A stretch of DNA of 64,000 nt from Alphaproteobacteria bacterium (GTDB lineage: Bacteria > Pseudomonadota > Alphaproteobacteria > JBMOFM01). The notes below the pieces were generated by a model. It was not told the origin of the DNA. It searched no databases and saw only the letters and a list, made by a program, of their open reading frames with translations. Position 1 is the stretch's first letter. Every line of letters begins with the position of its first letter. A program made the position numbers and the translations under genes. Below, piece by piece: positions 1-64,000 of this stretch. The stretch covers positions 50,013 through 114,012 of the forward strand of contig JBMOFM010000006.1 in assembly GCA_049318825.1 (NCBI GenBank). Direction: 5' to 3'.

Positions 1-646
1 CCATCACGCCCCAAAATATAGCATAAGAAAGATGATCGTCGCGCAATATGGGTGCTGCCCCCAAGGGTTTTACCCCCGATGCTTCTATGTTGGCTGCTTC
101 TGTAGTACTGGCTTTTAGATAATATTCAGGCACCGCTCCTTTTTCCATGGCCGAAGGATCAATATAGTACCATACATTATTAGCGGGTTGATTGTTGGGG
201 AAAAAAATATTGGGCTTTCCCGCTTGATATAGCCAACCATCCACCAGCACATCGCCGCTTAATGGCGCTGGTTTGGCCGTTTTTTGCGGCAACCACCCAA
301 TATTCACCATCAGTTTTTTGCCATCATTTAAGGCTAGCGGTTGCAACCAATAATAGCCGGGCTGCCCTTGTTCAAAACGGTTTTGTAAGAAAAACTGCTG
401 GGGCAACCATATTCCCTGCAAGCGCGCATGGCGATAAAGTAAAGAAACAGAATCAGGCGATAAATCATTGATAACTTCATGCTCATAACGAGCAATCTGC
501 TGTTTTATTCCCGCCTTCCATTCTGCCCGCTTCACCTGCCAGCAAGATAAACCAACCAGCAAGGCAAAGCAAAAGGCTACAAATAGCAGGCGGAAAAAAC
601 GGCTCAACCGCCCCACCAATAAACAGCGGTAAAGAGAAACAACCAC
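1..646 (-). CDS. SURF1-family cytochrome oxidase assembly protein. N-terminus is in the window; the C-terminus runs off the left edge. The ORF track misses it because it has no ATG start.
   Basis: Manual minus-strand translation, frame of codon 476-478, gives ...[108 protein letters not shown]...NNVWYYIDP...[15 protein letters not shown]. This has the SURF1 hallmarks: a TM helix, then W-Q-x-x-R-x-x-W-K, an L-Q-N-R segment, and a C-terminal H-L-x-Y-A-x-x-W. There is an in-frame stop at 653-655. The start is probably GTG/TTG at about 646, 619 or 616, overlapping the ctaE stop. It sits downstream of ctaE as in many alphaproteobacteria. Confidence 0.6.
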
Positions 647-1416
647 ACCACATCAACAAAATGCCAATACCAAGCAGCGGCTTCAAAACCAAAATGGCTT
701 TCCGGGGTAAAATGATCTTTACTGGTGCGCCACAAACAAACGGCCAGAAAAATTGTACCGATAATCACATGGAGGCCGTGAAAGCCAGTAGCCATATAAA
801 AAGTTGCGGCGTAAATCGTATCTTTCAAGCCAAAAGAAGCATGGTGATATTCATAAGCTTGCAACAAGCTAAAAGAAAAACCAAGCGCCACGGTTATTTT
901 AAGGGCAGTAATGGCGGCTTTTTTATTGCCTTCAATTAAAGCGTGATGCGCCCATGTGACCGTGCAACCAGAAAGCAACAGAATAAGGGTCATCAATAAA
1001 GGAAAGTGAAAGGGATCAAAAGTATGAATGGATGGCGGTGGCCATACACCTTGGATAGCCGCGCTAGGGAAAAGGGCAGATTTGAAAAATGCCCAGAAAA
1101 ATGCCGCAAAAAACATAACTTCAGAGGCAATGAATAACGCCATCCCGTAACGAAAACCGATACGCACAATCGGGGTGTGGACTTTTTCCTTCACGGCTTC
1201 AAAAAGCACATCGCGCCACCAGCCAAACATCACGCCCAGAACGCCTAAAAAACCAGCAATCAATAACCAATTGCCTTCCTCATGCATAGCCATCACCGCA
1301 CCGCCAGCCAAAGCACCAGCAGAAAGGGCAGCCAATAATGGCCAAGGGCTAGGACGTACCAAATGGTAAGGGTGTGGAGTGCCGCTATCCAGCAAATATT
1401 CAGGTTGATGTGCCAT
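604..1416 (-). CDS. ctaE: cytochrome c oxidase subunit III
   Basis: ORF 604..1431 contains [14 protein letters not shown] and C-terminal [11 protein letters not shown]...YWWGG, both COX3 hallmarks. The likely true start is the MAHQPEY methionine at 1416; the track start at 1431 is also possible. Confidence 0.85.
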
Positions 1417-1604
1417 GCGTAATAAAGCCAAAAAATTCTGTAACCACGATAATCTAGCATTATAAAATTAACATACCAGTATTTTTTAATGCACGAGGCG
1501 TCGCGCCTCAAATAATTACAATACCCCCATTGCGCCATAAAAAATCGGTATATCTTTCATCTTGTTTGCCTAATTTTTATAAATTCCCCGATATGATATA
1601 AAAA

Positions 1605-2840
1605 ATGACCGCTCATATAGGGGATCAGATGCCCAATCGTGCTGCCCACATATTTAATAGTAATAATATTGATGATTATGGAATGAACCTGTTTCGTGCT
1701 GGCTTATATGAAGAAGCAGCCAGACATTGGCAAAAAACTGCCCGCGCCAACCAGCATGATCCGGTGTTTTATTATTATCGTGGGTGGTGCCGCTTATTTT
1801 TAGGAGAAGCAGGCGATGCTTCGGTGGATATGGAAACCGCCTGCTCGATGTTTAGGCGCTTTTATATGGAAGATTGGCAGGCAAAAGCGGAAACTATTTT
1901 TTATCTCACCGCGGGCGATTATGAACGTAGCCTCAAAAACTGTCAGCAGTTACAATCACAAATTCTTCAGTTTAATCAAGAATTCAGTTTTATTGCTGGC
2001 CTTAATTGCTTTTACATGAAAGACATGCAACAAGCGGCTCACCACTGGCAAATGCTGCTTGCCCATATTGGGGATAAAAACCAACCAACAGAAAATAATG
2101 GCTGGATTAATGCCGCGCTAATTAATAAATGGGTGGCGCAAGCATTGCTGGAAATTGGCGATGCTCAAGCCGCAGATATTGCGGCCACCACTGCCATTAG
2201 CGCCGGTTTTGCTGCGGCTTCTGTTTATTTAATCCGCGCCCAAGCCAGAAAAAAAATGCAACGGTTTGAAGAAAGTCTGCATGATATATCCCTTGCGATT
2301 GAGATGAATTCATCATCGCCAGAATTTTTTCAATGCCGCGGTGATTTATTATGTGATATGGGACGCCATGAAGAAGCCTTAGCTAGCTTTAACACCGCCC
2401 ACAAGCTTAATCCTGAAAATAGTACAATATTACTGAGCCGCGGCCGTTGCTGGCAACACCTTAATTTTGCCGATCGCGCACTGGCCGATTACAGCACAGT
2501 GATTGCTCGCCAAGAAAATATTGATCAACATTTTAAGGCCAGTGTTTGGCATAAAAGAGCTTTACTATATGCTGAACGTGGTCAGATAGAAATGGCGATA
2601 CGCGATTTTGATGCCGCGGTGATTCATTCGCCACATAATTTGGAATTGCGGCAAGATCGGGCTATTTTTCTGCTGCGTCAAGGACGGTCGATGGAAGAGG
2701 CAGAAAAAGATTTTTCTTATATATTAGAGAAACAACAGCATGATGATCCTTTATTATATTGGTATCGTGCGCAATGTCGCTTTGCCCTTAAACGCATCGA
2801 TGACGCCAATGAAGACATGAAAAAAGCCAGCCACGCTTAA
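1605..2840 (+). CDS. tetratricopeptide (TPR) repeat protein, function unknown
   Basis: 411 aa, helical and repeat-rich, with 34-residue TPR-like units (A..Y/F..A..P pattern), e.g. AIRDFDAAVIHSPHNLELRQDRAIFLLRQG. Confidence 0.5.
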   Translation: MTAHIGDQMPNRAAHIFNSNNIDDYGMNLFRAGLYEEAARHWQKTARANQHDPVFYYYRGWCRLFLGEAGDASVDMETACSMFRRFYMEDWQAKAETIFYLTAGDYERSLKNCQQLQSQILQFNQEFSFIAGLNCFYMKDMQQAAHHWQMLLAHIGDKNQPTENNGWINAALINKWVAQALLEIGDAQAADIAATTAISAGFAAASVYLIRAQARKKMQRFEESLHDISLAIEMNSSSPEFFQCRGDLLCDMGRHEEALASFNTAHKLNPENSTILLSRGRCWQHLNFADRALADYSTVIARQENIDQHFKASVWHKRALLYAERGQIEMAIRDFDAAVIHSPHNLELRQDRAIFLLRQGRSMEEAEKDFSYILEKQQHDDPLLYWYRAQCRFALKRIDDANEDMKKASHA

Positions 2841-2919
2841 ATTATAGCTACGTTTAACATCTTATAAACTACACCAAAATAAAACTGTACGAATATAGCT
2901 GAAGGCTATTGTCAAGCAA

Positions 2920-3969
2920 CTATTCTTCTGATTCTGAAACGATATCTGGCCATAATTCTGGCTGTAGCGTCGGGGCGTTTGTGGGCGGCTCTAATTGTAA
3001 ATAGCGAAAGCCCGATAAGGATAACATGCGCCCTCTTGGTGTGCGTTGTACGAGGCCTTGTTGTACTAAATAAGGTTCAATCACTTCTTCCAGCACATCG
3101 CGTTGTTCGGCTAAAGCGGCGGCCATGGTTTCTACCCCCACTGGTCCCCCGCCATAATGTTCGGCCATCAGGCGTAGATAACGCCGATCCATCATATCCA
3201 GCCCTTGTTCATCCACATCCAGCCTTTTTAAGGCCATATCCGCCACGTCGCGGTTAATAGGTAGCGATTTGGCCACCACAGCAAAATCGCGCACGCGCCG
3301 CAATAGACGCCCTGCTACCCGTGGTGTGCCCCGCGCACGGCGGGCAATTTCCATGGCACCATCATCAGTAATGCCCACCCCCAATACGCCGGCACCACGT
3401 TTCACAATGCGTAATAAATCGGGCACATTATATAAATCAAGACGCAGGGGAATGCCAAAACGATCCCTTAAGGGGGTGGTGAGTAAACCCGCCCTTGTGG
3501 TGGCGCCCACCAAGGTAAAAGGTGGTAAATCAATGCGCAAAGAACGGGCGGAAGGGCCTTCACCGATCAAAATATCCAGCTGAAAATCTTCCATCGCGGG
3601 GTAGAGAATTTCTTCTACGGCTGGGTTTAGGCGGTGAATTTCGTCAATAAATAAGACATCTCTGGCCTGCAAATTGGTTAAAATAGCAGCTAAATCGCCA
3701 GCTTTGGCAATAACTGGGCCAGAAGTTGCCTTGAAGCCCACTTGCAATTCACGGCTGATAATATGGGCAAGGGTGGTTTTACCAAGGCCGGGTGGGCCAT
3801 GTAACAGCACATGATCCATGGCTTCTTGCCGGCCTTGTGCAGCTTGAATAAAAACCGCCAGATTATCCATTAAATGGGGTTGGCCAACAAATTCTTTCAA
3901 ATATTGTGGGCGCAAGGCTGCTTCGCCTGTATCTTCGCCCTTGATTGCAGCATCGGTTATACGGCTCAT
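2920..3969 (-). CDS. ruvB: Holliday junction branch migration ATPase RuvB
   Basis: Walker [18 protein letters not shown], plus FIDEIHRL and the RuvB C-terminal winged-helix region. Length 349 aa. Confidence 0.9.
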
Positions 3970-4574
3970 TGTCTCACCCCTTTCAATATGGCTAAGCTTT
4001 GGCGTATTAACTCGGCAAAATCAATGGGTGGTTTTTCTTGAATGGCCTTATTAATGGCGGCATAGGCTTCGCTACGCCCATAACCCCAATTCACTAAAGC
4101 CGATAAGGCATCTTGCACCAGCCCTTGTTCGGCGCTGGCGGGGGCGCTAGAATTGCTGAGGGTTGCGGGGGGAAGGCTTTTCACTTTTTCCTGCAATTCG
4201 GCTAATATTCGCGCGGCCAATTTGGGCCCTACGCCATCTGCCCGTTGAAAAGCGGCCTTATCGCTGGCATGGGCAGCGGCAACAATATCGGTGGGGGCAA
4301 GCACGGTTAAAATAGCTAAGGCTGCCTTAGGCCCCACCCCTTGAATGGTGGTAAGCTGGCGAAACCATTGTTGCTCTTCCACGCTGGCAAAACCATAAAG
4401 CTGGGGCATTTCTTCCCGCATGCGGGTATCCACCCATAGTCGGCACACCTCGCCAAGGCCAAAGCTATTTAGGGTTCGGCCACTGCACCAGAGTAAATAG
4501 CCCACACCATTCACATCAATAATCAGCCAATCGTCACCTTGGCTATCTACCACGCCGTTTAATTTGGCAATCAT
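3966..4574 (-). CDS. ruvA: Holliday junction DNA helicase RuvA
   Basis: [32 protein letters not shown]-terminus and paired HhH region ([22 protein letters not shown]). It overlaps the ruvB start by 4 nt. The internal Met at 4574 is preferred over the track start at 4619. Confidence 0.85.
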
Positions 4575-4642
4575 GTTTTTATCTTTTTGTTTTTTTGCAA
4601 TACCACTTACTATATCCAAAAAATAAGGGGAGAGAAGAAAAT

Positions 4643-6616
4643 ATGGATAAGCCGCTATTAATTGCTAATCGTGGAGAAATAGCCTGCCGCATTATAAAAA
4701 CCGCGCGGCGCATGGGCATTAAAACCGTGGCGGTTTATTCAGAAGCCGATAGTAGCGCGCGCCATGTGCGCCTTGCAGATAGTGCATTATGTATTGGCGC
4801 GGCCGAATCTAAGGCCAGCTATCTGAATATTCAGGCAATATTGCAAGCTGCCAAAATAGCAGGGGCGGGGTGGGTGCATCCGGGCTATGGTTTTTTGTCA
4901 GAAAATGCTGAGTTTGCCGAACAAGCCAAGGCAGAGGGGTTGATTTTTGTGGGGCCATCGCCGGCGGCGATTCGTGCCATGGGAGAAAAAAACACTGCAA
5001 AAAGTTTGATGCGTGATGCTGGCGTGCCCCTTATTCCGGGGATAGATAATATCACAACGGTGGATGATGATATATTGCAACATGTGGCCGATATTGGTTA
5101 TCCCCTGATGTTAAAAGCCGTGGCTGGCGGTGGGGGCAAGGGCATTCGGCTGGTTGAAAAAGCTGAAGATTTAGCCGAAGCATTAGAATCGGTGAAGCGT
5201 GAAGCCATGCGGGCTTTTGCGGATGATCGCATCATGGTGGAAGCTTTTATTCAGCAGCCACGCCATGTGGAGGTGCAAATTCTGGCCGATCATCATGGCA
5301 ATGTATTAACATTATGGGAGCGGGATTGTTCGGTACAACGCCGGCATCAAAAATTATGGGAAGAAGCACCAGCCCCCGAACTCAGCGCACAGCAACGCCA
5401 AGAAATGTCAGAAGCTGCGGTATTGGCAGCCAAGGCAGTATTATATACCGGTGCAGGCACGGTGGAGTTTTTGCTTGGCCCCGATGGCCGATTTTTCTTT
5501 TTAGAAATGAATACAAGGCTGCAGGTAGAGCACCCTGTTACGGAAATGATTACAGGGCTGGATTTAGTGGAATGGCAATTGCGCATAGCCCGCGGCGAGA
5601 GTTTACCAGCGCAATCTTCCGTGCAGCTTAATGGCCATGCTATAGAGGTGCGTATTACGGCAGAAGATGCCGATAGAGGCTTTTTGCCTGCCAGTGGTAC
5701 ATTACAAGAATTGTTAATACCCGCCGAGCAACCGTGGCTGCGGGTGGATCATGGCTTGATAGAAGGGCAGGAGGTAAATTTAACCTATGATCCCCTATTG
5801 GCTAAATTAATTGTATGGGGGCAAGACCGAGCGCAGGCAATACGACATTTGCAAGAAGCCCTTAACCAGTTTTTTATTGCGGGCGTTGCCACGAATTTAG
5901 GTTTTTTACGTCGCCTCGCTTATCACCCCCATATTGGTAGCGGGGCGGTGGATACAGGTTTTCTGGCCGCTAATCCCAATCTCACCACGGCGGATGGGGT
6001 GGGTATAACCAGTAAGGCATTGGCGGCATTGGCCTATATTTATCGGTTGGCTGCAGCTGGCGGGTCAATCTCTTGGCAGGGGTTTTGGGCCAATATGCAG
6101 CAAAAAATATATTGTTTTGCAGAAGGCTTAGTATTAACCGCAGAAGAAGATAGCCCCGCTTTGGGTGTAGCCCCTGCTTTTTGGCAGGCTACCAGCCCAG
6201 ATGGCGAAATATTGCTTTATATCTGGCGGGTGCGGGCGGAAAATAATGTGGTTACCTTGGAATATAGTGAAAATAGTGAACATGCGCCCAAAAAATTGAT
6301 GCGGGTACTTACTGTGCAAGGCTTGCATGTATTGCAAGGTGAGGGCGTAAGCTTGGCCTTGCCGTGGCATGGGTTGGATTCATATGACCATCATCAACAA
6401 GCACAAGGAAGCCTAGAAGCCCCGATGCCGGGCATGGTGGTGGCTTTATTGGCGGATGTTGGCAGCACGGTAGAAATTGGCACACCCTTATTGGTGCTAG
6501 AGGCCATGAAAATGGAGCATAGAATCAATAGCCCCGTGGCGGGCACGCTGCAACGCTTTTTCTTTCAACAGGGGGAGCAGGTGAAAGAAGGCATGGTGCT
6601 GGCGGAAATTCTATAA
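4643..6616 (+). CDS. biotin-dependent acyl-CoA carboxylase alpha subunit (biotin carboxylase plus C-terminal BCCP). PccA/MccA-type; substrate is not assignable.
   Basis: The N-terminus MDKPLLIANRGEIACRIIK matches biotin carboxylase, and the ATP-grasp motifs are present. The C-terminal biotinyl domain has EAMKMEH. No carboxyltransferase partner is adjacent. Start moved to the Met at 4643, which is preceded by an AAGGGGAGAG RBS. Confidence 0.8.
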   Translation: MDKPLLIANRGEIACRIIKTARRMGIKTVAVYSEADSSARHVRLADSALCIGAAESKASYLNIQAILQAAKIAGAGWVHPGYGFLSENAEFAEQAKAEGLIFVGPSPAAIRAMGEKNTAKSLMRDAGVPLIPGIDNITTVDDDILQHVADIGYPLMLKAVAGGGGKGIRLVEKAEDLAEALESVKREAMRAFADDRIMVEAFIQQPRHVEVQILADHHGNVLTLWERDCSVQRRHQKLWEEAPAPELSAQQRQEMSEAAVLAAKAVLYTGAGTVEFLLGPDGRFFFLEMNTRLQVEHPVTEMITGLDLVEWQLRIARGESLPAQSSVQLNGHAIEVRITAEDADRGFLPASGTLQELLIPAEQPWLRVDHGLIEGQEVNLTYDPLLAKLIVWGQDRAQAIRHLQEALNQFFIAGVATNLGFLRRLAYHPHIGSGAVDTGFLAANPNLTTADGVGITSKALAALAYIYRLAAAGGSISWQGFWANMQQKIYCFAEGLVLTAEEDSPALGVAPAFWQATSPDGEILLYIWRVRAENNVVTLEYSENSEHAPKKLMRVLTVQGLHVLQGEGVSLALPWHGLDSYDHHQQAQGSLEAPMPGMVVALLADVGSTVEIGTPLLVLEAMKMEHRINSPVAGTLQRFFFQQGEQVKEGMVLAEIL

Positions 6617-6652
6617 AAAACCAATAATTAAATTGGATTGAACGCTAAAATC

Positions 6653-8488
6653 CTATACCAAGAAAGCAGAAAGCTGTTGCAACATGGCGCCGCCCAATTG
6701 TTCGGGGGTTTGTAGGGTCACGGCTTTTTTGTAATAACGGCTGACATCATGCTGAATGCCAATGGCCAGCAATTCAATGCGGCCGGCTTCTTCAATCTGT
6801 TCCACCACTTGCCGTAAATGCTTTTCCAAATAATTACCATTATTAACGGAAAGGGTAGAATCATCCACTGGTGCGCCGTCGGAAATCACCATTAAAATGC
6901 GCCGTTGTTCACTACGTTGTTCTAACCGCTGTACGGCCCATAATAAGGCTTCACCATCAATATTTTCTTTCAAGATTCCTTCGCGCAGCATTAACCCCAA
7001 ATTGCGTTGTGCTCTGCGCCACGGGGTATCGGCTGCTTTATAAATAATATGGCGTAAATCATTCAATCGCCCTGGTTTTATGGGTTTGCCTGCCTGTAGC
7101 CATTGTTCACGCGCTTGGCCACCTTTCCATGCTTTAGTGGTGAAGCCCAAAATTTCTACTTTCACACCGCAGCGCTCTAAGGTTCTGGCCAAAATATCGG
7201 CACTGATGGCGGCAATAGTAATGGGTCTGCCCCGCATGGAGCCGCTATTATCTATCAGTAAGCTCACCACCGTATCGCGAAATTCAGTGGATTTTTCCTG
7301 TTTATAGGCAAGGCCAAGGGTGGGGTCGGCTACAATTCTGGCTAAGCGGGCAGCGTCTAGCAACCCTTCTTCGCAATCAAATAACCAACCACGGCTTTGG
7401 CGCGCCATTAATTGCCGTTGCAGCCTATTGGCCATGCGGGTGATCATGCCCTTAAATGGCAATAATTGTTGATCTAACAATTGATGTAGCCTTTCCATTT
7501 CTTCGGCATCGGCTAGGGTTTCTGCCCCTACCACTTCATCAAAGCGTTGGGTAAAAATCTGGTAACGCCAGCCTGCATGATGACCATCTGGCTGCGGGGT
7601 GGGTGGTTGAAAGAAATTTTCACCACGCGGGCTGATACCGGCCAATAAATCATCTTGGCTATCGCCGTCGCTTTCGGCGGCTTCTTCTTGTTTAGGAGCG
7701 GATGTTTTTTCTTCCCGCCCATCACTGGTTGAAGCGCTGCTGCTTTCTTGGGTTTCGTTATTATTGTCATCAGCATTATGTTGCTGATCATCACCTTCTT
7801 GTTGGTGTTGAGGATAATTGAGGTGGCTGGCTTCATCGCCAGCAATGAAGCCCAAATCCTGCAATAAACGTTTGATCTGTTGACCAAAATTTTCCTGATG
7901 ATTAATTTTTTGGCGTAAACTGGTTATATGACGGTCTATAACCCCGCGTTCTTCTGGTGCTATTAAAGCGAGATGGGCATTAACCCGTTGTGGCAGGCCT
8001 AGCCCTGTGAGTTCTTGCCATAATAACAAAGGAAAATAGTCACTAATTTGTGGTTGCGGCGAAATTTCTGCCGAGGTTAAGGGTAAGTTCGCTTCTTTAA
8101 GCATTAATTGCTTGAGATTATGGGCAACCCCTTGAAACTCGCCACAAGCCAGTGCCTGACAGCGAACATCTTCTGCTTGATCGAATAAACGGGCGGGCAA
8201 TTCATCAAGCGGGCGCATGGCATGGTGAAGACGCTGTTGATGGTGGCGCCAATACACTGCTTGCCGGTCTAATATTCCCCGCAATTGCTGTTTTTCGCTT
8301 TTACTAATGCCTTTGGCCGGTGCTTGAGCGCGAATACGCCCAGGGGTTTTATTGGGGTTAATAATGCCCTGTACCGATAACACCACTTCAAGCCGCGGAT
8401 TAGCAGAAATGGCACGCGCAGCCGCGCTCATTGATTGCTTGAGCTGGTTGGTTTGTTGCGTATCTTGATCATCACTATTATTCAGCAT
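6653..8488 (-). CDS. cobT: CobT-like VWA-domain protein (aerobic cobaltochelatase CobT family)
   Basis: 611 aa with an acidic low-complexity middle ([21 protein letters not shown]) and a C-terminal VWA/MIDAS region [14 protein letters not shown]. Architecture is typical of alphaproteobacterial CobT. No cobS is adjacent. Confidence 0.65.
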
Positions 8489-8537
8489 TAACCAATTATA
8501 CGCAAAGATTACATTTGTGCGATAAAAAAAATCGCTT

Positions 8538-8945
8538 TTATTCGCAAAAAGCCGTGCAATAAGTGTAGGTTTCTATTTTGCCACCGCAATTACTATGACA
8601 TAAGCGATAATCATTGCTGCATTCTGCCTTACAATGATAGCTATCGCAGTTGCTGGAATGATTAAAATAGCTTTCAGATTTTTTGATTTCTTTGCCTTCG
8701 CTTTTGCGGGTGGCTAAATATTCAAGATAATCAATAAACTTTTCAGAATTAGCGATTTTGCGGCAATGGTTAGCCTCTATGGTGCAGTCTTGGCGGCAAT
8801 TTTGTTGCATTAATAAACAATTATTGGCACAGAGGCGGCCAGTTTCATTGGTGGGGGGGATTATTTTATAATCGGTGTCATACATTGGGCTGCATCCCAC
8901 CAACATGAATAATAAATACAACCATAAGCGCATTGTCGGTCTCAC
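8538..8945 (-). CDS. small cysteine-rich lipoprotein, function unknown
   Basis: Signal peptide with lipobox LVGCS. The roughly 110-aa mature part contains 16 Cys in C-x3-C / C-x(n)-C patterns (CANNCLL...NCRQDC...[23 protein letters not shown]...YCTAFCE). Confidence 0.45.
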
Positions 8946-9078
8946 GAATCATTGATGATTAAGCTTGCATCCTACCTTAAAGCAAATTAACAAAAAATTA
9001 TGCGGCCTTTTGCTTGTTGCTGCAGCCATGCATTTTATTACTAATTGAGTGTTATTTTTTTCATGTGAGTGGCAACGA

Positions 9079-10314
9079 ATGAATAAAAGCGGGATCAAGA
9101 AAATAGTATTGGCATATTCGGGTGGCTTGGATACATCGGTTATTCTGAAGTGGTTGCAAATTAACTACCAATGTGAGGTGGTAACTTTTACCGCGGATAT
9201 TGGTCAGGGCGAGGAGTTGGAGCCAGCCAGAGCCAAAGCAAAGTTGCTGGGCGTAAAAGATATTTTTATTGAAGATCTCCGCGAAGAATTTGTGCGCGAT
9301 TATGTGTTCCCTATGTTTCGGGCCAATACCCTTTATGAGGGTTGTTATTTGCTGGGCACATCGATTGCACGGCCATTAATTGCTAAAAGGCAAATTGAAA
9401 TTGCCCGTGCCGTTGGTGCGGATGCTGTTGCTCATGGCGCAACGGGTAAGGGTAATGATCAGGTGCGGTTTGAATTGGGTTATTATGCCCTTGAGCCCCA
9501 CATAAAAGTGGTGGCGCCGTGGCGTGAATGGAATTTGAACTCACGCACAAAATTATTGGAATTTGCCGAGCAGCACCAAATTCCAGTGGCGCGGAATAAA
9601 GCAGGCGAGCCGCCTTATTCTACCGATGCTAATTTATTGCATATTTCTTATGAAGGCCGCGTGCTGGAAGATCCATGGGTGGAGCCAGATGAAAGCATGT
9701 ACACCCGTTCAGTGAGCGTGGATAATGCCCCTAATGAGCCAGAATATATAGAAGTTACCTTTGCCGCTGGCGATGCTGTGGCTGTTAATGGTGTGCCTCT
9801 TTCGCCTGCTACCTTGCTCACCCGCTTGAATGAATTGGGTGGCAAGCATGGTATTGGACGTTTGGATTTGGTTGAAAATCGCTATGTTGGGATGAAAAGC
9901 CGTGGTGTTTATGAAACCCCAGGTGGTACCATATTGCTTTCAGCGCATCGGGCCATTGAAAGCATCACGCTTGATCGCGGAGCGATGCATCTGAAAGACG
10001 AAATGATGCCGCGTTATGCTACATTAATTTATAATGGCTATTGGTTTTCGCCAGAACGTAAAGCCTTGCAGGCATTAATTGATGAAACCCAGAAAAGCGT
10101 GAATGGCGTGGTGCGGTTGAAACTGCATAAGGGTAATGTTTCCGTTGTTGGCCGTCGTTCAGCAAATTCCTTGTATCGCTTGGATTATGTTACCTTTGAA
10201 GAAGATGAGGTATATAATCAAAAAGATGCTGAGGGCTTTATTAAATTGAACGCCTTGCGCCTGCGCCTAGGGGCATTGGCTGGTAATGATGGACAGGAGA
10301 TTGCGGCTGAATAA
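9079..10314 (+). CDS. argG: argininosuccinate synthase
   Basis: [11 protein letters not shown]-loop and [13 protein letters not shown]; ArgG type I length. Start moved to the MNKSGIKK methionine. Confidence 0.9.
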
Positions 10315-11377
10315 TAATAGCGCCTTCCCCACCATTGCAAAGCCAGAAGATATTGGGCAGGCGCTTCGCCATGATGTTGTCCATGTATCAATGTTGCTTC
10401 ATGCCTTGCGCATTGGTGGGGTGGTGCCTATTGAGGTTGCTGGCGAGTTTTTTTTATTGGCGGCGTCCAGAGGCGCTAACCAATTTTTTGAAGATATAGA
10501 GCGTTATTCTTCTCCTTCCCCTTTGTGTTACCGTTTTTTTCCAGAACAAGAAGAATTGCGCTTGGAAGTTCATGCTGTTGCTCCCAGCGCTGTTGTTGCT
10601 GAGGTTAATCCTAGGCCTGAGCCTGAGTTATTACAATTTGTGCGTCTTTTATTGCAGCAGGCTCAGATAATGCCCAAGGGGTGGTTGTATCCATTGCCTG
10701 CTCATATTGTAGCGCAGCAAACAGATTTAAAATTTTTGACGCCGCAGCAATTTAATTGTTATCTGCAGCATAAGGATGATCTGGTTGCTGAAAATAGCGT
10801 TTTTATTCCGTTGCCACAAAAAGTGAATGCAGAAATAACAGCATTTAGGACAATTTTTACGGATGAAACCCATGCTGCCCTTAGTTTTTCTGGAAAAAAT
10901 AACCAAGTAGAGCAGCCTTTGTTGGTGCGCATTCATTCAGCTTGTTTTACTGGGGATATATTTCACAGTTTGCGTTGTGATTGTGGCGCCCAATTAGAAT
11001 CAGCTATTAATATGATGGCTGAAGCTGGTGGTATTATTCTCTATCTCATGCAAGAGGGGCGCGGTATCGGTTTGGCCAATAAGTTGCACGCCTATCAATT
11101 GCAAGATCGGGGGTTGGATACTTATCAAGCGAATCAGCAAATAGGTTTTCCTGAAGATGCAAGGGATTATGCTTTAGCTGCTCATATGCTACAAAAAATG
11201 GGCATCACGGATATACGTTTGCTCACCAATAATCCCGATAAAGTCGCAAAATTGCAAAAATTAGGGATAAATGTTGCGGAACGAGTGGGTATTGTGATTG
11301 CGGCCACCCCAGAAAACCGTGATTATTTAGCCAGTAAACAAAAAAAATCCGGCCATTTTTTAGGCCAAGATGTGTAG
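10286..11377 (+). CDS. ribA: GTP cyclohydrolase II (RibA) with a roughly 170-aa N-terminal extension of unknown function
   Basis: The C-terminal 190 aa match RibA: [25 protein letters not shown], the zinc Cys triad, and [11 protein letters not shown]. The N-terminal part lacks RibB (DHBP synthase) motifs. The track start overlaps argG by 29 nt, so the true start may be later. Confidence 0.7.
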
Positions 11378-11531
11378 CCATTTTGGGTGTATCGGCAAGT
11401 GGGCTTTCGTCTTGGCTGGTGGTGTGATCAAGATATTGTCTTTTTTGCGGCAAAATAATACTGGATTTTAAGATCCTACTTCCATTAAAACATAAAGCTT
11501 AACTTTTTATAAGTAAGAGCGTTGTCTGCAA

Positions 11532-13982
11532 ATGTCATCTCAAAATAATTTTTTTCTGAATAAATTACTTATCGCCAGTTTGGCAGCTCCTTTAGTGTGT
11601 TGGGCTGCTGTTGCTGATGCAGCTTCAAGTAAAGCCAGTCATCCGGCGCATGTATCGGTGGCGCAATCAGGTGCTAAAGGCACTGTGGCCGCAAAAGAAA
11701 GCAAGCGCTCGGCAGTGCAAGCCGAGTCGCCAGAAAAAAATGAGGTAAAATCCTCTGTAAGAGAATCATCGCAATTAATTGATGATTGGGTGCGTAAACT
11801 GGTCGCCTCCAACTACTTATACCACACCAATATTTTAGGCTTGGGCGTGGATAGAGGCACGGAGCTTTCTTTTGTAGAAGGTGAAGCAAAATATTTCTTT
11901 CCAGTGCCTTCAGGGGTGCAGCCTTCAGAGGCCAGTTTTGATTTAGGTGCATCCTATCAATCGGCATTTGCTGGTCAGAGTCACTTACAATTATCCGTTG
12001 AGGATATGCCATTGGCAACCGTTGGTTTAACCTCTACGGATCAGGTTTTATCTTCTCGCTATCCGCTTTCTGTGGCCAATATTTCTCCTTGGATTAAAGA
12101 TGGTTTCTTAGCGGTAAAAGCTAGATATTCAGGCGCCTTCACTAAGGATAGATGCTATGATCAGCGCGTATTGGGGGATCGTTTATATATAACACCGCAA
12201 ACTGGTATCACCTTGTCTTACCCATCCTACCGTATTGATGGTTTAGAAGCGGCGATGCGCTTGTTGCCTCATGAAGTTACCATCAGTTTACCTGCGGGCC
12301 AGTTGGATGAGGGTGGTTTTGAAACAGCCCTGAGCATGGCTTCAAGCTTAACCTCGGCTGGTCATCAGGTGCGCTTTGAGCGTTTGCCACATGCGGGTAT
12401 GTTGGTTAATGCTGTTGGTGGTGCTGCTGAAAAGGCATTGGTTGCTGTGCAGGCGTTATACCCCGATGTGCAAAAAAATGAACGCGGCGTGGTTAATCTC
12501 CCCGATGATCGTTCGGCTTTAGCTTGGGCTTTGGCTATTACCGCTTACGAGGTGGATGATCGTCCATTGTCGGATCATGATAAGCGTCCGGCCAATGGTA
12601 GTATTGGTCAGATTGTGTTAGCCAGTCAGGCTGATCTTGATGCGTTGCGTTCTGTAGCGCAAAATCTGGGGGTGGTAGCTGATCAGCATAATGCCAAAGA
12701 ATTATCGGCATTATTAAAACAGCGTTTCTTGGTGCCAGCAGCATCCACGGCGTTGCAGCAAGATGCCAATGTTTCCCTGTTACGTTTGGGAACACAGCCT
12801 TTGGTGTGGTTGAAGCCTTCAGTGCAAGTTGCAGGTGGTACAGTTACTGGCCAGCCAGCCGCCGCTTGGTTGGGTGGTGTTTGGCAGCCAACGGCTTCTG
12901 GTCAGACCGCTGCTTTAGTGAGCGTGTCGCGTGATCACAATACCGGCAAAAACTTTGTGCCATGGGAAGAATTGCCCCAACAATCAACGGCTATTCAGGA
13001 TATATCCTACCGTGGTAGCTGGGTAGCTTCTGTTCCTTTGTATGCTTTGCCAGCAGGTACCCGCCCTGAGCGTTTGGTGTTGGATATTATGCCGGGTGTT
13101 GATAGTGTTTCCGGCCCAACTATTGCTCAGGTTGAGGTGAATGGTGTATTACTTTACGCTGAGCGTGTAGAACAAGGTAAGGTTCACCGGATTTCTGTGA
13201 CTATTCCAGTGGCTTTGGTTCGTTTGTTTAACACGGTTGAGGTTACTGTTCAGCGGGCATTAGATGGTGGTGATTGCTTGCGCACTCCCGCTTCTTACTC
13301 AGCGCAGCTGTTGCCATCAAGCCGTGTTGAATTATCGGATATGGGCGAGGCATCGGCTTTCCATGATTTAAGCAGCTTGTTTCGTCAGGGGTTGACTATT
13401 TATCTGCCGCAATATGCAGCAGAGCAATCGGAAATATGGTTGGAAGCTTTATCGGCTCTTTCTCCCGGTTTGATTAGCCCTAATATTAACTCAAAAATCC
13501 AGTTTGTGGCTTCTGGGTCAACGCCGGCTAAACCAACTAGTCACTTCCTTGCTTTTGGGGTGCCATTGCCAGAGGGTGTTGTGGAGCCACCAATTTTGTT
13601 GGATAAAGGCCGTGTAACAGTACGTGCTTTGGATAATTCTGTGTTGCTTGATCTTGTTCCTGCTCAACCTTTGTGGGTGGCTCAATTAACCAAAATGAGC
13701 GATTATCAAGGCTTATGGCTATCCAGTCAAGCCATGGTGCCACCTCCAACTTGGAACAAGATTGGTTTGGATAGGGGGGATACTGCATTCTTAGATCGCG
13801 AACGTATTTCCTTATACCTACATTTGCGGTCACCAGCAGAGGCGCGGGTTGAATACCCAGCCACCAGTACAGTTCAGGATGTTTTGAAGCGTTATTGGAC
13901 CGCAGCTTTGGTGTTGTTGTGGTTGGTATTGAGTTTGGTGTTTGCCTTGTATCTGAAGCGGCACTACCGTTCTAAAAACTAA
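11532..13982 (+). CDS. large periplasmic protein with signal peptide and a single C-terminal TM anchor. BcsB-like architecture (putative polysaccharide synthase periplasmic subunit).
   Basis: 816 aa. N-terminal signal LLIASLAAPLVCWAAVADA, then a soluble part of about 770 aa, then a C-terminal hydrophobic helix ALVLLWLVLSLVFALYL followed by KRHYRSKN. It is immediately upstream of a BcsA-like GT2 synthase. The assignment rests on architecture and context only. Confidence 0.4.
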   Translation: MSSQNNFFLNKLLIASLAAPLVCWAAVADAASSKASHPAHVSVAQSGAKGTVAAKESKRSAVQAESPEKNEVKSSVRESSQLIDDWVRKLVASNYLYHTNILGLGVDRGTELSFVEGEAKYFFPVPSGVQPSEASFDLGASYQSAFAGQSHLQLSVEDMPLATVGLTSTDQVLSSRYPLSVANISPWIKDGFLAVKARYSGAFTKDRCYDQRVLGDRLYITPQTGITLSYPSYRIDGLEAAMRLLPHEVTISLPAGQLDEGGFETALSMASSLTSAGHQVRFERLPHAGMLVNAVGGAAEKALVAVQALYPDVQKNERGVVNLPDDRSALAWALAITAYEVDDRPLSDHDKRPANGSIGQIVLASQADLDALRSVAQNLGVVADQHNAKELSALLKQRFLVPAASTALQQDANVSLLRLGTQPLVWLKPSVQVAGGTVTGQPAAAWLGGVWQPTASGQTAALVSVSRDHNTGKNFVPWEELPQQSTAIQDISYRGSWVASVPLYALPAGTRPERLVLDIMPGVDSVSGPTIAQVEVNGVLLYAERVEQGKVHRISVTIPVALVRLFNTVEVTVQRALDGGDCLRTPASYSAQLLPSSRVELSDMGEASAFHDLSSLFRQGLTIYLPQYAAEQSEIWLEALSALSPGLISPNINSKIQFVASGSTPAKPTSHFLAFGVPLPEGVVEPPILLDKGRVTVRALDNSVLLDLVPAQPLWVAQLTKMSDYQGLWLSSQAMVPPPTWNKIGLDRGDTAFLDRERISLYLHLRSPAEARVEYPATSTVQDVLKRYWTAALVLLWLVLSLVFALYLKRHYRSKN

Positions 13983-13990
13983 TTTGATGA

Positions 13991-14024
13991 AAGGGTAGCG
14001 TGCATGGGTGCGCCGCCCTTTTAA
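13991..14024 (+). terminator. possible intrinsic terminator or attenuator between the BcsB-like gene and the GT2 synthase
   Basis: 10-bp stem (aagggtagcg / cgccgccctt, one mismatch and one G-T pair), 10-nt loop, followed by a T-rich ttaattattggttt. Confidence 0.3.
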
Positions 14025-14119
14025 TTATTGGTTTGCTCTGATGCCATTCTACGCTTTTAATTACATCTAGCTAACCATCGTGCTTCATGTGTCTTTAATG
14101 GCTTGAGGCTTTTTTATGT

Positions 14120-16072
14120 TTGCTCTCGAATAAAGTATTTTTCATGTTACGTGCAGACAGTGATATAGGTCAATTTTTGATTGCTAAGGGGTTATTGAGA
14201 TCTGAGGCATGGTTGTCAGCTATTGCCAATGCCAAGATAGATAATAAACCATTATCCGAGGTTCTTCAGCGTGAAGCGGGGATAAATAAGGATGAGTATT
14301 TTCAGTCAACGGCTCAGTATTATAACCTGCCTTATGCAGATCTTGCTGCTTTTCCACCTGATATTTCCTTGTTTAAGTTGGATGATATGCAAGAATATGT
14401 CACCAATCAGGTGGTGCCATGGAAGATGGAAAATGGCAGAATGCTATTGGCAACCGCCTATCCAGGGCCAGATACTTTATTGTATGCCATGCGCCGCTAT
14501 GGTTCTTCTGTTGGCTTGGCGGTAGCTTCCGATGTGGCGGTAAAAAATGCACTACAGCATTTATATGGTGATGAAGCCTCGCATCTGGCTGTGCATGGTT
14601 TGAAAGAGAAGGATATAGACTCTTCTGCTTCTACCGTGTTGACTTTTCCCCAAAAGATATTTCTTTATATTCTTGCGTCTTGTATCCTATTGGGTTTCGC
14701 TTTTGATGGTTGGCGTACCTTATTGGTGATTAATATTGTGATGACATTCTTTTATTTGGGCAATTTTGTGCTTAAATCAGCCTTATTGTGGGTTGGTGGA
14801 CGTACTCGCCGCGTAGAAAATGATCGCTTGCAGTTGATGGCTGATAATCTACGGGATGAAGATTTGCCTGTTTATAGTATTTTAGTGCCTATGTACAAGG
14901 AAGCTCGAATATTAGAGGGGTTGGTGCAAAGTTTGCAGAAACTGGATTATCCGCCAGAAAAGCTTGATATTAAATTGGTGCTTGAGCAAGATGATTTGGA
15001 AACATTAGAAGCGGCCAAAGCCATGAATTTGGATAGCCGTTTTGATGTGGTGATAGTGCCCACAACTTTGCCCAAAACCAAGCCTAAGGCCTGTAATTAT
15101 GCGCTGCATTTTTGCCGTGGCGATTATATTGTTATTTATGATGCAGAAGACAAGCCTGAGCCGGATCAATTGCGTAAGGCTGTGGCGACTTTCAATATTT
15201 CCTCCCCTAAGGTTGTGTGTTTGCAGGCCTGCTTAAATTATTATAATGCCGAAGAAAATTGGCTGACGCGATTATTTACCTTGGATTATTCTTTATGGTT
15301 TGATTTTTTGCTCCCCGGCTTAGAAAAATGGAATATTCCTATTCCGCTGGGAGGGACATCCAACCATTTTAGGATCGCTGCTTTACGTGAGGTATGGGGC
15401 TGGGATCCATATAATGTGACGGAAGATGCGGATTTGGGTTTACGTTTAGCGCGTAAAGGCTATAGCGTTAGTATTGTGCCTTCTACCACTTTTGAAGAGG
15501 CCAATTGCCATATGGGTAATTGGGTAAAGCAGCGTTCTCGCTGGATTAAGGGATATTTTCAAACATTTTTTGTGCATTTACGCACCCCCATTGCTTTGTG
15601 GAGAACCTTGGGAACAAGGGGCTTTTTCGGCTTTTTGTTTTTTATTGGTGGCACCATGCTATCGGGTATCCTTAACCCCATATTCTGGGCAATGTATATT
15701 TTTTGGCTAGTCAGCGGTACCAGTGCCCTTGATCCCATGTTTCCCGGACTATTATTCCATATCAGTTTGTTTAACTTGATGATTGGCAATGGTATATTTA
15801 TTTTCTTGATGTTGGCGGCTCCGGTACGTAGAGGCTGGCTGGAATTGGCACCATTTGCTCTTACCGTATTTTTATATTGGGTGTTGATGTCGATTGCCGC
15901 ATGGCGTGCGCTCATTCAGCTGGTTAAAAATCCTTTTTACTGGGATAAAACGGTGCATGGTATCAGTAAACATAAGAATCAAGAAAATGATAAGGGGGGG
16001 CCATCCTCTGGTAATTTCTCATCGCACAGCTTTAATGACCGCTTGCGTAGTTTGCGTCAAGGGAGGCCATAG
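14120..16072 (+). CDS. processive family-2 glycosyltransferase (BcsA/CrdS-like beta-glycan synthase) with an N-terminal T2SSE_N/MshEN-like cytoplasmic domain
   Basis: 650 aa. About 170-aa N-terminal soluble domain containing IGQFLIAKGLLRSEAWLSAI...PLSEVLQ; two TM helices; a GT-A core with acidic D motifs (DAED) and QRSRW (Q-x-x-R-W); four C-terminal TM helices; then a short tail with no PilZ domain. Confidence 0.7.
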   Translation: MLSNKVFFMLRADSDIGQFLIAKGLLRSEAWLSAIANAKIDNKPLSEVLQREAGINKDEYFQSTAQYYNLPYADLAAFPPDISLFKLDDMQEYVTNQVVPWKMENGRMLLATAYPGPDTLLYAMRRYGSSVGLAVASDVAVKNALQHLYGDEASHLAVHGLKEKDIDSSASTVLTFPQKIFLYILASCILLGFAFDGWRTLLVINIVMTFFYLGNFVLKSALLWVGGRTRRVENDRLQLMADNLRDEDLPVYSILVPMYKEARILEGLVQSLQKLDYPPEKLDIKLVLEQDDLETLEAAKAMNLDSRFDVVIVPTTLPKTKPKACNYALHFCRGDYIVIYDAEDKPEPDQLRKAVATFNISSPKVVCLQACLNYYNAEENWLTRLFTLDYSLWFDFLLPGLEKWNIPIPLGGTSNHFRIAALREVWGWDPYNVTEDADLGLRLARKGYSVSIVPSTTFEEANCHMGNWVKQRSRWIKGYFQTFFVHLRTPIALWRTLGTRGFFGFLFFIGGTMLSGILNPIFWAMYIFWLVSGTSALDPMFPGLLFHISLFNLMIGNGIFIFLMLAAPVRRGWLELAPFALTVFLYWVLMSIAAWRALIQLVKNPFYWDKTVHGISKHKNQENDKGGPSSGNFSSHSFNDRLRSLRQGRP

Positions 16073-16079
16073 GGTAATA

Positions 16080-17915
16080 ATGGCTGATCAAAATAACATG
16101 CACGGTGCGGGTAAGGTTGTCGTTGATTATGATCTTGCGCAATATCGTGGCTTAAAACCATCGGCTGCCGGTAATGTGGCTGAAGAGGCCTCTTTTTTTG
16201 CGGGGGAAGGGCGCATAAAAAAATCTAGCCGTGCATCTGTGTATGATCAACGTCCAGCTTTATCGCGTGGGCAATTGCAGATGTTATTGTGGATGGCCTT
16301 CTTTTTTATTGCCGTGGTGATGGGAAGCTTGTGGTTAATGCATGCTCCATTTTCTCCTGATAATTTGGAAAATTGGGCGGCGGCGATTATTACCCGTGAT
16401 AATATGGATAGTTTTCGGGCTCGTTTTGCGGTGCAGGTATCGCCCTTACCCTTCTGGATCCATTATTTTTTACAATCATTTCCGGGTTTGGGGAATGTGC
16501 CGTCCTCGTGGTTAGCTGCTACTATCGTTCACTCTTTATTATTAATGCAGTGGTACGGCTTGCTGAAAAAAACCAAGGTAGGGCAGTTTTACAGTGTAGC
16601 CTTTGCTCTATTAGCTGGTTTGAACCCCATGGTATTATGGGCGATATGGCAAGGCACGGGCTGTGCTTTGTTGCTTTTCTTTTTTACATGGGCCGCGCGG
16701 GCAGCCTTCTTGGTGCGGCAATTACCCAATGAACGCTCGGTAATGGGGTTTGCGGTGGCGCTTTGTGGGATGTGTTTATCCCACCCCTTGGGTTATTATA
16801 TTTTATTTGGGATGATCCCATTTCTATCCTGGCTGGCAGCCCCGCAGATGCTTGCGCGCAGCATTCGCGGTTATCTCTCGATTATTTTATTCCCTTCCAT
16901 GTTATCCTTAGGGGCTGTGGTTTATCTGCACTGGCTATTTTTGGGCGATGGTTTAATTTTTATTCGTGATGCACAAGGCCCATTTGCAGGTGCTATGCGT
17001 ACCTTGCAACAATCAATATGGGCGATGCGTAATCAGGGCAAAATTATTGAACCCATGGCCTTTTTCTTTGTAGCGTCGGTATTTATTACCCCAGCCTTAA
17101 GCCGTGCATTCTGGTTAAGCAGAGCAAGGTTGTTACGGTTGGTGCCTGCTGCTGTGATGATGATGGGGATTATAGCCGGCGGTACCTTGGCTTCTTCCTT
17201 GGCGTATTTAGATCACCCAGCCACTATTTTATGCTTATATATCAGTTTATTGGCAGCTTTTACGGCCACGGGCGACCGTCCACCACCAGAGCCGCAGCGT
17301 TTGCTTGGCTTAATGTCTGTGGGTTGGTTTGTGGGCTTATTTATTTTATTTGTGTTTCCCAGCAAAAACACGGCTGATTTTTTAAGCGCGATTATTGGCC
17401 GAGAAAGCGAAGAACGGTTGGTTCAAAATCGTTTGATGGCCTTTAGTAGCCATTTTAAGGATTGTGATACCGTGTTGGTGGATGAAGAAGGGGCGTCGAT
17501 ATTAATAGACGGCTATGGGGATGGAAAAAAATTAATGCCGGGTGCTTCCCCTGGATTCTCCCGTTCCGTGTTATCTCGTCGTCCTGAGGGGGATTGTATT
17601 TTAGTGCCGCACCCTGGCAGTAGTGCAGGGAAAAAAGATCGCCTTAATCATGCTTGGCCTAATTTATACAAAGATGGTATTAATGGATATTTTCTGGTGG
17701 GTGAGCAAGATGATTGGCGTTTATATCAACGCTACGGCATGTTGAGAAAAAATCAGAAAATTCAGTTGTTACCAACTTATACACCAAATTCTGCTACACC
17801 AGAAACAGGTAAGCTAGAAAAGGCTACGCCGACAATAGTAAAACCAGAAGAAATAAAACCAGAAACAGTAAAAAATGTAAAACCATTATCGGTTGAAGAA
17901 AAAAAGCTAGATTAG
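16080..17915 (+). CDS. polytopic inner-membrane protein (about 12 TM) with a C-terminal Pro/Lys/Glu-rich tail, function unknown
   Basis: Start reassigned to ATG 16080, 8 nt after the GT2 stop and preceded by GGGAGG. The first 400 aa are many hydrophobic segments, followed by a roughly 200-aa soluble region ending in the repetitive ATPETGKLEKATPTIVKPEEIKPETVKNVKPLSVEEKKLD. The track ORF 15894.. overlaps the GT2 gene and is taken as an over-extension. Confidence 0.5.
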   Translation: MADQNNMHGAGKVVVDYDLAQYRGLKPSAAGNVAEEASFFAGEGRIKKSSRASVYDQRPALSRGQLQMLLWMAFFFIAVVMGSLWLMHAPFSPDNLENWAAAIITRDNMDSFRARFAVQVSPLPFWIHYFLQSFPGLGNVPSSWLAATIVHSLLLMQWYGLLKKTKVGQFYSVAFALLAGLNPMVLWAIWQGTGCALLLFFFTWAARAAFLVRQLPNERSVMGFAVALCGMCLSHPLGYYILFGMIPFLSWLAAPQMLARSIRGYLSIILFPSMLSLGAVVYLHWLFLGDGLIFIRDAQGPFAGAMRTLQQSIWAMRNQGKIIEPMAFFFVASVFITPALSRAFWLSRARLLRLVPAAVMMMGIIAGGTLASSLAYLDHPATILCLYISLLAAFTATGDRPPPEPQRLLGLMSVGWFVGLFILFVFPSKNTADFLSAIIGRESEERLVQNRLMAFSSHFKDCDTVLVDEEGASILIDGYGDGKKLMPGASPGFSRSVLSRRPEGDCILVPHPGSSAGKKDRLNHAWPNLYKDGINGYFLVGEQDDWRLYQRYGMLRKNQKIQLLPTYTPNSATPETGKLEKATPTIVKPEEIKPETVKNVKPLSVEEKKLD

Positions 17916-17970
17916 GGTGTTTCGCTGTACGCAGCATTATCTGCGGTGAATTTTGGATGAGGTGTGGTGC

Positions 17971-18978
17971 ATGAGGCTGCTTGTTGTAGATGATTCTGAT
18001 ATTTCGCGTGCCATGATTGGTGCTATTCTTAGCCGTGCTGGTTATGAGAATATTATTTTTGCCAATAGTGCCGATGAAGCCTTTGCTATTTTGGATATAG
18101 ATAATAACGCAGAAAAATCAGGCCCGTTGGTGGATTTAATTCTGCTGGATGTGTTAATGCCTAAGGTAAATGGCTTGGAAGCCTGCGCTAGAATTAAGGC
18201 CAATGTGCGTTATCGTCATGTGCCGGTGATTATTGCCACCACTTTAGTGGATGAAGAATATATGGCACAGGCTTTTACAGCGGGTGCTATCGATTTTGTT
18301 ACCAAGCCAGTTTCAGCGTTGGAATTGGTGTGCCGCACCCGCAATGCGCTGAAATTGAAAATGGAGATGGATCGCGCCTTGCAGCGTGAAAATGAATTGG
18401 TGTTATTATTGGCGGAAGCCCGCAGCACTGGTTCTGCTATTGGGATGAAGCTACCGCAGGTAAGCATAGATGTAACCACGGGGTTGCCCAATTTATTAGT
18501 GTTGGAGCATACGGTAGAATGGTTGTGCCAAAACAAGCTGTTTTCGCCCCTATCATTAAGTTTTTTTGAGATTAATGATTTTGCGGCCTATCAAACCTAT
18601 CAAGGGCATCCCGCGGCGGATCGTTTATCATTTTTAGTGGCCACGGCGTTACAGCGCCAATTATTGCATTTGGGGGCCAGTTTATTTCATGTGCGGGCGG
18701 GATTATTTGCCGTGATTGACCGCGATGCAGAATGGGAAAAATTACAACAGAGCGTGCCCGCCATTGTGGATGCTGTTTCTACGTTGCGTTTACCCCACGC
18801 TCATGCCACCGAGGGGGAGATTGTGACCTTGTCGGCGGCGGCGGTTTTTGCGGATAGTGGTCAGCGTTTGCAGCATCACTGGTTGATCAGGGGGGCAGAG
18901 GCCAATTTAGAAGACGCCAAAAAACTGGAAGATAAGCTAAAATTGGTGAAGTTGGTTGATTGGTTAGCGGTGAATTAG
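17971..18978 (+). CDS. response regulator: REC receiver domain plus a degenerate GGDEF-like C-terminal domain
   Basis: REC features: VVDDSD, phospho-acceptor D in LILLDVLMP, and T/K positions. The C-terminal half has a GGDEF-like fold signature (GLPN, INDFAAYQTYQGHPAADRL) but the catalytic GG(D/E)EF position reads RAGLF, so it is probably not an active cyclase. Confidence 0.6.
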   Translation: MRLLVVDDSDISRAMIGAILSRAGYENIIFANSADEAFAILDIDNNAEKSGPLVDLILLDVLMPKVNGLEACARIKANVRYRHVPVIIATTLVDEEYMAQAFTAGAIDFVTKPVSALELVCRTRNALKLKMEMDRALQRENELVLLLAEARSTGSAIGMKLPQVSIDVTTGLPNLLVLEHTVEWLCQNKLFSPLSLSFFEINDFAAYQTYQGHPAADRLSFLVATALQRQLLHLGASLFHVRAGLFAVIDRDAEWEKLQQSVPAIVDAVSTLRLPHAHATEGEIVTLSAAAVFADSGQRLQHHWLIRGAEANLEDAKKLEDKLKLVKLVDWLAVN

Positions 18979-19057
18979 GCTGCATGGATAAGACCCCCAT
19001 AGCCTGCGCTGAGCAGTGGATGGGGGGTATTTTTTACTGGTTGGATTTTTAATAATG

Positions 19058-19864
19058 AAGAACATAACAACATTAAAAATAGTCACATTATTGGCTTGGG
19101 GCGCTGTATTTGGTGCTGGGGAAGCAAGAGCGGGTGCTTGGACATTAAACCCTGGGGTGGGGCAGGTGATCACCAGTATTACCGCGGGTAATGCCAGCAG
19201 CTATTATGCTGATAATAGTGGCAAGAAATTGAATAAAACCGAGCTAACGGTTTATGGCGAATATGGGGTGAACCCATGGCTTACGGCCATTGTTGCGCCG
19301 CGCCAACAATGGTTTCGTTACAAACAAACTGGCTTTGCTAATAATGGCGATTTTACCTCGGTAGAGGCTGGCTTTCGCATGCGTTTATGGCAAAGCAATG
19401 CTTCGGTATTTTCGTTTCAGCTCACTGGTATTACCTCGTTGCGTGATTCTAGCAGTGGCGGTAATAATTTTGGCGGCAAGGGCGTGGAATATGATGTGCG
19501 TGGCTTATATGGCTATGGTATTTCGCCATTTATGGTCTCGAAGGGTGAACATGCCGATTTGTTTAGCCTGCCCATGTATGTGAATGCCGAAATCGCTTTC
19601 CGTGGGCGACCATCGCCATTATCGGATGAGGTGCGCACCGATATTGCCTTGGGCATTAAACCCAGCGATCGTTGGGAAATTCCTTTGCAATATTATGGCA
19701 TTTATGGGTTGGATGATGGTTATACCGGCCATAAGCTGCAATTATCTGGCATTTATGCCGTGGCGCCCGATTGGTTGGTGCAAGGCGGTGGCTATTACAC
19801 TTTTGCGGGGTCTGATTTCCCTAAAGAGCGCGGTGGCTTGCTGGCCGTGTGGAAGAAATTTTAA
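19058..19864 (+). CDS. small outer-membrane beta-barrel protein (possible porin or exporter)
   Basis: Signal peptide LAWGAVFGAGEARA; alternating amphipathic beta-strand pattern; C-terminal aromatic residue (...LAVWKKF), which is the OMP signature. Start moved to MKNITTLK. Confidence 0.5.
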   Translation, partial: KNITTLKIVTLLAWGAVFGAGEARAGAWTLNPGVGQVITSITAGNASSYYADNSGKKLNKTELTVYGEYGVNPWLTAIVAPRQQWFRYKQTGFANNGDFTSVEAGFRMRLWQSNASVFSFQLTGITSLRDSSSGGNNFGGKGVEYDVRGLYGYGISPFMVSKGEHADLFSLPMYVNAEIAFRGRPSPLSDEVRTDIALGIKPSDRWEIPLQYYGIYGLDDGYTGHKLQLSGIYAVAPDWLVQGGGYYTFAGSDFPKERGGLLAVWKKF

Positions 19865-19897
19865 GCCTGCGGCGGAAACTATTGCAAAATAGGGGCA

Positions 19898-21214
19898 ATG
19901 TGTTACACATTGCCCATGCCTTTATCCAGCCCTTCACCAAACCCTAGCGCGGCCGCTTCTGCGGTTGATTCCCTGCAGCAATATCGCTTGCAACAAGTGG
20001 AACAAGAGTTGCAAGAGCTGAAAGCGCGCGCGCAGGAAAGCCAGAAAGACTGGTTGCAGCGTTTAGAAAATAGCCAGAAAGAGTGGCGCAACGAAATTCA
20101 GGTGGAGCGGGATCAATATAACAAATCCGATGAACACCACCTCAATTTATACGAAAAACACCTCAATACGATTAGCGTTATTTTGGGTTTATTCGCAGGT
20201 GTGGTTGTGCTACTGAACTTTTTAGGGTGGCTGTTCGGGCGAAAATGGGTGAATGATTTTCTTGCTAAAAAAATCAATGAAAGCTTGGATAAAAAAGTAG
20301 ATGAACATATTAAAACATTCATTGACCCTCTTGAAACAAAGTTAAAGCAGAAAATTGTAGATCTTGAAGAACAAGGCCAACAGCTAATAGCTGAGCAAAA
20401 ACAGCAAGGCAAGTATCTACAAGCAACCCAATATTATGTGGATGCTGGCCGAGCGCTTGAAGAAAGAAATTATCTCCAAGCGATTGATTTATATAATGAC
20501 GCCATTGAGCTGAACCCGAAATTTGCTGAAGCCTATAATAATCGTGGGAATGCTAAGGCCGCGCTTGGTAAGCATGAAAAAGCAATCGAGGATTATAATG
20601 AAGCGATTAAGTTGAATGAGAATTATGCTGAGGCCTATAATAACCGTGGGAATGCTCATAGAAATCTTGGTGAGCATGAAGAGGCACTGGCAGATTATAA
20701 TAAGGCGATTGAGCTAAATGAGAATCTTGATATGCCCTATAATAATCGCGGGGTTGCTAAAGCAAGCCTTGGGAACTATGAAAAGGCAATCGAGGATTAT
20801 AATGAAGCGATTAAGTTGAATGAGAATTATGCTGATGCCTATCATAATCGTGGGAATGCTAAGGCCGCGCTTGGTGAGCACGAAGAGGCAATCACGGATT
20901 TTGATAAGGCGATTGAGCAGAACCTCAATGATGCCGAGACCTATAATAATCGTGGAGTTGCTAAAGCAAGACTTGGGAAGTACGAAGAGGCATTGGCGGA
21001 TTTTGATAAGGCAATCAGCTTGAAGCATGATTATGCTGGTGCTCATATTAATAAAGCTCGTATTTTTGCGCAGCAAAATCAGCCAACAAAGGCCTTGGTG
21101 GCCTTAGAACAAGCTATTCTCTATGATAAAGGCTTCAAAAAGCAAGCTAAGGAAGAAGCTGTTTTCAAGGTTTTGCAGGATAATCCAGAGTTTATAAAAT
21201 TAACAAAAGAATAG
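19898..21214 (+). CDS. membrane-anchored coiled-coil plus TPR-repeat protein
   Basis: N-terminal coiled coil and one TM (VILGLFAGVVVLLNFLGWLF), then at least 7 near-identical 34-aa TPR units (AEAYNNRGNAKAALGKHEKAIEDYNEAIKLNENY). The DNA-level repeats create antisense shadow ORFs. Confidence 0.6.
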   Translation: MCYTLPMPLSSPSPNPSAAASAVDSLQQYRLQQVEQELQELKARAQESQKDWLQRLENSQKEWRNEIQVERDQYNKSDEHHLNLYEKHLNTISVILGLFAGVVVLLNFLGWLFGRKWVNDFLAKKINESLDKKVDEHIKTFIDPLETKLKQKIVDLEEQGQQLIAEQKQQGKYLQATQYYVDAGRALEERNYLQAIDLYNDAIELNPKFAEAYNNRGNAKAALGKHEKAIEDYNEAIKLNENYAEAYNNRGNAHRNLGEHEEALADYNKAIELNENLDMPYNNRGVAKASLGNYEKAIEDYNEAIKLNENYADAYHNRGNAKAALGEHEEAITDFDKAIEQNLNDAETYNNRGVAKARLGKYEEALADFDKAISLKHDYAGAHINKARIFAQQNQPTKALVALEQAILYDKGFKKQAKEEAVFKVLQDNPEFIKLTKE

Positions 21215-21299
21215 GGTGGCTAGGGCGCGTTACTCTTAAGGCTTGTGTGCGAACAATTTATTGCCCTTCATTCTTTAGCCTTCAGTCCCTTAGAGCTCT

Positions 21300-21660
21300 C
21301 ATCCCCCCCCCTCACCCCTACCCTCTCCCAGAGGGAGAGGGGAAAATAAGGGCAGTCTCTCTCTCAGAGTGAGAGGGAGAAATAAGCGAGCACTTCTCCC
21401 AGAGGGAGTAAAATACTACCCTCTCCCATAGGGAGAGGGGAAATAAGGGGGTACCCTCTCTCCCAAAATTATAAAAACTGGGAGAGGGCTGATACATTTA
21501 CCCCCTCTCCCTTTGGGAGAGGGCAGGGTGAGGGTGTGCTTTCCCAAAAAAGAGACGGGAAAGGGATAAAAAAGGACGGCACTATCCAATTTATAAAAAA
21601 CGCAATTTTACTTAAACTCCCTCTCCCCCAAATTATAAAAACTGGGAGAGGCTGATGGTT
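21300..21660. repeat. cluster of short palindromic (hairpin-forming) repeats built on CCCTCTCCC-N3-GGGAGAGGG
   Basis: At least six units, at about 21321, 21354, 21393, 21419, 21453, 21501 and 21619. Variants include ccctctcccagagggagagggg and ccctctcccatagggagagggg (both followed by gaaaataaggg), ctctctcagagtgagaggg, and ccccctctccctttgggagaggg. Two larger-loop copies share about 35 bp (tcccaaaattataaaaactgggagagg, at 21463 and 21624). The cluster lies in the 480-bp gap between convergent genes. Confidence 0.7.
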
Positions 21661-21695
21661 GCTTATAAGTGGGCGCACCATAATCCCGCTTTTAT

Positions 21696-22271
21696 TCAAC
21701 TCATGGCGGGGAGGCCAGCCTGCATCACATATAACAGGGTGAACAGGCGGCGGGCGGTATCGATATTAATATCCACCTTGCCTTTTAACCGCTCTTGCAG
21801 CATGGCGGCCCCTTCATTATGCAGGCCACGGCGTCCCATATCCACGGCTTCTATCTGGGTGAGGCTGCAGCCACGGCTTACGGCCGCATAATAGCTATCG
21901 CATACCATGTGATAATCGCGAATAATGCGGCGGAAAGGGCTCAGCGATAAGCCCAATATGCCCAATATTTCCCCTGCCTGATTGGCCAGCGTTAAAATTA
22001 AGCGGTTATCCTTCACGCCCAATGTTAAGGAATAGGGCCCTTCAGGGAAATGATGCGGGGCAAAATAATTATCTTCCAGCAAATCATACACGGCCACCAT
22101 CCGCTCATGCCCCATTTCTGGGGTGGGCGAGGTTTCGCAGCCTTCGTCGAAGTTGAGTTTGATGATTTTCAGATTGGCCGATGGCACGGCAGCACTATCC
22201 TTATTCCCACTTATATTGAGGTTTTTAACAGGCTGCGGGGCAGCAGAAGACGTACAACCATCAGGGCACAT
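21696..22271 (-). CDS. UPF0262-family protein
   Basis: Conserved HERMVAVYDLLEDN, GPYSLTL, PFRRIIRDYHMVCDSYY, IEAVDMGRRGLHNEG and TARRLFTLL. Adjacent to hisG, as in many alphaproteobacteria. Confidence 0.6.
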   Translation of the reverse strand: MCPDGCTSSAAPQPVKNLNISGNKDSAAVPSANLKIIKLNFDEGCETSPTPEMGHERMVAVYDLLEDNYFAPHHFPEGPYSLTLGVKDNRLILTLANQAGEILGILGLSLSPFRRIIRDYHMVCDSYYAAVSRGCSLTQIEAVDMGRRGLHNEGAAMLQERLKGKVDINIDTARRLFTLLYVMQAGLPAMS

Positions 22272-22354
22272 TGTTTAACCATTATTTTCCATTAGCCCAT
22301 CATAGCGCAAATTATTCTTCTTCGCAACTGCAACATAAAACAGTGTCAATAGCG

Positions 22355-23029
22355 TTAGCCACGGATGGAAAGCTGTTGGCATACATCTGTAAACTTTGCA
22401 ACCCAGCCATGCACTTCATGTGAGCGGGTTTTACTGGCCGAGCGGTTAACCACCAACCGTGAAGAAATATCGGCAATAATTTCTACCTCTTCCAGCCCAT
22501 TGGCCTTTAAGGTGGAGCCAGTGGAGACCAAATCCACAATGTAATGGCATAAACCCAGCAAGGGGGCAATTTCCATGGCACCATTCAGTTTAACGCATTC
22601 GGCCTGAATGCCCTTATTGGCAAAAAAATTGGCCGTGAGGTGGGGGTATTTGGTGGCCACGCGCACATGGCTTGCGCCATTACCCACCGCCCCAACCCCT
22701 GAAGGGGCAGCCAAGCTCAGGCGGCAATGGCCGATATTAAGATGCAAGGGGGCGTAAATTTCACTATAATTAAATTCCATCAATACATCCGAGCCACACA
22801 CCCCTATCTGTGCGCCGCCAAAAGCCACAAAAGTGGCCACATCAAAAGAACGCACCCGCACCAAGCGCACATGCGGGTGTTGGGTGGCAAACATTAATTG
22901 GCGGCTATGCTCATCGTAAAAAGCGGGTTCTGCTTCTATGCCCGCCATGCTTAACAGGGGCATTAACTCGCGGGCGATGCGCCCTTTGGGAACGGCAATG
23001 GTTAAGGGAGACAATGCAAAACAACCCAT
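22355..23029 (-). CDS. hisG: ATP phosphoribosyltransferase (short form)
   Basis: LTIAVPKGRI, RLVRVRSFDVATFVAFGGAQIGVCGSDVLMEF; length 224 aa. Confidence 0.85.
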   Translation of the reverse strand: MGCFALSPLTIAVPKGRIARELMPLLSMAGIEAEPAFYDEHSRQLMFATQHPHVRLVRVRSFDVATFVAFGGAQIGVCGSDVLMEFNYSEIYAPLHLNIGHCRLSLAAPSGVGAVGNGASHVRVATKYPHLTANFFANKGIQAECVKLNGAMEIAPLLGLCHYIVDLVSTGSTLKANGLEEVEIIADISSRLVVNRSASKTRSHEVHGWVAKFTDVCQQLSIRG

Positions 23030-23155
23030 GAATATCTATATATTTCACTATACCAACCTCGTGCCAGCTATTCAGCATGGGATTTGCCGCAGATAGAAGA
23101 GATTGCCAGAAACCTCCCATTGCTATAATATTCATAAAAAATATGGAAATAAAAT

Positions 23156-24412
23156 ATGCTAAGCTATCACCAGAATATCTTGCATCTTGATGATGTGCCC
23201 CTGCCCCTTATTGCCGAAAAATTTGGCACGCCATGCTATATTTACAGCCAAAAAAAGCTGCATGAGCAATATCACCTTCTGGCTAATGCCCTAAAGGGGG
23301 TGGATGCCCGCATTTGTTTTGCGGTAAAGGCCAATAGTAATTTAGCCGTGTTGAAAGCCTTGGGTCAATGGGGGGCTGGGGCGGATATTGTTTCAGCGGG
23401 GGAAATGAAGCGGGCACTGGCGGCAGGTATAAAAGCCGAGCATATGGTATATTCTGGCGTGGCTAAAACCACTCAAGAAATGGAATTTGCCCTTGGGCAA
23501 GGCATTGGCCAAATTAATGTGGAAAGCGTGCCAGAAATAGCCGCTTGGTCGGCCGTGGCCAGCCGTTTGAATAAAATTGCCCCTATTGCTATTCGCGTGA
23601 ACCCCGATGTGGATGCCGGCACCCACGCTAAAATTACCACGGGGCTAAAGCATAATAAATTTGGCATTGATTTGGCCATGGCACTGGAAGTTTGCCGTAT
23701 TGCCCAAACGCAGCCCCATGTAAAATTGGTGGGGTTGGCTTGTCATATTGGCTCGCAGCTTACCAGCCTTACGCCATTTCGCCGTGCTTTTAAGCGTTTG
23801 CATAAAGCGGTGTTGATGTTGGCAGAACAGGGCATCACGCTGGAGCGGTTGGATATTGGCGGTGGTTTGGGGGTGGCGTATAACACCGAAACCCCGCCCC
23901 CCGTGGAAGATTACGCTAAGCTTATTCGTGAAGAATTGGGCGATTTGGGGCTGAAATTGGTGTTGGAGCCGGGGCGTTTTCTGGTGGCAGAAGCGGGCAT
24001 ATTGCTCACACAAGTGGTGGTGGTAAAAACATTGCCCGAACGCCGTTTTTTACTGGTGGATGCGGGCATGAATGATTTGGTACGCCCCGCCATGTATGAT
24101 GCGTGGCACAATATTTTGCCCGTGCAGCAGAATAACAACAGCGAAACACTAGATTTTGATGTGGCAGGGCCGGTGTGTGAATCATCGGATGTGTTTGGCT
24201 ATGATCGGCTATTTCCTGCCAATATTGCCACGGGCGCGCTGTTGGCTATTACCCATGCGGGGGCTTATGGCTCGGTGATGTCTTCTTTTTATAATAGCCG
24301 CGCGCTTGTGCCAGAAATATTGGTGCATAATCAACAATTGGCGATGACCAGACAACGTGTTAGCATTGAAGAACAGATGAACTGGGAAACAATACCGGCT
24401 TGGCTCACATAA
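23156..24412 (+). CDS. lysA: diaminopimelate decarboxylase
   Basis: CFAVKANSN PLP-lysine motif, GGGLG, EPGRFLVAEAG, CESSD; 418 aa. Confidence 0.9.
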   Translation: MLSYHQNILHLDDVPLPLIAEKFGTPCYIYSQKKLHEQYHLLANALKGVDARICFAVKANSNLAVLKALGQWGAGADIVSAGEMKRALAAGIKAEHMVYSGVAKTTQEMEFALGQGIGQINVESVPEIAAWSAVASRLNKIAPIAIRVNPDVDAGTHAKITTGLKHNKFGIDLAMALEVCRIAQTQPHVKLVGLACHIGSQLTSLTPFRRAFKRLHKAVLMLAEQGITLERLDIGGGLGVAYNTETPPPVEDYAKLIREELGDLGLKLVLEPGRFLVAEAGILLTQVVVVKTLPERRFLLVDAGMNDLVRPAMYDAWHNILPVQQNNNSETLDFDVAGPVCESSDVFGYDRLFPANIATGALLAITHAGAYGSVMSSFYNSRALVPEILVHNQQLAMTRQRVSIEEQMNWETIPAWLT

Positions 24413-26880
24413 AAACTGTACATAAAGCACCTTTATTTGGTGCATCCCCCCATTCTACCCCCGCCGCTACGCCTTCTATTAGTGGCTGGCGGCTTGGGTT
24501 GGCCTATGTTTTTGTGGCCATAGAACAGATATGGGGCTGTTACTGGCCGCTCACCGCCCTATGGGGGGCATGGTTGGGGCTGGCGTTGGCGGGCATCATT
24601 GCTTTATTGCCCTTCTGGTTGCATGGCTTGTTATTATTGGGTTTGGTGGCTGCCACGGTGTTTTTAGGGTGGCGGGCAAGCCGCCATTTATCATGGCCGA
24701 ATCGTTACCATATCTGGCAACGCATGGAAAAAGCGGGAGCGATTTTGCATCAACCCAGCCTGCAATTAATCGATAAACTGCCCAGCACCATGGCGCACAA
24801 CCCAACCACGCAGGCTTTATGGGCACTGCAACAGCAAAAAAACCGCGTTTTATTGCGGGGGATGCGGGTATTCTGGCCGCGGCCTGTTTTATTGCCCGCC
24901 GATCATTACTGCCTATTACCCATGGCGTTGATGTTGGCTTTGTTGGGTTTAGCGGTGGCACGGGGCAATTGGCAGCCCTTGCAGCAATCTTTCCTGCCCC
25001 AATGGCCCAGCATGGTGGCCATGAATACGCAACATATCAGCGGTTGGGCTGTGCCCCCGCAATATACCGCCTTGCCGCCTATATTGCTGGCAGAAGGGGG
25101 CAGTGCTAGCCCTGTGGCCATCCCCATTGGTAGTGCTATTACCATTACCGCTAATGGGGATGCTGATGGCCTAAAGCTGGTGATAAACCGTGAACATAGC
25201 CCCTTGAAAAAACAGGCAGAAGATAGCTGGAAAGCCGAAGCCAATTTTACGGGCGGCGATTCTATTGCTGTGGCCTCTTATTTTTTTACTAAAAGCCGTT
25301 GGCCAGTGCAAGCTGTTGCCGATGCTCCGCCCCGTATCAGCTTTAAGGAATATCCCACCATTAATCAGCAAAACCGCATTAATATTGCCTTAGATGTGCA
25401 AGATGATTATGGGGTGAAGGATATTATTATCAAAGCCAGATTGGCGGATGTAGAACAAGCCACCAGTGAAATATTATGGTCTTTAACCCTCAGCCCCACC
25501 CTTGCCCAGAAACAGCAATTGCTCACCTTGGATTTAACCAGCCATTATTGGGCGGGCAATCCCGTGATTTTATGGGCGGAGGCCAGTGATGCTGCCGCCC
25601 ACACCGCAAAAACCGATGAGGTGCGCCTCAGCCTACCAGAAAAAACATTCAATAATAAAATTGCCAAATTATTGATTGAAGAGCGCAAAAGGCTGGAAAA
25701 AACGCCCCAAGATTGGCTGAAAACCGTAGAAACCTTGCATAATATTGCCGCCAAACCGCAAGAATTTAATGAAGATAGCAGCATTTATCTGGGCTTGAAG
25801 GTGGCATCGCAAATATTATGGCGCCTTGGCAGTGGTGAGCATTCCAATATTAACCCTGAAAATATTGAGCCCGTACGGCAGATGTTATGGCAAATGGCCT
25901 TGGCTTTAGAAAATAGCAGCGCGGGGGCTAAATTGCAGGCCATGCAGCGGCAATTGGAAGAAATGTTGCAAAGCCAGCAAACCACCCCCAAGCAATTATC
26001 GGAAAGCTTGCAGCGTTTACAGCAAGCCATGGGGGAGCAATTTGCCAAATCGTTACAGGAATTACAGAAAAAAATGGCTAAAGCGGGGTTAAAGCCAGAA
26101 GATTTTGCTAACCAACCCGCCGAAGATATGGGCAATAATTTAAGCCAAACCCTGAAAGATATGCAAAAAATGGCCGAAATGGGGGATAAGCAGGGCATGG
26201 CCGAAAAACTGAATGAATTACAACAGATGATGGAGAATGTACAAAAAACGCCCACGGTTGAAGAGCTGAAAAAAATGGCCGAAATGAATAAATTGGCGCA
26301 AAAACTCAAAGATATTACCCAAAAGCAGCAATCTTTACTGGATAAAACCTACCCTTCTGCCACTAAAGGCCGTTATATGAGTGAGCAGGATGGCCAGCAA
26401 TTGCAGCAATTGGGGCAAGAACAGCAAAATTTGCGCAAAGAGCTGGGCGATGCCATGCAGCAAATGGATGAAGCCGGCGGCGATATTCCTAAAAACTTGC
26501 AAGAAGCCGATAAGCATATGCGTGAATCACGCCAGAATTTACAGCAAGAAGATGCAGGCGCGGCGGTTTTTTCACAAAATTCGGCATTGAAATCATTGCA
26601 AGAGGGGGCAGAAAAATTAGGCCAGCAACAGCGTAAAATGAGCCAAGGCATGTTGGTGCCCATGCCCTTGAATAATGCGGGCAATAATAAAGATAAGGAT
26701 CCATTTGGCCGTAAGGGCGCATCGGGTAAGGATTTGGATGATGAACGGGTAAAAGTGCCAGAAGAAATTGCCCGCGAGCGCGCTCGCGAAATTTTGCAGC
26801 AATTGCGTAACCGTTCTGGCGATCAACATCTATCGCCCATGGAGCGGGAATATTTAGAAGGGTTGATGAAACAGTTTTAG
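24400..26880 (+). CDS. large membrane-anchored, Gln-rich coiled-coil protein (possibly TIGR02302/DUF4175 family)
   Basis: 826 aa. N-terminal TM helices; a long Q/E/K-rich helical C-terminal half. Overlaps the lysA stop, which is the typical alphaproteobacterial lysA neighbour arrangement. The family call is from memory and is weak. Confidence 0.35.
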   Translation: MAHIKTVHKAPLFGASPHSTPAATPSISGWRLGLAYVFVAIEQIWGCYWPLTALWGAWLGLALAGIIALLPFWLHGLLLLGLVAATVFLGWRASRHLSWPNRYHIWQRMEKAGAILHQPSLQLIDKLPSTMAHNPTTQALWALQQQKNRVLLRGMRVFWPRPVLLPADHYCLLPMALMLALLGLAVARGNWQPLQQSFLPQWPSMVAMNTQHISGWAVPPQYTALPPILLAEGGSASPVAIPIGSAITITANGDADGLKLVINREHSPLKKQAEDSWKAEANFTGGDSIAVASYFFTKSRWPVQAVADAPPRISFKEYPTINQQNRINIALDVQDDYGVKDIIIKARLADVEQATSEILWSLTLSPTLAQKQQLLTLDLTSHYWAGNPVILWAEASDAAAHTAKTDEVRLSLPEKTFNNKIAKLLIEERKRLEKTPQDWLKTVETLHNIAAKPQEFNEDSSIYLGLKVASQILWRLGSGEHSNINPENIEPVRQMLWQMALALENSSAGAKLQAMQRQLEEMLQSQQTTPKQLSESLQRLQQAMGEQFAKSLQELQKKMAKAGLKPEDFANQPAEDMGNNLSQTLKDMQKMAEMGDKQGMAEKLNELQQMMENVQKTPTVEELKKMAEMNKLAQKLKDITQKQQSLLDKTYPSATKGRYMSEQDGQQLQQLGQEQQNLRKELGDAMQQMDEAGGDIPKNLQEADKHMRESRQNLQQEDAGAAVFSQNSALKSLQEGAEKLGQQQRKMSQGMLVPMPLNNAGNNKDKDPFGRKGASGKDLDDERVKVPEEIARERAREILQQLRNRSGDQHLSPMEREYLEGLMKQF
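26797..26880 (+). repeat. left copy of an 84-bp direct repeat (the 3' end of the 826-aa gene)
   Basis: cagcaattgcgtaaccgttctggcgatcaacatctatcgcccatggagcgggaatatttagaagggttgatgaaacagttttag recurs at 28003..28086 with 81/84 identity. Confidence 0.85.
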
Positions 26881-26970
26881 GGATATTGGCGGCGCGTGGC
26901 GTTGTTGCTGTGGTGTTTTTGGTGTAAATAAATTATTTATTTTAGGTAAATAATTTTTTACTACCATCGG

Positions 26971-27837
26971 GTGTTATGCGTTATGGCCGAAATTCTGGAT
27001 AAAAATGGGGATGTTATTTTTTCTATGAAGGGTTCCGATCTGGAAGCCGTATCTTACCTGCAAAATAATACAACTATTTCTATGCGTGGTATAGCCTTAG
27101 AAAAATGTAAGGGTAGTTTTTTTGATCAATTGGGGAAACTGCAATCCAGATCTGCTAATGTTTTTTCCAGCACTTCTCATAGACCCAAAGATATGCGGGA
27201 GGGTAGCTTTGTTCAATGCTGGCATGAAAACTATTATCCGATATCAGCCTATGATTTTTCTGGGGCAATTTTTAAGGATTGTTTTATAAAGGTTTCTTCT
27301 TCAAAAGCAGATGGTTTTCACTTATGTAATTTCCGCGCTGCGCAATTTATTAACTGCACCATCACCGGAAATTTTCATTATTGCGATCTTTCAGGGGTAG
27401 ATTTTAGTAACAGTAATACAGCCAGGGTTAAATTTGGTGATAATTGGTATGATGATAATAGTCATTTAGTTAGTTATGGGGTTGCTCTACCCAAAAAAGT
27501 GGAGCGCGTAAAAAAAAGAATAGAGCAAATTTTCAATTGGGATAAAATTATTCAAACACCGCCGCAACATGTTGGCGGTATTACGCCAGCCCTACAACAA
27601 CAGCTGGAAGCTATTATTAATGCTTCGCCTGAGCAGGCACAGCGATTATTACATGAAGCGAGACCGCAAGATATATTGGCTCTGGAATTGGCGGCTGATC
27701 TTTCTACGCTTTACAATAAAGTTGCCTTACCCGCCGATGATTCACTTGAAAATCACCAGCAGCGGCCTGATTTAACCAACCAACAAATTGCTGATATTGT
27801 GCGTATGGTCATGAAAAATCGCGGCCGCCGTCCTTGA
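26971..27837 (+). CDS. hypothetical protein with pentapeptide-repeat-like segments, carried on a roughly 1.1-kb insertion
   Basis: 288 aa. Central CNFRAAQFINCTITGNFHYCDLSGVDFSNSNTARVKFGD resembles pentapeptide-repeat units. Flanked by the 84-bp direct repeats. Confidence 0.45.
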   Translation: MLCVMAEILDKNGDVIFSMKGSDLEAVSYLQNNTTISMRGIALEKCKGSFFDQLGKLQSRSANVFSSTSHRPKDMREGSFVQCWHENYYPISAYDFSGAIFKDCFIKVSSSKADGFHLCNFRAAQFINCTITGNFHYCDLSGVDFSNSNTARVKFGDNWYDDNSHLVSYGVALPKKVERVKKRIEQIFNWDKIIQTPPQHVGGITPALQQQLEAIINASPEQAQRLLHEARPQDILALELAADLSTLYNKVALPADDSLENHQQRPDLTNQQIADIVRMVMKNRGRRP

Positions 27838-27888
27838 ACTGCCTTTTAGCGAAATCATTGCTCAAGCGGAATAAACATTAAAGGCTTG

Positions 27889-27933
27889 TTATAGTAGATG
27901 AACTATAAGGATGCTTAAGTTCATCTACTATAA
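27889..27933 (+). terminator. perfect 16-bp inverted repeat (stem-loop) downstream of the inserted gene
   Basis: ttatagtagatgaact - 13-nt loop - agttcatctactataa, followed by an A/T-rich stretch. It could be a terminator or a recombination site. Confidence 0.5.
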
Positions 27934-28002
27934 AATCTATAATTTACGGCACAAAGAGTGCCGCAGCGGCAGTCGCTGCTGTGATATAGTGGGCAAGATG
28001 GC

Positions 28003-28086
28003 CAGCAATTGCGTAGCCGTTCTGGCGATCAACACCTCTCGCCCATGGAGCGGGAATATTTAGAAGGGTTGATGAAACAGTTTTAG
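28003..28086 (+). repeat. right copy of the 84-bp direct repeat
   Basis: 81/84 identical to 26797..26880, including the TAG stop of the upstream gene. Confidence 0.85.
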
Positions 28087-28114
28087 TTTTTGCCTAGATC
28101 GTAAAGCACTAGAT

Positions 28115-28564
28115 TCATTGAGGCGGCATCATGGGTGGGGGCATCATGGGATCTAATTTCTTGAGATGCTCTGCTAGTTTTTTTCTTTCTTCACCATTCA
28201 AGCCCCTGATAAATACCACTAAATTCTCCATAATTTCATTTTGCAGGTCATCACGCATAGTGTTCATTTGCTTGAATTGTTTGCGAAAACTTTCTTCATC
28301 AAAATCTGTTGCCGTGATAATGGCAAATAATTTTTCTCTCATTTCATCCATCTCGGCTTTAGATGCCTGATGTTTTGCGATAGTGCGCAGCATTGTTTGA
28401 TGAAACATTTCAGCTTTTTCTGGTGGCAGAAAACGCAGTAATTCCTGATGTTGCCGTTCAATGATAAAGGCAGGCATCATCAAAGGATTCAGACCAAATC
28501 TTGCAACATGGCCAATAAAAACTGCCAGCAGCAAACAATTAAGCCCAATAGAAAGCAACAGCAA
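28115..28564 (-). CDS. membrane-anchored periplasmic helical protein, Spy/CpxP/ZraP-like (metal or envelope-stress associated)
   Basis: N-terminal TM, a helical domain, and a C-terminal Pro/Met tail DPMMPPPMMPPQ. Located downstream of the ECF sigma / anti-sigma pair. Confidence 0.4.
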   Translation of the reverse strand: MLLLSIGLNCLLLAVFIGHVARFGLNPLMMPAFIIERQHQELLRFLPPEKAEMFHQTMLRTIAKHQASKAEMDEMREKLFAIITATDFDEESFRKQFKQMNTMRDDLQNEIMENLVVFIRGLNGEERKKLAEHLKKLDPMMPPPMMPPQ

Positions 28565-28581
28565 TATTTTAAGCGATCTAC

Positions 28582-28890
28582 TTATAGCAAGCCTCCATTA
28601 TCATATATCATTGTGGGGAGTGGAGAAATCTGTTGTTTCTGGCTAATGCCAACAATACCAGAAAACCCAATAAGAAAACCAATAATCATCAAAGAAGCCA
28701 TGGTAGGCATAAGATAAGGAATGTTAAATTCACGCAAGAAACCCATGGATTGTAGACTAAAACGGGTTTTTTCCATTTGTTGATGGTGATAGCTGCAAGC
28801 AATAATCCGTGACAGAAAATCTTCTGATGGCGTGAATTTCTTACGTTCAAGTAATATTTTTTCGAGTTCAGCATCGCTTAAATTTTTCAT
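28582..28890 (-). CDS. putative anti-sigma factor (single-pass membrane)
   Basis: 102 aa with a cytoplasmic N-terminus and one TM (YLMPTMASLMIIGFLIGF). Translationally coupled to the ECF sigma gene (ATGA overlap at 28890). Confidence 0.4.
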   Translation of the reverse strand: MKNLSDAELEKILLERKKFTPSEDFLSRIIACSYHHQQMEKTRFSLQSMGFLREFNIPYLMPTMASLMIIGFLIGFSGIVGISQKQQISPLPTMIYDNGGLL

Positions 28891-29468
28891 TACTTTACCC
28901 TCACATCATTATGCTCATTTAAGGACGCTAATTTTATGCGCAGTTTATTTTTTGCCCGCATAATTAAAGATTGTAAGGCTTTTACACTCATGCCCATGAT
29001 ACTGGCCGCTTCCTGATTACTGAATTCTTCATAAAAACACAAATTCAATGCCATTTGTTGATGCTGTGGTAAGGATAAGATTGCCGCCCCCAGCATTTTT
29101 TGTTTTGCTTGTTCCTCGATTTTTACATCAATGGCCATGCTCTCATCCTGCAATTCTTCTAGGGCTTCATTCACCGTATTTTTCTTGGATTTTATGAGGT
29201 TTAGTGCCCTATTGGTAATAATTTGATAAAACCATGTGGTAAATTTTACCCCTCTATGAACATCAAAACGCCAAGGCTCTTTCCATAATTGTAGAAATGC
29301 CTCTTGTACAACATCTTCAGCGTCTTGAGAATGCTGAACAATACGCTGCGCTACCCGAAAAAAACGCACACCATGCCGTTGAACCAGTTCAGCAAATGCA
29401 GAATGAACCCCCTTTGAAATATCGACAACCAACTCTTCATCCGTGAATGAACGAAAATTCTCCTGCAT
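28890..29468 (-). CDS. ECF (sigma-70 family group IV) RNA polymerase sigma factor
   Basis: Region 2 (DAEDVVQEAFLQLW) and region 4 HTH (QEAASIMGMSVKALQSLIMRAKNKLR). Confidence 0.8.
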   Translation of the reverse strand: MQENFRSFTDEELVVDISKGVHSAFAELVQRHGVRFFRVAQRIVQHSQDAEDVVQEAFLQLWKEPWRFDVHRGVKFTTWFYQIITNRALNLIKSKKNTVNEALEELQDESMAIDVKIEEQAKQKMLGAAILSLPQHQQMALNLCFYEEFSNQEAASIMGMSVKALQSLIMRAKNKLRIKLASLNEHNDVRVK

Positions 29469-29494
29469 TTGCCAAACTTTACCAACAGAGAATT

Positions 29495-29764
29495 TTAATC
29501 ATGGCATATTTTTTCTTTCAGCTTTTGCTGATGCAATGATTTAGCTTCTTCTCTGGTGACAATTCCATCCTTGTTTTTATCCATTTGTGTGAATATTTTG
29601 CTGTGAAAATTAATAACTTCTTCTTTGGTTAGCTGACCATCGCCATTAACATCCATTTCTTTGAACATATCTTCTGGGGGAAAAGGCGGCTCAAAAGCCC
29701 TAACCTCAGCGATCATTCCAACCCATAATGATGCAATCAACAATAAAACTGTACTTTTTTTCAT
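29495..29764 (-). CDS. secreted EF-hand calcium-binding protein
   Basis: Signal peptide, then two canonical EF loops: DVNGDGQLTKEEV and DKNKDGIVTREEA. Confidence 0.7.
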   Translation of the reverse strand: MKKSTVLLLIASLWVGMIAEVRAFEPPFPPEDMFKEMDVNGDGQLTKEEVINFHSKIFTQMDKNKDGIVTREEAKSLHQQKLKEKICHD

Positions 29765-30002
29765 TAAACCTCCTGAAATTGAGTTAAGTTAAATACACAT
29801 CTTATTGTTTATACAAACCACTACTCACAAATCTTCGGTTGGTTTGAAAATAAATCTCGCACGGAAATTATCCCCCGCACCCCTTTTTTATTTCTGGCAC
29901 GATTCTTGCTAGGGTTACAATCGTGCCATGTTTTAAGCATTGGCTCGTTACTGGGCATGGAATGATCCATGCCCAGCGTATTTTTGTAAAAAGGAGAAGT
30001 TA

Positions 30003-30608
30003 ATGAATATTTCAGGTTTTTCATCCCTGAGTAGTGCTGGTTTTGATCCTTCAAAATTCAGCCAGAAAATTCAGGATAAGTTTACCAAAGATTTTGGTAG
30101 TGAGGCCTTAGCAGGGGTTCAAGATAAAGATGGCAATATTGACCCTAGTAAAATGAAAAGTTTTATGGAAAGCAAAGGCATGAAACCCCCAGCAGGTGCG
30201 CCGCCATTTGGCCAGATGGGTGGTGCTGGTGGCCCACCTTCTGGTATGGGTGGCCCTGATGGGGTTAGTAAAAGTGCTGGTGGGGATCAGAAAATTCTTG
30301 ATCTATTTAAACAAAGCTCGGATGAAGATGATGATGATGACTCATCAAACAAAATAACCGATAGCAATGGAAAAGTAGATTATAGCAAATTAAAGGATTT
30401 TCTTGATAAAGCTATTAATTCATTACAGAGCAATGCCAAAAGCTATTCAGCTGATGGCGCAGGTTCTGGTTTTGACCTCACCAGCTTTCTTGGTAAGCAA
30501 TCTTCGAACACAAGCAGCAGTAGTGATGATCTACAATCTCAATTGCTGCAAAGCCTATTTGGTAATAATGGCAGCAAAAATGGCTTATTTACCGATCTTA
30601 ATGCCTAG
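30003..30608 (+). CDS. low-complexity acidic, Gly/Ser-rich protein (likely disordered), function unknown
   Basis: Start moved to MNISGFSSL, preceded by AAAGGAGAAG. Contains SSDEDDDDDSS, GGAGGPPSGMGGPDG, and a poly-S stretch. Confidence 0.4.
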   Translation: MNISGFSSLSSAGFDPSKFSQKIQDKFTKDFGSEALAGVQDKDGNIDPSKMKSFMESKGMKPPAGAPPFGQMGGAGGPPSGMGGPDGVSKSAGGDQKILDLFKQSSDEDDDDDSSNKITDSNGKVDYSKLKDFLDKAINSLQSNAKSYSADGAGSGFDLTSFLGKQSSNTSSSSDDLQSQLLQSLFGNNGSKNGLFTDLNA

Positions 30609-30724
30609 AAACCTCTAGGTGAGACTCAGTGCCAGATATTCATCTTGCAAACGAAACAATCACTGAGCCCCATTATCATACAATTTTTCTACAGATTATC
30701 TTCGATGCTTACAGTAGATATTTT

Positions 30725-32125
30725 TTAAACAGGTAAAATAATTTCCACCATCAATCCTCGATTCCCATCGCTAAACATCGGATTGTTCAATAGTGTGAGT
30801 TTACCCTGATGCATTTTTACAATCGCTTTTACCAAACTTAAACCCAAACCATTGCCGGGAGAATTTCTGGCTGGATCAAGGCGAGTAAAAGGCTCGGTTA
30901 CCTTTTCTCTGGCCGCGGATGGAATACCGATACCCGTATCGGTAATAGTGATAACAACGTAATTCATGTTTCTCTTTAGGCTTAAAAAAACCTCCCCTCC
31001 TTGCTGATTATATTTGATAGCATTATCAATGAGATTAGAAATGGCTTGAATAAGAAGTTCTCGATGAACCTTACCCATCACTTCAGAATCAATAGAAGCG
31101 GTGAATTTTAACCCTTCATCCTCCACTAATGGCTGGTATAAATCAACTATATCTTCTACCAATTGTGAGAGATCAATTTCTGCAAGCGTTGATATTTTTC
31201 TACCCGCTTCAATTTCTGCAATCGATAATAAGGCTTGGAAGGTACGCAATATTTGATCTGTTTCTTGAATAGCGTGATCAATGGCTTGTGAACGGTTTTC
31301 TTCATCCTTATCTTCTAATGCCAGTTCAAGCCTTGTTTTTAAGCGGGTGAGGGGGCTGCGCAAATCATGGGCAATATTATGGGTGACATGACGAATGCCA
31401 ATCATTAAGCGTTCAATATCCGCCAACATATTATTCAAAATTTCCCGCAAGCGATCAAACTCATCTTCCGCGCCGGAAAGCGGAAAACGGTGGCTAAAAT
31501 CCCCCGCCATAATTTCACGGGCATTTTCAGTCACCACATCAATCTGGCGTAACATCCGGTGTGCCATTAACACGCCGCCCACCGTGCCAAAACCTGCCGC
31601 AATTAACAGGGAAGAAATCATGGCATCGAGAATAAGTAGGCGTAAATCTTCCCGCTGTTGTACATCGCGGCCAACGGCTAGGATGCCTTTATCCACAGAA
31701 ATCAATTGTGCCTGCATTAAATGGCCAGAGCGTTTCCCTGAATTGTTGCTAGCAACAAAGCTTTTCCACCCCTTTATTTCATTGGAGAGTAAAGGGTAAG
31801 CTTCGCTGCTATCCACATGTATTCCTGCTATTTCATCCACATATAAATAGAAATTTTCTTCACTTTGTTGTGATTTTTGTTGTACCAGATTAGCCAAGGC
31901 TTGTTTGCCGTCGGTTTTATAAACCGACATCAGCTCATCCATTTCCGTGTACACATGGGCATAGGTTTTGGTGTCGATTTTATCAATAGTGCGCCAGTAA
32001 ATATTGGCCAATACTGCAAGCAGCGAGACATAAAATAACCATGCATACAAAATAATCAGCCGAAAACTGCTGGTGCGTACAAAACGGCGAATGGTTTTTA
32101 ATACATTACTCGGCTTCATGATCAA
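30725..32125 (-). CDS. sensor histidine kinase
   Basis: Two TM helices plus HAMP; HisKA H-box HDLRSPLTRL; HATPase motifs GIGIPSAAREKVTEPFTR and GNGLGLSLVK. Confidence 0.85.
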   Translation of the reverse strand: MIMKPSNVLKTIRRFVRTSSFRLIILYAWLFYVSLLAVLANIYWRTIDKIDTKTYAHVYTEMDELMSVYKTDGKQALANLVQQKSQQSEENFYLYVDEIAGIHVDSSEAYPLLSNEIKGWKSFVASNNSGKRSGHLMQAQLISVDKGILAVGRDVQQREDLRLLILDAMISSLLIAAGFGTVGGVLMAHRMLRQIDVVTENAREIMAGDFSHRFPLSGAEDEFDRLREILNNMLADIERLMIGIRHVTHNIAHDLRSPLTRLKTRLELALEDKDEENRSQAIDHAIQETDQILRTFQALLSIAEIEAGRKISTLAEIDLSQLVEDIVDLYQPLVEDEGLKFTASIDSEVMGKVHRELLIQAISNLIDNAIKYNQQGGEVFLSLKRNMNYVVITITDTGIGIPSAAREKVTEPFTRLDPARNSPGNGLGLSLVKAIVKMHQGKLTLLNNPMFSDGNRGLMVEIILPV

Positions 32126-32798
32126 TCTTCAACATATAGCCATTACCCCGCATGGTGTGCAGCAACATGACATCAAAATCCTTATCCAGCTTTTGCCGTA
32201 GGCGCGAGACATGCACATCAATGACGTTGGTTTGTGGATCAAAATTAATATTCCACACTTTTTCTAGCAACATGTTGCGGGTTACCAATTGTTGGGGGTG
32301 GCGCATAAAAAATTCTAACAGGGCAAATTCTCTTGGTTTCAGCTCTAATTCAATGCCCTGCCGCCATGCTTGCCTTGTAATTAAATCTAAGGTTAATTCT
32401 CCCAATGTAAGCCTTGTTTGCGTGCTATTCGCATTTCGTCGCCGCCCTAATACTTCTATTCTGGCCAGTAACTCAGTAAAAGCAAAAGGCTTGGTGAGAT
32501 AATCATCGCTACCACCTTTAAGGCCGGTGAGGCGATCATCCAACTGCCCCAAGGCACTTAAAATAAGGATGGGTGTATCATTACCATCTTCTCGTAAGGC
32601 TTGGATGACCGATAAACCATCTTTTTTGGGGAGCATGCGGTCAATGACCAACACATCACATAATTTTTGGCGAGCAGCTTCTAGGCCAGATTCACCATCC
32701 GCACAATGCACCACCTGATGACCAGCATCTTGCAGGCCCTTTACCACTAAGGCGGCTGCTTTTTCATCATCTTCTACCAAAAGGACATTGAGCCCCAT
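32106..32798 (-). CDS. OmpR-family response regulator
   Basis: REC (LLVEDDE, D in VLVIDRMLP) plus a winged-helix C-terminus. Overlaps the kinase gene. Confidence 0.85.
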   Translation of the reverse strand: MGLNVLLVEDDEKAAALVVKGLQDAGHQVVHCADGESGLEAARQKLCDVLVIDRMLPKKDGLSVIQALREDGNDTPILILSALGQLDDRLTGLKGGSDDYLTKPFAFTELLARIEVLGRRRNANSTQTRLTLGELTLDLITRQAWRQGIELELKPREFALLEFFMRHPQQLVTRNMLLEKVWNINFDPQTNVIDVHVSRLRQKLDKDFDVMLLHTMRGNGYMLKIDHEAE

Positions 32799-32851
32799 AT
32801 TTTTCTCCATGTTGGTATATCGGTAACCATTTTTCTCTATGATCTACCATA

Positions 32852-34450
32852 ATGGATAATAGTCAAGAAAACCAACCGCTAATCGCTTTAGGCTCGCTGC
32901 GTGCAAAATATTTGCCACGGGTGAAAGATATTATCACCATGGAAAAAATCTCCCGCATGCATCGGGGGGATTTGGCCTATGAGGTAAAAAAAATTATCAC
33001 CGAAGAGTTGGCGCGCGACGGGGTGGAGCTTAACCGCCTCGATCAGCGGGATTTAATCACCCTTGTGTTGAATTTATTGGTGGCAGAAACCAGTGCTACC
33101 CCCACAGCAGAAATACCCGCGCCCACAATCATTGAAAAACCAGCCCCCATTGCTGAAATACCAGCTCCACCACCGCCAGCTGCATCTTCTGCTCGCCCAC
33201 GGGTGGAAGCAGCGCGCAACCAAATACAAGGGTTATTGCTGGATAGAATTGATGCCAGTGCCGCAGCACGGCTACCACGCAATGAGTTGCAGCAACAAAT
33301 TATTGAGTTGGTAGGCGATTTATTGGTTGAAAAAAGAATGCAGCTTACCGGCCCTGAAACCTTAGAGCTGGTAGAAAAGCTGCTGGATGATATGCTGGGT
33401 TTTGGGCCATTAGAACCTCTATTGGCCGATGAAACCGTAACCGATATTATGGTGAACGGCCCAGCCAATGTGTATGTTGAGCGCAAAGGCAAGCTAACAC
33501 TTACCGATGTAAAATTTCGTAATAATGCGCATGTGATGGCGATTGCCACCAGAATTGTAACAGGGGTGGGGCGGCGGGTGGATGAATCGGTACCCCTGTG
33601 CGATGCCCGCTTACCAGATGGTAGCCGCGTGAACATCATTATTCCGCCACTTGCAATTGATGGGCCTTCTATTTCTATTCGTAAATTTTCTAAGAAAAAA
33701 ATTACCTTAGAAACCATGGCCAACCAAAATAATATTTCCCCTGCCATGCGCCGCGTTTTAGAAATAGCAGGGAAATGTCGCCTGAATATTTTAATTTCTG
33801 GCGGTACGGGTTCTGGAAAAACCACCATGCTGAACGCCATTTCAAAAATGATTGATGAGCAAGAACGCATTGTTACCATTGAAGATGCCGCTGAGCTGCA
33901 ATTACAGCAGCCGCATGTGGTGCGCTTGGAAACAAGGCCAGCCAATTTAGAAGGCGATGGCGAAATTTCCATGCGTGATTTAGTAAAAAACTCGCTGCGG
34001 ATGCGCCCCGACCGTATTATTCTAGGCGAGGTGCGCGGCGCAGAAGCGGTGGATATGTTGCAGGCCATGAATACAGGCCATGATGGCTCGCTGGCAACTA
34101 TTCACGCTAACCGCCCGCGTGAAGCCATTACGCGGTTGGAGAATTTGGTGGGCATGGCTGGTATTAATTTAGCGCCGCGCGCTATTCGCATGCAAATTGC
34201 CTCGGCTGTGGAAATTATTGTACAAATCAGCCGCATGCGCGATGGTGTGCGCCGCGTGACCTATATCACTGAATTGGTGGGGCTGGAAGGCGATATTATT
34301 TTAATGCAGGATTTATTTACCTATGAGGTAACAGGTGAAGGCGAAGATGGTAAGCTGATTGGCCAATTCAAATCTTCTGGCTTGCGCCCACATTTTTACC
34401 CCAAGGCAGAATATTTTGGTTTGGGAAAAGCCCTCATGGAATTGATTTAG
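32852..34450 (+). CDS. cpaF: CpaF/TadA-type secretion ATPase (type II/IV secretion NTPase), orphan
   Basis: Walker A ILISGGTGSGKTT; Asp/His boxes (IVTIEDAAEL, GHDGSLATIHANRPREAITRL). There is a long N-terminal region with a Pro/Ala-rich linker (IPAPTIIEKPAPIAEIPAPPPPAASSARP). No other tad/cpa genes are in the window. Confidence 0.75.
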   Translation: MDNSQENQPLIALGSLRAKYLPRVKDIITMEKISRMHRGDLAYEVKKIITEELARDGVELNRLDQRDLITLVLNLLVAETSATPTAEIPAPTIIEKPAPIAEIPAPPPPAASSARPRVEAARNQIQGLLLDRIDASAAARLPRNELQQQIIELVGDLLVEKRMQLTGPETLELVEKLLDDMLGFGPLEPLLADETVTDIMVNGPANVYVERKGKLTLTDVKFRNNAHVMAIATRIVTGVGRRVDESVPLCDARLPDGSRVNIIIPPLAIDGPSISIRKFSKKKITLETMANQNNISPAMRRVLEIAGKCRLNILISGGTGSGKTTMLNAISKMIDEQERIVTIEDAAELQLQQPHVVRLETRPANLEGDGEISMRDLVKNSLRMRPDRIILGEVRGAEAVDMLQAMNTGHDGSLATIHANRPREAITRLENLVGMAGINLAPRAIRMQIASAVEIIVQISRMRDGVRRVTYITELVGLEGDIILMQDLFTYEVTGEGEDGKLIGQFKSSGLRPHFYPKAEYFGLGKALMELI

Positions 34451-34540
34451 GCGGTATTACAATTGAAAAATTATAAATGTTGATAAAAAAATCAAGCCAC
34501 GGTATAAAAATTTATCATAATTTTATGTAGTAACACTAAT

Positions 34541-35029
34541 ATGTATTCAATTCTTAATAACGGTATTTCCAGCGACCAGAAAAAAGATATTGATTGTCCT
34601 AGTTTGCAAAGAATATTTAACCACTCTATAATAGATGAATTGCAACCTGCCGATAACCCAGTTTTATGGGATGGGATTGTACATATTTGTAATGAATTAT
34701 CGGTTGCTATGCCGGTTATTTATATTATTGAACACCCTATTCCAAGAATTAACACGATTAACGTCACCGGCTCTATAGCAATAACCAGTTCTTTTCTGGC
34801 ACTGCCTGACGCCGAGATCCGCCATCATTTAGCAGCGATTGCCCATGAAATAGGTCATAGTTTTTGTGAACCAGAAGAAAAATTATCTAAAGAGTATTTG
34901 GATATTGCCCTTTTATATGGGGAGTACGCCCTTTTATATAGGGATACCATACAAACAATGATGCAATTAGAAAAATATGCAGCAGCACCGTTGTTTTTTG
35001 CTTTGGTTGAAAAAAACTCACCTACATGA
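34541..35029 (+). CDS. M48-like zinc metallopeptidase, N-terminal part (HExxH); split gene
   Basis: IAHEIGHSF zinc-binding motif. No signal peptide or TM. Confidence 0.4.
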   Translation: MYSILNNGISSDQKKDIDCPSLQRIFNHSIIDELQPADNPVLWDGIVHICNELSVAMPVIYIIEHPIPRINTINVTGSIAITSSFLALPDAEIRHHLAAIAHEIGHSFCEPEEKLSKEYLDIALLYGEYALLYRDTIQTMMQLEKYAAAPLFFALVEKNSPT

Positions 35030-35337
35030 TTGCTTTTTATGAAGCAGATGAAAAAATGCAAGAACATGGCAAGGAAGCAGCAAAAATAAAGCGACGCATA
35101 GAAATGAAAGCAGATAGAGTAGCCGTGCAGGCTGTTGATCCAAGGGATTTAGCTGAAATATTGCATATAATGTGTCCAAACTGGTTGCATGAAGACCAAC
35201 TTTCTAAGAAAAATCCTTATGCGCCTCATCCAACATTAAAAGAGCGTTTTTGTCAGTTAGCTGGTTTGGCCTTGGAGAAATCTTCCACCCAAAACCCTGC
35301 TAAACCCCAAAATAGGCGGATGCAAAATAGCGGCTAA
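35026..35337 (+). CDS. M48-like zinc metallopeptidase, C-terminal part (ExxAD); split gene
   Basis: EMKADRVAVQAVDPRDLAEIL lies about 87 codons after the HExxH of the upstream ORF, which is M48 spacing. The two ORFs overlap by ATGA: either a frameshift/pseudogene or a translationally coupled pair. Confidence 0.35.
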   Translation: MIAFYEADEKMQEHGKEAAKIKRRIEMKADRVAVQAVDPRDLAEILHIMCPNWLHEDQLSKKNPYAPHPTLKERFCQLAGLALEKSSTQNPAKPQNRRMQNSG

Positions 35338-35971
35338 AAACAGCTTGTAATTGCCCAGTATCTGGATTGTCCAGCCATGGTACCCAGCCCAATGAAGGAA
35401 CATCGCCCATGGTGGTGATGGTGTGTATATTATCCTTATTGTCAGGCCCCACAAACACCATCCCTAATAGGGGGATGCTGGCCGCGCGCAGCGCTGCTAA
35501 GGATAAGAGGCTGTGATTAATTGTGCCCAAACCCGTGCTAGCTACCAGCAACACGGGCAATTTCCATTGTTGGTACAGTTGATATTGTAATAATTGACGG
35601 GTGATGGGCACCATAATACCACCCGCACTTTCAATAATTAGCGGGGCATGGGGTATGTTGGGCAATCGGAACAGGCTAGCTGTATCAATTGGCCGATTTT
35701 CTAATTCAGAGGCAATATGGGGGGATAGGGGCGCTTCAAAATTATATGTTTCGGGTATAAAATGTTGCGGTGGCAAACTAGATAAACGCTGCACTGTGGC
35801 GCGATCTGAAGCAATATCGATAGTTGCAGGGGAAATACCTGTTTGGATGGGTTTCCAATAGCAACCTTGCAATACGCTCATCAACAAAGCCGATACCATG
35901 GTTTTTCCAACATCCGTACCCGTGCCCGCTATAATAAAGCCAGAGGAGGTAAATGGTTGAGGAATAACCAT
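35300..35971 (-). CDS. bioD: dethiobiotin synthetase
   Basis: GTGTDVGKT P-loop and the BioD family pattern. Start moved to the internal Met (MVIPQPF), avoiding overlap with yceI. Confidence 0.75.
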   Translation of the reverse strand: MVIPQPFTSSGFIIAGTGTDVGKTMVSALLMSVLQGCYWKPIQTGISPATIDIASDRATVQRLSSLPPQHFIPETYNFEAPLSPHIASELENRPIDTASLFRLPNIPHAPLIIESAGGIMVPITRQLLQYQLYQQWKLPVLLVASTGLGTINHSLLSLAALRAASIPLLGMVFVGPDNKDNIHTITTMGDVPSLGWVPWLDNPDTGQLQAVFSRYFASAYFGV

Positions 35972-35987
35972 GGTGTTTATAAATATA

Positions 35988-36680
35988 TTAGCGCACAAAC
36001 TCTGCTTCTAAACGTAGGCTTACTTCATCGCCCACCGCAGGCAGTAATGCCTTCATACCAAAATCAGAACGATTAATTTTACCCGTGGCACTAAAGCCCA
36101 ACACTTTTTTGCCTGAAAAAGGGTTGCCCCCTGCTGCATTAAATACCACATCCAAGGTTATGGGTTTTTCAACACCCAATAACCGCAAATTGCCCGTAAC
36201 CTTGCCTTTACTATCGGAAATTTTTTGAATATGGGTAGAGGTAAAAGTAATCTCGCCATAGCGCGCTACATTAAAAAAATCCTCGCCCTTGAGTTTGTTT
36301 TTTAACTCCTCGCTTTGCACTTGAATGCTGCTTGCATCTATGCGCACTTCCAATTTGCTGTTTTCAGGCTTTTTATTATCAAAAGCCAATTGTCCAGTAA
36401 TATTATTAAAGCTACCCGTGTAATTGCTGAAGCCCAAATGTTTGATAAAAAACAGAGCGGCAACATGGGTGGAGTCTATTTGATATAGGCCGGGTTCAAC
36501 CTGCTCTAACACCTCTGCTACTTGACCAGCCTTAGCCACCATGGGGGATGCTGCTTTTGCCGCATGGCTAATGGTAAAGGCAGACATGGCAAGCAACCCG
36601 CCGATTAATAAACAGCGTACAGGCTTAAAAAACCCCGCTTTTGCATTGATATATAATGCTTTTTTATAAGATTGTTGCAT
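35988..36680 (-). CDS. YceI-family periplasmic protein
   Basis: Signal peptide; YQIDSTHVAALFFIKHLGFSNYTGSF...GNLRLLGVEKPITLDV match the YceI-like fold motifs. Confidence 0.7.
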   Translation of the reverse strand: MQQSYKKALYINAKAGFFKPVRCLLIGGLLAMSAFTISHAAKAASPMVAKAGQVAEVLEQVEPGLYQIDSTHVAALFFIKHLGFSNYTGSFNNITGQLAFDNKKPENSKLEVRIDASSIQVQSEELKNKLKGEDFFNVARYGEITFTSTHIQKISDSKGKVTGNLRLLGVEKPITLDVVFNAAGGNPFSGKKVLGFSATGKINRSDFGMKALLPAVGDEVSLRLEAEFVR

Positions 36681-36789
36681 TGTTCTGTCCTTAATCTACT
36701 TGCGATGATTTGTTTGTAGATTGATATGTAAATAAATGCAATGATTACCATCACTATTATTGTGTTTTTATGGCATAAAAGCAGCGAGT

Positions 36790-37221
36790 ATGAAAATCAT
36801 GAAAAAAACAACAACAATCATGGCCGCCTTTTCTGTGTTGGCTGTGTTATCCGTTACCAATAGTCACTACGCACAAGCAGAAGCTGTTAAAGCTGGATCT
36901 CATGTAGCAACCCCAGCTCTTGGTGTGGCGGCTAAAAAAGCAGCGCCCAAAATGGCAGACCCGCAGAAAGTAGATTGCAATGGTTTTAGTGAAAAAGAAT
37001 TGATGGAAAATGCTAAAATTCCAGATTTTAGAAAATCTAACGGTTCAATTTACTATAATGAGAGATTGGGTGGGGTGGATGTTGGTCAACAAAATGTGAA
37101 AGCCAAACGTGCCGCTTTAGTGAATGCGTTGGATCAAACCACCAAAGAAGAGCGCAATAAAAAAGCGATTGATGAATTTTTTAAGGCACAGCGCGCGCAA
37201 ATTCGTAAGCGTTGTTTATAA
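36790..37221 (+). CDS. small secreted protein, unknown
   Basis: Signal peptide MKKTTTIMAAFSVLAVLSVTNSHYAQA. Basic and helical, with two Cys near the ends. Confidence 0.35.
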   Translation: MKIMKKTTTIMAAFSVLAVLSVTNSHYAQAEAVKAGSHVATPALGVAAKKAAPKMADPQKVDCNGFSEKELMENAKIPDFRKSNGSIYYNERLGGVDVGQQNVKAKRAALVNALDQTTKEERNKKAIDEFFKAQRAQIRKRCL

Positions 37222-37242
37222 AAATAGCGGAAATAAGGGGCG

Positions 37243-38391
37243 GTGGCCATGCTGCTCGTTCTCAATATTGGCTCTTCTAGCATCAAATTTGCTTTATTTC
37301 ATGCGAAAGAGGCGATTGTTGCCAGTGTGGGTTATTGGAGTTTTGCCAATAACCAGTTGGTTGTGGATGGGATAAAATACCCGTTTTCTGATACTGCTGG
37401 CACCGATAAGCTGTTGGTATTATTGGAATATTTGCAGCGTCTTAACCCTAGTTATTTAGCGCCTGAAGCCATTATTCACCGCGTGGTGCATGGCGGTAAT
37501 ATTTATACAGGCATTACGGAAATTAATGATGCGGTACTGCAAGATTTAGAGCAATTTTCTAGCTTTGCGCCTTTGCATCAGCCCATTGCTTTAGCGGCTA
37601 TACATGTTTTGCGGCAGAAATTTCCAACAATCAGGCAATATGCTTGTTTTGATACCGCATTTCATCATCATCAGCCGCGGTTAAACCGTTTATTTGCCTT
37701 GCCCTTGGCCATGGAAGAACAGGGTATTGTGCGTTATGGTTTCCATGGTCTTTCTTACGGCTACATTACGGGGCAATTACAGCAACTGGTTACAAATTAT
37801 GCGCAGCAACGTTGGATTATTGCCCATTTGGGCAGTGGTGCCAGCGTGTGTGGTTTGAAAAATGGCAAAAGTTTTGCCAGTAGCATGGGGTTTTCTGCCC
37901 TTGATGGTTTAATGATGGGCACGCGCTGTGGCCGGTTGGATGCAGGGGTTTTATTGCATTTATTGCGGGCTGGGTGGGATGTAAAACAGCTGGAACAATT
38001 ATTATACAAAGAATCTGGCTTACAAGGTATCTCTGGCATTTCGGGGGATATGCAAATATTGCAGCAGAGTTCTGTGCCCAATGCGGCCTTAGCCGTGGAA
38101 TTATTCATTGAACGCTTGGTAGAAGAAATTGGTTTAATGGTGGCAAAGCTCAATGGTGTGGATGGCTTAATATTTACTGGTGGTATTGGTGAGCATAGTG
38201 CTTCAATTCGTGCGCAAACAGTAGCCCGTTTGGGTTGGTTGGGGGCAACGCTGGATGAAGAAGCCAATAAAGAAAGAAGAATGCGTATAGATTCTGCATC
38301 CTCTCTTGTTTCTTTATGGTGCATGGCCACTAATGAAGAGCAGCAAATGGCAGAGGAATATAAAAAATGGATAAGCCAATTATCGATTTAA
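37243..38391 (+). CDS. ackA: acetate (or short-chain acyl) kinase
   Basis: LVLNIGSSSIKFALF, HLGSGASVCG and the ASKHGT-fold motifs. 382 aa, slightly short. No pta is adjacent. Confidence 0.75.
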   Translation: MAMLLVLNIGSSSIKFALFHAKEAIVASVGYWSFANNQLVVDGIKYPFSDTAGTDKLLVLLEYLQRLNPSYLAPEAIIHRVVHGGNIYTGITEINDAVLQDLEQFSSFAPLHQPIALAAIHVLRQKFPTIRQYACFDTAFHHHQPRLNRLFALPLAMEEQGIVRYGFHGLSYGYITGQLQQLVTNYAQQRWIIAHLGSGASVCGLKNGKSFASSMGFSALDGLMMGTRCGRLDAGVLLHLLRAGWDVKQLEQLLYKESGLQGISGISGDMQILQQSSVPNAALAVELFIERLVEEIGLMVAKLNGVDGLIFTGGIGEHSASIRAQTVARLGWLGATLDEEANKERRMRIDSASSLVSLWCMATNEEQQMAEEYKKWISQLSI

Positions 38392-39155
38392 CGGGTAAAA
38401 AAGCCTTGGTGATTGGGGTGGCTAATGCTGCATCCTTAGCTTTTGGTTGTGCCCAGCAATTAAAACAGGCAGGGGCAGATATTGCCTTAACCTATCTCAA
38501 TGAAAAGACCAAAAACTATATACAGCCATTAGCGGTTGAGCTTAATGCCACTACACACCCTTATGATGCTCGTCAGAAAGATCCTGATGCCGAAGATAGT
38601 CTAGAGCAGTTGATTGAAGGGGTAGTAAAACCGTGGCAACAGGTGGATGTTGTCATTCATTCCATTGCTTTTGCGCCGTTACCAGATTTGCATTTACCTT
38701 TAAGTCAAGTATCGGCCGCTGGCTTTGCGGAGGCCATGGATATTTCGTGTCATTCTTTTATTCGTTTGGCGGGGCTGGTACAGCCTTTCATGAAAAAAGG
38801 TGGCTCCTTAATCACCATGAGCTATTATGGAGCAGAAAAAGTGGTGCCCAATTATGGTATGATGGGGCCAGTAAAAGCCGCATTAGAAGCCACGGTGCGC
38901 TATTTGGCTTATGAAATGGGCGACGCGGCTATTCGCGTGAATGCTATTTCAGCAGGGGCAGTGGCCACCCGTGCTGCGGGCGGCCTCAAAGATTTTTCCC
39001 ATTTACTGGATGAATCGGTGAAAAAATCCCCTATCCATCGCCTAGTACAGCCCAGCGATATAGGGGCATTAGCTGCTTTTCTTGCCAGCCCAGCCGGCCA
39101 AGCCATTAGTGGGGAAACCATTTATGTGGATTCAGGTTACCATGTGGTGGATTAG
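38367..39155 (+). CDS. fabI: enoyl-[ACP] reductase (NADH) FabI
   Basis: GKKALVIGVAN, YYGAEKVVPNYGMMGPVKAALEATVRYLA (Y-x6-K). Overlaps the ackA 3' end by 25 nt. Confidence 0.85.
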   Translation: MDKPIIDLTGKKALVIGVANAASLAFGCAQQLKQAGADIALTYLNEKTKNYIQPLAVELNATTHPYDARQKDPDAEDSLEQLIEGVVKPWQQVDVVIHSIAFAPLPDLHLPLSQVSAAGFAEAMDISCHSFIRLAGLVQPFMKKGGSLITMSYYGAEKVVPNYGMMGPVKAALEATVRYLAYEMGDAAIRVNAISAGAVATRAAGGLKDFSHLLDESVKKSPIHRLVQPSDIGALAAFLASPAGQAISGETIYVDSGYHVVD

Positions 39156-39247
39156 ATAGGGGAATGAGGGGCAAAAAAACATTGCTTGGGCACAAAACAT
39201 CGCTATAATAATGAAAGTTTATTTCAATAAAGAAAGGTTAAAATATT

Positions 39248-40036
39248 GTGAGTAATGAAGCAGCCGAAATGGAAGCACAGGAAAAATATAGCACAATGAT
39301 GCTGGCGGTGGATGCGATCAGAGCCTATCAAGAAAAAAACTCTGATTTTATTTGGCAGAGAAAAGAAAATTTTCTGAGCGAATATCGACAGGGTCGGCGT
39401 GATTTTGCAGGTGAAGATTTGCGCGGGTTGTGCCTTGAATATAGCGGTATCCCACAATTTGAGAATTTAGTGCTGGATGATGCTAATGTAAGTGGCAGTC
39501 AATTCACAAGAGTAAAGTTCATTAATTTAAGCGCGAAAAATGCCCTATTCACTGATGTGGAAATGATAGAGATTATTGCTGAAGGGGCTGATTTCAGCGG
39601 TACTAATTTAGATAATATTGATGGTCATGAAGCCAGATTAGGCGGTTCAAATTTTTTTGGTGCGTCCCTCATTTATGCAAGTTTACGAAAAAGCAGTTTA
39701 TGGGAGTGTAATTTTACCGATGCGGATTGTACTTATGCCCAATTGAATGAGGCAAGCCTGAGAAGAGCAGATTTATGGAAAGCGTGTTTCTTGGCCGCCG
39801 GTCTTACAGAGGCTAAATTACAAGAAGCGAAATTGTACGATGCGGATTTTAGATTAGCGAACATTAGCGCCGCAAAATTTGAAAAGGCCGTGCCCAATAG
39901 CCAAACAATATGGACGGGCAGCCGCAATAGCCCTGAATCATTGCCAGAAGGCATGACGGCAGAGGCATTCAGCCAATTACAAAACCCTTCTGTAAAAAAA
40001 GCTGCCCCTAAAAGAAAGTTGGGATTGTGGTGGTAA
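39248..40036 (+). CDS. pentapeptide-repeat protein, paralog 1
   Basis: 262 aa, possible GTG start. The central region has runs of A-[DN]-[LF]-x-x pentads (ADFSGTNLDNIDGHEARLGGSNFFGASL...ADLWKACFLAAGLTEAKLQEAKLYDADFRLANISAAKF). Confidence 0.65.
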   Translation: MSNEAAEMEAQEKYSTMMLAVDAIRAYQEKNSDFIWQRKENFLSEYRQGRRDFAGEDLRGLCLEYSGIPQFENLVLDDANVSGSQFTRVKFINLSAKNALFTDVEMIEIIAEGADFSGTNLDNIDGHEARLGGSNFFGASLIYASLRKSSLWECNFTDADCTYAQLNEASLRRADLWKACFLAAGLTEAKLQEAKLYDADFRLANISAAKFEKAVPNSQTIWTGSRNSPESLPEGMTAEAFSQLQNPSVKKAAPKRKLGLWW

Positions 40037-40189
40037 TTATTGCGTTTTTTACTTGAATAGGGACTGAAACTTTTAATGCAAAAATCGAGGCCAAAATCAG
40101 GAAGAACATCACCCGCCGCAAAAAAATATTGCGTGGTCACGAAAAATCGCTACAATAAAAAAATTTATTTCAATGAAAGTTAAAATATT

Positions 40190-40966
40190 ATGAGCAATGA
40201 AGCAGCCGAGATGGAAGCACAGGAAAAATATCGCACAATGATGCTGGCGGTGAATGCGATCAGAGCCAATGAAGGAGTGTCTGGTCAGGCAGCACAAAGT
40301 TTTGCTAGCGATTATCAACATGGGCGGCGTGATTTTGCAGGCGAAGATTTGAGTGGGTTGTGGCTTAACTATAGCGGTATTCCACAATTTGAGAATTTAG
40401 TGCTGGATGGTGCCAAAGTAACTGGCGGTGTATTCACAGGAGTAAAGTTCATTAATTTAAGCGCGAGAGATGCCCTATTCACTGATACGCAAATGCAAAG
40501 GGTTATTTGTGAAGGTGCTGATTTCAGCGGCGCTAATTTAGATAATATTGATGGTCATGAAGCCAGATTAAATGGTTCAAATTTTTTTGGTGCGTCCCTA
40601 ATTCTCGCAAGTTTACGAAAAAGCAGTTTATGGGAGTGTAATTTTACCGATGCGGATTGTACTTATGCCCAATTGAATGAGGCAAGCCTGAGAAGAGCAG
40701 ATTTATGGAAAGCGTGTTTCTTGGCCGCCGGTCTTACAGAGGCTAAATTACAAGAAGCGAAATTGTACGATGCGGATTTTAGATTAGCGAACATTAGCGC
40801 CGCAAAATTTGAAAAGGCCGTGCCCAATAGCCAAACAATATGGACGGGCAGCCGCAATAGCCCGAAAACCTTGCCAGAAGGCATGACGGCAGAGGCATTC
40901 AGCCAATTACAAAACCCATATGTAAAAAAAGCTGCTCCCACAAAAAAATGGGGATTGTTGTGGTAA
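40190..40966 (+). CDS. pentapeptide-repeat protein, paralog 2
   Basis: 258 aa. The N-terminal 20 aa and C-terminal 150 aa are near-identical to paralog 1; the middle has diverged. Confidence 0.65.
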   Translation: MSNEAAEMEAQEKYRTMMLAVNAIRANEGVSGQAAQSFASDYQHGRRDFAGEDLSGLWLNYSGIPQFENLVLDGAKVTGGVFTGVKFINLSARDALFTDTQMQRVICEGADFSGANLDNIDGHEARLNGSNFFGASLILASLRKSSLWECNFTDADCTYAQLNEASLRRADLWKACFLAAGLTEAKLQEAKLYDADFRLANISAAKFEKAVPNSQTIWTGSRNSPKTLPEGMTAEAFSQLQNPYVKKAAPTKKWGLLW

Positions 40967-41017
40967 TTATTGCGTTTTTTACTTGAATGGGAATGAAATT
41001 TATTGGCGCGCAATATA

Positions 41018-41926
41018 CTATCTCAGGCTTTGTGGGCGCTGCCATAAACAGGCGGTAAATAATAGAAGCCCTGCCACCAATACCATCATGGGGGCGGCCA
41101 CAAAAGCATGTTCTATGCCTAGCCATGCGGGCAGTAATATAGCCAAACTATAACCAAGAGTGGCACTGAAAGCAGCCAATATGGAACTTAAAATAATTTG
41201 GTGGGCAAGATTTTGGGTAAGCAAGCGCGCGGTTGCTGGGGGGCATACCAGAAAGCCTACCACCAGAATAGAACCCACCGCTTCAAAAGCAGCCACCAAG
41301 CATAACACTAATAAACCCAGAAAAATCAATTGCCATAAGCCCACTTGGTATCCAGCCACCCGTGCAAAAATGGGATCAAAACATATAAGACGTGTTTCTT
41401 TGAATAATAGGAGTAGCAATACGCCTAATCCCAGCAATAATAACCACAACATCGCCAATTGGCGGGGCATATTTAATAGGGTTTCTGTATGAAATAGATC
41501 CTGTATCTGTTGCAATTCTGGCCAATATACCATTTCCAGCGCCCCATAAAGGGCATGTTGTGCATCTAAATGCACCTGTCTGCCCAATTGTTGCTCTAGC
41601 AGCATTACCCCCAAGGCAAACATGCCGGTTAGTACCACCCCCATGGCCATTGACGGTTGTAAGCCCCCCCAGCGGCTAAGGGCAGCCATTAGTAAAACCG
41701 CCAGTAAACAGGCGGCGCCTGCCCCCAACATCATGAATAAAGGCGAAATAATACCAGTAAGCAAAAAGGCAACCGCTAGCCCCGGTAGCACCACATGGCT
41801 TAGGGCATCCCCCAGTAAGGCATGGCGGCGCAATAATAAATAATTACCCAACAGGGCACAATTCATGGCGGCTAAAATCGCCACCAGTAAAGGGGCGGCA
41901 TCTACAGCCCAAAAACTACTCATCAT
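41018..41926 (-). CDS. metal ABC transporter permease (Znu/Mnt/Tro-type), subunit 2
   Basis: 302 aa, polytopic, ABC-3 family pattern. Adjacent to a second permease, an ATPase and a cluster-A-1 SBP. Confidence 0.7.
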   Translation of the reverse strand: MMSSFWAVDAAPLLVAILAAMNCALLGNYLLLRRHALLGDALSHVVLPGLAVAFLLTGIISPLFMMLGAGAACLLAVLLMAALSRWGGLQPSMAMGVVLTGMFALGVMLLEQQLGRQVHLDAQHALYGALEMVYWPELQQIQDLFHTETLLNMPRQLAMLWLLLLGLGVLLLLLFKETRLICFDPIFARVAGYQVGLWQLIFLGLLVLCLVAAFEAVGSILVVGFLVCPPATARLLTQNLAHQIILSSILAAFSATLGYSLAILLPAWLGIEHAFVAAPMMVLVAGLLLFTACLWQRPQSLR

Positions 41927-42772
41927 TTAGGCTATTCTCCGCAATAAACGAACGGGTAGGGCTAATAACACTAGGCCAAAGCCCAATAAAACAATCATTG
42001 AACCGGTGGGAATATTGGGGTAGCGGCTGGATAATATAACCCCTAACATGGCACTGGTTACACCCAATAAAGCGGCCATAGCAAAAAGTGGCCGCAGGCG
42101 TTGGGTTAGCATTTTAGCGGCGGCGGCTGGCATAATTAACATGGCTAATACCAATACTACCCCCACGGTTTTTAAGCCCAAACATACAACCACCAGCATT
42201 AAGGATGTCATCACCCCATCCAGCCTAGCTGCTTGATAGCCTTGTAAATGGCTGAAATTGGGATCAAAAGCCAACATGATATATTGCTTGCGTAGAATGA
42301 AGGCAATGAATAATACCGCCACCATGGCAAGGCTTAAAAAAATAATCTCATCCTTTTGCAAGGAAGCGGTTTGCCCTAATAAAAAAGAATCCAGCCCCGC
42401 AATGCTGCCTAGCGGTAAATGTTGAATATAGCCCAATAATAAAAGACCTGCCGCAAAAAAAACGCTTAAGACCACGGCTATGGCGGTATCAGCACTTAAT
42501 ATGCTGCGCCGCTGCAGCCAATTGACGGTAAACATGCCAAGCCAAGCAGTGAGAAAAGCCATGAACAGCATGAGGGGTAAATGTCGTCCCTCGTGCCAGC
42601 CTAAGGAAAGTGCCAGTAAAAAACCCAGTGCCACCCCCGGTAGGGTGGCATGGCTAGCGGCATCTGCGGCCATGGCGCGGCCACGCAGCATCATGAAAAC
42701 GCCGATTACTGCTGCCCCTAAGCCTAAAATAGCGGTACCCAATAACACTAAAAGAGAATTGTAACCAATCAT
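41927..42772 (-). CDS. metal ABC transporter permease, subunit 1
   Basis: 281 aa, polytopic, ABC-3 family. Confidence 0.7.
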   Translation of the reverse strand: MIGYNSLLVLLGTAILGLGAAVIGVFMMLRGRAMAADAASHATLPGVALGFLLALSLGWHEGRHLPLMLFMAFLTAWLGMFTVNWLQRRSILSADTAIAVVLSVFFAAGLLLLGYIQHLPLGSIAGLDSFLLGQTASLQKDEIIFLSLAMVAVLFIAFILRKQYIMLAFDPNFSHLQGYQAARLDGVMTSLMLVVVCLGLKTVGVVLVLAMLIMPAAAAKMLTQRLRPLFAMAALLGVTSAMLGVILSSRYPNIPTGSMIVLLGFGLVLLALPVRLLRRIA

Positions 42773-43716
42773 GGCGCCACAGCCCGAGCACGGGGGGCAG
42801 AATAATGAGGGGCTGCTTGGGCAGCAAACCCTTCTATTTTTTTGGCGTCTGGTGAAAAAACGCCTTGCCTGATGTGGGGAATATTTCTTAACCTTGCCTC
42901 AAATGACCCTGCTTCAAATGCCTGCACCAATTCTCTACCCGAATAAATTTTCCCATCCTTGCTATGGTCAATCACAACTGATTCTGAATGAGCTGCAGCC
43001 ATTACTCGATCATGGACTTGAGGATAAAACTCTTGCCATTGATTTAAGAAGGCATTGATTTCTGGATTATTGAAATTTTTCCAGTAACCGGGCCATAATA
43101 TTTCCTGAAATTCAGGCATTTTTTTTGTTTCTAGATGTTCTATCTCTAAAGAGGCTTGGGCATATTCTTTGGGTTCTTTTGTAGGGTTTTCCAATATTAA
43201 TTGTCTTTCTTCTCTGGCTTCCTGTACCAATTTTCTAAAGGGTTCAAGCATGGGATTAACAATATAGCTAAGGTTTGTTTCAAAACGTTCAAGTATGAAC
43301 ATCATTTTATGAAAATCTGCTTTGGCCTCAGCCTCAATCACCTTTTCAACAAACCCTTCTTTATCCAGCCGATAAGGATTGAGGTGTAAATTATCTTTAT
43401 TGCGATGATGACCCTCTAACTCATGGGGTAAGGTTTCAGCATAATGGAGGACTATTAATGGCTCCAATGGATTATCCAAGTTACAATTAGCCGTTACACG
43501 ATTAGGGTTCAAATTAAGAAATAACTTATTATCATCACTATTCCATATTGAAGCATGAGGACCGTTTTCAGAAATAAGAACGGGCACATCATGGGTTTTC
43601 AGATATTCTATCGATAATTTGCCTTTATTGGTTTTATTTAGCTCAATCAGAATATTAAAAAACCAAAGAACATGGCGTTCTTTATCGCTATCGCCTTGCC
43701 AATCAAATGGAAGCAT
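42769..43716 (-). CDS. hypothetical 315-aa cytoplasmic protein inserted between the ATPase and permease genes of the metal ABC operon
   Basis: No recognisable motifs except LPHELEGHHRN. ATGA overlap with the permease start. No signal peptide. Confidence 0.4.
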   Translation of the reverse strand: MLPFDWQGDSDKERHVLWFFNILIELNKTNKGKLSIEYLKTHDVPVLISENGPHASIWNSDDNKLFLNLNPNRVTANCNLDNPLEPLIVLHYAETLPHELEGHHRNKDNLHLNPYRLDKEGFVEKVIEAEAKADFHKMMFILERFETNLSYIVNPMLEPFRKLVQEAREERQLILENPTKEPKEYAQASLEIEHLETKKMPEFQEILWPGYWKNFNNPEINAFLNQWQEFYPQVHDRVMAAAHSESVVIDHSKDGKIYSGRELVQAFEAGSFEARLRNIPHIRQGVFSPDAKKIEGFAAQAAPHYSAPRARAVAP

Positions 43717-43788
43717 CGTTTTATGCCCTTATGGCTATTGTTATGCTTAACAATATATCATTTATGTAAAATATACTCAACCTATCTG

Positions 43789-44523
43789 TCACCCAAATAA
43801 TAGTTGGCCAGCATAGGCTTGTTGTAATATAGCGGGGGTAAATACTTCTTTTACCGTGCCACAGCCATAAAGATGACGGTTCAAAATAACAGCATGGCTA
43901 AAATATTGAGGCACGCTAGGCAAATGATGATGTACACAAATAATGGTTTTGCCTTTTTGCTGTTCGGCTAGCATCAGCTTAAATAATAATTCTTCACTGG
44001 CAGCATCCACACCCGCCAGTGGTTCATCCATGATATAACAATCAGCCTGTTGTACTAAGGCTCTGGCAAAAAACGCCCGTTGCTGTTGCCCGCCCGATAG
44101 GGCACCAATCGAGCGGCGGGCAAAATCGGCTAGCCCCACCGCTTCTAAAGCAGCATGGGCTTTTTCTTTATCCTGCTTATTCAGCCCCCGCAACCAACCG
44201 CGTTGGCGGTATAAACCCATGCCGACCACCTCGGCGGCGGATACTGGAAATTGCCAATCCACCGCTGCCCGTTGTGGTATATAGGTAATGCGTTGGCGGA
44301 TGGAATCTAGCGCTTGATTCCAAAATAGCACCTTGCCTTTTTCTTTAGCCACCAACCCCACCATGGCTTTTACCAGCGTGCTTTTACCCGCACCATTAGC
44401 ACCGATAACCGCAGTAAGGCTGGCAGTGGGCAGCGAGAAACTCACATCAATTAAAGCGGGTTGGTTTTGGTAAGAAACCGATAAATTTTCAACATTCAGG
44501 CATATATCGGGGCTGGCATTCAT
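43789..44523 (-). CDS. metal ABC transporter ATP-binding protein
   Basis: Walker A GANGAGKST, signature LSGGQQQR, Walker B YIMDEP. Confidence 0.85.
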   Translation of the reverse strand: MNASPDICLNVENLSVSYQNQPALIDVSFSLPTASLTAVIGANGAGKSTLVKAMVGLVAKEKGKVLFWNQALDSIRQRITYIPQRAAVDWQFPVSAAEVVGMGLYRQRGWLRGLNKQDKEKAHAALEAVGLADFARRSIGALSGGQQQRAFFARALVQQADCYIMDEPLAGVDAASEELLFKLMLAEQQKGKTIICVHHHLPSVPQYFSHAVILNRHLYGCGTVKEVFTPAILQQAYAGQLLFG

Positions 44524-45473
44524 GGCTGTGCTGCCTCGCTGGTTAATTTTCCGCTCATGCCATTGGCGGGAACATTACCGCCCAGTGCCTTGCCAATCAT
44601 GGTCACATTATGGTCAATCATGCCCACATAAGTGCCTTCATAGGTTAAGGGTTTGCCCATGGCATCAGAAAATAAATGGCCGCCAATCAGTAAGCGGTGA
44701 TTTTTTGCGGCCGAGCCTTCTACCAAGGCCTTGATGTTGCGGTCACTTACCGAAGTTTCGGCAAATACGGCTGGTATATTGCGGGCTACAATTAAGGCCA
44801 CCAGCTCTTCAATTTGCTTTAAGCCTGCTTCGCTATCGGTTGAAATGCCTTGTATGCCATGCACTTCAATGCCATAACGCTGGCCAAAATAATGAAACGC
44901 ATCATGAGCGGTAATTAAAGCGCGTTTTTCGGCAGGAATAGAAGCAATAACCTGTTTGGCATAGGCATCAAGCTGTTGTAATTCTTGATCATAGGCCGTT
45001 AAATTGCGGGTAAATTCGGCTTCATGCTGGGGCAAGGCCTTGATTAAGGCAGCGGCAGTTTTGTGTAATGCTGCGCGCCAGCGTTCAACATCCATCCACA
45101 CATGCGGGTCGATGCCATGATGGGCATTGCCGCTACCATCATCGGCCACGGCCAGCACCAATTTGTTGGCGGCTAATTTTTCCAACAAATCAGTCATTTT
45201 TCCTTCTAAATTCAGGCCGCTATAAAACACCATATCGGCTTGTTGTAGCTTTACCATATCGCTGCGGGTGGGGCGGTAGAGATGGGGATCCACCCCTTCA
45301 CCCATCATGATGTCCAACCTTACATGATCGCCGGCCACATGGCGCACTAAATCCCCCACCTGTGCGGTGGTGGTCACAATAAATAACGGCGGGGCAGCAT
45401 GGGCATAAGCCGCAAAAAATAGCCAACCTAGACCCAACACAGCCCATAAACAGAAACGATAACAAAATTTCAT
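44520..45473 (-). CDS. periplasmic metal-binding protein (ZnuA/MntC/TroA cluster A-1 SBP)
   Basis: Signal peptide; His-containing metal-site motifs; HDAFHYFGQRYGIEVHGIQGIS. Confidence 0.8.
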   Translation of the reverse strand: MKFCYRFCLWAVLGLGWLFFAAYAHAAPPLFIVTTTAQVGDLVRHVAGDHVRLDIMMGEGVDPHLYRPTRSDMVKLQQADMVFYSGLNLEGKMTDLLEKLAANKLVLAVADDGSGNAHHGIDPHVWMDVERWRAALHKTAAALIKALPQHEAEFTRNLTAYDQELQQLDAYAKQVIASIPAEKRALITAHDAFHYFGQRYGIEVHGIQGISTDSEAGLKQIEELVALIVARNIPAVFAETSVSDRNIKALVEGSAAKNHRLLIGGHLFSDAMGKPLTYEGTYVGMIDHNVTMIGKALGGNVPANGMSGKLTSEAAQP

Positions 45474-45523
45474 GGGATAAACTCAAGCGAAAACTATCCC
45501 TTGATGTTTACCATCGGCTTCTA

Positions 45524-45543
45524 AATTTAGCAATGGCTAAATT
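45524..45543. promoter_or_regulatory. candidate DtxR/MntR-family operator in the metal ABC operon promoter
   Basis: Perfect palindrome AATTTAGC-aatg-GCTAAATT (TTAGC...GCTAA core resembles DtxR/MntR boxes). It lies 50-70 bp upstream of the SBP start. A DtxR-family regulator is encoded 0.5 kb away. Confidence 0.4.
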
Positions 45544-45554
45544 GCGTTTTGGAG

Positions 45555-45860
45555 CTAACCAATCCTGAAACGTGGCTGAATACGATAGATCCCATCGGCC
45601 GCTTTTTCTACATAAGCATTGAGGCGATCTCCTTTTACGTCCATTGTACTCATCATCCCAGGTAACCACAAACGTAACCTCAATCCAGCTTGATGGGCGC
45701 TGTGTTTCAAATCTTCAACCACAGGGTCTGGTCCAACCAACTGAGGCACAACAAAGCTTCCACGGGATGTATCGCGGGTTGTTTCAATAATATTGACTGA
45801 AAGACCAGAAAAACGGTTAAATTCTTCGCTAATTGAAGGAGGAGCCATTTGTGATCTCAT
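45555..45860 (-). CDS. peptidase inhibitor I78-family protein
   Basis: C-terminal LRLWLPGMMSTMDVKGDRLNAYVEKAADGIYRIQP matches the I78 signature (PG.MVTMDYR.DRLN...D..G.I). Confidence 0.45.
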   Translation of the reverse strand: MRSQMAPPSISEEFNRFSGLSVNIIETTRDTSRGSFVVPQLVGPDPVVEDLKHSAHQAGLRLRLWLPGMMSTMDVKGDRLNAYVEKAADGIYRIQPRFRIG

Positions 45861-46016
45861 ATTTTAGGGGTGTAAATTATCTTGGTGTTTCTATAATATA
45901 GCCACGGCAATTTCAATGTTTAAGTTTTTGGGGCTAAATATTGGCAGGGGTGAAGTGCTTGCATCCTGCTATTATTCGGGTTATGCAATAGGCAAAAATA
46001 GATTAAAGATATAAAA

Positions 46017-46439
46017 ATGAAACAAAAACTTGTTGATGCTAGCACCCAAGCCAAGCGTTTTGAGACATTGCGGGTGGCGCATCAAACAGAAACCACCGAA
46101 GATTATGTGGAATTGATTGCTGATTTATTGGCCGCCAATGGTGAAGCCAGATTGGTGGATTTATCGCGCCGTTTTGGGGTTTCACATGCCACGGCTAATA
46201 AAATTATTGCGCGGTTACAAAAAGAGGGGTTTGTAGAAAGCCAGCCTTACCGTTCATTGTTTTTAACCCCTGAAGGGCTGGCCCTAGCGCAAGCATGCAA
46301 AAAACGGCACAATATTGTGTTGCAATTTTTGCTGCATATTGGCGTAAGCCGCGAAAATGCTGAAACCGATGCAGAAGGCATCGAGCATCATGTTAGTCAA
46401 GAAACCCTAGCGGCTTTTGCCCGCTTTACAACCGCCTGA
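46017..46439 (+). CDS. mntR: DtxR/MntR-family metal-dependent transcriptional regulator
   Basis: HTH VDLSRRFGVSHATANKIIARLQKEGFV plus a dimerisation/metal-binding helix region. 140 aa, no SH3-like domain, so MntR-type. Confidence 0.75.
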   Translation: MKQKLVDASTQAKRFETLRVAHQTETTEDYVELIADLLAANGEARLVDLSRRFGVSHATANKIIARLQKEGFVESQPYRSLFLTPEGLALAQACKKRHNIVLQFLLHIGVSRENAETDAEGIEHHVSQETLAAFARFTTA

Positions 46440-46483
46440 TTTTTCTTACAAATGTTTTTTTTATAATGATGGATGCCGAATAG

Positions 46484-47791
46484 ATGAAGGGTTTAACGCG
46501 CCAGCAATGGATTGTTTTTATTGCGGCTTGGTTGGGTTGGGGCTTTGATGTTTTTGACGGATTGCTGTTCAATTACGTTGCCCCCAATTGCGTGCCAACC
46601 CTGTTGGGGCTTGAGATTGGCTCTCCTGCTGCCAAGGCTGCCACTTTGTATTGGACAGGCCTCATCACCTCTATGCTATTGCTGGGCTGGGCGGCAGGTG
46701 GAATTATTTTCGGCTATATTGGCGATAGGTTAGGGCGCAGTAAAACCCTGTTGCTCACCATGTTATTATATGCTTTGGGTACTGGCTTATGTGCTTTTGT
46801 GCCGAATATGGAATTATTATTACTGTGCCGTTTTATTGCCAGCCTTGGTATTGGTGGGGAATGGGCAGCGGGGGCTTCCATGGTGGCCGAAGCCATGCCC
46901 GAAAAATACCGCGTGGAAGCAGGGGCGTTGTTATATACCTCTGCGCCCATTGGGTTGTTTTTGGCCACAGCGGTGAATGCGATGATTACTGGTTTATTTC
47001 CTGATCAACCTGAGGTCTCGTGGCGTTATGTTTTTCTTTGTGGGTTAATTCCTGCTGCTTTAGCCTTTGTTATCCGTTTTTTCTTAAAAGAACCAGAACG
47101 CTGGCAAGAGGTGGCACAAAAGACAAAACCACCCCGTATTAGTGAATTATTTTCAGCCGAAAACCGCCGCTTTACTCGCAGCGGCGTATTAATGGCTTTG
47201 ATTGCTTTGCTCACATGGTGGAGTTGCAATGCTTTTATTCCCGTGGTGGCGGTGGGTCTAGGCCATGCCAGTGCAGAGGCTACAGGCATTATCGCCACGC
47301 AAGGCTTATTAGAAGGCTGGAAATCATGGCTTACTTCTGGCTTTAATTTGGGTGGCTTATTGGGTACATTGCTCACTATTCCAGCGGCCAAAATATTGGG
47401 CAGAAAAAAAATGTTCAGCCTTTATTTTGCGCTGGCTTCTCTTGCGTTACTCACGGCTTTTAGTGGGTTCATGCCGCAAGAGAAAATAGTGTGGACGGGC
47501 TTATATTTTGTGATTGGTCTCACGGTTTTTGGCGTATTTGGTAGTTTTACTTTTTACCTACCGGAACTTTTTCCTACCAGATTGCGCGCTACGGGTTCGG
47601 GCTTTTGCTATAATATTGGCCGCGTGATTACCTCTGTGGGCCCTTTTTTGGTCGGCAGCATCGCCGCACAAAAATCCAACGCCCTGCAAGGCGCGTTGGA
47701 TTTATTATTCTGGGTGGGCTTTATTCCCTTAATTGGCATTTTACTGATGCCTTTAGTGATAGAAACAAAAGGCCAAACATTGCGGGATTAG
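46484..47791 (+). CDS. MFS transporter
   Basis: 435 aa with 12 predicted TM and MFS loop motifs (G-x-x-x-D-R-x-G-R-like GDRLGRSKTLL). Confidence 0.7.
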   Translation: MKGLTRQQWIVFIAAWLGWGFDVFDGLLFNYVAPNCVPTLLGLEIGSPAAKAATLYWTGLITSMLLLGWAAGGIIFGYIGDRLGRSKTLLLTMLLYALGTGLCAFVPNMELLLLCRFIASLGIGGEWAAGASMVAEAMPEKYRVEAGALLYTSAPIGLFLATAVNAMITGLFPDQPEVSWRYVFLCGLIPAALAFVIRFFLKEPERWQEVAQKTKPPRISELFSAENRRFTRSGVLMALIALLTWWSCNAFIPVVAVGLGHASAEATGIIATQGLLEGWKSWLTSGFNLGGLLGTLLTIPAAKILGRKKMFSLYFALASLALLTAFSGFMPQEKIVWTGLYFVIGLTVFGVFGSFTFYLPELFPTRLRATGSGFCYNIGRVITSVGPFLVGSIAAQKSNALQGALDLLFWVGFIPLIGILLMPLVIETKGQTLRD

Positions 47792-49593
47792 TTGGATTGG
47801 CCATTATCAATTCTCTCCCCCATGAGGGCGCCATAGGCGGTGCTGAAGCCGGGGGTAGTGGCACCATTATATACCCCGCCTTCATGGGTGAAGTTCTGCA
47901 ATAGTTGGGTGTGTACCACCGCTATACCCGCTTGTACCAAATGCTGAACAAGTTGTGCCAATTCTATTCTGTTTTCTATAGCGGTGCCTTGATTTTTTAA
48001 CAGAAAGCGGCAGCGTTGATGATCCACCAGATAGGGGTCCATCAAGCTGGGCCACACCTCTTGCCCACGGTTGGTGATGCGTTGTAGCACATAATTTTCT
48101 CCCGCTGCTTCTTGCAATTGCTGCGCTAAAGATTGCAGAGCAATGATGGTTAATAACCGCCCCTGTTCTTGATATTTTTTCAATAGGGCAAGGGCTTCTG
48201 GTGCTGGCATTTGCTCAATAGATGCCGTGAAATAGCTATTATTAAACGACAAGCCGGCTTTTAAGGTGCGCACCCCCCAACTGATATATTCGCGTACACT
48301 CTCTGTTGTATGAAAATGGCTCACATTTAAGATGTCTTCATAATTTAAGCCTGTTTTCTGGTGCCAATATTGTAGAATATTGGCCTCTAATCCGTGCCAT
48401 TCAATAAACACATCCATCCCTAGAATATCGGTTTTTTGGGCTTTTACCAACATGGGTGGCGCCACGATTTTTTCTTTATGCGCGCGAAACTTATCCCATT
48501 TCAAGCAGCGTGCCTGTAGTGCCCCTTCTGGCACTTTTTGGCCGGATTTTATTTTTTCTAAACGCTGGGCAATTTCATCGCCAAATTCGTGGCAACCACG
48601 CTTTAATGAAACCGATGTTTCTTTCTCTTTTTCTTCTTGGTAAGCCCCGCGAATATCGCCAGTATGCACACCGTCTTGTAATGTCCATAACAGGGCATGG
48701 TATAAATGGCGCGCCGCTGTTTGATTACCATCGCCAATATGCACCAGCATATCAATAGCGGCCATTAATAAAGCCGTGGGGTTGGCCAGATTTTTGCCAG
48801 CAATATCGGGCGCGGTGCCGTGCATGGCTTCAAACATGGCATAATCTTGACCAATATTGGCTGAGCCCACCAAGCCAACGCCCCCCGCTAATTTTGCTGT
48901 AATATCTGAACCAATATCCCCAAAAATATTACTGGTAACCACCGCATCATATTTTTCTGGTTTAACTGCCAGTTCTGCTAGGCCATCATCAATATTTTTG
49001 AAAAATGAGGTGATGTGGGGCTCATATTCTTTAGCCAATTGCCAGAATATTTTTTCAAATAACCCGCCAGTATTTTTCAAAATATTGGGTTTTTCTAGCC
49101 CCAACATGGTTTTTCTACCCTGCTGCAGGGCCAATTCAAAAGCAATACGAATCGCTTTTTCACAGCCTTGATGGCTCATTAAACGCAAGGCCATTTTTAC
49201 ATTGGGGCTTTCATCATATTCAATGGCGGCGTATAAATCTTCAATATTTTCGCGCACAAATAATAAATCCATTTGTGGAAAATGGCTATCCACCACGGGG
49301 TAGAAGGAAGCACAGCGGCGCACCGAAACGCTTTGTTCAAAACCCTTACGCACCGTTACATTAAAGCTTTTACTGCCACCAATAGAAGAGGGGGTTTCTG
49401 TTGGCCCTTTCAGCACTATTTTATGCTTGCGAATAAGCGCAAAACAATCAGTAATTTCTTGCGCGCTGGCTTCTTTACCCAAATGGGCAGGAATAAAATC
49501 GATTTTCGCGCCCACTTTTTGTAAAAGACTAACCACCACATCACTAATTTCAGGCCCAATACCATCACCTTTAACCAAAACCACTGAACGCAT
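47788..49593 (-). CDS. isocitrate/isopropylmalate dehydrogenase-family enzyme fused to a roughly 255-aa C-terminal domain of unknown function
   Basis: N-terminal 345 aa: VVLVKGDGIGPEI, NIFGDIGSDITAKLAGGVGLVGSANIG, GTAPDIAGKNLANPTALLMA. The C-terminal 255 aa have no recognisable motif. Start set to ATG 49593 (RBS ggaga); the track extension to 49794 reads antisense through tRNA-His. Confidence 0.65.
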   Translation of the reverse strand: MRSVVLVKGDGIGPEISDVVVSLLQKVGAKIDFIPAHLGKEASAQEITDCFALIRKHKIVLKGPTETPSSIGGSKSFNVTVRKGFEQSVSVRRCASFYPVVDSHFPQMDLLFVRENIEDLYAAIEYDESPNVKMALRLMSHQGCEKAIRIAFELALQQGRKTMLGLEKPNILKNTGGLFEKIFWQLAKEYEPHITSFFKNIDDGLAELAVKPEKYDAVVTSNIFGDIGSDITAKLAGGVGLVGSANIGQDYAMFEAMHGTAPDIAGKNLANPTALLMAAIDMLVHIGDGNQTAARHLYHALLWTLQDGVHTGDIRGAYQEEKEKETSVSLKRGCHEFGDEIAQRLEKIKSGQKVPEGALQARCLKWDKFRAHKEKIVAPPMLVKAQKTDILGMDVFIEWHGLEANILQYWHQKTGLNYEDILNVSHFHTTESVREYISWGVRTLKAGLSFNNSYFTASIEQMPAPEALALLKKYQEQGRLLTIIALQSLAQQLQEAAGENYVLQRITNRGQEVWPSLMDPYLVDHQRCRFLLKNQGTAIENRIELAQLVQHLVQAGIAVVHTQLLQNFTHEGGVYNGATTPGFSTAYGALMGERIDNGQSN

Positions 49594-49717
49594 ATATTCT
49601 CCTATTGATAAAAGGGCAGTTAGAGAGCCATTTTTCTTTGCATGTGTCATCCTGACTTGAAAACAATATTGACGAAAGAGTAAAAATCTGAATAATGCAG
49701 TTTTATTAGTTAAGCAT

Positions 49718-49793
49718 GGCGGTTGTAGCTCAGCGGTAGAGCCCTCGGTTGTGGTCCGAGTTGTCGTGGGTTCGAACCCCATCAATCGCCCCA
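49718..49793 (+). tRNA. tRNA-His (GTG anticodon), with encoded G-1 and CCA
   Basis: Cloverleaf: G-1, acceptor gcggttg/caatcgc, D-arm tagctcagcggtagagc, anticodon stem ctcgg/ccgag with loop ttGTGgt, T-arm gtgggttcgaaccc, discriminator C, CCA. Confidence 0.85.
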
Positions 49794-49812
49794 TTCTTCA
49801 ACGATAATCTAT

Positions 49813-49885
49813 TCGAACCCACGAATTATTTTTATGTTTTGTTTCGTTGAACGAAACGGGGGTATCGAACCCCATCAATCGCCCT
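49813..49885 (+). repeat. partial direct repeats of the tRNA-His 3' end (att-like scar)
   Basis: ttcgaaccca at 49812-49821 and atcgaaccccatcaatcgccc at 49865-49885 repeat the tRNA segment ttcgaaccccatcaatcgccc (49771-49791). A palindrome gtttcgttgaacgaaac lies between them. Confidence 0.6.
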
Positions 49886-49903
49886 GTTTTTTTGACAATT
49901 TCC

Positions 49904-50491
49904 TTATGGCACACCCGCCAGATAGCCTTCCACCAAAGCAAAGGCCATGGCTTCTGGTGAAGAAGCGCCGGTAATCGCCAATTTGCCTGAAAGAGCTAAA
50001 ATAGTGATGCCATGAATACCCGCCCATAATATTTTGGCGGTTTGTTTTATGCTGGCTTCATCTTGCAGATTGGGGGCAATAGCTGTTTCTAATTGTTGGA
50101 AAAACCGTTGTAATTTTTCTTGATACCATAAGGGTATCTCATAATCTGGGCTGGCATGATACTCAAATAAGCCAAGCCAAGATTGTTGATGCTGCTCGCT
50201 ATATTGCAGATAAAATCGTGCCAAGCGGTGAATTAAGGAAAGATTATCTTCTTGCGCCAAGGCGGCCATCATGGCTTCATACCAATGGTCAAGGGTTTTG
50301 GCGTTAATATGGGTCATTAAATGATCGTAACTACCAAAAACATGATATAAAGTGCCCACGGAATAGCCTATTTTATTGGCCACCGCGCGGGCACTGAAAT
50401 TTTTTATTCCCTGTTCGCTAATCAGTTCATGCCCTGTATCAATAATCAGCTGTACCAATTCATCACGGCTATGATCCGAGCGTCTGGCCAT
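49904..50491 (-). CDS. TetR-family transcriptional regulator
   Basis: N-terminal HTH ...FSARAVANKIGYSVGTLYHVF. About 195 aa. Confidence 0.75.
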   Translation of the reverse strand: MARRSDHSRDELVQLIIDTGHELISEQGIKNFSARAVANKIGYSVGTLYHVFGSYDHLMTHINAKTLDHWYEAMMAALAQEDNLSLIHRLARFYLQYSEQHQQSWLGLFEYHASPDYEIPLWYQEKLQRFFQQLETAIAPNLQDEASIKQTAKILWAGIHGITILALSGKLAITGASSPEAMAFALVEGYLAGVP

Positions 50492-50493
50492 GG

Positions 50494-51555
50494 CTAGCCC
50501 CCCCATAAATGGCGTAAAGATTCTTCAGCTTTTTTATGTTGCGGGGTGAAGTCTATATCCCCCTTACCACCAGCTTGTGGATCGGTGAGCCAACGCCAGA
50601 TTAATACATGGCTGATATAGGGTTTGTTCAGCGTTTCAATCCACCAGCTTAAAATCTTGGCCTGCAACAGCTCATCAAATGGTGCTTGCCGTTCTTCGGG
50701 GCTGCGCCATGGTTCTGCTTGGGCATTTTGTGCCGACATCAAACCAATTTCGGTAATACTCACCGGCTTTTTATAGCGGGCGGAAAGGCGGGCTATTTGC
50801 TGTTCGGTTTGTTGCATTACCCCTTTTATATATTGCTCGTTCGGGGTTTCCCCCATTTTGGGGTAAAGGGTGATGCCAATCTCATCCACCAATGGCCAGA
50901 AAGGAACGCTGAGCGCGCCTTCTATACCATGAGCAACATAGATAATTTTACCGCGATAAACCCGCCTCACCCGCTCAATTAATAAAGGCCAGCGCGGGTG
51001 ATCTTGCGATTTATTCAACTCGGTACCCACGGCAAAATAAGCGCAACCAGCCTGTTGGGCAAGGGTGGCATAATATAAAATCACGCGTTCATAGGCATCA
51101 AACCAATGTTCCCACGCCTCACCATTGGGCGGTTCTATGGCACCCGCCCAACTGCCTTCTACCCATATATGGGGCTTTAGCATAATGGTAAAGCCTTGTT
51201 CGTGCGCCTGTTTAATGCCTTGCAATAAATCATTATCATGCACGGCCCTACCAAAATCTACCCGTGCGGCGCGGTTATTTTCCATCCACGCAAAAGGAAT
51301 AAAGGCCAGAACCCTAGCCCCCACAGAATCGGCCAATTGTAGCGATTGGCGAAACCCAGCACTGCCATAGGGCACATGATCGGCTTGAATAAGGTTAAAA
51401 CCACCCATGGGTTTAATAATGGTGGGGTTACGGGTGGTTTTTTTAAGGGGTGATTTGTTGTATAACCTGCCACCATTCAGTAATAATCCAGCCCCGCCCA
51501 AAATCCCCACAAGGCCAGTAAACATAATTTGCCGCCTGCTCAGCCATTTTGCCAT
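50494..51555 (-). CDS. secreted (Tat-type signal) glycoside hydrolase, clan GH-A-like (GH5/GH26/GH113-type (beta/alpha)8)
   Basis: N-terminal SRRQIMFTGLVGILGGAG looks like a twin-arginine signal. Candidate catalytic acid/base is GTELN and candidate nucleophile is TEIG. Confidence 0.4.
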   Translation of the reverse strand: MAKWLSRRQIMFTGLVGILGGAGLLLNGGRLYNKSPLKKTTRNPTIIKPMGGFNLIQADHVPYGSAGFRQSLQLADSVGARVLAFIPFAWMENNRAARVDFGRAVHDNDLLQGIKQAHEQGFTIMLKPHIWVEGSWAGAIEPPNGEAWEHWFDAYERVILYYATLAQQAGCAYFAVGTELNKSQDHPRWPLLIERVRRVYRGKIIYVAHGIEGALSVPFWPLVDEIGITLYPKMGETPNEQYIKGVMQQTEQQIARLSARYKKPVSITEIGLMSAQNAQAEPWRSPEERQAPFDELLQAKILSWWIETLNKPYISHVLIWRWLTDPQAGGKGDIDFTPQHKKAEESLRHLWGG

Positions 51556-52232
51556 CAGCTTAAAGCCTTACTTAAACTGGCCGCCAGTTTGCGGTATAAT
51601 AGTGTTTCTGCAGTATAAGCTTGCTGCATGAGTTGATAATCAGGGTCAAGCGGCAGTAATTCCCGCGCTACATCGGTCAAATGGCCTTCTTCTTCTTGTA
51701 ATAGGCCTGCCAATGAAAATTCAGAGGGGGTGTATTGTTGATAAGCCCACACCGCCCGTACTTCAACCAACCCCGTTACCAATAAATAACAAGTGCGGGT
51801 AATATGCTGGCTGCGGTTTTTCTGCACCAACCGATTGACCGTGGCATCCAACCGTGCAAAATAGAGGCGGGCGGCACTGGCGGCCAGTAGCTCATCATTT
51901 TCCCATCCCAAGCTTTTTTCGGCCAGTTTTTCTGCTTGCCGCTTAAAGAAAAAAGCATGGCGTGCCTCTTCAGCTAAATGCTGTAATACATCCTTATCGG
52001 GTTGAAGCCCATGCGAATGCGTCGCCATAATTTTGCGGCTGCCAATATGTTCCATCATGGATAGGGTATTGCAAAATTTAGCATGGGTTATTTTATTAGC
52101 CACCACCCGTTGCAATATATGCTCCAGCAATAAATTATCAGGATTGCTGGGGGCAAGCAGGCCAAAAACCTGCCATGGCTCATGCAGCGGCGATGCGGGT
52201 TTGGTCGGTATAGGCGCGGTCGATAAGCTCAT
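51555..52232 (-). CDS. hypothetical protein with two E-x-x-H motifs (possible ferritin-like/di-metal carboxylate protein)
   Basis: EEARHAFFF and EEEGH on predicted helices. Start uncertain (track 52316; MSLSTAP at 52232; later Mets possible). Overlaps the bioA 3' end. Confidence 0.3.
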   Translation of the reverse strand: MSLSTAPIPTKPASPLHEPWQVFGLLAPSNPDNLLLEHILQRVVANKITHAKFCNTLSMMEHIGSRKIMATHSHGLQPDKDVLQHLAEEARHAFFFKRQAEKLAEKSLGWENDELLAASAARLYFARLDATVNRLVQKNRSQHITRTCYLLVTGLVEVRAVWAYQQYTPSEFSLAGLLQEEEGHLTDVARELLPLDPDYQLMQQAYTAETLLYRKLAASLSKALS

Positions 52233-53466
52233 AAACCCGTTCCAATTCTTCAGTGGGGGTACAATAGGGCGGTAATATATATAGCACATGCCCCAATGGC
52301 CGCAATAGCACCCCATGCCTCAGAAACCAGTGCCGCAGGGAAGGGCCTAAACAGGCCAGATAACCAGCATCATCGGCTGGAAATTCAATGGCGGCCATCA
52401 CCCCGCAGCTACGGGTGACGGCATGGTGCTTATTGGCAAAATCCTTCACAAAATCTGCATGTAAGCCGCTAATACGCTTGATCTGTGTGTGGGGTTCATC
52501 GGTTTCCCATATTTTGCAATTGGCTACGGCCGCAGCACAGGCCAAAGGGTTTGCCGTGAAGGAGCTGGAATGGAAAAAACTGCGCGCGCGCGAGGTGCTA
52601 TAAAAGGCTTGATAAATTTCTTCACTGCATAAAGTGGCGGCCAAGGGTAAAAAACCAGCGGTTAAACCCTTGGCGGTGCATAAAATATCTGGCACAACGC
52701 CGGCTTGTTCACAGGCAAATAATGTACCGCTGCGCCCCCAACCTGTCATCACCTCATCAGCAATCACATAAATGCCATGAGCACGCACCATGGCCACCAT
52801 TTGGGCAAAAATTTCTGGCCGCCACATTAACATGCCGCCCGCGCCCAAAATCAAGGGTTCTACAATCATCGCCGCTACTTCTGTGCCATGCTTTTGTAAA
52901 TAATCGGCCAGCCATGCTAGGCTGGCTTGTTCATTGGCTGGGTGCGGAAAAGGAATGCGATCCACCGCAAAAAGCAGCGAATCATAGCTTTGTGAAAAAA
53001 TATTACGCGCTCCCACCGCCATGGCACCAAAACTATCCCCATGATAGGCATGCTCCATGGCTAAAATTCTGGTGCGTGGCGGTTGCTGGTGATCCATAGC
53101 GTGGTGATAATGTGCCCCCACCGCCATTTTCAGGGCAACTTCTACCGCCAAAGAGCCGGAATCAGTAAAAAATACTTTGGATAATCCCTTAGGAGCAAAT
53201 TTCAGCAAATATTGCGCCAATTCTTGTGCAGGGGGGTGGGTGAAACCCGCAAAAATTACCTGATCCAATCGAGCCGCCTGCTCACTAATGGCCTTGACCA
53301 ATCGTGGATCTCCATGGCCATGGGTAATCACCCACCATGAAGATATAGCATCCAGAATGGGGGTGCCCTGTTCAGGAAACAACCAGCACCCTTCAGCACT
53401 TTCTATACTGATAATATTTTCTTCTAACCCATGTTGGGTAAAAGGGTGCCAAATAACAGAGCTCAT
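52180..53466 (-). CDS. bioA: adenosylmethionine-8-amino-7-oxononanoate aminotransferase
   Basis: Class-III aminotransferase with N-terminal IWHPFTQH, DEVMTGWGRSG, and PLP-Lys in CTAKGLTAG. Start moved to MSSVIW (53466). The track start at 53493 lies inside a tandem repeat array. Confidence 0.75.
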   Translation of the reverse strand: MSSVIWHPFTQHGLEENIISIESAEGCWLFPEQGTPILDAISSWWVITHGHGDPRLVKAISEQAARLDQVIFAGFTHPPAQELAQYLLKFAPKGLSKVFFTDSGSLAVEVALKMAVGAHYHHAMDHQQPPRTRILAMEHAYHGDSFGAMAVGARNIFSQSYDSLLFAVDRIPFPHPANEQASLAWLADYLQKHGTEVAAMIVEPLILGAGGMLMWRPEIFAQMVAMVRAHGIYVIADEVMTGWGRSGTLFACEQAGVVPDILCTAKGLTAGFLPLAATLCSEEIYQAFYSTSRARSFFHSSSFTANPLACAAAVANCKIWETDEPHTQIKRISGLHADFVKDFANKHHAVTRSCGVMAAIEFPADDAGYLACLGPSLRHWFLRHGVLLRPLGHVLYILPPYCTPTEELERVYELIDRAYTDQTRIAAA

Positions 53467-53472
53467 TATTGT

Positions 53473-53541
53473 TCCATAAAAAAGACTAGCCATAAAAAAG
53501 GGTTGGCCATAAAAAAGGGTTGGCCATAAAAAAGGGCTGGC
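53473..53541. repeat. 17-bp tandem repeat (about 4 units) in the bioA leader
   Basis: (t/g)ccataaaaaag(a/g)(c/g)t(a/t)g units: tccataaaaaagactag, gccataaaaaagggttg x2, gccataaaaaagggctg. The last unit merges into a terminator hairpin. Confidence 0.7.
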
Positions 53542-53561
53542 ACAATGTACCAGCCCTTTTT
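53535..53561 (-). terminator. intrinsic terminator of the curlin-like gene (bidirectional hairpin)
   Basis: gggctggcacaatgtaccagccc stem-loop flanked by T-runs on both strands, 20 nt after the stop at 53582. Confidence 0.65.
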
Positions 53562-53581
53562 AGGCGAAACCAATAGAAATA

Positions 53582-54691
53582 TTACTGCGTAATAGAAGCA
53601 GTGTTGCTATTGCCTTGTTGAATAATACCAGCAATGTTACCAAAACCAGTTTGTATGAAGCTTTGGTAGTTGCTATCACCAATTTGTGAAGCGGTAATCA
53701 CGTTACCACCACTATATTGGCTAGCATAAATGCTGTTGAAATTACCAATTTGTTCGCCAGAGAAGCTTTGGTAATCATTTTCTTGATACAGCACGATGAT
53801 GTTGCTGTTGCCATTTTGGTAGGCATAAGCATAATCATAATTGCCCAATTGGGTAATATCAATCAGGTTATTTTCACCAAAGCTGTATAAATTAGTTGTA
53901 TTAAATTCACCCACGCGGAACAGGTTAATCACGTTGAACGTGCCAGCACCGCCCGTGCTATCTTGGTAAATAGAATCGGAGTTATTATCCCCAGTTTGGA
54001 TCAGGCTGTAGCTGTTGCCATCGCCATATTGAGAAATCAAACCAAAATTATTATTACCATCTTGCTCTAAATAAGCCTGATTATTGGAGCCATTTTGGTA
54101 CAAAATACCAAGGTTATAATTACCATTTTGCAAAATGCTGGCTAGGTTATTATCGCCATTTTCCTGCACGATGCTGGCGGCATTACCATCGCCATATTGG
54201 CTGATGGAGCCACTATTGCCCGAACCATTATATTGGGTAAGGAAAGTAGCGTTGCCATTGTCTTGGCTGTAAATAGAGCCAATGTTAGAATCGCCAAACT
54301 GAAGAGCATTAGATTGGTTATCATCGCCATATTGGGTGATAGAAAACACATTACCATTACCCACTTGGAAACCATATTGGTAGCCCGAATCGGTAAAATA
54401 AATACCGGGGCCTACAGAATTGCCATTACCATATTGGTTAACGCTAGCATTGTTGCTGTTGCCATTTTGTAAAAAAGGTTGAAACACACCTTCATTCAAA
54501 AAACCAATAATGTTGCTATCGCCTTGCTGATTGCCATAAAAGCTGTTGCCCTCACCGCTTACCTGATCGATACCCACTTGGTTGTTGAGGCCAGATTGGC
54601 TGATGGTGCTGGAGTTGCTATCAGCGTGCGCTGCGCTTGCTGCTAGGGTTAGCACCAACGCCATGGTGCCAAATAGAAAATTCTTGCTCAT
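53582..54691 (-). CDS. secreted curlin-repeat protein (CsgA/CsgB-like functional amyloid subunit)
   Basis: Signal peptide ...AASAAHA, then at least 10 imperfect 20-23-aa repeats with the curlin consensus S-x-I-x-Q-x-G-x-x-N-x-A-x-I-x-Q (ISQYGDGNAASIVQENGDNNLASILQNGNYNLGILYQNGSNNQAYLEQDGNNNFGLISQYGDGNSYSLIQTGDNNSDSIYQ). Confidence 0.6.
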   Translation of the reverse strand: MSKNFLFGTMALVLTLAASAAHADSNSSTISQSGLNNQVGIDQVSGEGNSFYGNQQGDSNIIGFLNEGVFQPFLQNGNSNNASVNQYGNGNSVGPGIYFTDSGYQYGFQVGNGNVFSITQYGDDNQSNALQFGDSNIGSIYSQDNGNATFLTQYNGSGNSGSISQYGDGNAASIVQENGDNNLASILQNGNYNLGILYQNGSNNQAYLEQDGNNNFGLISQYGDGNSYSLIQTGDNNSDSIYQDSTGGAGTFNVINLFRVGEFNTTNLYSFGENNLIDITQLGNYDYAYAYQNGNSNIIVLYQENDYQSFSGEQIGNFNSIYASQYSGGNVITASQIGDSNYQSFIQTGFGNIAGIIQQGNSNTASITQ

Positions 54692-54799
54692 TGAAGACCC
54701 CCTTAATTTTAATTTGGTTAATTTTTTAACCTAGATTAATTTTAAGCAAGCAGCGCGGCAAAAGCAAGCATAAGAGTATGTGTGGAACGCGGTATTCAG

Positions 54800-55876
54800 C
54801 TATGCGTTTTTAGAATAGCTGTGTTCGCTACCTTTCACATCTTGTACTATGGTGGTTTGGGGGGAATAATAACAATAATCCACGGGCACTTTGCCTGCCC
54901 CGCCGGGTATATCCAGCATATAGGTTGGTAAACATAAGCCCGATACGGTGGCCCTAAGCGTCCGCATTAATTCTTGGCCTTCTTCAATACTCAAGCGAAA
55001 ATGGCTGGTGCCCGGTGCAAGATCAGGGTGATGCAAATAATAAGGTTTGATCCCCAGCTCCACTAAGCGGCGAAACAAATTTTCTAAGGCGGCAACATTA
55101 TTATTCACCCCCTTCAGCAATACCGATTGCCCTATTAACTGAATGCCAGCCATGCGCAAGGCTTTAATGGCTTCTATCACTTGGGGCGCTTGTAATTCAT
55201 CCGCGTGATTAACATGCAAGGCTAACCAAGAAGATGGATGCAGGGCCAATACCCGCACCAGATCAGCCGTTATTTTTAGAGGCTCTACCACTGGCAACCG
55301 CGTATGAAAACGCAAGATTTTCACATGGGGGATGGCGATTAAACGTTGCACCAATTTTTCTAAACGCCGTACCGACATCACCAACGGATCACCGCCAGTA
55401 AGGATAACCTCCCAAATGGTGGGGGTGGTTGCAATATAATGAAGAGCGGCTTCCATTTCGGCATCATTCAATACCTCGCCCCCATTGCCCACCATGGCGC
55501 GGCGAAAACAAAAACGGCAATAAACCGCGCATTGATGCACGGGCTTGAATAGCACGCGATCGGGGTGACGATGAACAATACCCTTAACAGGCGAATGCAC
55601 TTCATCGCCAATAGGGTCGGCATTTTCTTGAGGAGTGGTATATAATTCAGCCACTTGCGGTAGATATTGCTTGGCAAGAGAGCCATCAATGCCCTGTTGT
55701 TTAATCTGGTCGGCCAAAAAATGGGGGAGGCGCACATCGTAAATGGCTGCTACCTTCTCTAAGGCCTCTGCTTGTTGCGGTGCTACCAAACCGGTTTCAA
55801 CAAGGTCATGAATATGGGTAAGAGGGCGGGCATTGGCCCTGTTGGGCACAACATCCTGCTGGGGTAATGTTTTCAT
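54800..55876 (-). CDS. KamA-family radical SAM protein (lysine 2,3-aminomutase / EpmB-like)
   Basis: CAVYCRFCFRR is the CxxxCxxC of KamA type. About 358 aa, with a C-terminal zinc-binding Cys region. Confidence 0.75.
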   Translation of the reverse strand: MKTLPQQDVVPNRANARPLTHIHDLVETGLVAPQQAEALEKVAAIYDVRLPHFLADQIKQQGIDGSLAKQYLPQVAELYTTPQENADPIGDEVHSPVKGIVHRHPDRVLFKPVHQCAVYCRFCFRRAMVGNGGEVLNDAEMEAALHYIATTPTIWEVILTGGDPLVMSVRRLEKLVQRLIAIPHVKILRFHTRLPVVEPLKITADLVRVLALHPSSWLALHVNHADELQAPQVIEAIKALRMAGIQLIGQSVLLKGVNNNVAALENLFRRLVELGIKPYYLHHPDLAPGTSHFRLSIEEGQELMRTLRATVSGLCLPTYMLDIPGGAGKVPVDYCYYSPQTTIVQDVKGSEHSYSKNA

Positions 55877-55935
55877 AAAATAGCCATTTTTTACTGGAAG
55901 ATAGCAAATAAACAGGTTGTTGAATAGGAGTATCC

Positions 55936-56523
55936 ATGCCGCGGTTTAACCAACATTTTGCTTTGTGTTTAGTGATGGGGTTGTTATTGGCCGCTTGCGC
56001 TAAGCCGCCAGCCTCATCCATTCCACCCGTTTCTATCCAGTCCAAAGCACCAGTGTTACTGAATGTTGCCCAAATTCAAGTGGTGAATGAAATTCCACCG
56101 TCCAATTCTTCGCGCCAAGTAGAGCAGTGGTTTCCTACCCCGCCATATCAAGCCCTACGCCACATGGTAGAACAGCGTTTTAAGGCCGTGGGTAGTGAAG
56201 GCATTGCCACCATTCATTTGAAAGACATAAAAGTGGTGGAAGAAAATTTGCCCGTTACCGATGGTGTGGCCGGATTATTTGTGAGCGAACCATCCGAGCG
56301 TTACCGTGCTACCCTTAATGTGGCCGTGGATGCCGTTTCTGGCGATAGAACCCGTACCGCCAGCACCGAAATTCGCGCCGAGCAAACCACCACCGTACAA
56401 AAAGGGGCAACCCTTGCGGAACGGGAAGTGGTATGGGATAAATTGCTACAAGATATGCTGCGCCAGTTGGATAATAGCCTGAGTGAAGGGGTGCGGAAAT
56501 ATTTAGGGGCTTTTGTTCAGTAA
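55936..56523 (+). CDS. lipoprotein, unknown function
   Basis: Lipobox LLLAAC; 195 aa. Confidence 0.5.
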   Translation: MPRFNQHFALCLVMGLLLAACAKPPASSIPPVSIQSKAPVLLNVAQIQVVNEIPPSNSSRQVEQWFPTPPYQALRHMVEQRFKAVGSEGIATIHLKDIKVVEENLPVTDGVAGLFVSEPSERYRATLNVAVDAVSGDRTRTASTEIRAEQTTTVQKGATLAEREVVWDKLLQDMLRQLDNSLSEGVRKYLGAFVQ

Positions 56524-57537
56524 AGCTTTGGGGGCAACAGGTAGGCTGGTACGGGGGGCAGGTTCTAACTTGCCTGTTTCAGAATCGAGGCGTTCAAACC
56601 AGTGGGCAGAGCCTTGATACGCCCAAGCTTTACCCTTTTTATCTTCTTCTCCCACTGCTTTCCAGCTTTCAATAAGTTCCATGGTGCTGGCGGGGCATGG
56701 CGTGAGATCGGACGATTGGTTGACAGTTTCACAAAAAGCAGTGAGCGTGTGCATGGCTTGCACTGCTCGGTATAGCCACCAACCATGTGGTTCTGGGATG
56801 CCAAGAAGATTTTTCCTAGAATAGGGCGTTAGAGGAATGCGTCTTGGGGTATCTGAACCAATAATATCAGTTATTTTTTTGAATGCCAACACCAGTGATT
56901 CAGGCGGGTACCCAGCTTCATATAACCGGCGAATGGCGGAAAGATCGGCATTACGTTCATTGGCAGAAAGAGCCATTTCTGTGCCATCCGTGAATTTTAT
57001 TGTGCCGAATCGGTCGATGTTATGAAGGTTATCAATAGCGATAAATTCCCCTTCTTTAGCCGCCACTTCCCAATGGCCATATTCATGGGCCAATACTGCT
57101 GCCAATTGATTATCATTCAGCAATTCCAAGAACATTCTGGTAATGCCCAAATTGGGAAACTCAGCTGGGTATTGAGGGGCATACCATGCACTTATTTCGG
57201 TTTTGGTGCTGATTTCGATGACCATTTTTTGCAAGTTAAAGACCGCATGGTTAAGAGTTGAACCTGGGTAGGTATTGCTAGCTTTCGCCAAGCGCTGCGC
57301 GATTGCGATTAACCGTTTTACATCGGGATCTTCTGCCAGCCCTGACGCTGATTGTTGCGGTTTGGGGTTAAAAATAAAAGGCGATGATGGCTGCGATGAC
57401 GGAACGATGTTGCTATCATCGGCAAAAACGGGGCGGTTTATGGCAAAAATCGCAAGGGTGCTAGCTGAAATCACAGTCACCATTGCTGCACGATTGAAAA
57501 TCTTATGAAGATGCATGTGTTTACCGCTTGCCTGCAA
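56503..57537 (-). CDS. secreted M48-like zinc metallopeptidase-domain protein, tandem paralog A
   Basis: Signal peptide; AHEYGHWE (HExxH); ERNADLSAIRRLYEAGYPPESL (M48 ExxAD...AGYxP); C-terminal Cys pair AFCETVNQSSDLTPCPASTM. Confidence 0.55.
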   Translation of the reverse strand: MQASGKHMHLHKIFNRAAMVTVISASTLAIFAINRPVFADDSNIVPSSQPSSPFIFNPKPQQSASGLAEDPDVKRLIAIAQRLAKASNTYPGSTLNHAVFNLQKMVIEISTKTEISAWYAPQYPAEFPNLGITRMFLELLNDNQLAAVLAHEYGHWEVAAKEGEFIAIDNLHNIDRFGTIKFTDGTEMALSANERNADLSAIRRLYEAGYPPESLVLAFKKITDIIGSDTPRRIPLTPYSRKNLLGIPEPHGWWLYRAVQAMHTLTAFCETVNQSSDLTPCPASTMELIESWKAVGEEDKKGKAWAYQGSAHWFERLDSETGKLEPAPRTSLPVAPKALLNKSP

Positions 57538-57628
57538 TGCTGTAAACGCATAGCAATATTTCTTTCATAAGGCCAGTATAAATAATTATTCTTTGTGCTC
57601 TGCAACCATAAAACCAGAATATAGAAAA

Positions 57629-58768
57629 TTATGGGGTGTTTTTCAGTAATTTCGGGCGGGGTAGTGTGTTGATGGGTACTGTTATTGTAGCAACTGGTCT
57701 TATCTCGCCGCTATCGGCATTAACGCGTTCAAACCACTTGGTTGTGCCCGTAAACTCCCAAGCTTTAGCCTTTGTATCCTCTTCTCTGGCTATTTTCCAG
57801 CTCTCAATAAAATTCATGGTGCTGGCGGCGCAGGGTGGTAAATTGGGTGAATTTTCAATGGTTTCACAAAAAGCGGTAAGCGTTTGCATGACTTGATTAA
57901 CCCTAACAATATTCCACCCTTGCGGCACAGGAAAGCCCCCCAAGGGCGTGAGCATATCCTGCGGGGTTAATGGAATGGGGTTAGGGGTATCCGAGCCATT
58001 AATATCCTCCATTTTCTTGAAAAAAAGTACTAGTGACTCAGGCGGGTATCCAGCTTCATATAACCGGCGAATGGTGGAAAGATCGGCATTACGTTCATTC
58101 GCGGCTTGTGAAATTTGGCTGCCATCAGCAAATTTTACTGTTCCCACCATTTTCGAGCTTTGTGTATCGAATCTCGCATCTACCCCACTATTATCATTGT
58201 CCTTTTTCAGCACCTCAACATCAATAATTTTTGCCCCTGCTTTTCCAGTTATTTCCCAATGGGCATATTCATGCGCGAATACGGCGGCTAATTGTTGTTC
58301 GGTTAATAACTTTAATAATTTGGCATGCATGCCAAATTTGGGGGTCGCGGCACTGAATAAGGGGTCGTGCCAAGCGCCCTGACCTTTTTCCGACCTGATT
58401 TCCACCGTCAGCTGGTGAAGATCGAAGCTGGGCGGCGTGACCGTGGAATCTGGAAAGCTATTGGTGCCTTGCATCAGCTGCTCCATAATGTGGGGCAAGC
58501 GGTTGATCATGGCATTAATTGTTGGGTCTGCAACATCATCGCCGGTGCGTTTATCTACCATTGTGATGCCGTTATCGGCAGAATATTGAATCCCTTCGGC
58601 AGCTTTTAATTCGTCTGCTGGCGTTTGGTATGATGCCGGTGCAACGCTGCTATCACTGGGCAAGGGCGGTAAAATAATGGGAGATTGTCCTTCTGCCTGT
58701 AGAGTGCCAGCCATAAGCGTTGTAGTTATAGTAATGGAAGCCGCCGCGATATTAAAAAACTGTTTCAT
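57629..58768 (-). CDS. secreted M48-like zinc metallopeptidase-domain protein, tandem paralog B
   Basis: Signal peptide; AHEYAHWE; ERNADLSTIRRLYEAGYPPESL; AFCETIENSPNLPPCAASTM. About 60 percent identical to paralog A in the C-terminal 150 aa. Confidence 0.55.
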   Translation of the reverse strand: MKQFFNIAAASITITTTLMAGTLQAEGQSPIILPPLPSDSSVAPASYQTPADELKAAEGIQYSADNGITMVDKRTGDDVADPTINAMINRLPHIMEQLMQGTNSFPDSTVTPPSFDLHQLTVEIRSEKGQGAWHDPLFSAATPKFGMHAKLLKLLTEQQLAAVFAHEYAHWEITGKAGAKIIDVEVLKKDNDNSGVDARFDTQSSKMVGTVKFADGSQISQAANERNADLSTIRRLYEAGYPPESLVLFFKKMEDINGSDTPNPIPLTPQDMLTPLGGFPVPQGWNIVRVNQVMQTLTAFCETIENSPNLPPCAASTMNFIESWKIAREEDTKAKAWEFTGTTKWFERVNADSGEIRPVATITVPINTLPRPKLLKNTP

Positions 58769-58858
58769 GGCTGTAAGGTGCTAAGGCAATTAAAAAACTC
58801 TATCATTTTACGATAATTAACGAGCAAACTCAAGTTGCTTTCTGCGCACAGCGATTTC

Positions 58859-60007
58859 CTATCGCTTAAAAGCGGGTTTTGAGGATTGTTTAGGCCGCGT
58901 GGTGGCTGTAGATAAAGGCGCGGTTGGTTGTAAAACCGGAGATAGAGATTGTAGATTGCGCAGCCATTTTTCTGTGCCCTGATATGCCCATGCTTCACCT
59001 TGCTGGTCTAACGCTTGTGCTTCTTGTTGCCAGCTGGCCACCAATTTGTTAGTGCTTTCGGGGCAGGTTTCAATAGCACAGAACCCAGCCAGAGCATTCA
59101 TTACCTGTGCTACCCTGAATATTGGCCAACCATGCGGACTACGAGAGCCATCACTAGAGACCACGTCAAAAGGCGTGGTGGGGATAGGGGCAGGGGTTTT
59201 GTCTCCCCACACTTTTTGTAATCGTACCATCGCTAATATAAAAGCTTCAGGGGGCAAGCCGCCGGCATGTAGGCGCTTGATGCTGGCTAAATCGGCGTTG
59301 CGTTCATCGCCAGAGGCCAGTAATTTTGTGCCATCATCAAAATGGAAGCCCATAAACTCACGGCTGGCATGGTAATATTTTTCATTAAAAATAGGCATGT
59401 GAAAACCATTTTTGCCGTCTATTTTTCTGTAAAAACTTGCGGGGTCTGCTGGAGCTAAAGGTTGATTGTTAAACACTCCCTTTTTACCGTGAACCTCTCT
59501 ATGGCCAAATTCATGCGCCAATATTCCCGCCAGTTCAATCTCATTAACCTCTTTGAGTAACGCTGTTGTGATTTCAAAAGCTGGCTGTTCTGCTGGAAAA
59601 CTATGGTCATAAAAGGCATTGGGGTCTTCACTTGCGCTAATTAGAATTTGCATGTGATTGATATCAAGCTCACTAGGGGTAATGGTAGAACCTGGGAAGC
59701 TATTGCTGCCCCGTAATAGCTTTTTTAGTATTTCTGGGAGTTGGGCAATGTTTTCATTCATTCTTTTATCGGTTAGATCACCGCCGCTGCGTTGATCGAT
59801 AATCGTAAAACCATGGCGCTGCGGTGCGATATTTTCTAAAGCTGGCGCATTGGCGGTGGTGGGGGCAGACTGTTCTACAGCCAAAGACGGCATGCCAGTG
59901 AACATGACCGAGCCAATGGCAAAAGACATGGCAACACGGGATGCAATGCCGTTGGCCGCTTGATTAAATGCCTGTTTAATGCCCATATATTTACAATAAA
60001 TATGCAA
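58859..60007 (-). CDS. secreted M48-like zinc metallopeptidase-domain protein, tandem paralog C (more divergent)
   Basis: Signal peptide; AHEFGHRE; ERNADLASIKRLHAGGLPPEAF; GFCAIETCPESTNKL. Confidence 0.5.
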   Translation of the reverse strand: MHIYCKYMGIKQAFNQAANGIASRVAMSFAIGSVMFTGMPSLAVEQSAPTTANAPALENIAPQRHGFTIIDQRSGGDLTDKRMNENIAQLPEILKKLLRGSNSFPGSTITPSELDINHMQILISASEDPNAFYDHSFPAEQPAFEITTALLKEVNEIELAGILAHEFGHREVHGKKGVFNNQPLAPADPASFYRKIDGKNGFHMPIFNEKYYHASREFMGFHFDDGTKLLASGDERNADLASIKRLHAGGLPPEAFILAMVRLQKVWGDKTPAPIPTTPFDVVSSDGSRSPHGWPIFRVAQVMNALAGFCAIETCPESTNKLVASWQQEAQALDQQGEAWAYQGTEKWLRNLQSLSPVLQPTAPLSTATTRPKQSSKPAFKR

Positions 60008-60029
60008 CTTATATTGATTTTACAATAAT

Positions 60030-60515
60030 TTGCATTTAGGTTCAATGAATATTTTGCTGGAGACACCTTCAATGAGCAGCGATTTTACTGAAGAACAACA
60101 ATCACGTAATTATTATCGTTTATGGTTGCAGGATGAGGTGCGCTTTAGCGATTTGGATGCGTTGGGGCATGTCAGTTCGGTGCGTATGCACGAGTTTTTA
60201 GCCACCGCCCGCACCATGCTGTTTGTAAAAGCCATCCCCGATTATCCCCATGCTGCCATTATTCCCATTCTCAAAAAACAATTGGCGGTGCATCAGCATG
60301 AAATTAACTACCCCGCTAGTTTGGATATTGGTCTCACCATAGAGCGCATGGGCAATAGTTCTGTCACTTTTTGTTTGGGTATTTTTCAAGGCACGCAATG
60401 CGCCGTGCTGGCACGCAATGTTTTTGTGTTTAGTGATCGGCAGGCACGCCGATCACACGCCCCGCCGCAGCAGGTAGTCGAAAATTTTATGACATTGGCA
60501 GGGCGTATTTTATAA
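60030..60515 (+). CDS. hotdog-fold acyl-CoA thioesterase (YbgC/4HBT-like)
   Basis: DLDALGHVSSVRMHEF matches the 4HBT D-x-D-x-x-G-H-V-N-N pattern. About 150 aa. Confidence 0.5.
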   Translation: MHLGSMNILLETPSMSSDFTEEQQSRNYYRLWLQDEVRFSDLDALGHVSSVRMHEFLATARTMLFVKAIPDYPHAAIIPILKKQLAVHQHEINYPASLDIGLTIERMGNSSVTFCLGIFQGTQCAVLARNVFVFSDRQARRSHAPPQQVVENFMTLAGRIL

Positions 60516-61712
60516 GCCCATATTTCTTTTTATATGCCACCATCGGGCTTGAATTTTTTCAGTCCACTCTTGCCCTTGTTGTAACACACCTTCAAATTTT
60601 TGCGTGAAGGATTGAGCCGTGCCAATTTTGGGAAATTGTCTAAACGCACAATCCATCCGTTGCCAATATTTTGTTGCAAAAGAATCCATGCCTATCCGTT
60701 CATAGCGGTCACAAGTGAGCTGATCCACCGCTACAGAATTGGCCTTGATGGTAAAAATAGGGCTCTTTTTATCTGCTTGTGTGCAAGTAAAAGGGCACAC
60801 CGCTGTTGCAACGCCTTCTTTGAGTTCTTGTAGGGATGTATCTGGCTTAAATAAAGTGCCGTCTCTCGCAAGCAATGCACCATTACTGGCTGGCCGCTGA
60901 AACTGTACATGATAAACACCAGTAAATAAGCCATCTGTTACCTGAGCGGCAATATTGGGGGGCAATGGAAAAGAAGGCAGGGGCGCTTCAACATTTTTGT
61001 AAATAGAGGCACTGCTGGCTTCTATGGCGGGGAAACAATCAAGCGATTGAGAGTTGATGAGCTCAGCCGCCGCGCCCATGGCAAAACATAGGCTGATTTG
61101 GGTAAGAATTTTGGGATCTTTATATTGTCGAACCACATCCAACCAGTCAATTTCCAACAATAGTTCTTGATCAGCAGAAACGGCCATGGCCGTAATACCG
61201 ATAGAATTGAGAGAATTGACCACAGTTCCCACTGCCATTCCACCAAAATTGAGGGGGGATATAACAAGGGTGCGCTCATATTTTTGTGTGCAATAATTAT
61301 AATCGCCAGAAAAATTGGTGTTATTATTTTTGTATAATAATACAGCCAAGGCACGGTTTAACATGTGTGCACCATATTCAATGGTTTCACTCGGTAATGG
61401 TATTTTATTAAGCCGTTGACAACGGGCAATCAATTCGCTTTTTTCACTGGCTTGCAGATAGCTTGTTTCAGAAAACACTCGGCCTGAGGCTTCATCGAAT
61501 TTGGTTCGGTTATAAAATTCGCCGATATTGCCAGCAAAAACAGCCACAATTTCATGGGCCGCAATATCAGGCAAGGGTTGGGTATAGATGACTTCTCTAC
61601 CGGAGTGTGGGTCTTTATAAAATGACCATAAATCACCACTGCTAATGAAACGCTGTGCAAATTCTTTGCTGTGTGTATTCACCACCCGCAGCAATTCTTT
61701 ATGGTCCATCAC
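60510..61712 (-). CDS. hypothetical 400-aa cytoplasmic protein
   Basis: Long ORF with good codon periodicity; no motifs recognised; no signal peptide. Confidence 0.4.
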   Translation of the reverse strand: MMDHKELLRVVNTHSKEFAQRFISSGDLWSFYKDPHSGREVIYTQPLPDIAAHEIVAVFAGNIGEFYNRTKFDEASGRVFSETSYLQASEKSELIARCQRLNKIPLPSETIEYGAHMLNRALAVLLYKNNNTNFSGDYNYCTQKYERTLVISPLNFGGMAVGTVVNSLNSIGITAMAVSADQELLLEIDWLDVVRQYKDPKILTQISLCFAMGAAAELINSQSLDCFPAIEASSASIYKNVEAPLPSFPLPPNIAAQVTDGLFTGVYHVQFQRPASNGALLARDGTLFKPDTSLQELKEGVATAVCPFTCTQADKKSPIFTIKANSVAVDQLTCDRYERIGMDSFATKYWQRMDCAFRQFPKIGTAQSFTQKFEGVLQQGQEWTEKIQARWWHIKRNMGL

Positions 61713-61778
61713 ACAATACTTCCCATTTACAAGTAATAATTTGGGAAATATTGTGTAAATTTTGCTGTAATAGCAATA

Positions 61779-62358
61779 TTATTTTAGCCGCACATAAGTT
61801 ACCACCCGCCGAACATCGGCAATGGCGCGGGCATGGTTGGTAACGCGGTCAAGCTCTTGCTGGTTTTGGGCAATACCCATTAAATACACCACCCCGCCCA
61901 CTACTTCTAAATTATAATTCACCGATTTTACCTCGCCATCAAAAGCGAGGCGGCTGCGTAATTGGGTTAAAATCCAGCTATCGCGGGCATAGCCGCCGAT
62001 GCCTTCGCTGTCGGCTATGTCCACTTCATTCAGCACTTCGCGCACGCCATTGGCTTGCCACGCTAAACGCACGGCATCGAGACGCATTTCTTGCGTGGGC
62101 ACGCGGCCAGTGATTAATACCTTGCCTTCATGCACGCTCAAATTCAGGCTATTATAGAGCACGCGGTTGGTTTCAATCCATTTGCGGCTAATATCGGCAC
62201 GAATAATATTATCATCAATGGTTTGCCCCACGGGGCGATCTTGGGCAATAACCCCAACCCCTGTGCCAGCAGCCCCCAACACCAACGGGCCACAGCCAGA
62301 AAGTAAAATAGAGCCAGCAAAAGATATTGCAATCATTGCGTGAAACTTCTTCATTATT
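61779..62358 (-). CDS. BON-domain lipoprotein (OsmY/YraP-like)
   Basis: Lipobox LLSGC; two BON-like segments. Gene order rsmI-yraN-BON is conserved. Confidence 0.6.
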
Positions 62359-62728
62359 CGCCCCATATATTTTTTAAGTGTTGTGGTAAGCCCCATGGTT
62401 TTACGAGCACGGCATCAATGCGAATAGAATGGGCATGATGCACGGTTAATAAGGGTTGCACCGCTCTTGCTGCCTTTAATAACCTCTCCCTCTTAGCCGA
62501 TGTTAATGTTTCTGGCAAGTGAGAAGCATTATGGCGGGTTTTTACTTCCACCAGCACCAATGTTTGGCGGTGACAAGCCAAAATATCAACCTCTACCCCA
62601 GCAAAACGCTTTCTTGTGGCTAAAATATGGTAGCCTTTCAACCATAGCCAAGCAATGGCCAGCCTTTCACCCCATTGCCCTAATTGATGGTTGGCCGGCG
62701 GATTTTTCTTTTTAGATGTCGCCGTCAT
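62354..62728 (-). CDS. YraN-family (UPF0102) endonuclease-like protein
   Basis: GQWGERLAIAWLWLKGYHILATRKRFAGVEVDILA...LVLVEVKTR matches the UPF0102 consensus. Confidence 0.7.
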   Translation of the reverse strand: MTATSKKKNPPANHQLGQWGERLAIAWLWLKGYHILATRKRFAGVEVDILACHRQTLVLVEVKTRHNASHLPETLTSAKRERLLKAARAVQPLLTVHHAHSIRIDAVLVKPWGLPQHLKNIWGE

Positions 62729-63663
62729 GCCTGATTTTCATGCCTGACTTTCATGGCTAAGGCTAGATCATAAATATGTTGGCGGGGCAGGGAAAATTCA
62801 GCCGCCACCAACCGTGCCGCTTTAGCGGGGGGGTGGTCAATCAGCAGGGTAGCCAGTCTGGTTTTTATGGCCAATTCATCGGTTGGTTGTTCATCGCCTG
62901 CTGCTGGTTTAGCATCAATCACCACCACATATTCACCGCGAATAATCGAATCGCTTTGCTGGCACATGGCCATCAGTTCTGCTATGGTGCCGCTTTGCAC
63001 CTCTTCAAATTTTTTACTAATTTCCCGCACCAAGGCTGCCTGACGGTTTCCCAAAGCGGCATGAGCATCGGTTAATAAATCAAGGATACGTCGCGCTGAT
63101 TCATAAAACACCAAGCTGGCCTCAGCCTTAGCAAGGGTTAAGATTTTTTCTTTGCGGGCACCAGATTTTACTGGCAGAAAACCACCAAAAACAAAAGGCA
63201 TGGGTGCAAGACCCGATAATAACAACCCCGGCAATACAGCATTTGCCCCCGGTAATACCGTGACCGCCAAACCTTCTGCCCGACAATCTTTCAGTAATTG
63301 CCAACCGGGGTCGGAAATACCCGGCATGCCAGCATCGCTCACTAGGGCCACGGCGTGCCCCTCGCGAATGAGGCTGCGAATATATCCCCCCTGTTTTTCA
63401 TGGGAATGGTCATCATAACGGCATGTTTTTGCTTTAATGCCGTAATGGCGCAGTAATAAACCCGTTACCCTTGTATCTTCAGCGGCTATAAGATGAGCTT
63501 GTTGCAATACCCGTAAGGCACGCAAACTTATATCTTCAAGGCAGCCAATAGGGGTGGGCGTCAGATACAACCCCGCCGCTAGCGGTTCTTCATATTTTTT
63601 TATTATTTCTGGCATAAACAACGGGGCGGAAACCTTATTGAATAAAATGAGCCTGCTGGACAT
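62725..63663 (-). CDS. rsmI: 16S rRNA (cytidine1402-2'-O)-methyltransferase RsmI
   Basis: GLYLTPTPIGCLEDISLRALRVLQQAHLIAAEDTR and the tetrapyrrole-methylase fold motifs. The true start may be the Met at 63615 (MPEIIKK). Confidence 0.75.
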   Translation of the reverse strand: MSSRLILFNKVSAPLFMPEIIKKYEEPLAAGLYLTPTPIGCLEDISLRALRVLQQAHLIAAEDTRVTGLLLRHYGIKAKTCRYDDHSHEKQGGYIRSLIREGHAVALVSDAGMPGISDPGWQLLKDCRAEGLAVTVLPGANAVLPGLLLSGLAPMPFVFGGFLPVKSGARKEKILTLAKAEASLVFYESARRILDLLTDAHAALGNRQAALVREISKKFEEVQSGTIAELMAMCQQSDSIIRGEYVVVIDAKPAAGDEQPTDELAIKTRLATLLIDHPPAKAARLVAAEFSLPRQHIYDLALAMKVRHENQA

Positions 63664-63720
63664 AAGAAACAGGCTGTGGCATTAATAGATGTGATATACA
63701 ATATACGGCGTATCAATACG

Positions 63721-64000
63721 ATGATAAAATGGCAAGCTTTTACATATGTGGCTCTGTTGGCTTTTACTATACAGTTAACCGCTTGTACTACCCCCCGTTT
63801 GCCAGAACGCCCGATTGATCGGCCGATTGTGGGCACCATTTCCAAAAATCAGAATAACCGCTTATATAGCGCGCCTTTACCGCCACAGCCTGCTGTACCG
63901 CCAGTTTCAACCCCAGCGCAACCAGCCCCACCCCCCATATTACCAGAAATCACAACCCCCAACCTCCCCATAGAAACTTCGGCCTTGCCGGCTGTGCAAG
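63721..64000 (+). CDS. lipoprotein, N-terminal part only (LppC/LpoA-like PBP-activator candidate), runs off the window
   Basis: ATG 63721, lipobox LTAC, then a Pro-rich linker. Divergent from rsmI, as yraM/lpoA is in enterics. Confidence 0.35.
   Translation, partial: MIKWQAFTYVALLAFTIQLTACTTPRLPERPIDRPIVGTISKNQNNRLYSAPLPPQPAVPPVSTPAQPAPPPILPEITTPNLPIETSALPAVQ

Follow-up and report, generated by a model that had tools for sequence, protein, structure and literature searches.

A probable alphaproteobacterial member of the xag/sfz exopolysaccharide secretion family with a degenerate MshEN domain

Gene organization and conservation

The window analysed here is a 64,000-nt stretch of an alphaproteobacterial contig (JBMOFM010000006.1). 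A check of its open reading frames between 11532 and 21214 returned six genes, all on the + strand and spaced by 7–137 nt, with housekeeping genes (argG, a ribA-like gene, UPF0262 and hisG) on the flanks. Gene A (11532–13982) encodes a BcsB-like (Sfz1-type) periplasmic subunit of 816 aa and is followed by B (14120–16072), a 650-aa ORF for a XagB-type synthase with an MshEN and a GT2 domain. C (16080–17915) encodes a XagC/Sfz3-type polytopic membrane protein with a GT-C fold; its ORF is listed as 15894–17915, with the likely start at 16080, 7 nt past the B stop. The remaining genes encode an orphan response regulator with a REC domain and a GGDEF domain predicted to be catalytically dead (D, 17953–18978), a XagA-type small outer-membrane beta-barrel (E, 19016–19864) and a TM-anchored coiled-coil/TPR protein (F, 19898–21214). 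A gene for a XagD-type GH113 glycoside hydrolase lies elsewhere in the window, on the − strand (50494–51555). A sequence-only reading of this DNA had described six co-directional genes with these domains (BcsB-like, MshEN+GT2, multi-TM, REC/GGDEF, barrel and TPR) as a synthase-dependent exopolysaccharide (EPS) synthesis and export module. Genes, strand, coordinates and domains were all recovered as described, and the functional reading is supported.

The order A-B-C-D-E was found again in 20 of the 66 related loci that could be evaluated, so this grouping of genes is far beyond chance; partial orders were also found (A-B-C in 11, A-B-C-D in 5). At least 20 alphaproteobacterial genomes share the A-B-C-D-E order, and the pairing of B with C (xagB-xagC) is syntenic in about 40 loci. 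This conservation does not extend to F, with no syntenic homologue retrieved by tblastn in 80 related loci and a convergent GH113 gene at its position in most alphaproteobacterial loci. With seven TPR repeats (Pfam TPR_1, 4e-57) and one TM at 92–110, it is indeed the membrane-anchored TPR protein that had been counted as part of the module, but its membership is doubtful; it lies next to the cluster and is probably co-transcribed.

Synthase, periplasmic subunit and outer-membrane barrel

Public annotation starts B 8 codons further downstream, giving 642 aa instead of the 650-aa ORF. The protein consists of an MshEN domain (aa ~12–165), 2 TM segments, a processive GT2 domain and 3–4 further TM segments. 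Pfam detects MshEN (PF05157) at aa 68–154 (E=9e-11) and Glyco_trans_2_3 (E=6e-28) in the GT2 domain at aa 252–528, which carries the motifs DAED, TED (434–436) and QRSRW (471–475). No PilZ match was found in B by Pfam, and the C-terminus extends ~45 aa past the last TM. Pfam and alignment thus bear out the proposed GT2 with an N-terminal MshEN/T2SSE_N domain and without PilZ. This architecture is orthologous to XagB: B is 47% identical to XagB of Xanthomonas cucurbitae over aa 16–623 and 45% identical to Sfz2 of Mariprofundus, and its close homologues carry the JGI name XagB; KEGG lists this family as 'glycosyltransferase XagB'. A BcsA with a C-terminal PilZ domain could be discarded as the identity of B, given the missing PilZ and a score against the curated BcsA/CelA models of 66 bits, ~10% of the 699-bit cut-off (CelA model).

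The assignment of the 816-aa protein A to the BcsB family is supported. Its Pfam BcsB match (E=6e-6) is over the curated cut-off, 25 of 29 members of its family match the same model (best E=4e-25), and a profile search of the PDB with this family returned BcsB chains only (4p00_B, 2e-5; 6yg8_A, 8e-4). The N-terminal and C-terminal halves of A align to each other in hhalign (P=97.9%, E=4e-13), indicating an internal CBD/FD-like duplication. The protein has a signal peptide and, as expected for a BcsB-family periplasmic subunit, a single C-terminal TM anchor (790–808). It shares 27% identity with Sfz1 of Mariprofundus PV-1 (E=1e-26).

E is assigned as a XagA-type barrel based on its match to X. 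cucurbitae XagA (26% identity, E=1e-7), its signal peptide and its terminus ...WKKF, with a C-terminal Phe. In X. cucurbitae, xagA sits immediately upstream of xagB. Two members of the E family match the Pfam outer-membrane barrel family Phenol_MetA_deg.

Identity of the cluster

According to the sequence-only reading, the locus matches no described EPS operon. This did not hold, as it corresponds to xagABCD of Xanthomonas (PMC3609779, PMC3528676) and to the bcsB-like + xagBCD (sfz/sfb) genes of stalk-forming iron oxidisers (PMC4643136; bioRxiv 10.1101/2021.03.12.435129). Both the XagA-type outer-membrane protein (E) and the Sfz1 BcsB-like protein (A) are present, and a XagC/Sfz3 protein (C) is encoded directly downstream of the synthase. 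Nor is the fusion of MshEN to a GT2 novel, since 'MshEN - Glyco_trans_2_3' was catalogued in 2016 (Wang et al. 2016, Supplementary Table 4). The locus as a whole is best explained as an alphaproteobacterial form of the synthase-dependent EPS secretion systems that make up the xag/sfz family, a reading to which we give a probability of roughly 0.72. This poorly characterised cluster has already been described in connection with biofilms of Xanthomonas and stalks of iron oxidisers; the new points are a hint at a mannan-type polymer, the degenerate MshEN of the window copy and a GGDEF domain that appears inactive family-wide.

The polytopic protein C

C has ~11 hydrophobic segments (aa 68–426). 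A soluble domain comes next towards the C-terminus, then a Pro/Lys-rich tail that is specific to the lineage. The protein matches Mariprofundus XagC (E=1e-28). Its membrane fold is that of the GT-C superfamily, with a core predicted with very high confidence that matches 20 different catalytic GT-C enzymes. Based on this fold, C would most likely decorate or anchor the polymer on the periplasmic side of the membrane, with a polyprenyl-phosphate sugar as donor. GT-C catalysis typically involves an acidic residue in the first periplasmic loop (EL1), which in C is D107. Among 97 XagC members, such a residue is found within ±3 positions in 81 (84%) and is absent in 16, while D or E makes up only 63% of the aligned column. 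As this residue is only semi-conserved, C could be non-catalytic, i.e. a GT-C-derived scaffold or a channel-accessory subunit of the synthase complex. The 16 members without the residue would fit such a role, as would the position of the most conserved polar residues of XagC (D468, D520, E542, W546, R547) in the C-terminal soluble domain, outside EL1, and the lack of any significant Pfam GT-C model for the window protein. We nevertheless consider a scaffold somewhat unlikely, given the confident GT-C core with its catalytic matches, the acidic residue kept in most members and the strict xagB-xagC linkage, which fits a modification step comparable to BcsG in cellulose systems.

MshEN domain and regulation

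[quoted passage not shown] As described by Wang et al. (2016), the reference motif is a tandem 24-residue RLGxxhhxxGhhxxxxLxxxLxxQ. Compared with a relaxed version ([RKPN]hGxxhhxx[GAS]hhxxxxhxxxhxx[QNKRYWST]), motif 1 of B (DIGQFLIAKGLLRSEAWLSAIANA) has 2 mismatches and motif 2 (PLSEVLQREAGINKDEYFQSTAQY) has 4, including Gly to Ser. With 6 mismatches in total, the tandem motif is absent from B in both its strict and its relaxed form. The two motifs have degenerated to DIG...A and PLS...Y: both Arg and both Gln are missing (D15, A38, P44, Y67), Ser46 replaces the motif 2 Gly (the Gly40 equivalent), and motif 2 has no hydrophobic residue at its positions 7, 11 and 21. B still has Gly17 in motif 1 and most of the hydrophobic core. 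Only 0–1 mismatches per half are found in XagB relatives from Azospirillaceae, gamma-, beta- and zeta-proteobacteria and Chloroflexota, and such near-perfect motifs in many relatives suggest that the family is probably c-di-GMP-controlled. In the XagB family, MshEN seems to have been a c-di-GMP receptor ancestrally, and its binding signature would have decayed in the window copy. Sister alphaproteobacterial lineages have V, P or I at the second-motif Gly, pointing to relaxed selection on this site.

In V. cholerae MshE, the G40I and G11L substitutions abolish c-di-GMP binding; for XpsE, changes comparable to those in B are viewed as causing binding loss (Wang et al. 2016). Of the c-di-GMP input that had been proposed, the domain itself is therefore present, but direct gating of the window synthase appears doubtful because of the degenerate motif (2+4 mismatches, with Ser at the second essential Gly). 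In E. coli NfrB, a C-terminal MshEN takes the part that PilZ has in BcsA; that the MshEN of B plays this part too is unlikely. NfrB is a precedent for MshEN gating a GT2, and a Pfam match above threshold, alignment of the entire MshEN region, the motifs of the relatives and the retained Gly17 and hydrophobic core are all consistent with such a role; the lost Arg and Gln residues, Ser46 and the non-hydrophobic positions in motif 2, the XpsE and G40I precedents and the V, P or I of the sister lineages argue against it. Some residual c-di-GMP binding is still conceivable, since the Ser that replaces the second Gly is a small residue and contact at this site goes through the backbone amide; in MshE, Arg and Gln substitutions cost less than fivefold.

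In D, Pfam detects REC (6e-22) and GGDEF (1e-11). An alignment was made of this protein and 29 syntenic homologues (27 full-length proteins from alphaproteobacteria and 2 with the REC domain only). The phospho-acceptor residues of REC are conserved, whereas the GGDEF motif and the RxxD I-site are absent from every family member aligned. The GG[DE]EF position reads VRAGLF in the window protein, with 'RAGLF' standing for GGDEF, and YRNG[LM]I in the homologues; the degenerate GGDEF of the sequence-only reading is supported. Judged by these motifs, no member of the family has an active GGDEF domain. Its gene adjacency suggests that D may control B, in which case phosphorylation of D, acting via protein contact, would be a more probable control than direct c-di-GMP binding.

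GH113 hydrolase and the polymer

The GH113 protein (Pfam GH113, 1e-36) is 37% identical to Xanthomonas XagD and 35% to Mariprofundus Sfz4, and its N-terminus, SRRQIMFTGLVGILGGAGLLL, is a Tat-like signal sequence. In the window genome the gene is unlinked, lying 30 kb from the cluster among housekeeping genes, so its role here is presumed from other genomes: GH113 is in or beside the cluster in Xanthomonas, Mariprofundus and most alphaproteobacterial loci. All its PDB sequence matches below E=1e-3 are endo-beta-1,4-mannanases (4cd6/3civ, 4e-19). Since all solved relatives of the XagD-type GH113 are beta-1,4-mannanases, a beta-1,4-mannan or glucomannan is the most likely backbone. A phosphomannose isomerase gene adjoins the sfz cluster. 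The sequence-only reading named no polymer, and this stands; genetic data show that xagABCD is needed for Xanthomonas biofilm, with the polysaccharide described as uncharacterised (PMC3609779; PMC3528676).

The AF2 model of B (pLDDT 82.7) is nearest to hyaluronan synthase and BcsA and also resembles chitin synthase, so the fold leaves donor specificity unfixed. The top PDB and NCBIfam sequence matches of the GT domain are cellulose synthases, which, together with the BcsB-like partner, is equally compatible with a glucan. That A and B form a divergent BcsAB making a beta-glucan (cellulose, curdlan or a mixed-linkage-glucan variant), with GH113 unrelated, seems quite unlikely: these matches, the CBD-like domains of A and the distant GH113 gene would suit it, but the BcsA/CelA scores are far under cut-off, PilZ, BcsC and GH8 BcsZ are all absent, GH113 is linked to xagB/xagC in the genomes named above, and the B model is at least as near to hyaluronan synthase as to BcsA.

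For the preferred xag/sfz-type system with a mannan-type product, B would be a membrane-integrated processive GT2 that converts nucleotide sugar into a beta-linked glycan and passes this chain through the channel formed by the synthase's TM segments. A, anchored beside B, would take over the chain in the periplasm, E would carry it across the outer membrane and the XagD-type GH113 may trim or release it.

Comparison with known systems

In xagABCD of Xanthomonas (Tao et al. 2010; PMC3609779; PMC3528676), XagB is orthologous to B over the full length (47% identity, MshEN included), XagA is homologous to E, XagC to C and XagD (GH113) to the product of 50494–51555. Unlike the window locus, the Xanthomonas operon lacks the BcsB-like and REC/pseudo-GGDEF genes, has its outer-membrane barrel gene first and GH113 inside, and encodes an MshEN that keeps xLG...Q and RLGD.

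In the sfz/sfb cluster of Mariprofundus and Ferriphaselus (Kato 2015, PMC4643136; Koeksoy 2021, PMC8250860), the order Sfz1-Sfz2-Sfz3 equals A-B-C, with a BcsB-like Sfz1, a T2SSE_N+GT2 Sfz2 and a polytopic Sfz3, while Sfz4 corresponds to GH113. This cluster carries the extra genes sfz5 and sfz6 and lacks the XagA-type barrel and the REC/pseudo-GGDEF protein, both present in the window. Its MshEN motifs are near-canonical (0–1 mismatches in motif 1 and 1–2 in motif 2, against 2+4), and it is tied to iron-oxide stalks, a trait for which the window locus gives no sign.

BcsABZC has several parts in common with the window system: a processive GT2 with its TM channel, a periplasmic subunit of the BcsB family held by a C-terminal anchor, a glycanase in the periplasm and a component for export across the outer membrane. 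The window system differs in having no PilZ, a BcsB-like gene upstream of the synthase, GH113 in place of GH8 BcsZ and an extra GT-C protein. BcsC (TPR + 16-strand barrel) is replaced by E, a ~250-aa barrel without TPR, and F is a separate TPR protein, unlike the BcsC fusion.

NfrB-NfrA-YbcH of E. coli (PMC8669469) also has a GT2 fused to MshEN and an outer-membrane partner, although B matches the NfrB model weakly (E=0.007) and in the MshEN region only. The NfrB MshEN is C-terminal and fully conserved, whereas that of B is N-terminal and degenerate; NfrA is a TPR-barrel fusion, and the BcsB-like, GT-C and GH113 components of the window system are absent from Nfr (PMC8669469). In NfrB, the c-di-GMP-bound MshEN activates the GT, and the GGDEF protein DgcJ contacts NfrB directly (PMC8669469).

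Locus organisation and gene content

The xag/sfz cluster is already known, though poorly characterised, and the locus at 11532-21214 is an alphaproteobacterial version of it. Six co-directional ORFs lie on the + strand, separated by intergenic gaps of 7-137 nt and neighboured by housekeeping genes (argG, ribA-like, UPF0262, hisG and lysA-like). The first gene (A, 11532-13982) encodes an 816-aa protein scoring above the curated threshold of Pfam BcsB, for which hydropathy indicates a signal peptide and one TM segment only, at the C-terminus. Gene B (14120-16072) encodes the XagB-type synthase, in which Pfam places an MshEN domain (PF05157) at aa 68-154 and a GT2 domain at aa 252-528, with two hydrophobic segments ahead of the GT domain and three to four behind it. 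The XagC/Sfz3-type product of C (16080-17915) has about 11 TM segments; its C-terminal domain is soluble and its tail rich in Pro and Lys (hydropathy). D (17953-18978) encodes REC and GGDEF domains (Pfam). E (19016-19864) starts with a signal peptide and ends in Phe (hydropathy analysis), and F (19898-21214) has seven TPR repeats (Pfam) and one TM segment (hydropathy). No family match was obtained for C and E in the Pfam and curated-model scans. Based on these ORF, Pfam and hydropathy results, the earlier sequence-only reading therefore described the six-gene region accurately. The one amendment is to C, whose start is most likely at 16080 instead of 15894.

Within 10500-22500, no Rfam families, including the c-di-GMP riboswitch, were found, and a promoter/terminator scan was uninformative, its counts being near the shuffled-sequence level. 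A perfect palindrome with a 10-bp stem (GGGCAATGTGTTACACATTGCCC) lies at 19893-19915, between E and F. It overlaps the first of two ATG codons of F, of which the second, at 19916, may be the true start. This palindrome might fold into a regulatory hairpin or act as a weak terminator setting F apart from the conserved genes. Elsewhere in the window, two adjacent paralogous pentapeptide-repeat proteins of 262 and 258 aa are encoded at 39248-40966 (+), followed by a znuABC-like zinc uptake cluster at 41018-45473 (-).

Distribution and synteny

The sequence-only reading had stated that gene order and domain composition match no described EPS operon known to it. This is not supported, as the xagABCD cluster of Xanthomonas and the sfz/sfb clusters of iron oxidisers were already published. 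In Xanthomonas, xagABCD is needed for biofilm and directs 'an uncharacterised polysaccharide'; Clp and DSF signalling repress it, and the beta-1,4-mannanase ManA counteracts it (PMC3609779, PMC3528676). According to Kato 2015 (PMC4643136), stalk-forming iron oxidisers carry a four-gene cassette 'bcsB-like, xagB, xagC, xagD', which was renamed sfz1-6/sfb1-4 (PMC8250860; bioRxiv 10.1101/2021.03.12.435129). The published description gives Sfz1 two BcsB-like domains with a TM segment at the C-terminus, and Sfz2 a GT2 domain fused to a T2SS-E N-terminal domain (PMC8250860). Nor is the MshEN+GT2 architecture new, since Wang et al. 2016 catalogued 'MshEN - Glyco_trans_2_3' (Supplementary Table 4), adding in a footnote that a recognisable binding motif is missing from some of the proteins there. 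In the literature searched, no paper ties XagB to MshEN or to GH113.

The family, tied to Xanthomonas biofilms and iron-oxide stalks, is widespread, with at least 553 loci confirmed in a scan of species-representative genomes. For comparison, 80 of these were kept, including Xanthomonas and Mariprofundus, and searched by tblastn with the window proteins; 66 had enough flanking sequence. The order A-B-C-D-E is found in 20 of the 66 loci, including those of Nitrospirillum, Niveispirillum, Aurantimonas manganoxydans, Xanthobacteraceae, Hyphomicrobiales and Sphingomonadaceae. Five loci have A-B-C-D, Rhodobacteraceae among them, and eleven have A-B-C, mainly in gamma-, beta- and zeta-proteobacteria. 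Xanthomonas XagC is homologous to C, and XagA, encoded upstream of xagB, to E (26% identity, E=1e-7). The idea that all six genes form one module stands for the recurring A-B-C-D-E but is doubtful for F, which has no syntenic counterpart in the other loci (tblastn, 80 loci), marking it as a lineage-specific neighbour and no conserved component of the cluster. Directly after the barrel gene, the slot taken by F in the window holds a convergent GH113 gene in most alphaproteobacterial loci.

The BcsB-like protein and the synthase

BcsB membership of A was assessed by a profile search, per-member Pfam scans and an internal hhalign comparison. Pfam BcsB is matched by 25 of the 29 family members (best E=4e-25), and the ten best matches of the family profile among PDB sequences are all BcsB chains (4p00_B, 2e-5; E. 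coli 6yg8_A, 8e-4). The N- and C-terminal halves align with each other (probability 97.9%, E=4e-13), with an invariant Cys in each half; this internal duplication fits the BcsB plan CBD-FD-CBD-FD-TM. The BcsB-like assignment made earlier is thus upheld. Homologous-protein searches with A and with C as query returned only the query itself.

The MshEN+GT2 architecture of B occurs in more than 8000 database proteins. Its nearest relatives are alphaproteobacterial proteins with 52-54% identity, many named 'glycosyltransferase XagB' by JGI, and the window sequence is itself deposited from an alphaproteobacterial MAG. Identity to the Xanthomonas homologue is 47% across aa 16-623, MshEN domain included, and to the Mariprofundus homologue 45%. 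The AF2 model of B (57 sequences; pLDDT 82.7, pTM 0.83) is closest to Chlorella-virus and Xenopus hyaluronan synthases and BcsA, with the archaeal membrane mannosyltransferase PcManGT and chitin synthases as second-tier matches. These structural neighbours give B the predicted fold of a membrane-integrated processive synthase-translocase. Its scores are far under the cut-offs of the curated BcsA/CelA, PgaC and NodC models, so B belongs to none of these families.

Proteins C and E

The C family is small: a search of 1.84 billion proteins gave 176 representatives at E<=1e-3. An AF2 model based on 97 sequences reaches a pLDDT of 86.6 (>90 at residues 60-555), and its 21 best Foldseek matches are all GT-C enzymes, including AftA, PglB, DPY19, STT3, AglB, AftD, Pmt4, AftB and ALG3. 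Single family members weakly match Pfam PMT_2, DUF2142 and DUF6044, which is consistent with GT-C; the profile of C gave no match among PDB sequences. Taken together, the Foldseek and weak Pfam agreement yields a predicted GT-C fold for XagC/Sfz3, so far of 'unknown function'. An acidic residue is found in the first periplasmic loop in 81 of the 97 members, and conservation peaks in the C-terminal domain (D468, D520, E542, W546, R547). XagC/Sfz3 is likely catalytic. Three XagC homologues contain in-frame stops (L013, 11857-13416; L015, 11887-13509; L017, 11869-13569) and may be pseudogenes or assembly errors; the xagC ORF as delimited in L034 (X. cucurbitae) aligns poorly at both ends.

For E, a PDB profile search gave no match. 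Two family members match the outer-membrane barrel family Phenol_MetA_deg, which, with the signal peptide and terminal Phe, supports E as a putative small outer-membrane barrel.

The GH113 protein and the polymer

The XagD orthologue of the window (50494-51555, -; 37% identity) matches Pfam GH113 (1e-36), as do Xanthomonas XagD (8e-32) and Mariprofundus Sfz4 (5e-46). It has a Tat-like signal sequence, and among solved structures it matches endo-beta-1,4-mannanases only (4cd6/3civ, 4e-19; 5ylh; 7dv7). In synthase-dependent systems, the cluster-encoded periplasmic glycanase normally acts on the polymer of that system, e.g., BcsZ on cellulose. An associated hydrolase of a beta-mannanase family therefore predicts a mannan-type backbone, and the best we can infer by this analogy is beta-1,4-mannan or glucomannan. 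This would fit plant mannan, which is made by GT2 CslA enzymes, and the phosphomannose isomerase gene adjoining the sfz cluster (PMC8250860). No mannose-nucleotide genes were found among 37 window ORFs screened by Pfam (20 for this question, 17 from the prior annotation), 13 of the 51 window ORFs of >=180 aa being left out. The rhizobial glucomannan (gmsA) was considered as a characterised relative and dropped, as the literature search gave no link to the xag/sfz family.

The GH113 gene lies 30 kb off the xag cluster, with a TetR gene (49904-50506) on one side and an ORF of 253 aa lacking annotation on the other. At a distance of 2 kb from it, the product of 53582-54691 (-; 369 aa) carries curlin repeats (Pfam Curlin_rpt, E=2e-32) and is so a putative curli-like amyloid subunit. 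Beyond it, three ORFs (57629-61712, -) have no Pfam family. Taken with the xag cluster, the curlin region suggests a second biofilm-matrix system within the window.

The MshEN domain and c-di-GMP

Over residues 14-164, B aligns with the PilB and PilF MshEN domains along their whole length, which, with the Pfam match, bears out the MshEN-like N-terminus proposed earlier; the Pfam scan found no PilZ domain in B. Wang et al. (2016) define two 24-residue motifs for MshEN. Binding is abolished by G11L or G40I, falls more than tenfold with each hydrophobic substitution and less than fivefold with Arg/Gln substitutions; non-binding of XpsE was attributed to changes at these same positions.

The MshEN segment was taken from all 80 loci and mismatches to the relaxed motif of Wang et al. 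were counted (motif 1 + motif 2). The glycines are kept in Azospirillaceae (0+0 and 1+0; motifs perfect in Nitrospirillum sp. BR 11164, L002), gamma-, beta- and zeta-proteobacteria including Mariprofundus (mostly 0-2 + 0-1, up to 2 in some Mariprofundus), Chloroflexota/Thermomicrobia (0-1 + 0-1), Xanthomonas (0-1 + 3) and Xanthobacteraceae (3-4 + 1-2). The second Gly is replaced by S, P or V in sphingomonads (3-5 + 2-3) and by V in Rhodobacteraceae (3-4 + 3-5), and both are lost in Mucilaginibacter (4+3). The window motifs, DIGQFLIAKGLLRSEAWLSAIANA and PLSEVLQREAGINKDEYFQSTAQY, have 2+4 mismatches: neither Arg and neither Gln is retained, and the second Gly is replaced by Ser. From this lineage spread, the XagB family seems to have responded to c-di-GMP ancestrally, the site having decayed repeatedly; the copy in the window is at the decayed end. 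The c-di-GMP input suggested in the sequence-only reading is thus plausible for the family and doubtful for the window protein.

The opposite trend is seen in two gammaproteobacterial XagB homologues, in which additional MshEN domains precede the usual one in tandem. P0002 (1105 aa, metagenome) has three of them and P0091 (Beggiatoa alba, 926 aa) two; the P0002 copies and the single complete extra copy of P0091 have fully canonical first motifs (RLG...Q). In Bacteroidota homologues, including Mucilaginibacter (L061, L066-L070, L074, L075, L077, L079), the first Gly is Pro (Ala in L079) and the second Ile, Leu or Met. Homologues of A, C, D and E were undetected near these genes, and the synthase therefore seems to occupy a different genetic context there.

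Protein D and a possible change of control

The alignment of D comprised 29 syntenic homologues, of which 27 are full-length proteins from Alphaproteobacteria and two have the REC domain only. The REC domain is intact throughout, with its DD pair, Thr, Lys and phospho-acceptor Asp (the Asp of LLDVLMP in D). VRAGLF stands in place of the GGDEF motif (YRNG[LM]I in homologues) and the RxxD I-site is not present in the alignment, confirming the degenerate GGDEF reported earlier. Judged by these residues, D cannot make c-di-GMP, I-site binding is unlikely, and the protein is best read as a phosphorylation-controlled adaptor. A candidate phosphodonor for this orphan response regulator is the HAMP histidine kinase encoded with an OmpR-type response regulator at 30725-32810 (-), divergent from a T2SSE-family secretion ATPase (32852-34450, +).

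Loci with D have on average 5.3 MshEN mismatches versus 3.6 without, a loose correlation confounded by phylogeny; because Azospirillaceae combine D with perfect motifs, it was not used as evidence that D tracks MshEN decay.

A joint reading, to which we give a probability of roughly 15%, is that alphaproteobacterial XagB was formerly c-di-GMP-gated and that its MshEN has since lost nucleotide binding and turned into a docking surface for D. D would then be the fossil of a 'local' diguanylate cyclase partner, as in DgcJ-NfrB, and polymer synthesis would be switched by phosphorylation, not c-di-GMP. The product would be a bacterial beta-1,4-mannan from a GT2 synthase, with periplasmic decorations added by a GT-C enzyme dedicated to this task, a combination unknown among characterised synthase-dependent systems.

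Comparison with known systems

The value of these results lies more in family-level leads than in the window, whose locus is otherwise an ordinary family member. One is the GT-C fold predicted for XagC/Sfz3, another the membership of XagD in a mannanase family. The third is the graded conservation of the MshEN motifs, whose range from canonical to decayed offers natural positive and negative controls for tests of c-di-GMP gating of GT2 by an N-terminal MshEN. The window joins the Xanthomonas, iron-oxidiser and alphaproteobacterial clusters in one family. Like the iron-oxidiser version, its cluster has a BcsB-like subunit and, like the Xanthomonas version, a XagA barrel; unlike both, it adds a REC/pseudo-GGDEF protein.

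Follow-up and report, generated by a model that had tools for sequence, protein, structure and literature searches.

A divergent XagB/Sfz2-type exopolysaccharide synthase with an MshEN-like N-terminal domain and eroded c-di-GMP motifs in an uncultured alphaproteobacterium

Background

The fusion of MshEN domains to glycosyltransferases was reported by Wang et al. 2016 (PMC5013675), whose Supplementary Table 4 gives the architecture 'MshEN - Glyco_trans_2_3', with Rsph17029_0522 of R. sphaeroides as its example, for Actinobacteria, Firmicutes and Proteobacteria. This listing is a bioinformatic prediction, in which Rsph17029_0522 is tabulated in the column of MshE, NfrB and PA3740 rather than in that of VcPilB, GspE and HofB, and its domain order is exactly that of the synthase described here, which is encoded within a 64 kb stretch of alphaproteobacterial DNA that was analysed as a whole (hereafter the window).

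Among the MshEN-glycosyltransferase fusions, only NfrB of E. coli has been shown to bind c-di-GMP; this GT2 synthase is activated by the nucleotide (Kd: 1 uM), with binding being required (Junkermeier & Hengge 2021, PMC8669469). NfrB shares with the window synthase a processive GT2 domain joined to the MshEN domain through two transmembrane (TM) helices, but its GT2 domain is N-terminal and its MshEN domain C-terminal, its partners are NfrA and YbcH, and its motifs score 12/12 on the relaxed scale used below. With the domain order reversed and a score of 14.8 bits against the NF008411 cut-off of 1170, the window synthase falls outside the NfrB class. It likewise falls outside the BcsA class (TIGR03030: 66.4 vs 699.1; NF008558: 44.3 vs 992), although BcsA-BcsB provides the closest solved structures for its catalytic and membrane part, and resembles it further in the upstream BcsB-like gene and in the principle of equipping a processive synthase with a regulatory domain in the cytoplasm. 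The c-di-GMP sensor of BcsA is, however, a C-terminal PilZ domain, while no Pfam PilZ match was observed in the window synthase.

The XagB proteins of the Xanthomonas xagABC(D) clusters share 47% amino acid identity with the window synthase over residues 8-615 (X. cucurbitae and Xanthomonas sp.) and are likewise built from an N-terminal MshEN-like segment, TM helices and a GT2 domain, while the KEGG/JGI family name 'glycosyltransferase XagB' is borne by many database homologues of the window protein. An undiscovered c-di-GMP receptor was predicted in xagABC by Roelofs et al. 2015, and the genetic evidence for biofilm/stalk exopolysaccharide production by XagB/Sfz2-type synthases comes from Xanthomonas only. 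The Sfz2/Sfb2 cluster of stalk-forming iron oxidisers (Kato 2015, PMC4643136) encodes BcsB-like, XagB-like, XagC-like and XagD-like proteins in the same order as the window, and Sfz2 likewise combines an N-terminal EpsE-like domain (IPR007831) with a GT2 domain containing QxxRW, DxD and TED motifs (Koeksoy et al. 2021, bioRxiv 10.1101/2021.03.12.435129). The Mariprofundus micogutta homologue shares 45% amino acid identity with the window synthase over nearly its full length. Unlike the stalk-former cluster, the window and the loci of other Alphaproteobacteria harbor a REC-pseudoGGDEF gene between xagC and xagD. The window derives from an uncultured alphaproteobacterium, and the resemblance is not meant to connect it with iron-oxide stalks.

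The same fold is found in MshEN domains that do not bind c-di-GMP, namely the N-terminal domains of X. campestris XpsE (2D27/2D28) and of the P. aeruginosa and V. cholerae PilB proteins, as well as X. citri PilB-N, whose partner in the complex 7LKO is a PilZ protein and not a nucleotide. These domains are located on secretion or pilus ATPases, whereas the window domain is located on a glycosyltransferase.

The synthase gene and its domain architecture

The open reading frame pointed out in the original prediction, at 14120..16072 on the forward strand, and the residues quoted from it were recovered as located, with 650 amino acids when read from the TTG codon at 14120. The XagB/Sfz2-type synthase gene is here placed at 14144..16072 (+), giving a product of 642 amino acids from the ATG at 14144, with the TTG start as an alternative. 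An identical NCBI protein (P0001; amino acid identity: 100%) is likewise annotated from ATG 14144 with 642 amino acids, while inspection of the start region revealed a GAGG sequence 11 nt upstream of TTG 14120 and no clear ribosome-binding site for ATG 14144.

An AF2 model was obtained for the full-length protein (pLDDT: 85.4; pTM: 0.86). The approximately 160 N-terminal residues form an MshEN-like domain ahead of the TM helices and GT2 domain, which can be divided into an MshEN_N subdomain (residues 1-62; 14144..14329 (+)), a four-helix bundle with eroded c-di-GMP motifs, and an alpha/beta MshEN_C subdomain (residues 63-156; 14330..14611 (+)). The link to the glycosyltransferase consists of two hydrophobic helices (approximately residues 171-211; 14654..14776 (+)), seen as the Kyte-Doolittle segments KIFLYILASCILLGFAFDGW and TLLVINIVMTFFYLGNFVLK, with residues 168-218 forming a long helix in the full-length model. 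As the number of TM helices is even, both the N-terminal and the glycosyltransferase domains are predicted to be cytoplasmic. The GT2 catalytic domain (14873..15703 (+); PF13632; e-value: 5.9e-28; also PF13641 and PF00535) contains the complete processive motif set DxD, TED and QxxRW, in the form of DAED (residues 333-336; 15140-15151 (+)), TED (residues 426-428; 15419-15427 (+)) and QRSRW (residues 463-467; 15530-15544 (+)). Foldseek matched this part to BcsA, hyaluronan synthase and chitin synthase (e-value: about 1e-14), and phmmer matched the synthase to BcsA (e-value: 1.7e-10). The C-terminal TM helices (15656..15925 (+)), observed as hydrophobic segments 505-523, 535-561 and 566-594 and as AF2 helices 482-524, 535-563 and 566-595, probably form a polymer channel. 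The protein is, in order, built from an MshEN-fold domain, two TM helices, a BcsA/HAS-like GT2 domain and C-terminal channel helices, and the polymer made by the cluster may be mannan-like.

Homology of the N-terminal domain and spread of the family

The proposed resemblance of the N-terminal domain to MshEN/T2SSE_N was borne out by a Pfam match at residues 68-154 (PF05157; Bitscore: 42.1; cut-off: 23.1; e-value: 8.7e-11), which covers the MshEN_C alpha/beta half only. A phmmer search against PDB sequences furthermore recovered PilF of T. thermophilus (e-value: 4.9e-7) and Geobacter PilB, with residues 14-164 covered, and positions 2-152 of the PilB model TIGR02538 align with residues 16-165. 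The V. cholerae MshE structure 5HTL was not retrieved with the N-terminal domain in this PDB sequence search, even at an e-value of ≤10, and was reached by fold search only; sequence closeness to MshE is therefore low.

Modelled by AF2, residues 1-170 (pLDDT: 83.3) form a four-helix bundle (helices 2-14, 20-33, 37-45 and 49-59) followed by an alpha/beta subdomain (strands 90-96, 99-104 and 123-127, with flanking helices), in the element order expected of an MshEN fold. The top 20 Foldseek matches in the PDB are MshEN-type domains throughout. The model superposes on the MshE-c-di-GMP complex (5HTL_B; TMt: 0.81; rmsd: 2.5 A; e-value: 2.7e-6) and also matches 8PDK, the second-ranked 7LKO, and 2D28. 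As the binders 5HTL and 8PDK and the non-binders 2D28 and 7LKO are matched about equally well, the fold match was dropped as proof of c-di-GMP binding. A 62-residue MshEN_N profile built from other family members assigns the window domain 22.4 bits, while none of 2000 shuffled sequences scored above 9.9 bits. At the level of sequence and modelled structure, the N-terminus of the synthase is confirmed as an MshEN-type domain by homology and not by chance. A CpaF-like T2SSE ATPase encoded at 32852-34450 was considered as a second MshEN carrier in the window but was discarded, its first 200 residues being without a Pfam match.

All 119 closest homologues listed, from roughly 8,000 that were scored, combine PF05157 with a GT2 domain at 46-54% amino acid identity, many of them being named XagB, and relatives are encoded in at least 599 species genomes. 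The view that this arrangement links c-di-GMP to polymer synthesis in a novel manner cannot be upheld in the face of these homologues, of the 2016 catalogue entry and of the description of the same two domains in Sfz2 in 2021; the family is an established one, of which the window protein is a divergent representative.

Erosion of the c-di-GMP motifs

In the following, motif residue numbers (R9 to Q61) are those of MshE, while window residues are counted on the 642 amino acid form. The segment DIGQFLIAKGLLRSEAWLSAIANA-KIDNK-PLSEVLQREAGINKDEYFQSTAQY aligns without gaps to MshE residues 9-61, such that two 24-residue motifs and a 5-residue spacer are in register, and the alignment is also gap-free with NfrB, M. 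xanthus PilB and Moth_1554. In the motif I equivalent, DIGQFLIAKGLLRSEAWLSAIANA (residues 7-30; 14162..14233 (+)), comparison with the consensus RLGxxLLxxGLLxxxxLxxxLxxQ shows R9 replaced by D, the adjacent L by I, L25 by W, L29 by I and Q32 by A, with the first G and G18 retained. The motif II equivalent, PLSEVLQREAGINKDEYFQSTAQY (residues 36-59; 14249..14320 (+)), aligned to MshE, retains L39, while R38 is replaced by P, G40 by S, D41 by E, I44 by Q, G47 by A and F48 by G, followed in its second part by L54 to Y, L58 to T and Q61 to Y. The motif II tetrapeptide RLGD is thus PLSE in the window, while the closest homologues have R in 101/117, G in 93/117 and D in 113/117 cases. Since Ser or Thr occurs at Gly40 in 18/117 close homologues, this particular change may be tolerated. 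Gly11, Gly18, Leu14, the hydrophobic residues at motif position 2 (Leu10/Leu39) and those at positions 25, 29 and 54 are retained. The earlier suggestion of a motif lacking only its leading Arg was correct as to the register and the loss of that Arg, but not as to the extent of the loss, R9, L25, Q32, R38, G40, I44, G47, F48, L58 and Q61 all being changed relative to MshE.

The relaxed pattern of Wang et al. 2016, [RKPN]hGxxhhxx[GAS]hhxxxxhxxxhxx[QNKRYWST], matches neither the motif I nor the motif II half, and the window protein would fail the counting that was made with it. Used alone, this pattern is too strict a test of binding here, as 106/120 of the closest homologues fail it also, and position scores at 12 key positions together with the family MshEN_N profile were used in place of the regular expression. 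The window domain scores 4/12 strict and 8/12 relaxed, compared with 10-12 and 11-12 for known binders and 4-5 and 5-6 for known non-binders, on a scale calibrated on ATPase-type MshEN domains and NfrB only. With the profile, its 22.4 bits compare with 76.4 for MshE, 50.4 for NfrB and 75.8 for the alphaproteobacterial consensus, and with 29.3 for XpsE, 15.5 for PaPilB and 10.7 for VcPilB among the non-binders. Both measures place the window subdomain in or near the range of the experimentally non-binding domains, whose loss of key residues is comparable (4-5/12 strict; 10-29 bits). It nevertheless keeps Gly11 and Gly18, both of which XpsE and the PilB proteins have lost. Counting against erosion, the relaxed pattern admits Pro at the first motif position as well as Tyr at position 24, and motif I of NfrB itself has Pro.

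Near-canonical motifs prevail in the family, with 51/67 species scoring at least 10/12; in Xanthomonas XagB, motif I still reads LLG...Q and motif II RLGD, where the window protein has DIG...A and PLSE, and Mariprofundus keeps RIGD...RLGD. The window profile score is the lowest when compared with the 119 closest listed homologues (median: 63.1 bits). Furthermore, its MshEN_N subdomain shares 23% identity with relatives, compared with 39±4% for other pairs whose GT domains have diverged to the same degree (0/78 as low), whereas its MshEN_C identity to the family is normal (40% vs 40%); this matched comparison draws on two outgroup lineages only, P0002 and P0091. No closer N-terminal domain was found among 1.84 billion representatives, the best sharing 34% identity, and no close relative has the same eroded motif, the next full-length homologue being 54% identical. 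In Bacteroidota members of the family, the MshEN_N profile scores approximately 0 bits, yet these proteins still carry, ahead of the GT2 region, an N-terminal stretch that is comparable in length and recognizable in pattern.

Gene cluster around the synthase

The gene upstream of the synthase (11532..13982 (+)) codes for a BcsB-like periplasmic partner (PF03170; Bitscore: 25.3; cut-off: 21; e-value: 6.2e-6), corresponding to the 'bcsB-like CDS9' of Kato 2015 (PMC4643136). In Nitrospirillum, Amorphus, Novosphingobium, Mariprofundus and others, the gene immediately preceding xagB codes for a homologue of this protein. Just past the xagB stop codon, an XagC-like membrane protein without a Pfam match is encoded at 16080..17915 (+), with its start taken at ATG 16080; homologues occur directly downstream of xagB in 10/80 species loci, as well as in L001, L002 and L004. 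It is followed by a response regulator gene (17971..18978 (+)), whose product combines a REC domain (Pfam e-value: 6e-22) with a degenerate GGDEF domain (e-value: 1.3e-11). On alignment with PleD and the operon counterparts, its signature reads AGLF instead of GG[D/E]EF and an RxxD I-site is lacking; the counterparts have DAATL in Nitrospirillum and GNDLF in Amorphus. As the signature is degenerate both here and in the orthologues, this gene was rejected as a local source of c-di-GMP. A REC-pseudoGGDEF gene occupies the same operon position in L002, L005, L006, L007 and L010. Finally, the gene at 19055..19864 (+) codes for an XagD-like, probable outer-membrane protein with an N-terminal signal-peptide-like sequence and no Pfam match, whose Nitrospirillum counterpart has a weak Phenol_MetA_deg match. 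XagD homologues adjoin xagB in 12/80 loci.

Homologues of the genes at 11532-13982, 16080-17915 and 19055-19864 are found in the same order in L001, L002, L005-L011, L014 and L015, so that the window synthase sits in the conserved cluster of its family: BcsB-like, XagB, XagC, REC-pseudoGGDEF, XagD. The same searches detected no BcsB-like, XagC or XagD gene beside Xanthomonas xagB. Elsewhere in the window, a GH113 enzyme is encoded at 50494-51555. Beyond the regulator at 17971..18978, no GGDEF, EAL or PilZ gene was found within the 64 kb window, which says little of the whole genome.

Function of the N-terminal domain

On balance, and judging from sequence, we favour with some reservation the interpretation that the window synthase is a divergent XagB/Sfz2 processive GT2 exopolysaccharide synthase in which c-di-GMP binding has most likely been weakened or lost. 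High-affinity binding would be affected because both half-sites have lost their nucleotide-contact residues to substitution, in contrast to the normal conservation of the alpha/beta half and of the synthase. The domain has probably been kept for a structural or regulatory role, such as that of an autoinhibitory or partner-docking surface, and control may have shifted to the phosphorylatable REC-pseudoGGDEF protein of the operon and to transcription. The Bacteroidota members and X. citri PilB-N provide precedents for a domain that is kept but degenerate.

A less probable, though still sizeable, alternative is that the N-terminal domain still works as a c-di-GMP receptor. The GT2 domain would then be released from inhibition once the four-helix bundle has bound the nucleotide, on the model of NfrB and in line with the prediction for XagB-type proteins. 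Gating of this kind would be expected by analogy with NfrB and BcsA-PilZ, and Wang et al. 2016 predicted it for this architecture. The intact and confidently modelled fold, the half-sites and spacer in register, the retention of Gly11, both position 2 hydrophobics and most core hydrophobics (8/12 relaxed), and the near-canonical motifs in most of the family are consistent with a working receptor, as is the Xanthomonas xag cluster, which is under c-di-GMP transcriptional control and predicted to encode a receptor. In MshE, single substitutions at Arg9 or Gln32 lower the affinity less than fivefold, and low-micromolar binding by the window domain could therefore persist. However, the strict score and the 22-bit profile score lie among or near those of proven non-binders, the family RLGD has become PLSE, Leu58 and both Gln residues are lost, and the fast divergence is confined to the MshEN_N subdomain. 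The sole GGDEF-type gene of the cluster moreover lacks a catalytic signature, and the shortage of other GGDEF, EAL or PilZ genes in the window points weakly in the same direction. A literature search found no published c-di-GMP binding measurement for any XagB-family member.

We regard it as unlikely that the degenerate MshEN_N bundle now serves as a docking surface for other proteins and receives the signal indirectly, most plausibly through the REC-pseudoGGDEF regulator of the operon; this would be the most specific version of the favoured interpretation, with which it overlaps. A precedent for such docking comes from X. citri, where PilB-N binds PilZ and PilZ binds FimX, and the PilB-N:PilZ complex 7LKO is the second-ranked structural match. 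The recurrence of the regulator gene at the same position in several alphaproteobacterial relatives, the hybrid kinase, REC and Hpt genes immediately upstream in Amorphus, and the defined placement of the N-terminal domain on the synthase implied by the full-length pTM also argue for it. The regulator gene is, however, also found beside relatives with well-conserved motifs (Nitrospirillum and L007), and its presence is therefore independent of site erosion. A two-component and nucleotide-independent rewiring, in which MshEN_N no longer reads c-di-GMP and instead docks the REC-pseudoGGDEF protein to switch the synthase, would be more doubtful again. That an unrelated helical N-terminus resembles the motifs by coincidence is barely credible, for although a Leu/Gly-rich pattern of 24 residues carries little information by itself, this is already refuted by the Pfam match, the PDB sequence matches spanning the whole 150 residues, the uniformly MshEN-type Foldseek matches, the score unreached by shuffled sequences and the conservation of the domain across the family.

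Implications for the XagB/Sfz2 family

The value of the window synthase as a discovery is small, the MshEN-GT2 fusion having been catalogued in 2016 and corresponding to the XagB/Sfz2 synthases associated with Xanthomonas biofilms and with the stalks of iron oxidisers. If the nucleotide-independent rewiring were true, an ancestrally c-di-GMP-gated exopolysaccharide machine would have been rewired in a manner that parallels the PilB-N/PilZ/FimX relay of Xanthomonas, on a glycosyltransferase. Near-canonical family members, such as those of Xanthomonas, Nitrospirillum, Chloroflexi and Firmicutes, would be suitable test cases for c-di-GMP binding. The window protein and the Bacteroidota members represent natural eroded-site variants, which could act as negative controls and could also reveal the role of the MshEN domain without nucleotide binding.

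The synthase and its N-terminal domain

The synthase is encoded by a 650-codon open reading frame (14120..16072, +) with a TTG start, and the finding concerns its 5′ end. The identical NCBI protein P0001 ("MAG: Alphaproteobacteria bacterium", 642 aa; its residue numbers are used here) begins at ATG 14144. The choice between the two start codons is uncertain, as in the region 14105-14146 a GAGG lies 11 nt 5′ of the TTG, while no obvious ribosome-binding site precedes the ATG; the whole MshEN domain is retained from either start. The N-terminal domain is followed by two hydrophobic helices (approximately residues 171-211), the GT2 motifs DAED (333-336), TED (426-428) and QRSRW (463-467), and three or four C-terminal transmembrane helices. 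The full-length model (pLDDT 85.4; pTM 0.86) is similar in fold to BcsA and to hyaluronan and chitin synthases; by sequence, too, no solved structure matches better than BcsA. The protein is, on these grounds, a processive, membrane-integrated polysaccharide synthase.

The original prediction that its N-terminus resembles the MshEN domain is confirmed by both sequence and predicted fold. MshEN (PF05157; e-value: 8.7e-11, with a score above the cut-off) is followed by three GT2 models in Pfam, the match being limited to the C-terminal half of the domain; the nucleotide-binding helices are left out of the Pfam model (Wang et al. 2016, PMC5013675). Positions 2-152 of the NCBIfam PilB model and the MshEN region of the NfrB model align with residues 16-165, and Thermus PilF and Geobacter PilB match residues 14-164 (phmmer, PDB sequences). 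The 53-residue segment underlying the prediction can be aligned gap-free with residues 9-61 of MshE. Against a profile from other species, the nucleotide-binding half (MshEN_N) scores 22.4 bits, whereas 2000 shuffles reach at most 9.9 bits. Residues 1-170, modelled by AlphaFold2 with the help of 50 homologues, are predicted to form four helices and then an alpha/beta unit (pLDDT 83.3). All of the model's best 20 Foldseek PDB matches are MshEN-type domains (20/20), including MshE with c-di-GMP (5HTL; TM 0.81; rmsd 2.5 Å) and PilF-GSPIIB with bound c-di-GMP.

A divergent member of the XagB/Sfz2 family

The protein is a divergent member of a known, large family. At least approximately 8000 homologues were returned in the protein search, and all 119 closest homologues listed contain PF05157 and GT2 domains (46-54% identity), many being named "glycosyltransferase XagB" by JGI. 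With one genome scanned per species, at least 599 loci encode relatives, distributed across Alpha-, Gamma- and Zetaproteobacteria, Actinobacteria, Chloroflexi, Firmicutes, Cyanobacteria, Bacteroidota, Aquificota and others. Homologues in Xanthomonas and Mariprofundus share 47% (over residues 8-615) and 45% identity with it, respectively, and Sfz2 has the same two-domain composition (Koeksoy et al. 2021, bioRxiv 10.1101/2021.03.12.435129). The gene order, BcsB-like, XagB, XagC-like, REC-GGDEF-like and XagD-like, is identical in Nitrospirillum, Amorphus coralli and several more proteobacterial loci, and matches the bcsB-like/xagB/xagC/xagD cluster proposed for stalk formation (Kato et al. 2015, PMC4643136).

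The suggestion that such a sensor on a synthase would be a new way of coupling c-di-GMP to polymer synthesis does not hold. Supplementary Table 4 of Wang et al. 2016 (PMC5013675) lists both "Glyco_trans_2_3 - MshEN" (NfrB) and "MshEN - Glyco_trans_2_3", the latter for R. sphaeroides Rsph17029_0522 and in Actinobacteria, Firmicutes and Proteobacteria, with Rsph17029_0522 sharing a genome-table column with MshE, NfrB and PA3740. NfrB binds c-di-GMP with a Kd of 1 µM, and this binding is required (PMC8669469), while xagABC was predicted to encode an unidentified c-di-GMP receptor (Roelofs et al. 2015). No report of a c-di-GMP binding measurement for any XagB-type protein was found in the literature searched, and binding by these proteins is a prediction.

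Several further genes can be observed around the cluster. Directly after xagD, a 438-aa protein (19898-21214, +) with an N-terminal coiled-coil/transmembrane segment and approximately six TPR repeats is encoded, a homologue of which adjoins xagB in 0/80 related loci. Just 5′ of the cluster, an ORF (10286-11377, +) overlapping the argG end by 29 nt encodes a GTP cyclohydrolase II (RibA-like) domain at residues 181-334, preceded by an extension of approximately 180 residues without a Pfam match. A GH113 (beta-mannanase family) gene (50494-51555, -) lies 34 kb from the cluster; its counterpart directly adjoins the cluster in Nitrospirillum (L001 4705-5598), where a ManC GDP-mannose gene is also nearby, and in Beggiatoa (L004 12277-13326). 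A 369-aa protein with curlin-associated repeats (53582-54691, -; PF07012; e-value: 2e-32) is a CsgA-like amyloid subunit in this alphaproteobacterial MAG. A CpaF-like T2SSE-family ATPase (32852-34450, +), with a proline/alanine-rich linker and neither a Pfam match nor an MshEN motif within its first 200 residues, adjoins a HAMP histidine kinase/OmpR-type regulator pair (30725-32810, -), and two adjacent paralogous pentapeptide-repeat proteins of approximately 260 aa each are encoded at 39248-40036 and 40190-40966 (+).

Erosion of the c-di-GMP site

MshE R9, L10, G11, D12, G18, L25, L29, Q32, R38, L39, G40, D41, I44, G47, F48, L54, L58 and Q61 correspond to D7, I8, G9, Q10, G16, W23, I27, A30, P36, L37, S38, E39, Q42, A45, G46, Y52, T56 and Y59 of the synthase, respectively. 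G11 and G18 are kept, but beyond the missing leading Arg originally noted the losses extend to Q32A, R38P, G40S, L58T and Q61Y. Among the closest homologues listed, motif I reads xLGD (G 113/117; D 102/117) and motif II RLGD (R 101/117; G 93/117; D 113/117), compared to DIGQ and PLSE in this protein.

Scored at six contact positions per motif (12 in total), proven binders reach 11-12/12 (relaxed) and 10-12/12 (strict), the proven non-binders XpsE, P. aeruginosa PilB and V. cholerae PilB 5-6/12 and 4-5/12, and the window protein 8/12 and 4/12. A relaxed score of at least 10 was found in 51 of 67 family members from different species. On the MshEN_N profile made from these 51, MshE scores 76.4 bits, the alphaproteobacterial consensus 75.8, the median of the 119 closest homologues listed 63.1, NfrB 50.4, XpsE 29.3, the window protein 22.4, P. 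aeruginosa PilB 15.5 and V. cholerae PilB 10.7. The window protein falls below all 119, including the sole other below 30 bits, an N-terminally truncated fragment. In MshEN_N it shares 23% identity with relatives, whereas other pairs at equal GT-domain divergence share 39±4% (0/78 as low), a control drawn from two outgroup lineages only; in the alpha/beta half, MshEN_C, identity is normal (40% against 40% in matched pairs). The erosion is limited to the nucleotide-binding half.

Against these losses, G11, G18 and most hydrophobic positions are still present, the relaxed motif allows Pro and Tyr at its ends, G40 is replaced by Ser or Thr in 18/117 of the closest relatives listed, and replacement of either Arg9 or Gln32 alone in MshE reduces affinity less than fivefold (Wang et al. 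2016, PMC5013675). Physiologically useful binding may have been kept, although we consider this the less probable outcome.

Regulatory context and a possible docking role

In the GGDEF-like domain of the cluster's response regulator (17971..18978, +), the signature reads AGLF rather than GG[D/E]EF, and counterparts carry DAATL (Nitrospirillum, L001 11419-12375) and GNDLF (Amorphus, L002 11364-12326). An RxxD I-site is absent from this regulator; Amorphus has RLGD there. These signatures rule it out as a local cyclase. Such a regulator is conserved between xagC and xagD in alphaproteobacterial xag-type clusters, was not found described in the xag/sfz literature searched, and is, by its sequence, a conserved non-catalytic accessory protein. 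It also accompanies relatives with well-kept motifs, and its presence alone is therefore no argument for repurposing of the domain. No further GGDEF, EAL, HD-GYP or PilZ genes were found in the 64-kb window, which says little on the whole genome. In Amorphus coralli (L002 1341-6038), the region directly 5′ of the BcsB-like gene encodes an EAL protein on the opposite strand and, on the strand of the cluster itself, a hybrid histidine kinase with a PAS domain, a single-domain REC protein and an Hpt protein, which suggests phosphorelay input to the cluster.

A docking role for the degenerate domain is conceivable, since the N-domain of X. citri PilB binds PilZ and this complex (7LKO) is the second Foldseek structural match. 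Bacteroidota members (Mucilaginibacter and others; L025, L029, L030, L032, L033, L035-L037, L039, L054, L070, L079, L081) carry an N-terminal segment of similar length, for example SIPEILVADGFISPADQEKIHAFSERSGMSYLKIALNFGY, in which the MshEN_N motifs are essentially gone (approximately 0 bits on the family profile), and show that the N-domain can persist without a recognizable motif.

The original interpretation was thus correct as to the domain and wrong as to its novelty, and the sensing function it assigned to this copy is doubtful. The protein represents a natural eroded-site comparison for the near-canonical N-domains of XagB-type synthases.

Follow-up and report, generated by a model that had tools for sequence, protein, structure and literature searches.

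Synthases of exopolysaccharides (EPS) are usually regarded as gated by c-di-GMP. Several are controlled through GGDEF proteins that have lost the cyclase signature: PelD of Pseudomonas (PMC7439463) and, according to the available part of its account, PssE of Listeria (PMC4125290) are degenerate-GGDEF c-di-GMP receptors that activate an EPS synthase, and BcsE, the cellulose secretion regulator of E. coli, carries a REC*-GGDEF* tandem with a dead cyclase domain in a synthase-dependent EPS system (PMC7439463). E. coli NfrB, a synthase of the MshEN-GT2 type, is activated by the cyclase DgcJ, which interacts with it directly; in pseudomonads, the nfr operon includes a GGDEF gene (PMC8669469). The c-di-GMP motif of MshEN domains consists of two 24-residue stretches, RLGxxLVxxGLLxxxxLxxxLxxQ, with five residues between them (PMC5013675).

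Xag-type synthases, implicated in biofilms of Xanthomonas and proposed for the stalks of iron-oxidising bacteria, are barely characterised by comparison; the searchable literature yielded no account of their polymer structure, regulation or subunit roles. The available portions of the published work report that xagA and xagB are required for the raised biofilm of an rpfG mutant of Xanthomonas oryzae pv. oryzicola (PMC3609779), and describe a cluster with BcsB-like, XagB-like and XagC-like genes in the order also found here (PMC4643136, PMC8250860). Those same portions of the three accounts are silent on the regulator described here and on any Hpt gene.

The locus studied here lies in a 64,000-nucleotide stretch of alphaproteobacterial DNA (the window). 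Its regulator gene, named “MAG: response regulator [Alphaproteobacteria bacterium]” by NCBI, is part of a same-strand polysaccharide cluster and is flanked by genes for an XagC-like membrane protein and a putative outer-membrane protein (Table 1). The reading frame runs from an ATG, preceded by a Shine-Dalgarno-like GAGG motif, to the stop codon that closes the listed interval. The regulator, which had not been described before, is a constant component of a widely distributed Xag-type cluster for polysaccharide secretion. It is probably a phosphorelay-controlled, non-catalytic subunit of WspR/DgcR architecture that is dedicated to the Xag-type EPS synthase system, and most likely acts, with no messenger produced, as an on/off switch for the adjacent synthase.

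Table 1. Features of the regulator gene and its surroundings (positions in the window; aa, amino acids of the encoded protein).
Feature	Position	Strand	Basis and remarks
BcsB-like periplasmic subunit, 816 aa; signal peptide, C-terminal membrane anchor	11532..13982	+	weak Pfam BcsB match, 25.3 bits; homologue of the first large gene in related clusters
XagB-like processive GT2 synthase with N-terminal MshEN-like domain, 642 aa	14144..16072	+	Pfam MshEN and GT2 families; orthologues named “glycosyltransferase XagB”
MshEN c-di-GMP motif region, 53 residues	14162..14320	+	relaxed motif at 9/11 and 7/11 positions
XagC-like polytopic membrane protein, 611 aa	16080..17915	+	25-27% identity to same-position gene of relatives; NCBI-called length agrees
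Response regulator gene: REC, coiled-coil linker, degenerate GGDEF; 335 aa	17971..18978	+	Pfam, AlphaFold2
Receiver (REC) domain, aa 1-120	17971..18330	+	Pfam, 78.4 bits; D7/D8, D60, T90, K112 all present
Codon of predicted phospho-acceptor Asp60 (LILLD60VL)	18148..18150	+	Asp60 invariant across 81-sequence alignment
Long helical linker, aa 116-153; best-conserved segment after REC (ALKLKxExDR..RE..L)	18316..18429	+	DSSP helix 116-153
Degenerate GGDEF-fold domain, aa 165-318	18463..18924	+	Pfam GGDEF; superposes on WspR GGDEF domain
E200-I-N202-D-F-A205-A-Y-Q208 replacing D-x-D-x-F-K-x-x-N; metal, phosphate and guanine contacts altered	18568..18594	+	alignments
HLGA (H233-L-G-A236) at position of RxxD inhibitory site; I-site lost	18667..18678	+	alignments
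RAGLF, former A-site, replacing GG(D/E)EF (aa 242-246)	18694..18708	+	pairwise and multiple alignments
Terminator-like hairpin (CCCCCAU...AUGGGGG) then U-run, just 3' of regulator stop	18994..19035	+	suggestive; z -0.74 against shuffles, not significantly better
Putative outer-membrane beta-barrel protein; signal peptide, C-terminal Phe	19055..19864	+	conserved directly 3' of regulator in relatives
TPR protein; N-terminal coiled coil, one membrane helix	19898..21214	+	absent from related loci
GH113 glycoside hydrolase	50494..51555	-	Pfam GH113, 127 bits; ~31 kb from cluster, next to TetR gene

The assignment of the cluster to the Xag type follows from homology and gene order, by which adjacent BcsB-like and XagC-like genes can be recognised in the window. 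The synthase contains the motifs DAED, TED and QRSRW and thus, with its membrane helices, the D, D, D, QxxRW pattern of processive GT2 enzymes, and its AlphaFold2 (AF2) model (pLDDT 84.6) has BcsA and hyaluronan synthase as best folds. No Pfam family was detected in the XagC-like protein, and a homologue search with it matched the query alone (relatives are ~25% identical and have no common 5-mers); judging by gene position it is presumably XagC. The R. palustris orthologue of the putative outer-membrane protein gives a weak match to PF13557, which we take to be a family of outer-membrane barrels. The TPR gene follows the cluster only in this genome, and its membership is uncertain. Given the terminator-like hairpin, the regulator gene may end a transcription unit; a consensus scan for promoters and terminators gave no useful signal (24 promoter-like sites, with 19.8 expected). 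A GH113 gene adjoins the cluster in most relatives but not in the window, which accordingly has no cluster-linked GH113 (XagD by position). From the link with GH113, the product is predicted to resemble a beta-1,4-mannan.

Gene order around the regulator is strictly conserved. A gene for a REC plus degenerate GGDEF protein follows the series BcsB-like, MshEN-GT2 (XagB-like), XagC-like in 44 of 44 related clusters, and neighbours that are homologous and in the same order were found in Xanthobacteraceae, Novosphingobium, Rhodopseudomonas palustris HaA2, Amorphus coralli and dozens of metagenome contigs. In all, roughly 45 or more syntenic loci were gathered; the R. palustris HaA2 orthologue of the regulator lies within 4671509-4691389 of CP000250.1. 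Relatives of the XagB-like synthase number more than 8000 at E ≤ 1e-50, a lower bound; Xag-type synthases occur widely among Alphaproteobacteria of soil and water, and outside that class. A scan of genome contigs with the regulator alignment, whose search patterns fell in the receiver domain, returned mostly unrelated response regulators and one true member, from a Novosphingobium MAG (L003). A GT2-XagC fusion in one locus (L083) was discarded as evidence for a physical complex: its tblastn segments lie in different frames, and the fusion is probably an assembly frameshift.

The original prediction had read the receiver domain as intact, with its phospho-acceptor Asp in LILLDVL, and had placed the regulator in a polysaccharide locus beside a GT2 with an MshEN domain; both readings are borne out. 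Pfam Response_reg matches aa 4-120 (78.4 bits, E 5.8e-22), and alignment locates the acidic pair after beta1 (D7, D8), the beta3 Asp (D60), the beta4 Thr (T90) and the beta5 Lys (K112, followed by P113), together with F109. In the AF2 model of the regulator (mean pLDDT 90.7), the REC region scores 94-98 over most of its length and ~78 in the loop 41-50. The receiver is therefore predicted to be phosphorylatable. By NCBIfam, the protein also resembles the single-domain EPS regulator EpsW.

The output domain retains the fold of a diguanylate cyclase but not its active site. It matches Pfam GGDEF at 45 bits (aa 165-318, E 1.3e-11; cut-off 23.8 bits), is modelled with pLDDT above 90 and keeps the fold-defining residues D167, T170, G171, G212, G235, G244 and T286. 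The best structural matches of the regulator model are WspR (3BRE, 3I5A), DgcR (6ZXB) and PleD, and its GGDEF domain superposes on that of WspR at 2.5 Å over 164 columns (TM 0.85, Foldseek). The window copy of the domain shares 20% sequence identity with those of the remaining cluster regulators and 23% with canonical cyclases. In the alignments, R242-A243-G244-L245-F246 fall exactly on G-G-E-E-F of canonical cyclases. The DxD pair is replaced by E200 and N202, the catalytic Lys by A205 and the guanine-binding Asn by Q208, and the C-terminal GRN of canonical cyclases reads EDK, so that the C-terminal Arg is gone; the later guanine-binding Asp is retained as D217, as are G212 and H213 of the guanine-binding region. 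The domain thus remains GGDEF-like on profile comparison, and the catalytic residues are still missing once it is correctly aligned with canonical cyclases, as expected by the original prediction, which had seen RAGLF at the catalytic position and concluded that the protein is not a cyclase. That conclusion is supported because the two glycines and the two acidic residues of the GGEEF signature are lost along with Lys and Asn, and no syntenic orthologue (0/44) keeps GG[DE]EF. Among 149 nearest relatives of the GGDEF domain, collected in a domain-only search, 135 have the canonical motif, and RAGLF is, on these alignments, a change private to the regulator. This search, which covered 1.84 billion representatives, found no close relative of the RAGLF domain: the top non-self match (P0241) is a spurious hit to a repeat protein, and the short REC-degenerate-GGDEF proteins that it returned belong to other families, without the long linker.

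Certain degenerate GGDEF domains act as ATPases or show activity of another kind, and E200 could bind a metal next to the retained D217 and G212-H213. Weak cyclase activity, synthesis of other cyclic nucleotides or NTP hydrolysis despite RAGLF is nevertheless extremely unlikely in view of the lost signature and substrate residues, the rarity of such loss among the nearest domain relatives and the finding that no alternative motif is conserved in the degenerate domain across the regulator family. Judged by its residues, the domain is predicted to be a pseudo-enzyme that does not synthesise c-di-GMP, and it has no I-site. Regarding the latter, the position of the RxxD inhibitory site, five residues N-terminal of the A-site, is occupied by HLGA, and RxxD occurs nowhere in the whole protein, in agreement with the original prediction of no obvious I-site; RxxD is missing at this position in 42 of 44 syntenic relatives. 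It is kept in L098 and L099, and also in Amorphus coralli. These exceptions, the guanine-region residues that persist in the window copy and the fact that degenerate GGDEF receptors are well known from EPS operons (BcsE and PelD, PMC7439463; PssE, from the available part of PMC4125290) would fit a domain that recognises c-di-GMP, GTP or some other nucleotide through a non-canonical site and signals to the synthase. Such a receptor is improbable for this protein, in which Ala and Gln stand in place of the Lys and the Asn and the C-terminal Arg is missing in addition to RxxD, and whose cluster already has an MshEN-type receptor domain on the synthase.

Conservation within the regulator family is distributed unevenly. 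The receiver residues DD, D, T(S) and K are kept in nearly all syntenic regulators, whereas the A-site replacement varies by lineage (RNGxI, KNGMI, GPGSF, EGDTF, DDGLF, RAGLF). Columns conserved at 80% or more amount to 45/118 in REC and 14/37 in the linker, against 16/158 in the degenerate GGDEF domain, which suggests that selection acts on the parts for phospho-input and transmission. In its extreme form, this pattern would mean that REC and linker do all the work, through CheY-like target binding or as a phosphate sink or relay connector, with the GGDEF-like domain decaying and kept for folding or dimerisation. The drift of the A-site between lineages and the similarity to single-domain EpsW are in line with this explanation, to which we give a rather low probability: all 44 syntenic regulators have a full-length degenerate domain (~170 aa, none truncated), and in the window copy it is a well-folded domain with its structural residues in place. 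The degenerate domain is the least conserved part of the regulator, which speaks against the idea that it presents a fixed docking surface; stronger conservation would be expected of such a surface.

Phosphorelay partners are encoded in most related clusters. Their first gene is usually that of an Hpt-like protein, the profile of which matches CheA P1 structures (E 2e-9) with its conserved His aligned to the phospho-His region; 14 of 16 members match Pfam Hpt. Hpt is restricted to clusters carrying the regulator: 26 have both genes, 8 the regulator alone, none Hpt alone and 7 neither. About half of the loci have a kinase, hybrid kinase or Hpt gene no more than 9 kb away, and in A. coralli a single strand reads hybrid HK, REC, Hpt, BcsB, GT2, X, RR, Y. 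Near the cluster in the window, no Hpt or kinase gene was found. The sole kinase of the window (30725-32125, minus strand) was rejected as a cluster partner, as it is paired with its own OmpR-type regulator and lies 12 kb off; the anticipated orphan status of the cognate kinase thus holds. Strict gene order, co-occurrence with Hpt and frequently adjacent hybrid kinases together strengthen the proposal, also made in the original prediction, of a phosphorylation-dependent regulator of the adjacent synthase.

The N-terminal domain of the synthase has changed as well. It has the MshEN fold by Pfam (42.1 bits) and in the AF2 model, where helices 4-14, 20-33, 37-44 and 49-59 followed by an alpha/beta unit (79-127) correspond to the expected four-helix bundle and alpha/beta subdomain, but lacks the full two-motif signature. 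Arg1 is replaced by Asp and Gln24 by Ala in motif 1, and Gly3 by Ser in motif 2; the hydrophobic positions are mostly kept, with 2/7 of motif 2 lost. Such erosion of the polar c-di-GMP contacts is found in regulator-containing clusters, whereas a regulator-less sister clade, with a different gene order, has the canonical MshEN motif. Strict mutual exclusion of regulator and canonical motif does not apply: L099 has both, and some relatives keep the I-site. Because its hydrophobic contacts are retained, the synthase may still be controlled by c-di-GMP apart from the regulator. The retained hydrophobic core would also fit a role of the pseudo-cyclase as an adaptor, heterodimerising with an active GGDEF protein encoded elsewhere, recruiting it to the synthase and so bringing local c-di-GMP to the MshEN domain; GGDEF domains work as dimers, and the DgcJ-NfrB complex is an example of a cyclase docking on an MshEN-GT2 synthase. 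We consider this arrangement very unlikely, as the conserved surroundings of the cluster in related loci include no active GGDEF gene and the polar MshEN contacts have eroded in just those clusters where the regulator occurs.

For the preferred reading of a phosphorelay-controlled pseudo-cyclase, the following sequence of events can be envisaged in a system made up of the BcsB-like subunit, the XagB-like MshEN-GT2 synthase, the XagC-like membrane protein and the outer-membrane protein. A histidine kinase or Hpt phosphorelay, unlinked here and cluster-encoded in most relatives, would phosphorylate Asp60; the conserved helical linker would relay the signal through a dimer or register change, as in WspR and DgcR; and the phosphorylated regulator would gate polymerisation post-translationally at the cytoplasmic face of the synthase complex, with the MshEN-like N-domain of the GT2 as its prime candidate target, ahead of the GT domain and the XagC-like protein. 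Of this scheme, the domain architecture, the lost catalytic and inhibitory residues, the synteny and the co-occurrence with Hpt and kinases are shown by the sequences, and phosphorylation itself, the sense in which control runs and the protein contacted are inferred. It is appealing, if rather doubtful, to go further and see in the regulator and the MshEN-like domain the fossil of a local c-di-GMP pair of cyclase and receptor, as in DgcJ-NfrB, that was turned into a nucleotide-free phospho-switch: catalysis and polar contacts would have been lost, the phosphorylated pseudo-cyclase would bind the MshEN-like domain directly, as its activating ligand in place of c-di-GMP, and the cluster Hpt phosphorelay would provide the input.

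The regulator defines a second regulatory flavour of Xag-type synthases, in which a large clade with built-in Hpt and REC-pseudo-cyclase, and with the MshEN motif eroded in step, appears to be phosphorelay-gated. This would make the cluster a natural test case for the rewiring of a second-messenger enzyme/receptor pair into a protein-protein switch, and the idea is directly testable because cultured hosts of the full cluster exist, Rhodopseudomonas palustris HaA2 and Amorphus coralli.

Compared with described systems, the regulator has the same domain order and fold as WspR, DgcR and PleD, with a receiver predicted to be phosphorylatable and a long helical stalk leading to the GGDEF domain, and differs from them in RAGLF for GGEEF, in the lost Lys, Asn and Arg contacts and in the missing RxxD I-site. 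With PelD, PssE and BcsE it shares a degenerate A-site and location in an EPS cluster, but not the I-site. Like PelD and PssE, it is a degenerate GGDEF protein encoded in an EPS operon beside a GT2/BcsB-like pair; those proteins have no receiver and depend on RxxD, whereas here the receiver is present and RxxD absent. BcsE combines a degenerate receiver with an intact I-site and senses c-di-GMP, whereas the regulator has an intact receiver and no I-site, so that the predicted input is inverted, with phosphorylation taking the place of c-di-GMP. The cluster itself corresponds to the Xag system (xagABCD of Xanthomonas and the bcsB-xagBCD “stalk” cluster of iron-oxidising bacteria), its synthase being named XagB in both JGI and NCBI annotation, with the difference that GH113 is not adjacent in the window. 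Finally, NfrB-DgcJ provides the parallel of an MshEN-fused GT2 controlled by a specific GGDEF protein. There, DgcJ is active, NfrB binds c-di-GMP and MshEN is C-terminal; in the window, by contrast, the candidate GGDEF partner has lost its catalytic residues, and MshEN is N-terminal with an eroded motif.

The regulator gene of the polysaccharide locus, with genes for a BcsB-like protein, an MshEN-GT2 synthase and a membrane protein directly 5' on the same strand, is real and intact. Its ORF begins with an ATG preceded by a GAGG ribosome-binding motif, and its 335-residue product is labelled 'MAG: response regulator [Alphaproteobacteria bacterium]' by NCBI. Pfam recognizes Response_reg at residues 4-120 (78.4 bits) and GGDEF at residues 165-318 (45 bits, cut-off 23.8). 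The receiver hallmarks are all present: D7, D8, D60 (in LILLDVL), T90, F109 and K112-P113. In pairwise alignments with cyclases of known structure, and in multiple alignments that include canonical REC-GGDEF proteins, R242-A-G-L-F246 falls exactly on the G-G-E-E-F of the A-site. Moreover, the DxD pair reads E200/N202, the catalytic Lys is A205, the guanine-binding Asn is Q208 and the C-terminal 'GRN' is 'EDK'; a later guanine-binding Asp is kept (D217). The inhibitory RxxD of the I-site is represented by H233-L-G-A236, and RxxD occurs nowhere in the 335 residues. An AlphaFold2 model built from 81 sequences (mean pLDDT 90.7) comprises REC, a single long helix (116-153) and a GGDEF fold. Foldseek ranks WspR (3BRE, 3I5A), DgcR (6ZXB) and PleD at the top, and fitting the predicted output domain onto the WspR GGDEF domain gives an rmsd of 2.5 A. 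The original prediction of an intact receiver, RAGLF at the catalytic position, no obvious I-site and a retained fold was correct in full, since ORF, domains, residues and fold matches all bore it out.

Genes and other features of the window and of related loci (L-numbers; L168, Amorphus coralli)
Feature	Position	Strand	Remarks
BcsB-like protein	11532-13982	+	signal peptide, C-terminal anchor
GT2 synthase (XagB-like)	14144-16072	+	N-terminal MshEN domain; DAED/TED/QRSRW motifs
MshEN motifs	14162-14320	+	
Polytopic membrane protein (XagC-like)	16080-17915	+	no Pfam family
Regulator	17971-18978	+	Pfam Response_reg, GGDEF
Terminator-like hairpin	18994-19035	+	7+4 bp stem, then UAUUUUUU; between regulator stop and next gene
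Secreted protein	19055-19864	+	ends in Phe; probably outer-membrane barrel
TPR protein	19898-21214	+	unusual order: N-terminal coiled coil, one membrane helix, TPR repeats; no lipoprotein signal
Pentapeptide-repeat-like protein	26971-27837	+	288 aa; weak matches
ECF-type sigma factor	28890-29468		adjoins kinase/OmpR pair
HAMP-HisKA-HATPase kinase	30725-32125	-	with OmpR-type regulator, pair 30725-32810
TetR-family gene	49904-50506		GH113 neighbour
GH113 glycoside hydrolase	50494-51555	-	Pfam 127 bits
Unannotated ORF	51555-52316		252 aa; GH113 neighbour
Curlin-associated repeat protein	53582-54691	-	368 aa; Pfam Curlin_rpt, 111 bits
Hpt-like gene, L002	4115-4486		
Hpt-like gene, L167	6493-6876		
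Hpt-like gene, L168	6703-7038		
Regulator, L168	12364-13326		
Synthase-XagC call, L083	6627-10004		1125 aa

The closest proteins in a search of 5.8 billion are only 33-38% identical to the regulator and form a large REC-GGDEF-like family (~320 aa), with AAYRNGxI replacing RYGGEEF. The window gene order, including a family member, recurs in a Xanthobacteraceae MAG and other contigs, in which all four neighbours of the regulator have homologues (synthase, 50-51% identity; BcsB-like, 27-31%; membrane protein, 25-27%, one with a faint match to PF10131, PTPS_related membrane protein; secreted protein, 26-30%). A metagenome scan with the synthase as query yielded 80 further loci, typed by iterated profiles. 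The recurrent order is a small gene, BcsB-like, MshEN-GT2, XagC-like membrane protein, regulator and secreted protein, with a GH113 hydrolase gene next in line but encoded in the other orientation; the full cluster occurs in two cultured organisms, Rhodopseudomonas palustris HaA2 and Amorphus coralli. A synthase-XagC fusion called in L083 was rejected: its tblastn segments lie in different frames, and it is probably an assembly frameshift error.

GG[DE]EF was found in none of the 44 regulators located 3' of the XagC-like gene, the substitutes including RNGxI, KNGMI, GPGSF, EGDTF, DDGLF and the RAGLF of the window, and the receiver residues DD, D, T(S) and K are retained in nearly all of them. 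Together with the altered A-site, Lys and Asn, this argues against cyclase activity; residual catalysis, for all that D217 is kept, is scarcely credible. Three orthologues alone, those of Amorphus coralli, L098 and L099, have RxxD at the I-site position (RLGD, RIGD, RVGD), also in the absence of GG[DE]EF. These three look like intermediates in domain decay and might still bind c-di-GMP; that the window regulator, with its H-L-G-A, is a nucleotide receptor through a non-canonical site seems improbable.

Columns at least 80% conserved among the 44 syntenic regulators number 45/118 in REC, 14/37 in the linker and 16/158 in the GGDEF-like domain. The window protein is 44%, 49% and 20% identical to the other cluster regulators over these segments, and its GGDEF-like domain 23% identical to canonical cyclases. 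The alignments clearly point to selection on phospho-input and transmitting helix; of the output domain the fold is maintained, and little else. Searched alone against 1.84 billion representatives, this domain had no match above ~33% identity besides itself and P0241 (35%), a repeat protein and spurious match. Because its nearest matches mostly carry the canonical signature (135/149) and none is close, RAGLF is a private, lineage-specific decay product. In the main rival explanation, REC and linker make up the entire effector, the GGDEF-like domain being left over as a structural remnant, as its weak conservation would suggest; the domain is always retained at full length, however, and we regard this account as possible but unlikely. 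We favour, with moderate confidence, a regulatory subunit of the synthase complex that is non-catalytic and under the control of phosphorylation. The analyses show its architecture, its dead sites, the synteny and the co-occurrence with Hpt and kinase genes; its phosphorylation, partner and sign of control we infer. Asp60 would be phosphorylated via an Hpt relay, the stalk, like those of WspR and DgcR, would pass into another dimer or register state, and the synthase complex would be gated post-translationally.

Most related clusters open with a small gene for an Hpt-like four-helix protein of ~110-130 aa with one invariant His. A 16-sequence profile matches CheA P1 domains (E 2e-9) with this His aligned to the phospho-His region, and 14 of the 16 match Pfam Hpt. 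The gene is confined to clusters that have the regulator (both, 26; regulator only, 8, window included; Hpt only, 0; neither, 7), and none is present in the window cluster. Kinase, hybrid-kinase or Hpt genes lie at most 9 kb away in about half of regulator-containing loci: in Amorphus coralli a hybrid kinase, REC, Hpt and the whole cluster share one strand, and in Rhodopseudomonas palustris genes for a REC-Hpt protein and a PAS hybrid kinase come after GH113. A phosphorelay thus appears to be built into most related clusters. The sole kinase in the window has an OmpR-type partner of its own, and the cluster regulator stands there as an orphan.

MshEN domains bind c-di-GMP through two 24-residue motifs, RLGxxLVxxGLLxxxxLxxxLxxQ, with five residues between (Wang et al., PMC5013675). 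Key positions were scored against a relaxed motif in regulator-containing clusters and in the regulator-less clade: position 1 of motif 1 fits in 3/41 versus 7/11, Gln24 of motif 1 is present in 1/41 versus 7/11, and the turn Gly/Ala/Ser at position 10 of motif 2 in 7/41 versus 11/11. Adding L083, in fact regulator-containing, gives 1/42 for Gln24 and 7/42 for position 10 (Fisher tests, p ~1e-5 and ~4e-7), a contrast that represents few evolutionary events rather than dozens because the loci are phylogenetically clustered. Across L087-L166 and the window, polar and turn positions (Arg1, Gln24, Gly10) are eroded where the regulator is present, and the sister clade that lacks it has near-canonical motifs; L099, with both regulator and near-canonical motif, is an exception. 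In the window, motif 1 scores 9/11 and carries Arg1->Asp and Gln24->Ala; motif 2 scores 7/11 and carries Gly3->Ser. Hydrophobic positions are mostly kept, motif 2 of the window losing two of seven (Val7->Gln, Leu21->Thr). Since any hydrophobic-position mutation lowers affinity more than 10-fold (PMC5013675), it is plausible that the synthase no longer binds c-di-GMP. Beside this eroded motif, a regulator serving as adaptor for an active cyclase is very improbable. In a neighbour-joining tree of synthases the window sequence occupies a deep branch, and L098 and L099, regulator-containing with near-canonical motifs, branch off basally to the clade without the regulator; from their position, the regulator was probably ancestral and later lost in that clade. 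It is tempting to speculate, though this is doubtful, that a c-di-GMP enzyme/receptor pair was turned into a nucleotide-free phospho-switch.

The window cluster is flanked by housekeeping genes (argG and ribA upstream, UPF0262 and hisG downstream). In the synthase model (pLDDT 84.6) an N-terminal four-helix bundle and alpha/beta unit precede a GT-A domain and membrane helices; the nearest folds are BcsA, hyaluronan synthases and chitin synthases. A word-indexed search of 5.8 billion proteins with the XagC-like protein found only itself. Given the hairpin 3' of its stop, the regulator may close a transcription unit; the hairpin folds no better than shuffled sequence. A TPR gene 3' of the cluster was seen in the window genome only. 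The GH113 gene, cluster-adjacent in most relatives, is ~31 kb away in the window. Because GH113 enzymes belong to the beta-mannanases and the mannanase ManA disperses Xanthomonas aggregates, the GH113 linkage suggests a beta-1,4-mannan-like polymer. Elsewhere in the window, the curlin-repeat product is possibly a curli-like amyloid subunit, and the similarity of the pentapeptide-repeat-like protein to the NCBIfam Hailong anti-phage effector HalA (19.6 bits, far below the cut-off of 250) probably carries no meaning.

XagB is the annotated name of synthase orthologues, and the cluster core is a Xag system. According to passages of PMC4643136 and PMC8250860, a candidate stalk cluster of iron-oxidising bacteria has the same BcsB-like/XagB/XagC order, and according to a passage of PMC3609779 Xanthomonas biofilm depends in part on xagA and xagB; these passages mention neither the present regulator nor the Hpt. 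The literature searched yielded no paper combining XagB with MshEN and no description of the regulator family or of a Xag-type variant with built-in phosphorelay. In this widespread cluster type the degenerate GGDEF is the rule, not a one-off. In DgcJ-NfrB a GGDEF protein controls an MshEN-GT2 synthase through direct interaction, and the nfr operon of pseudomonads contains a GGDEF gene (PMC8669469); by analogy, the foremost candidate target is the MshEN-like domain at the N-terminus of the synthase. The regulator shares its architecture with WspR/DgcR but lacks the defining catalytic features of diguanylate cyclases and is therefore not one. Its role would resemble that of BcsE, PelD and PssE, whose defining I-site is absent here. 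BcsE is its mirror image, with a degenerate receiver and an intact I-site (PMC7439463). Pseudo-cyclase regulators of EPS synthases are known, and the present one would be phospho-controlled and dispenses with the I-site.
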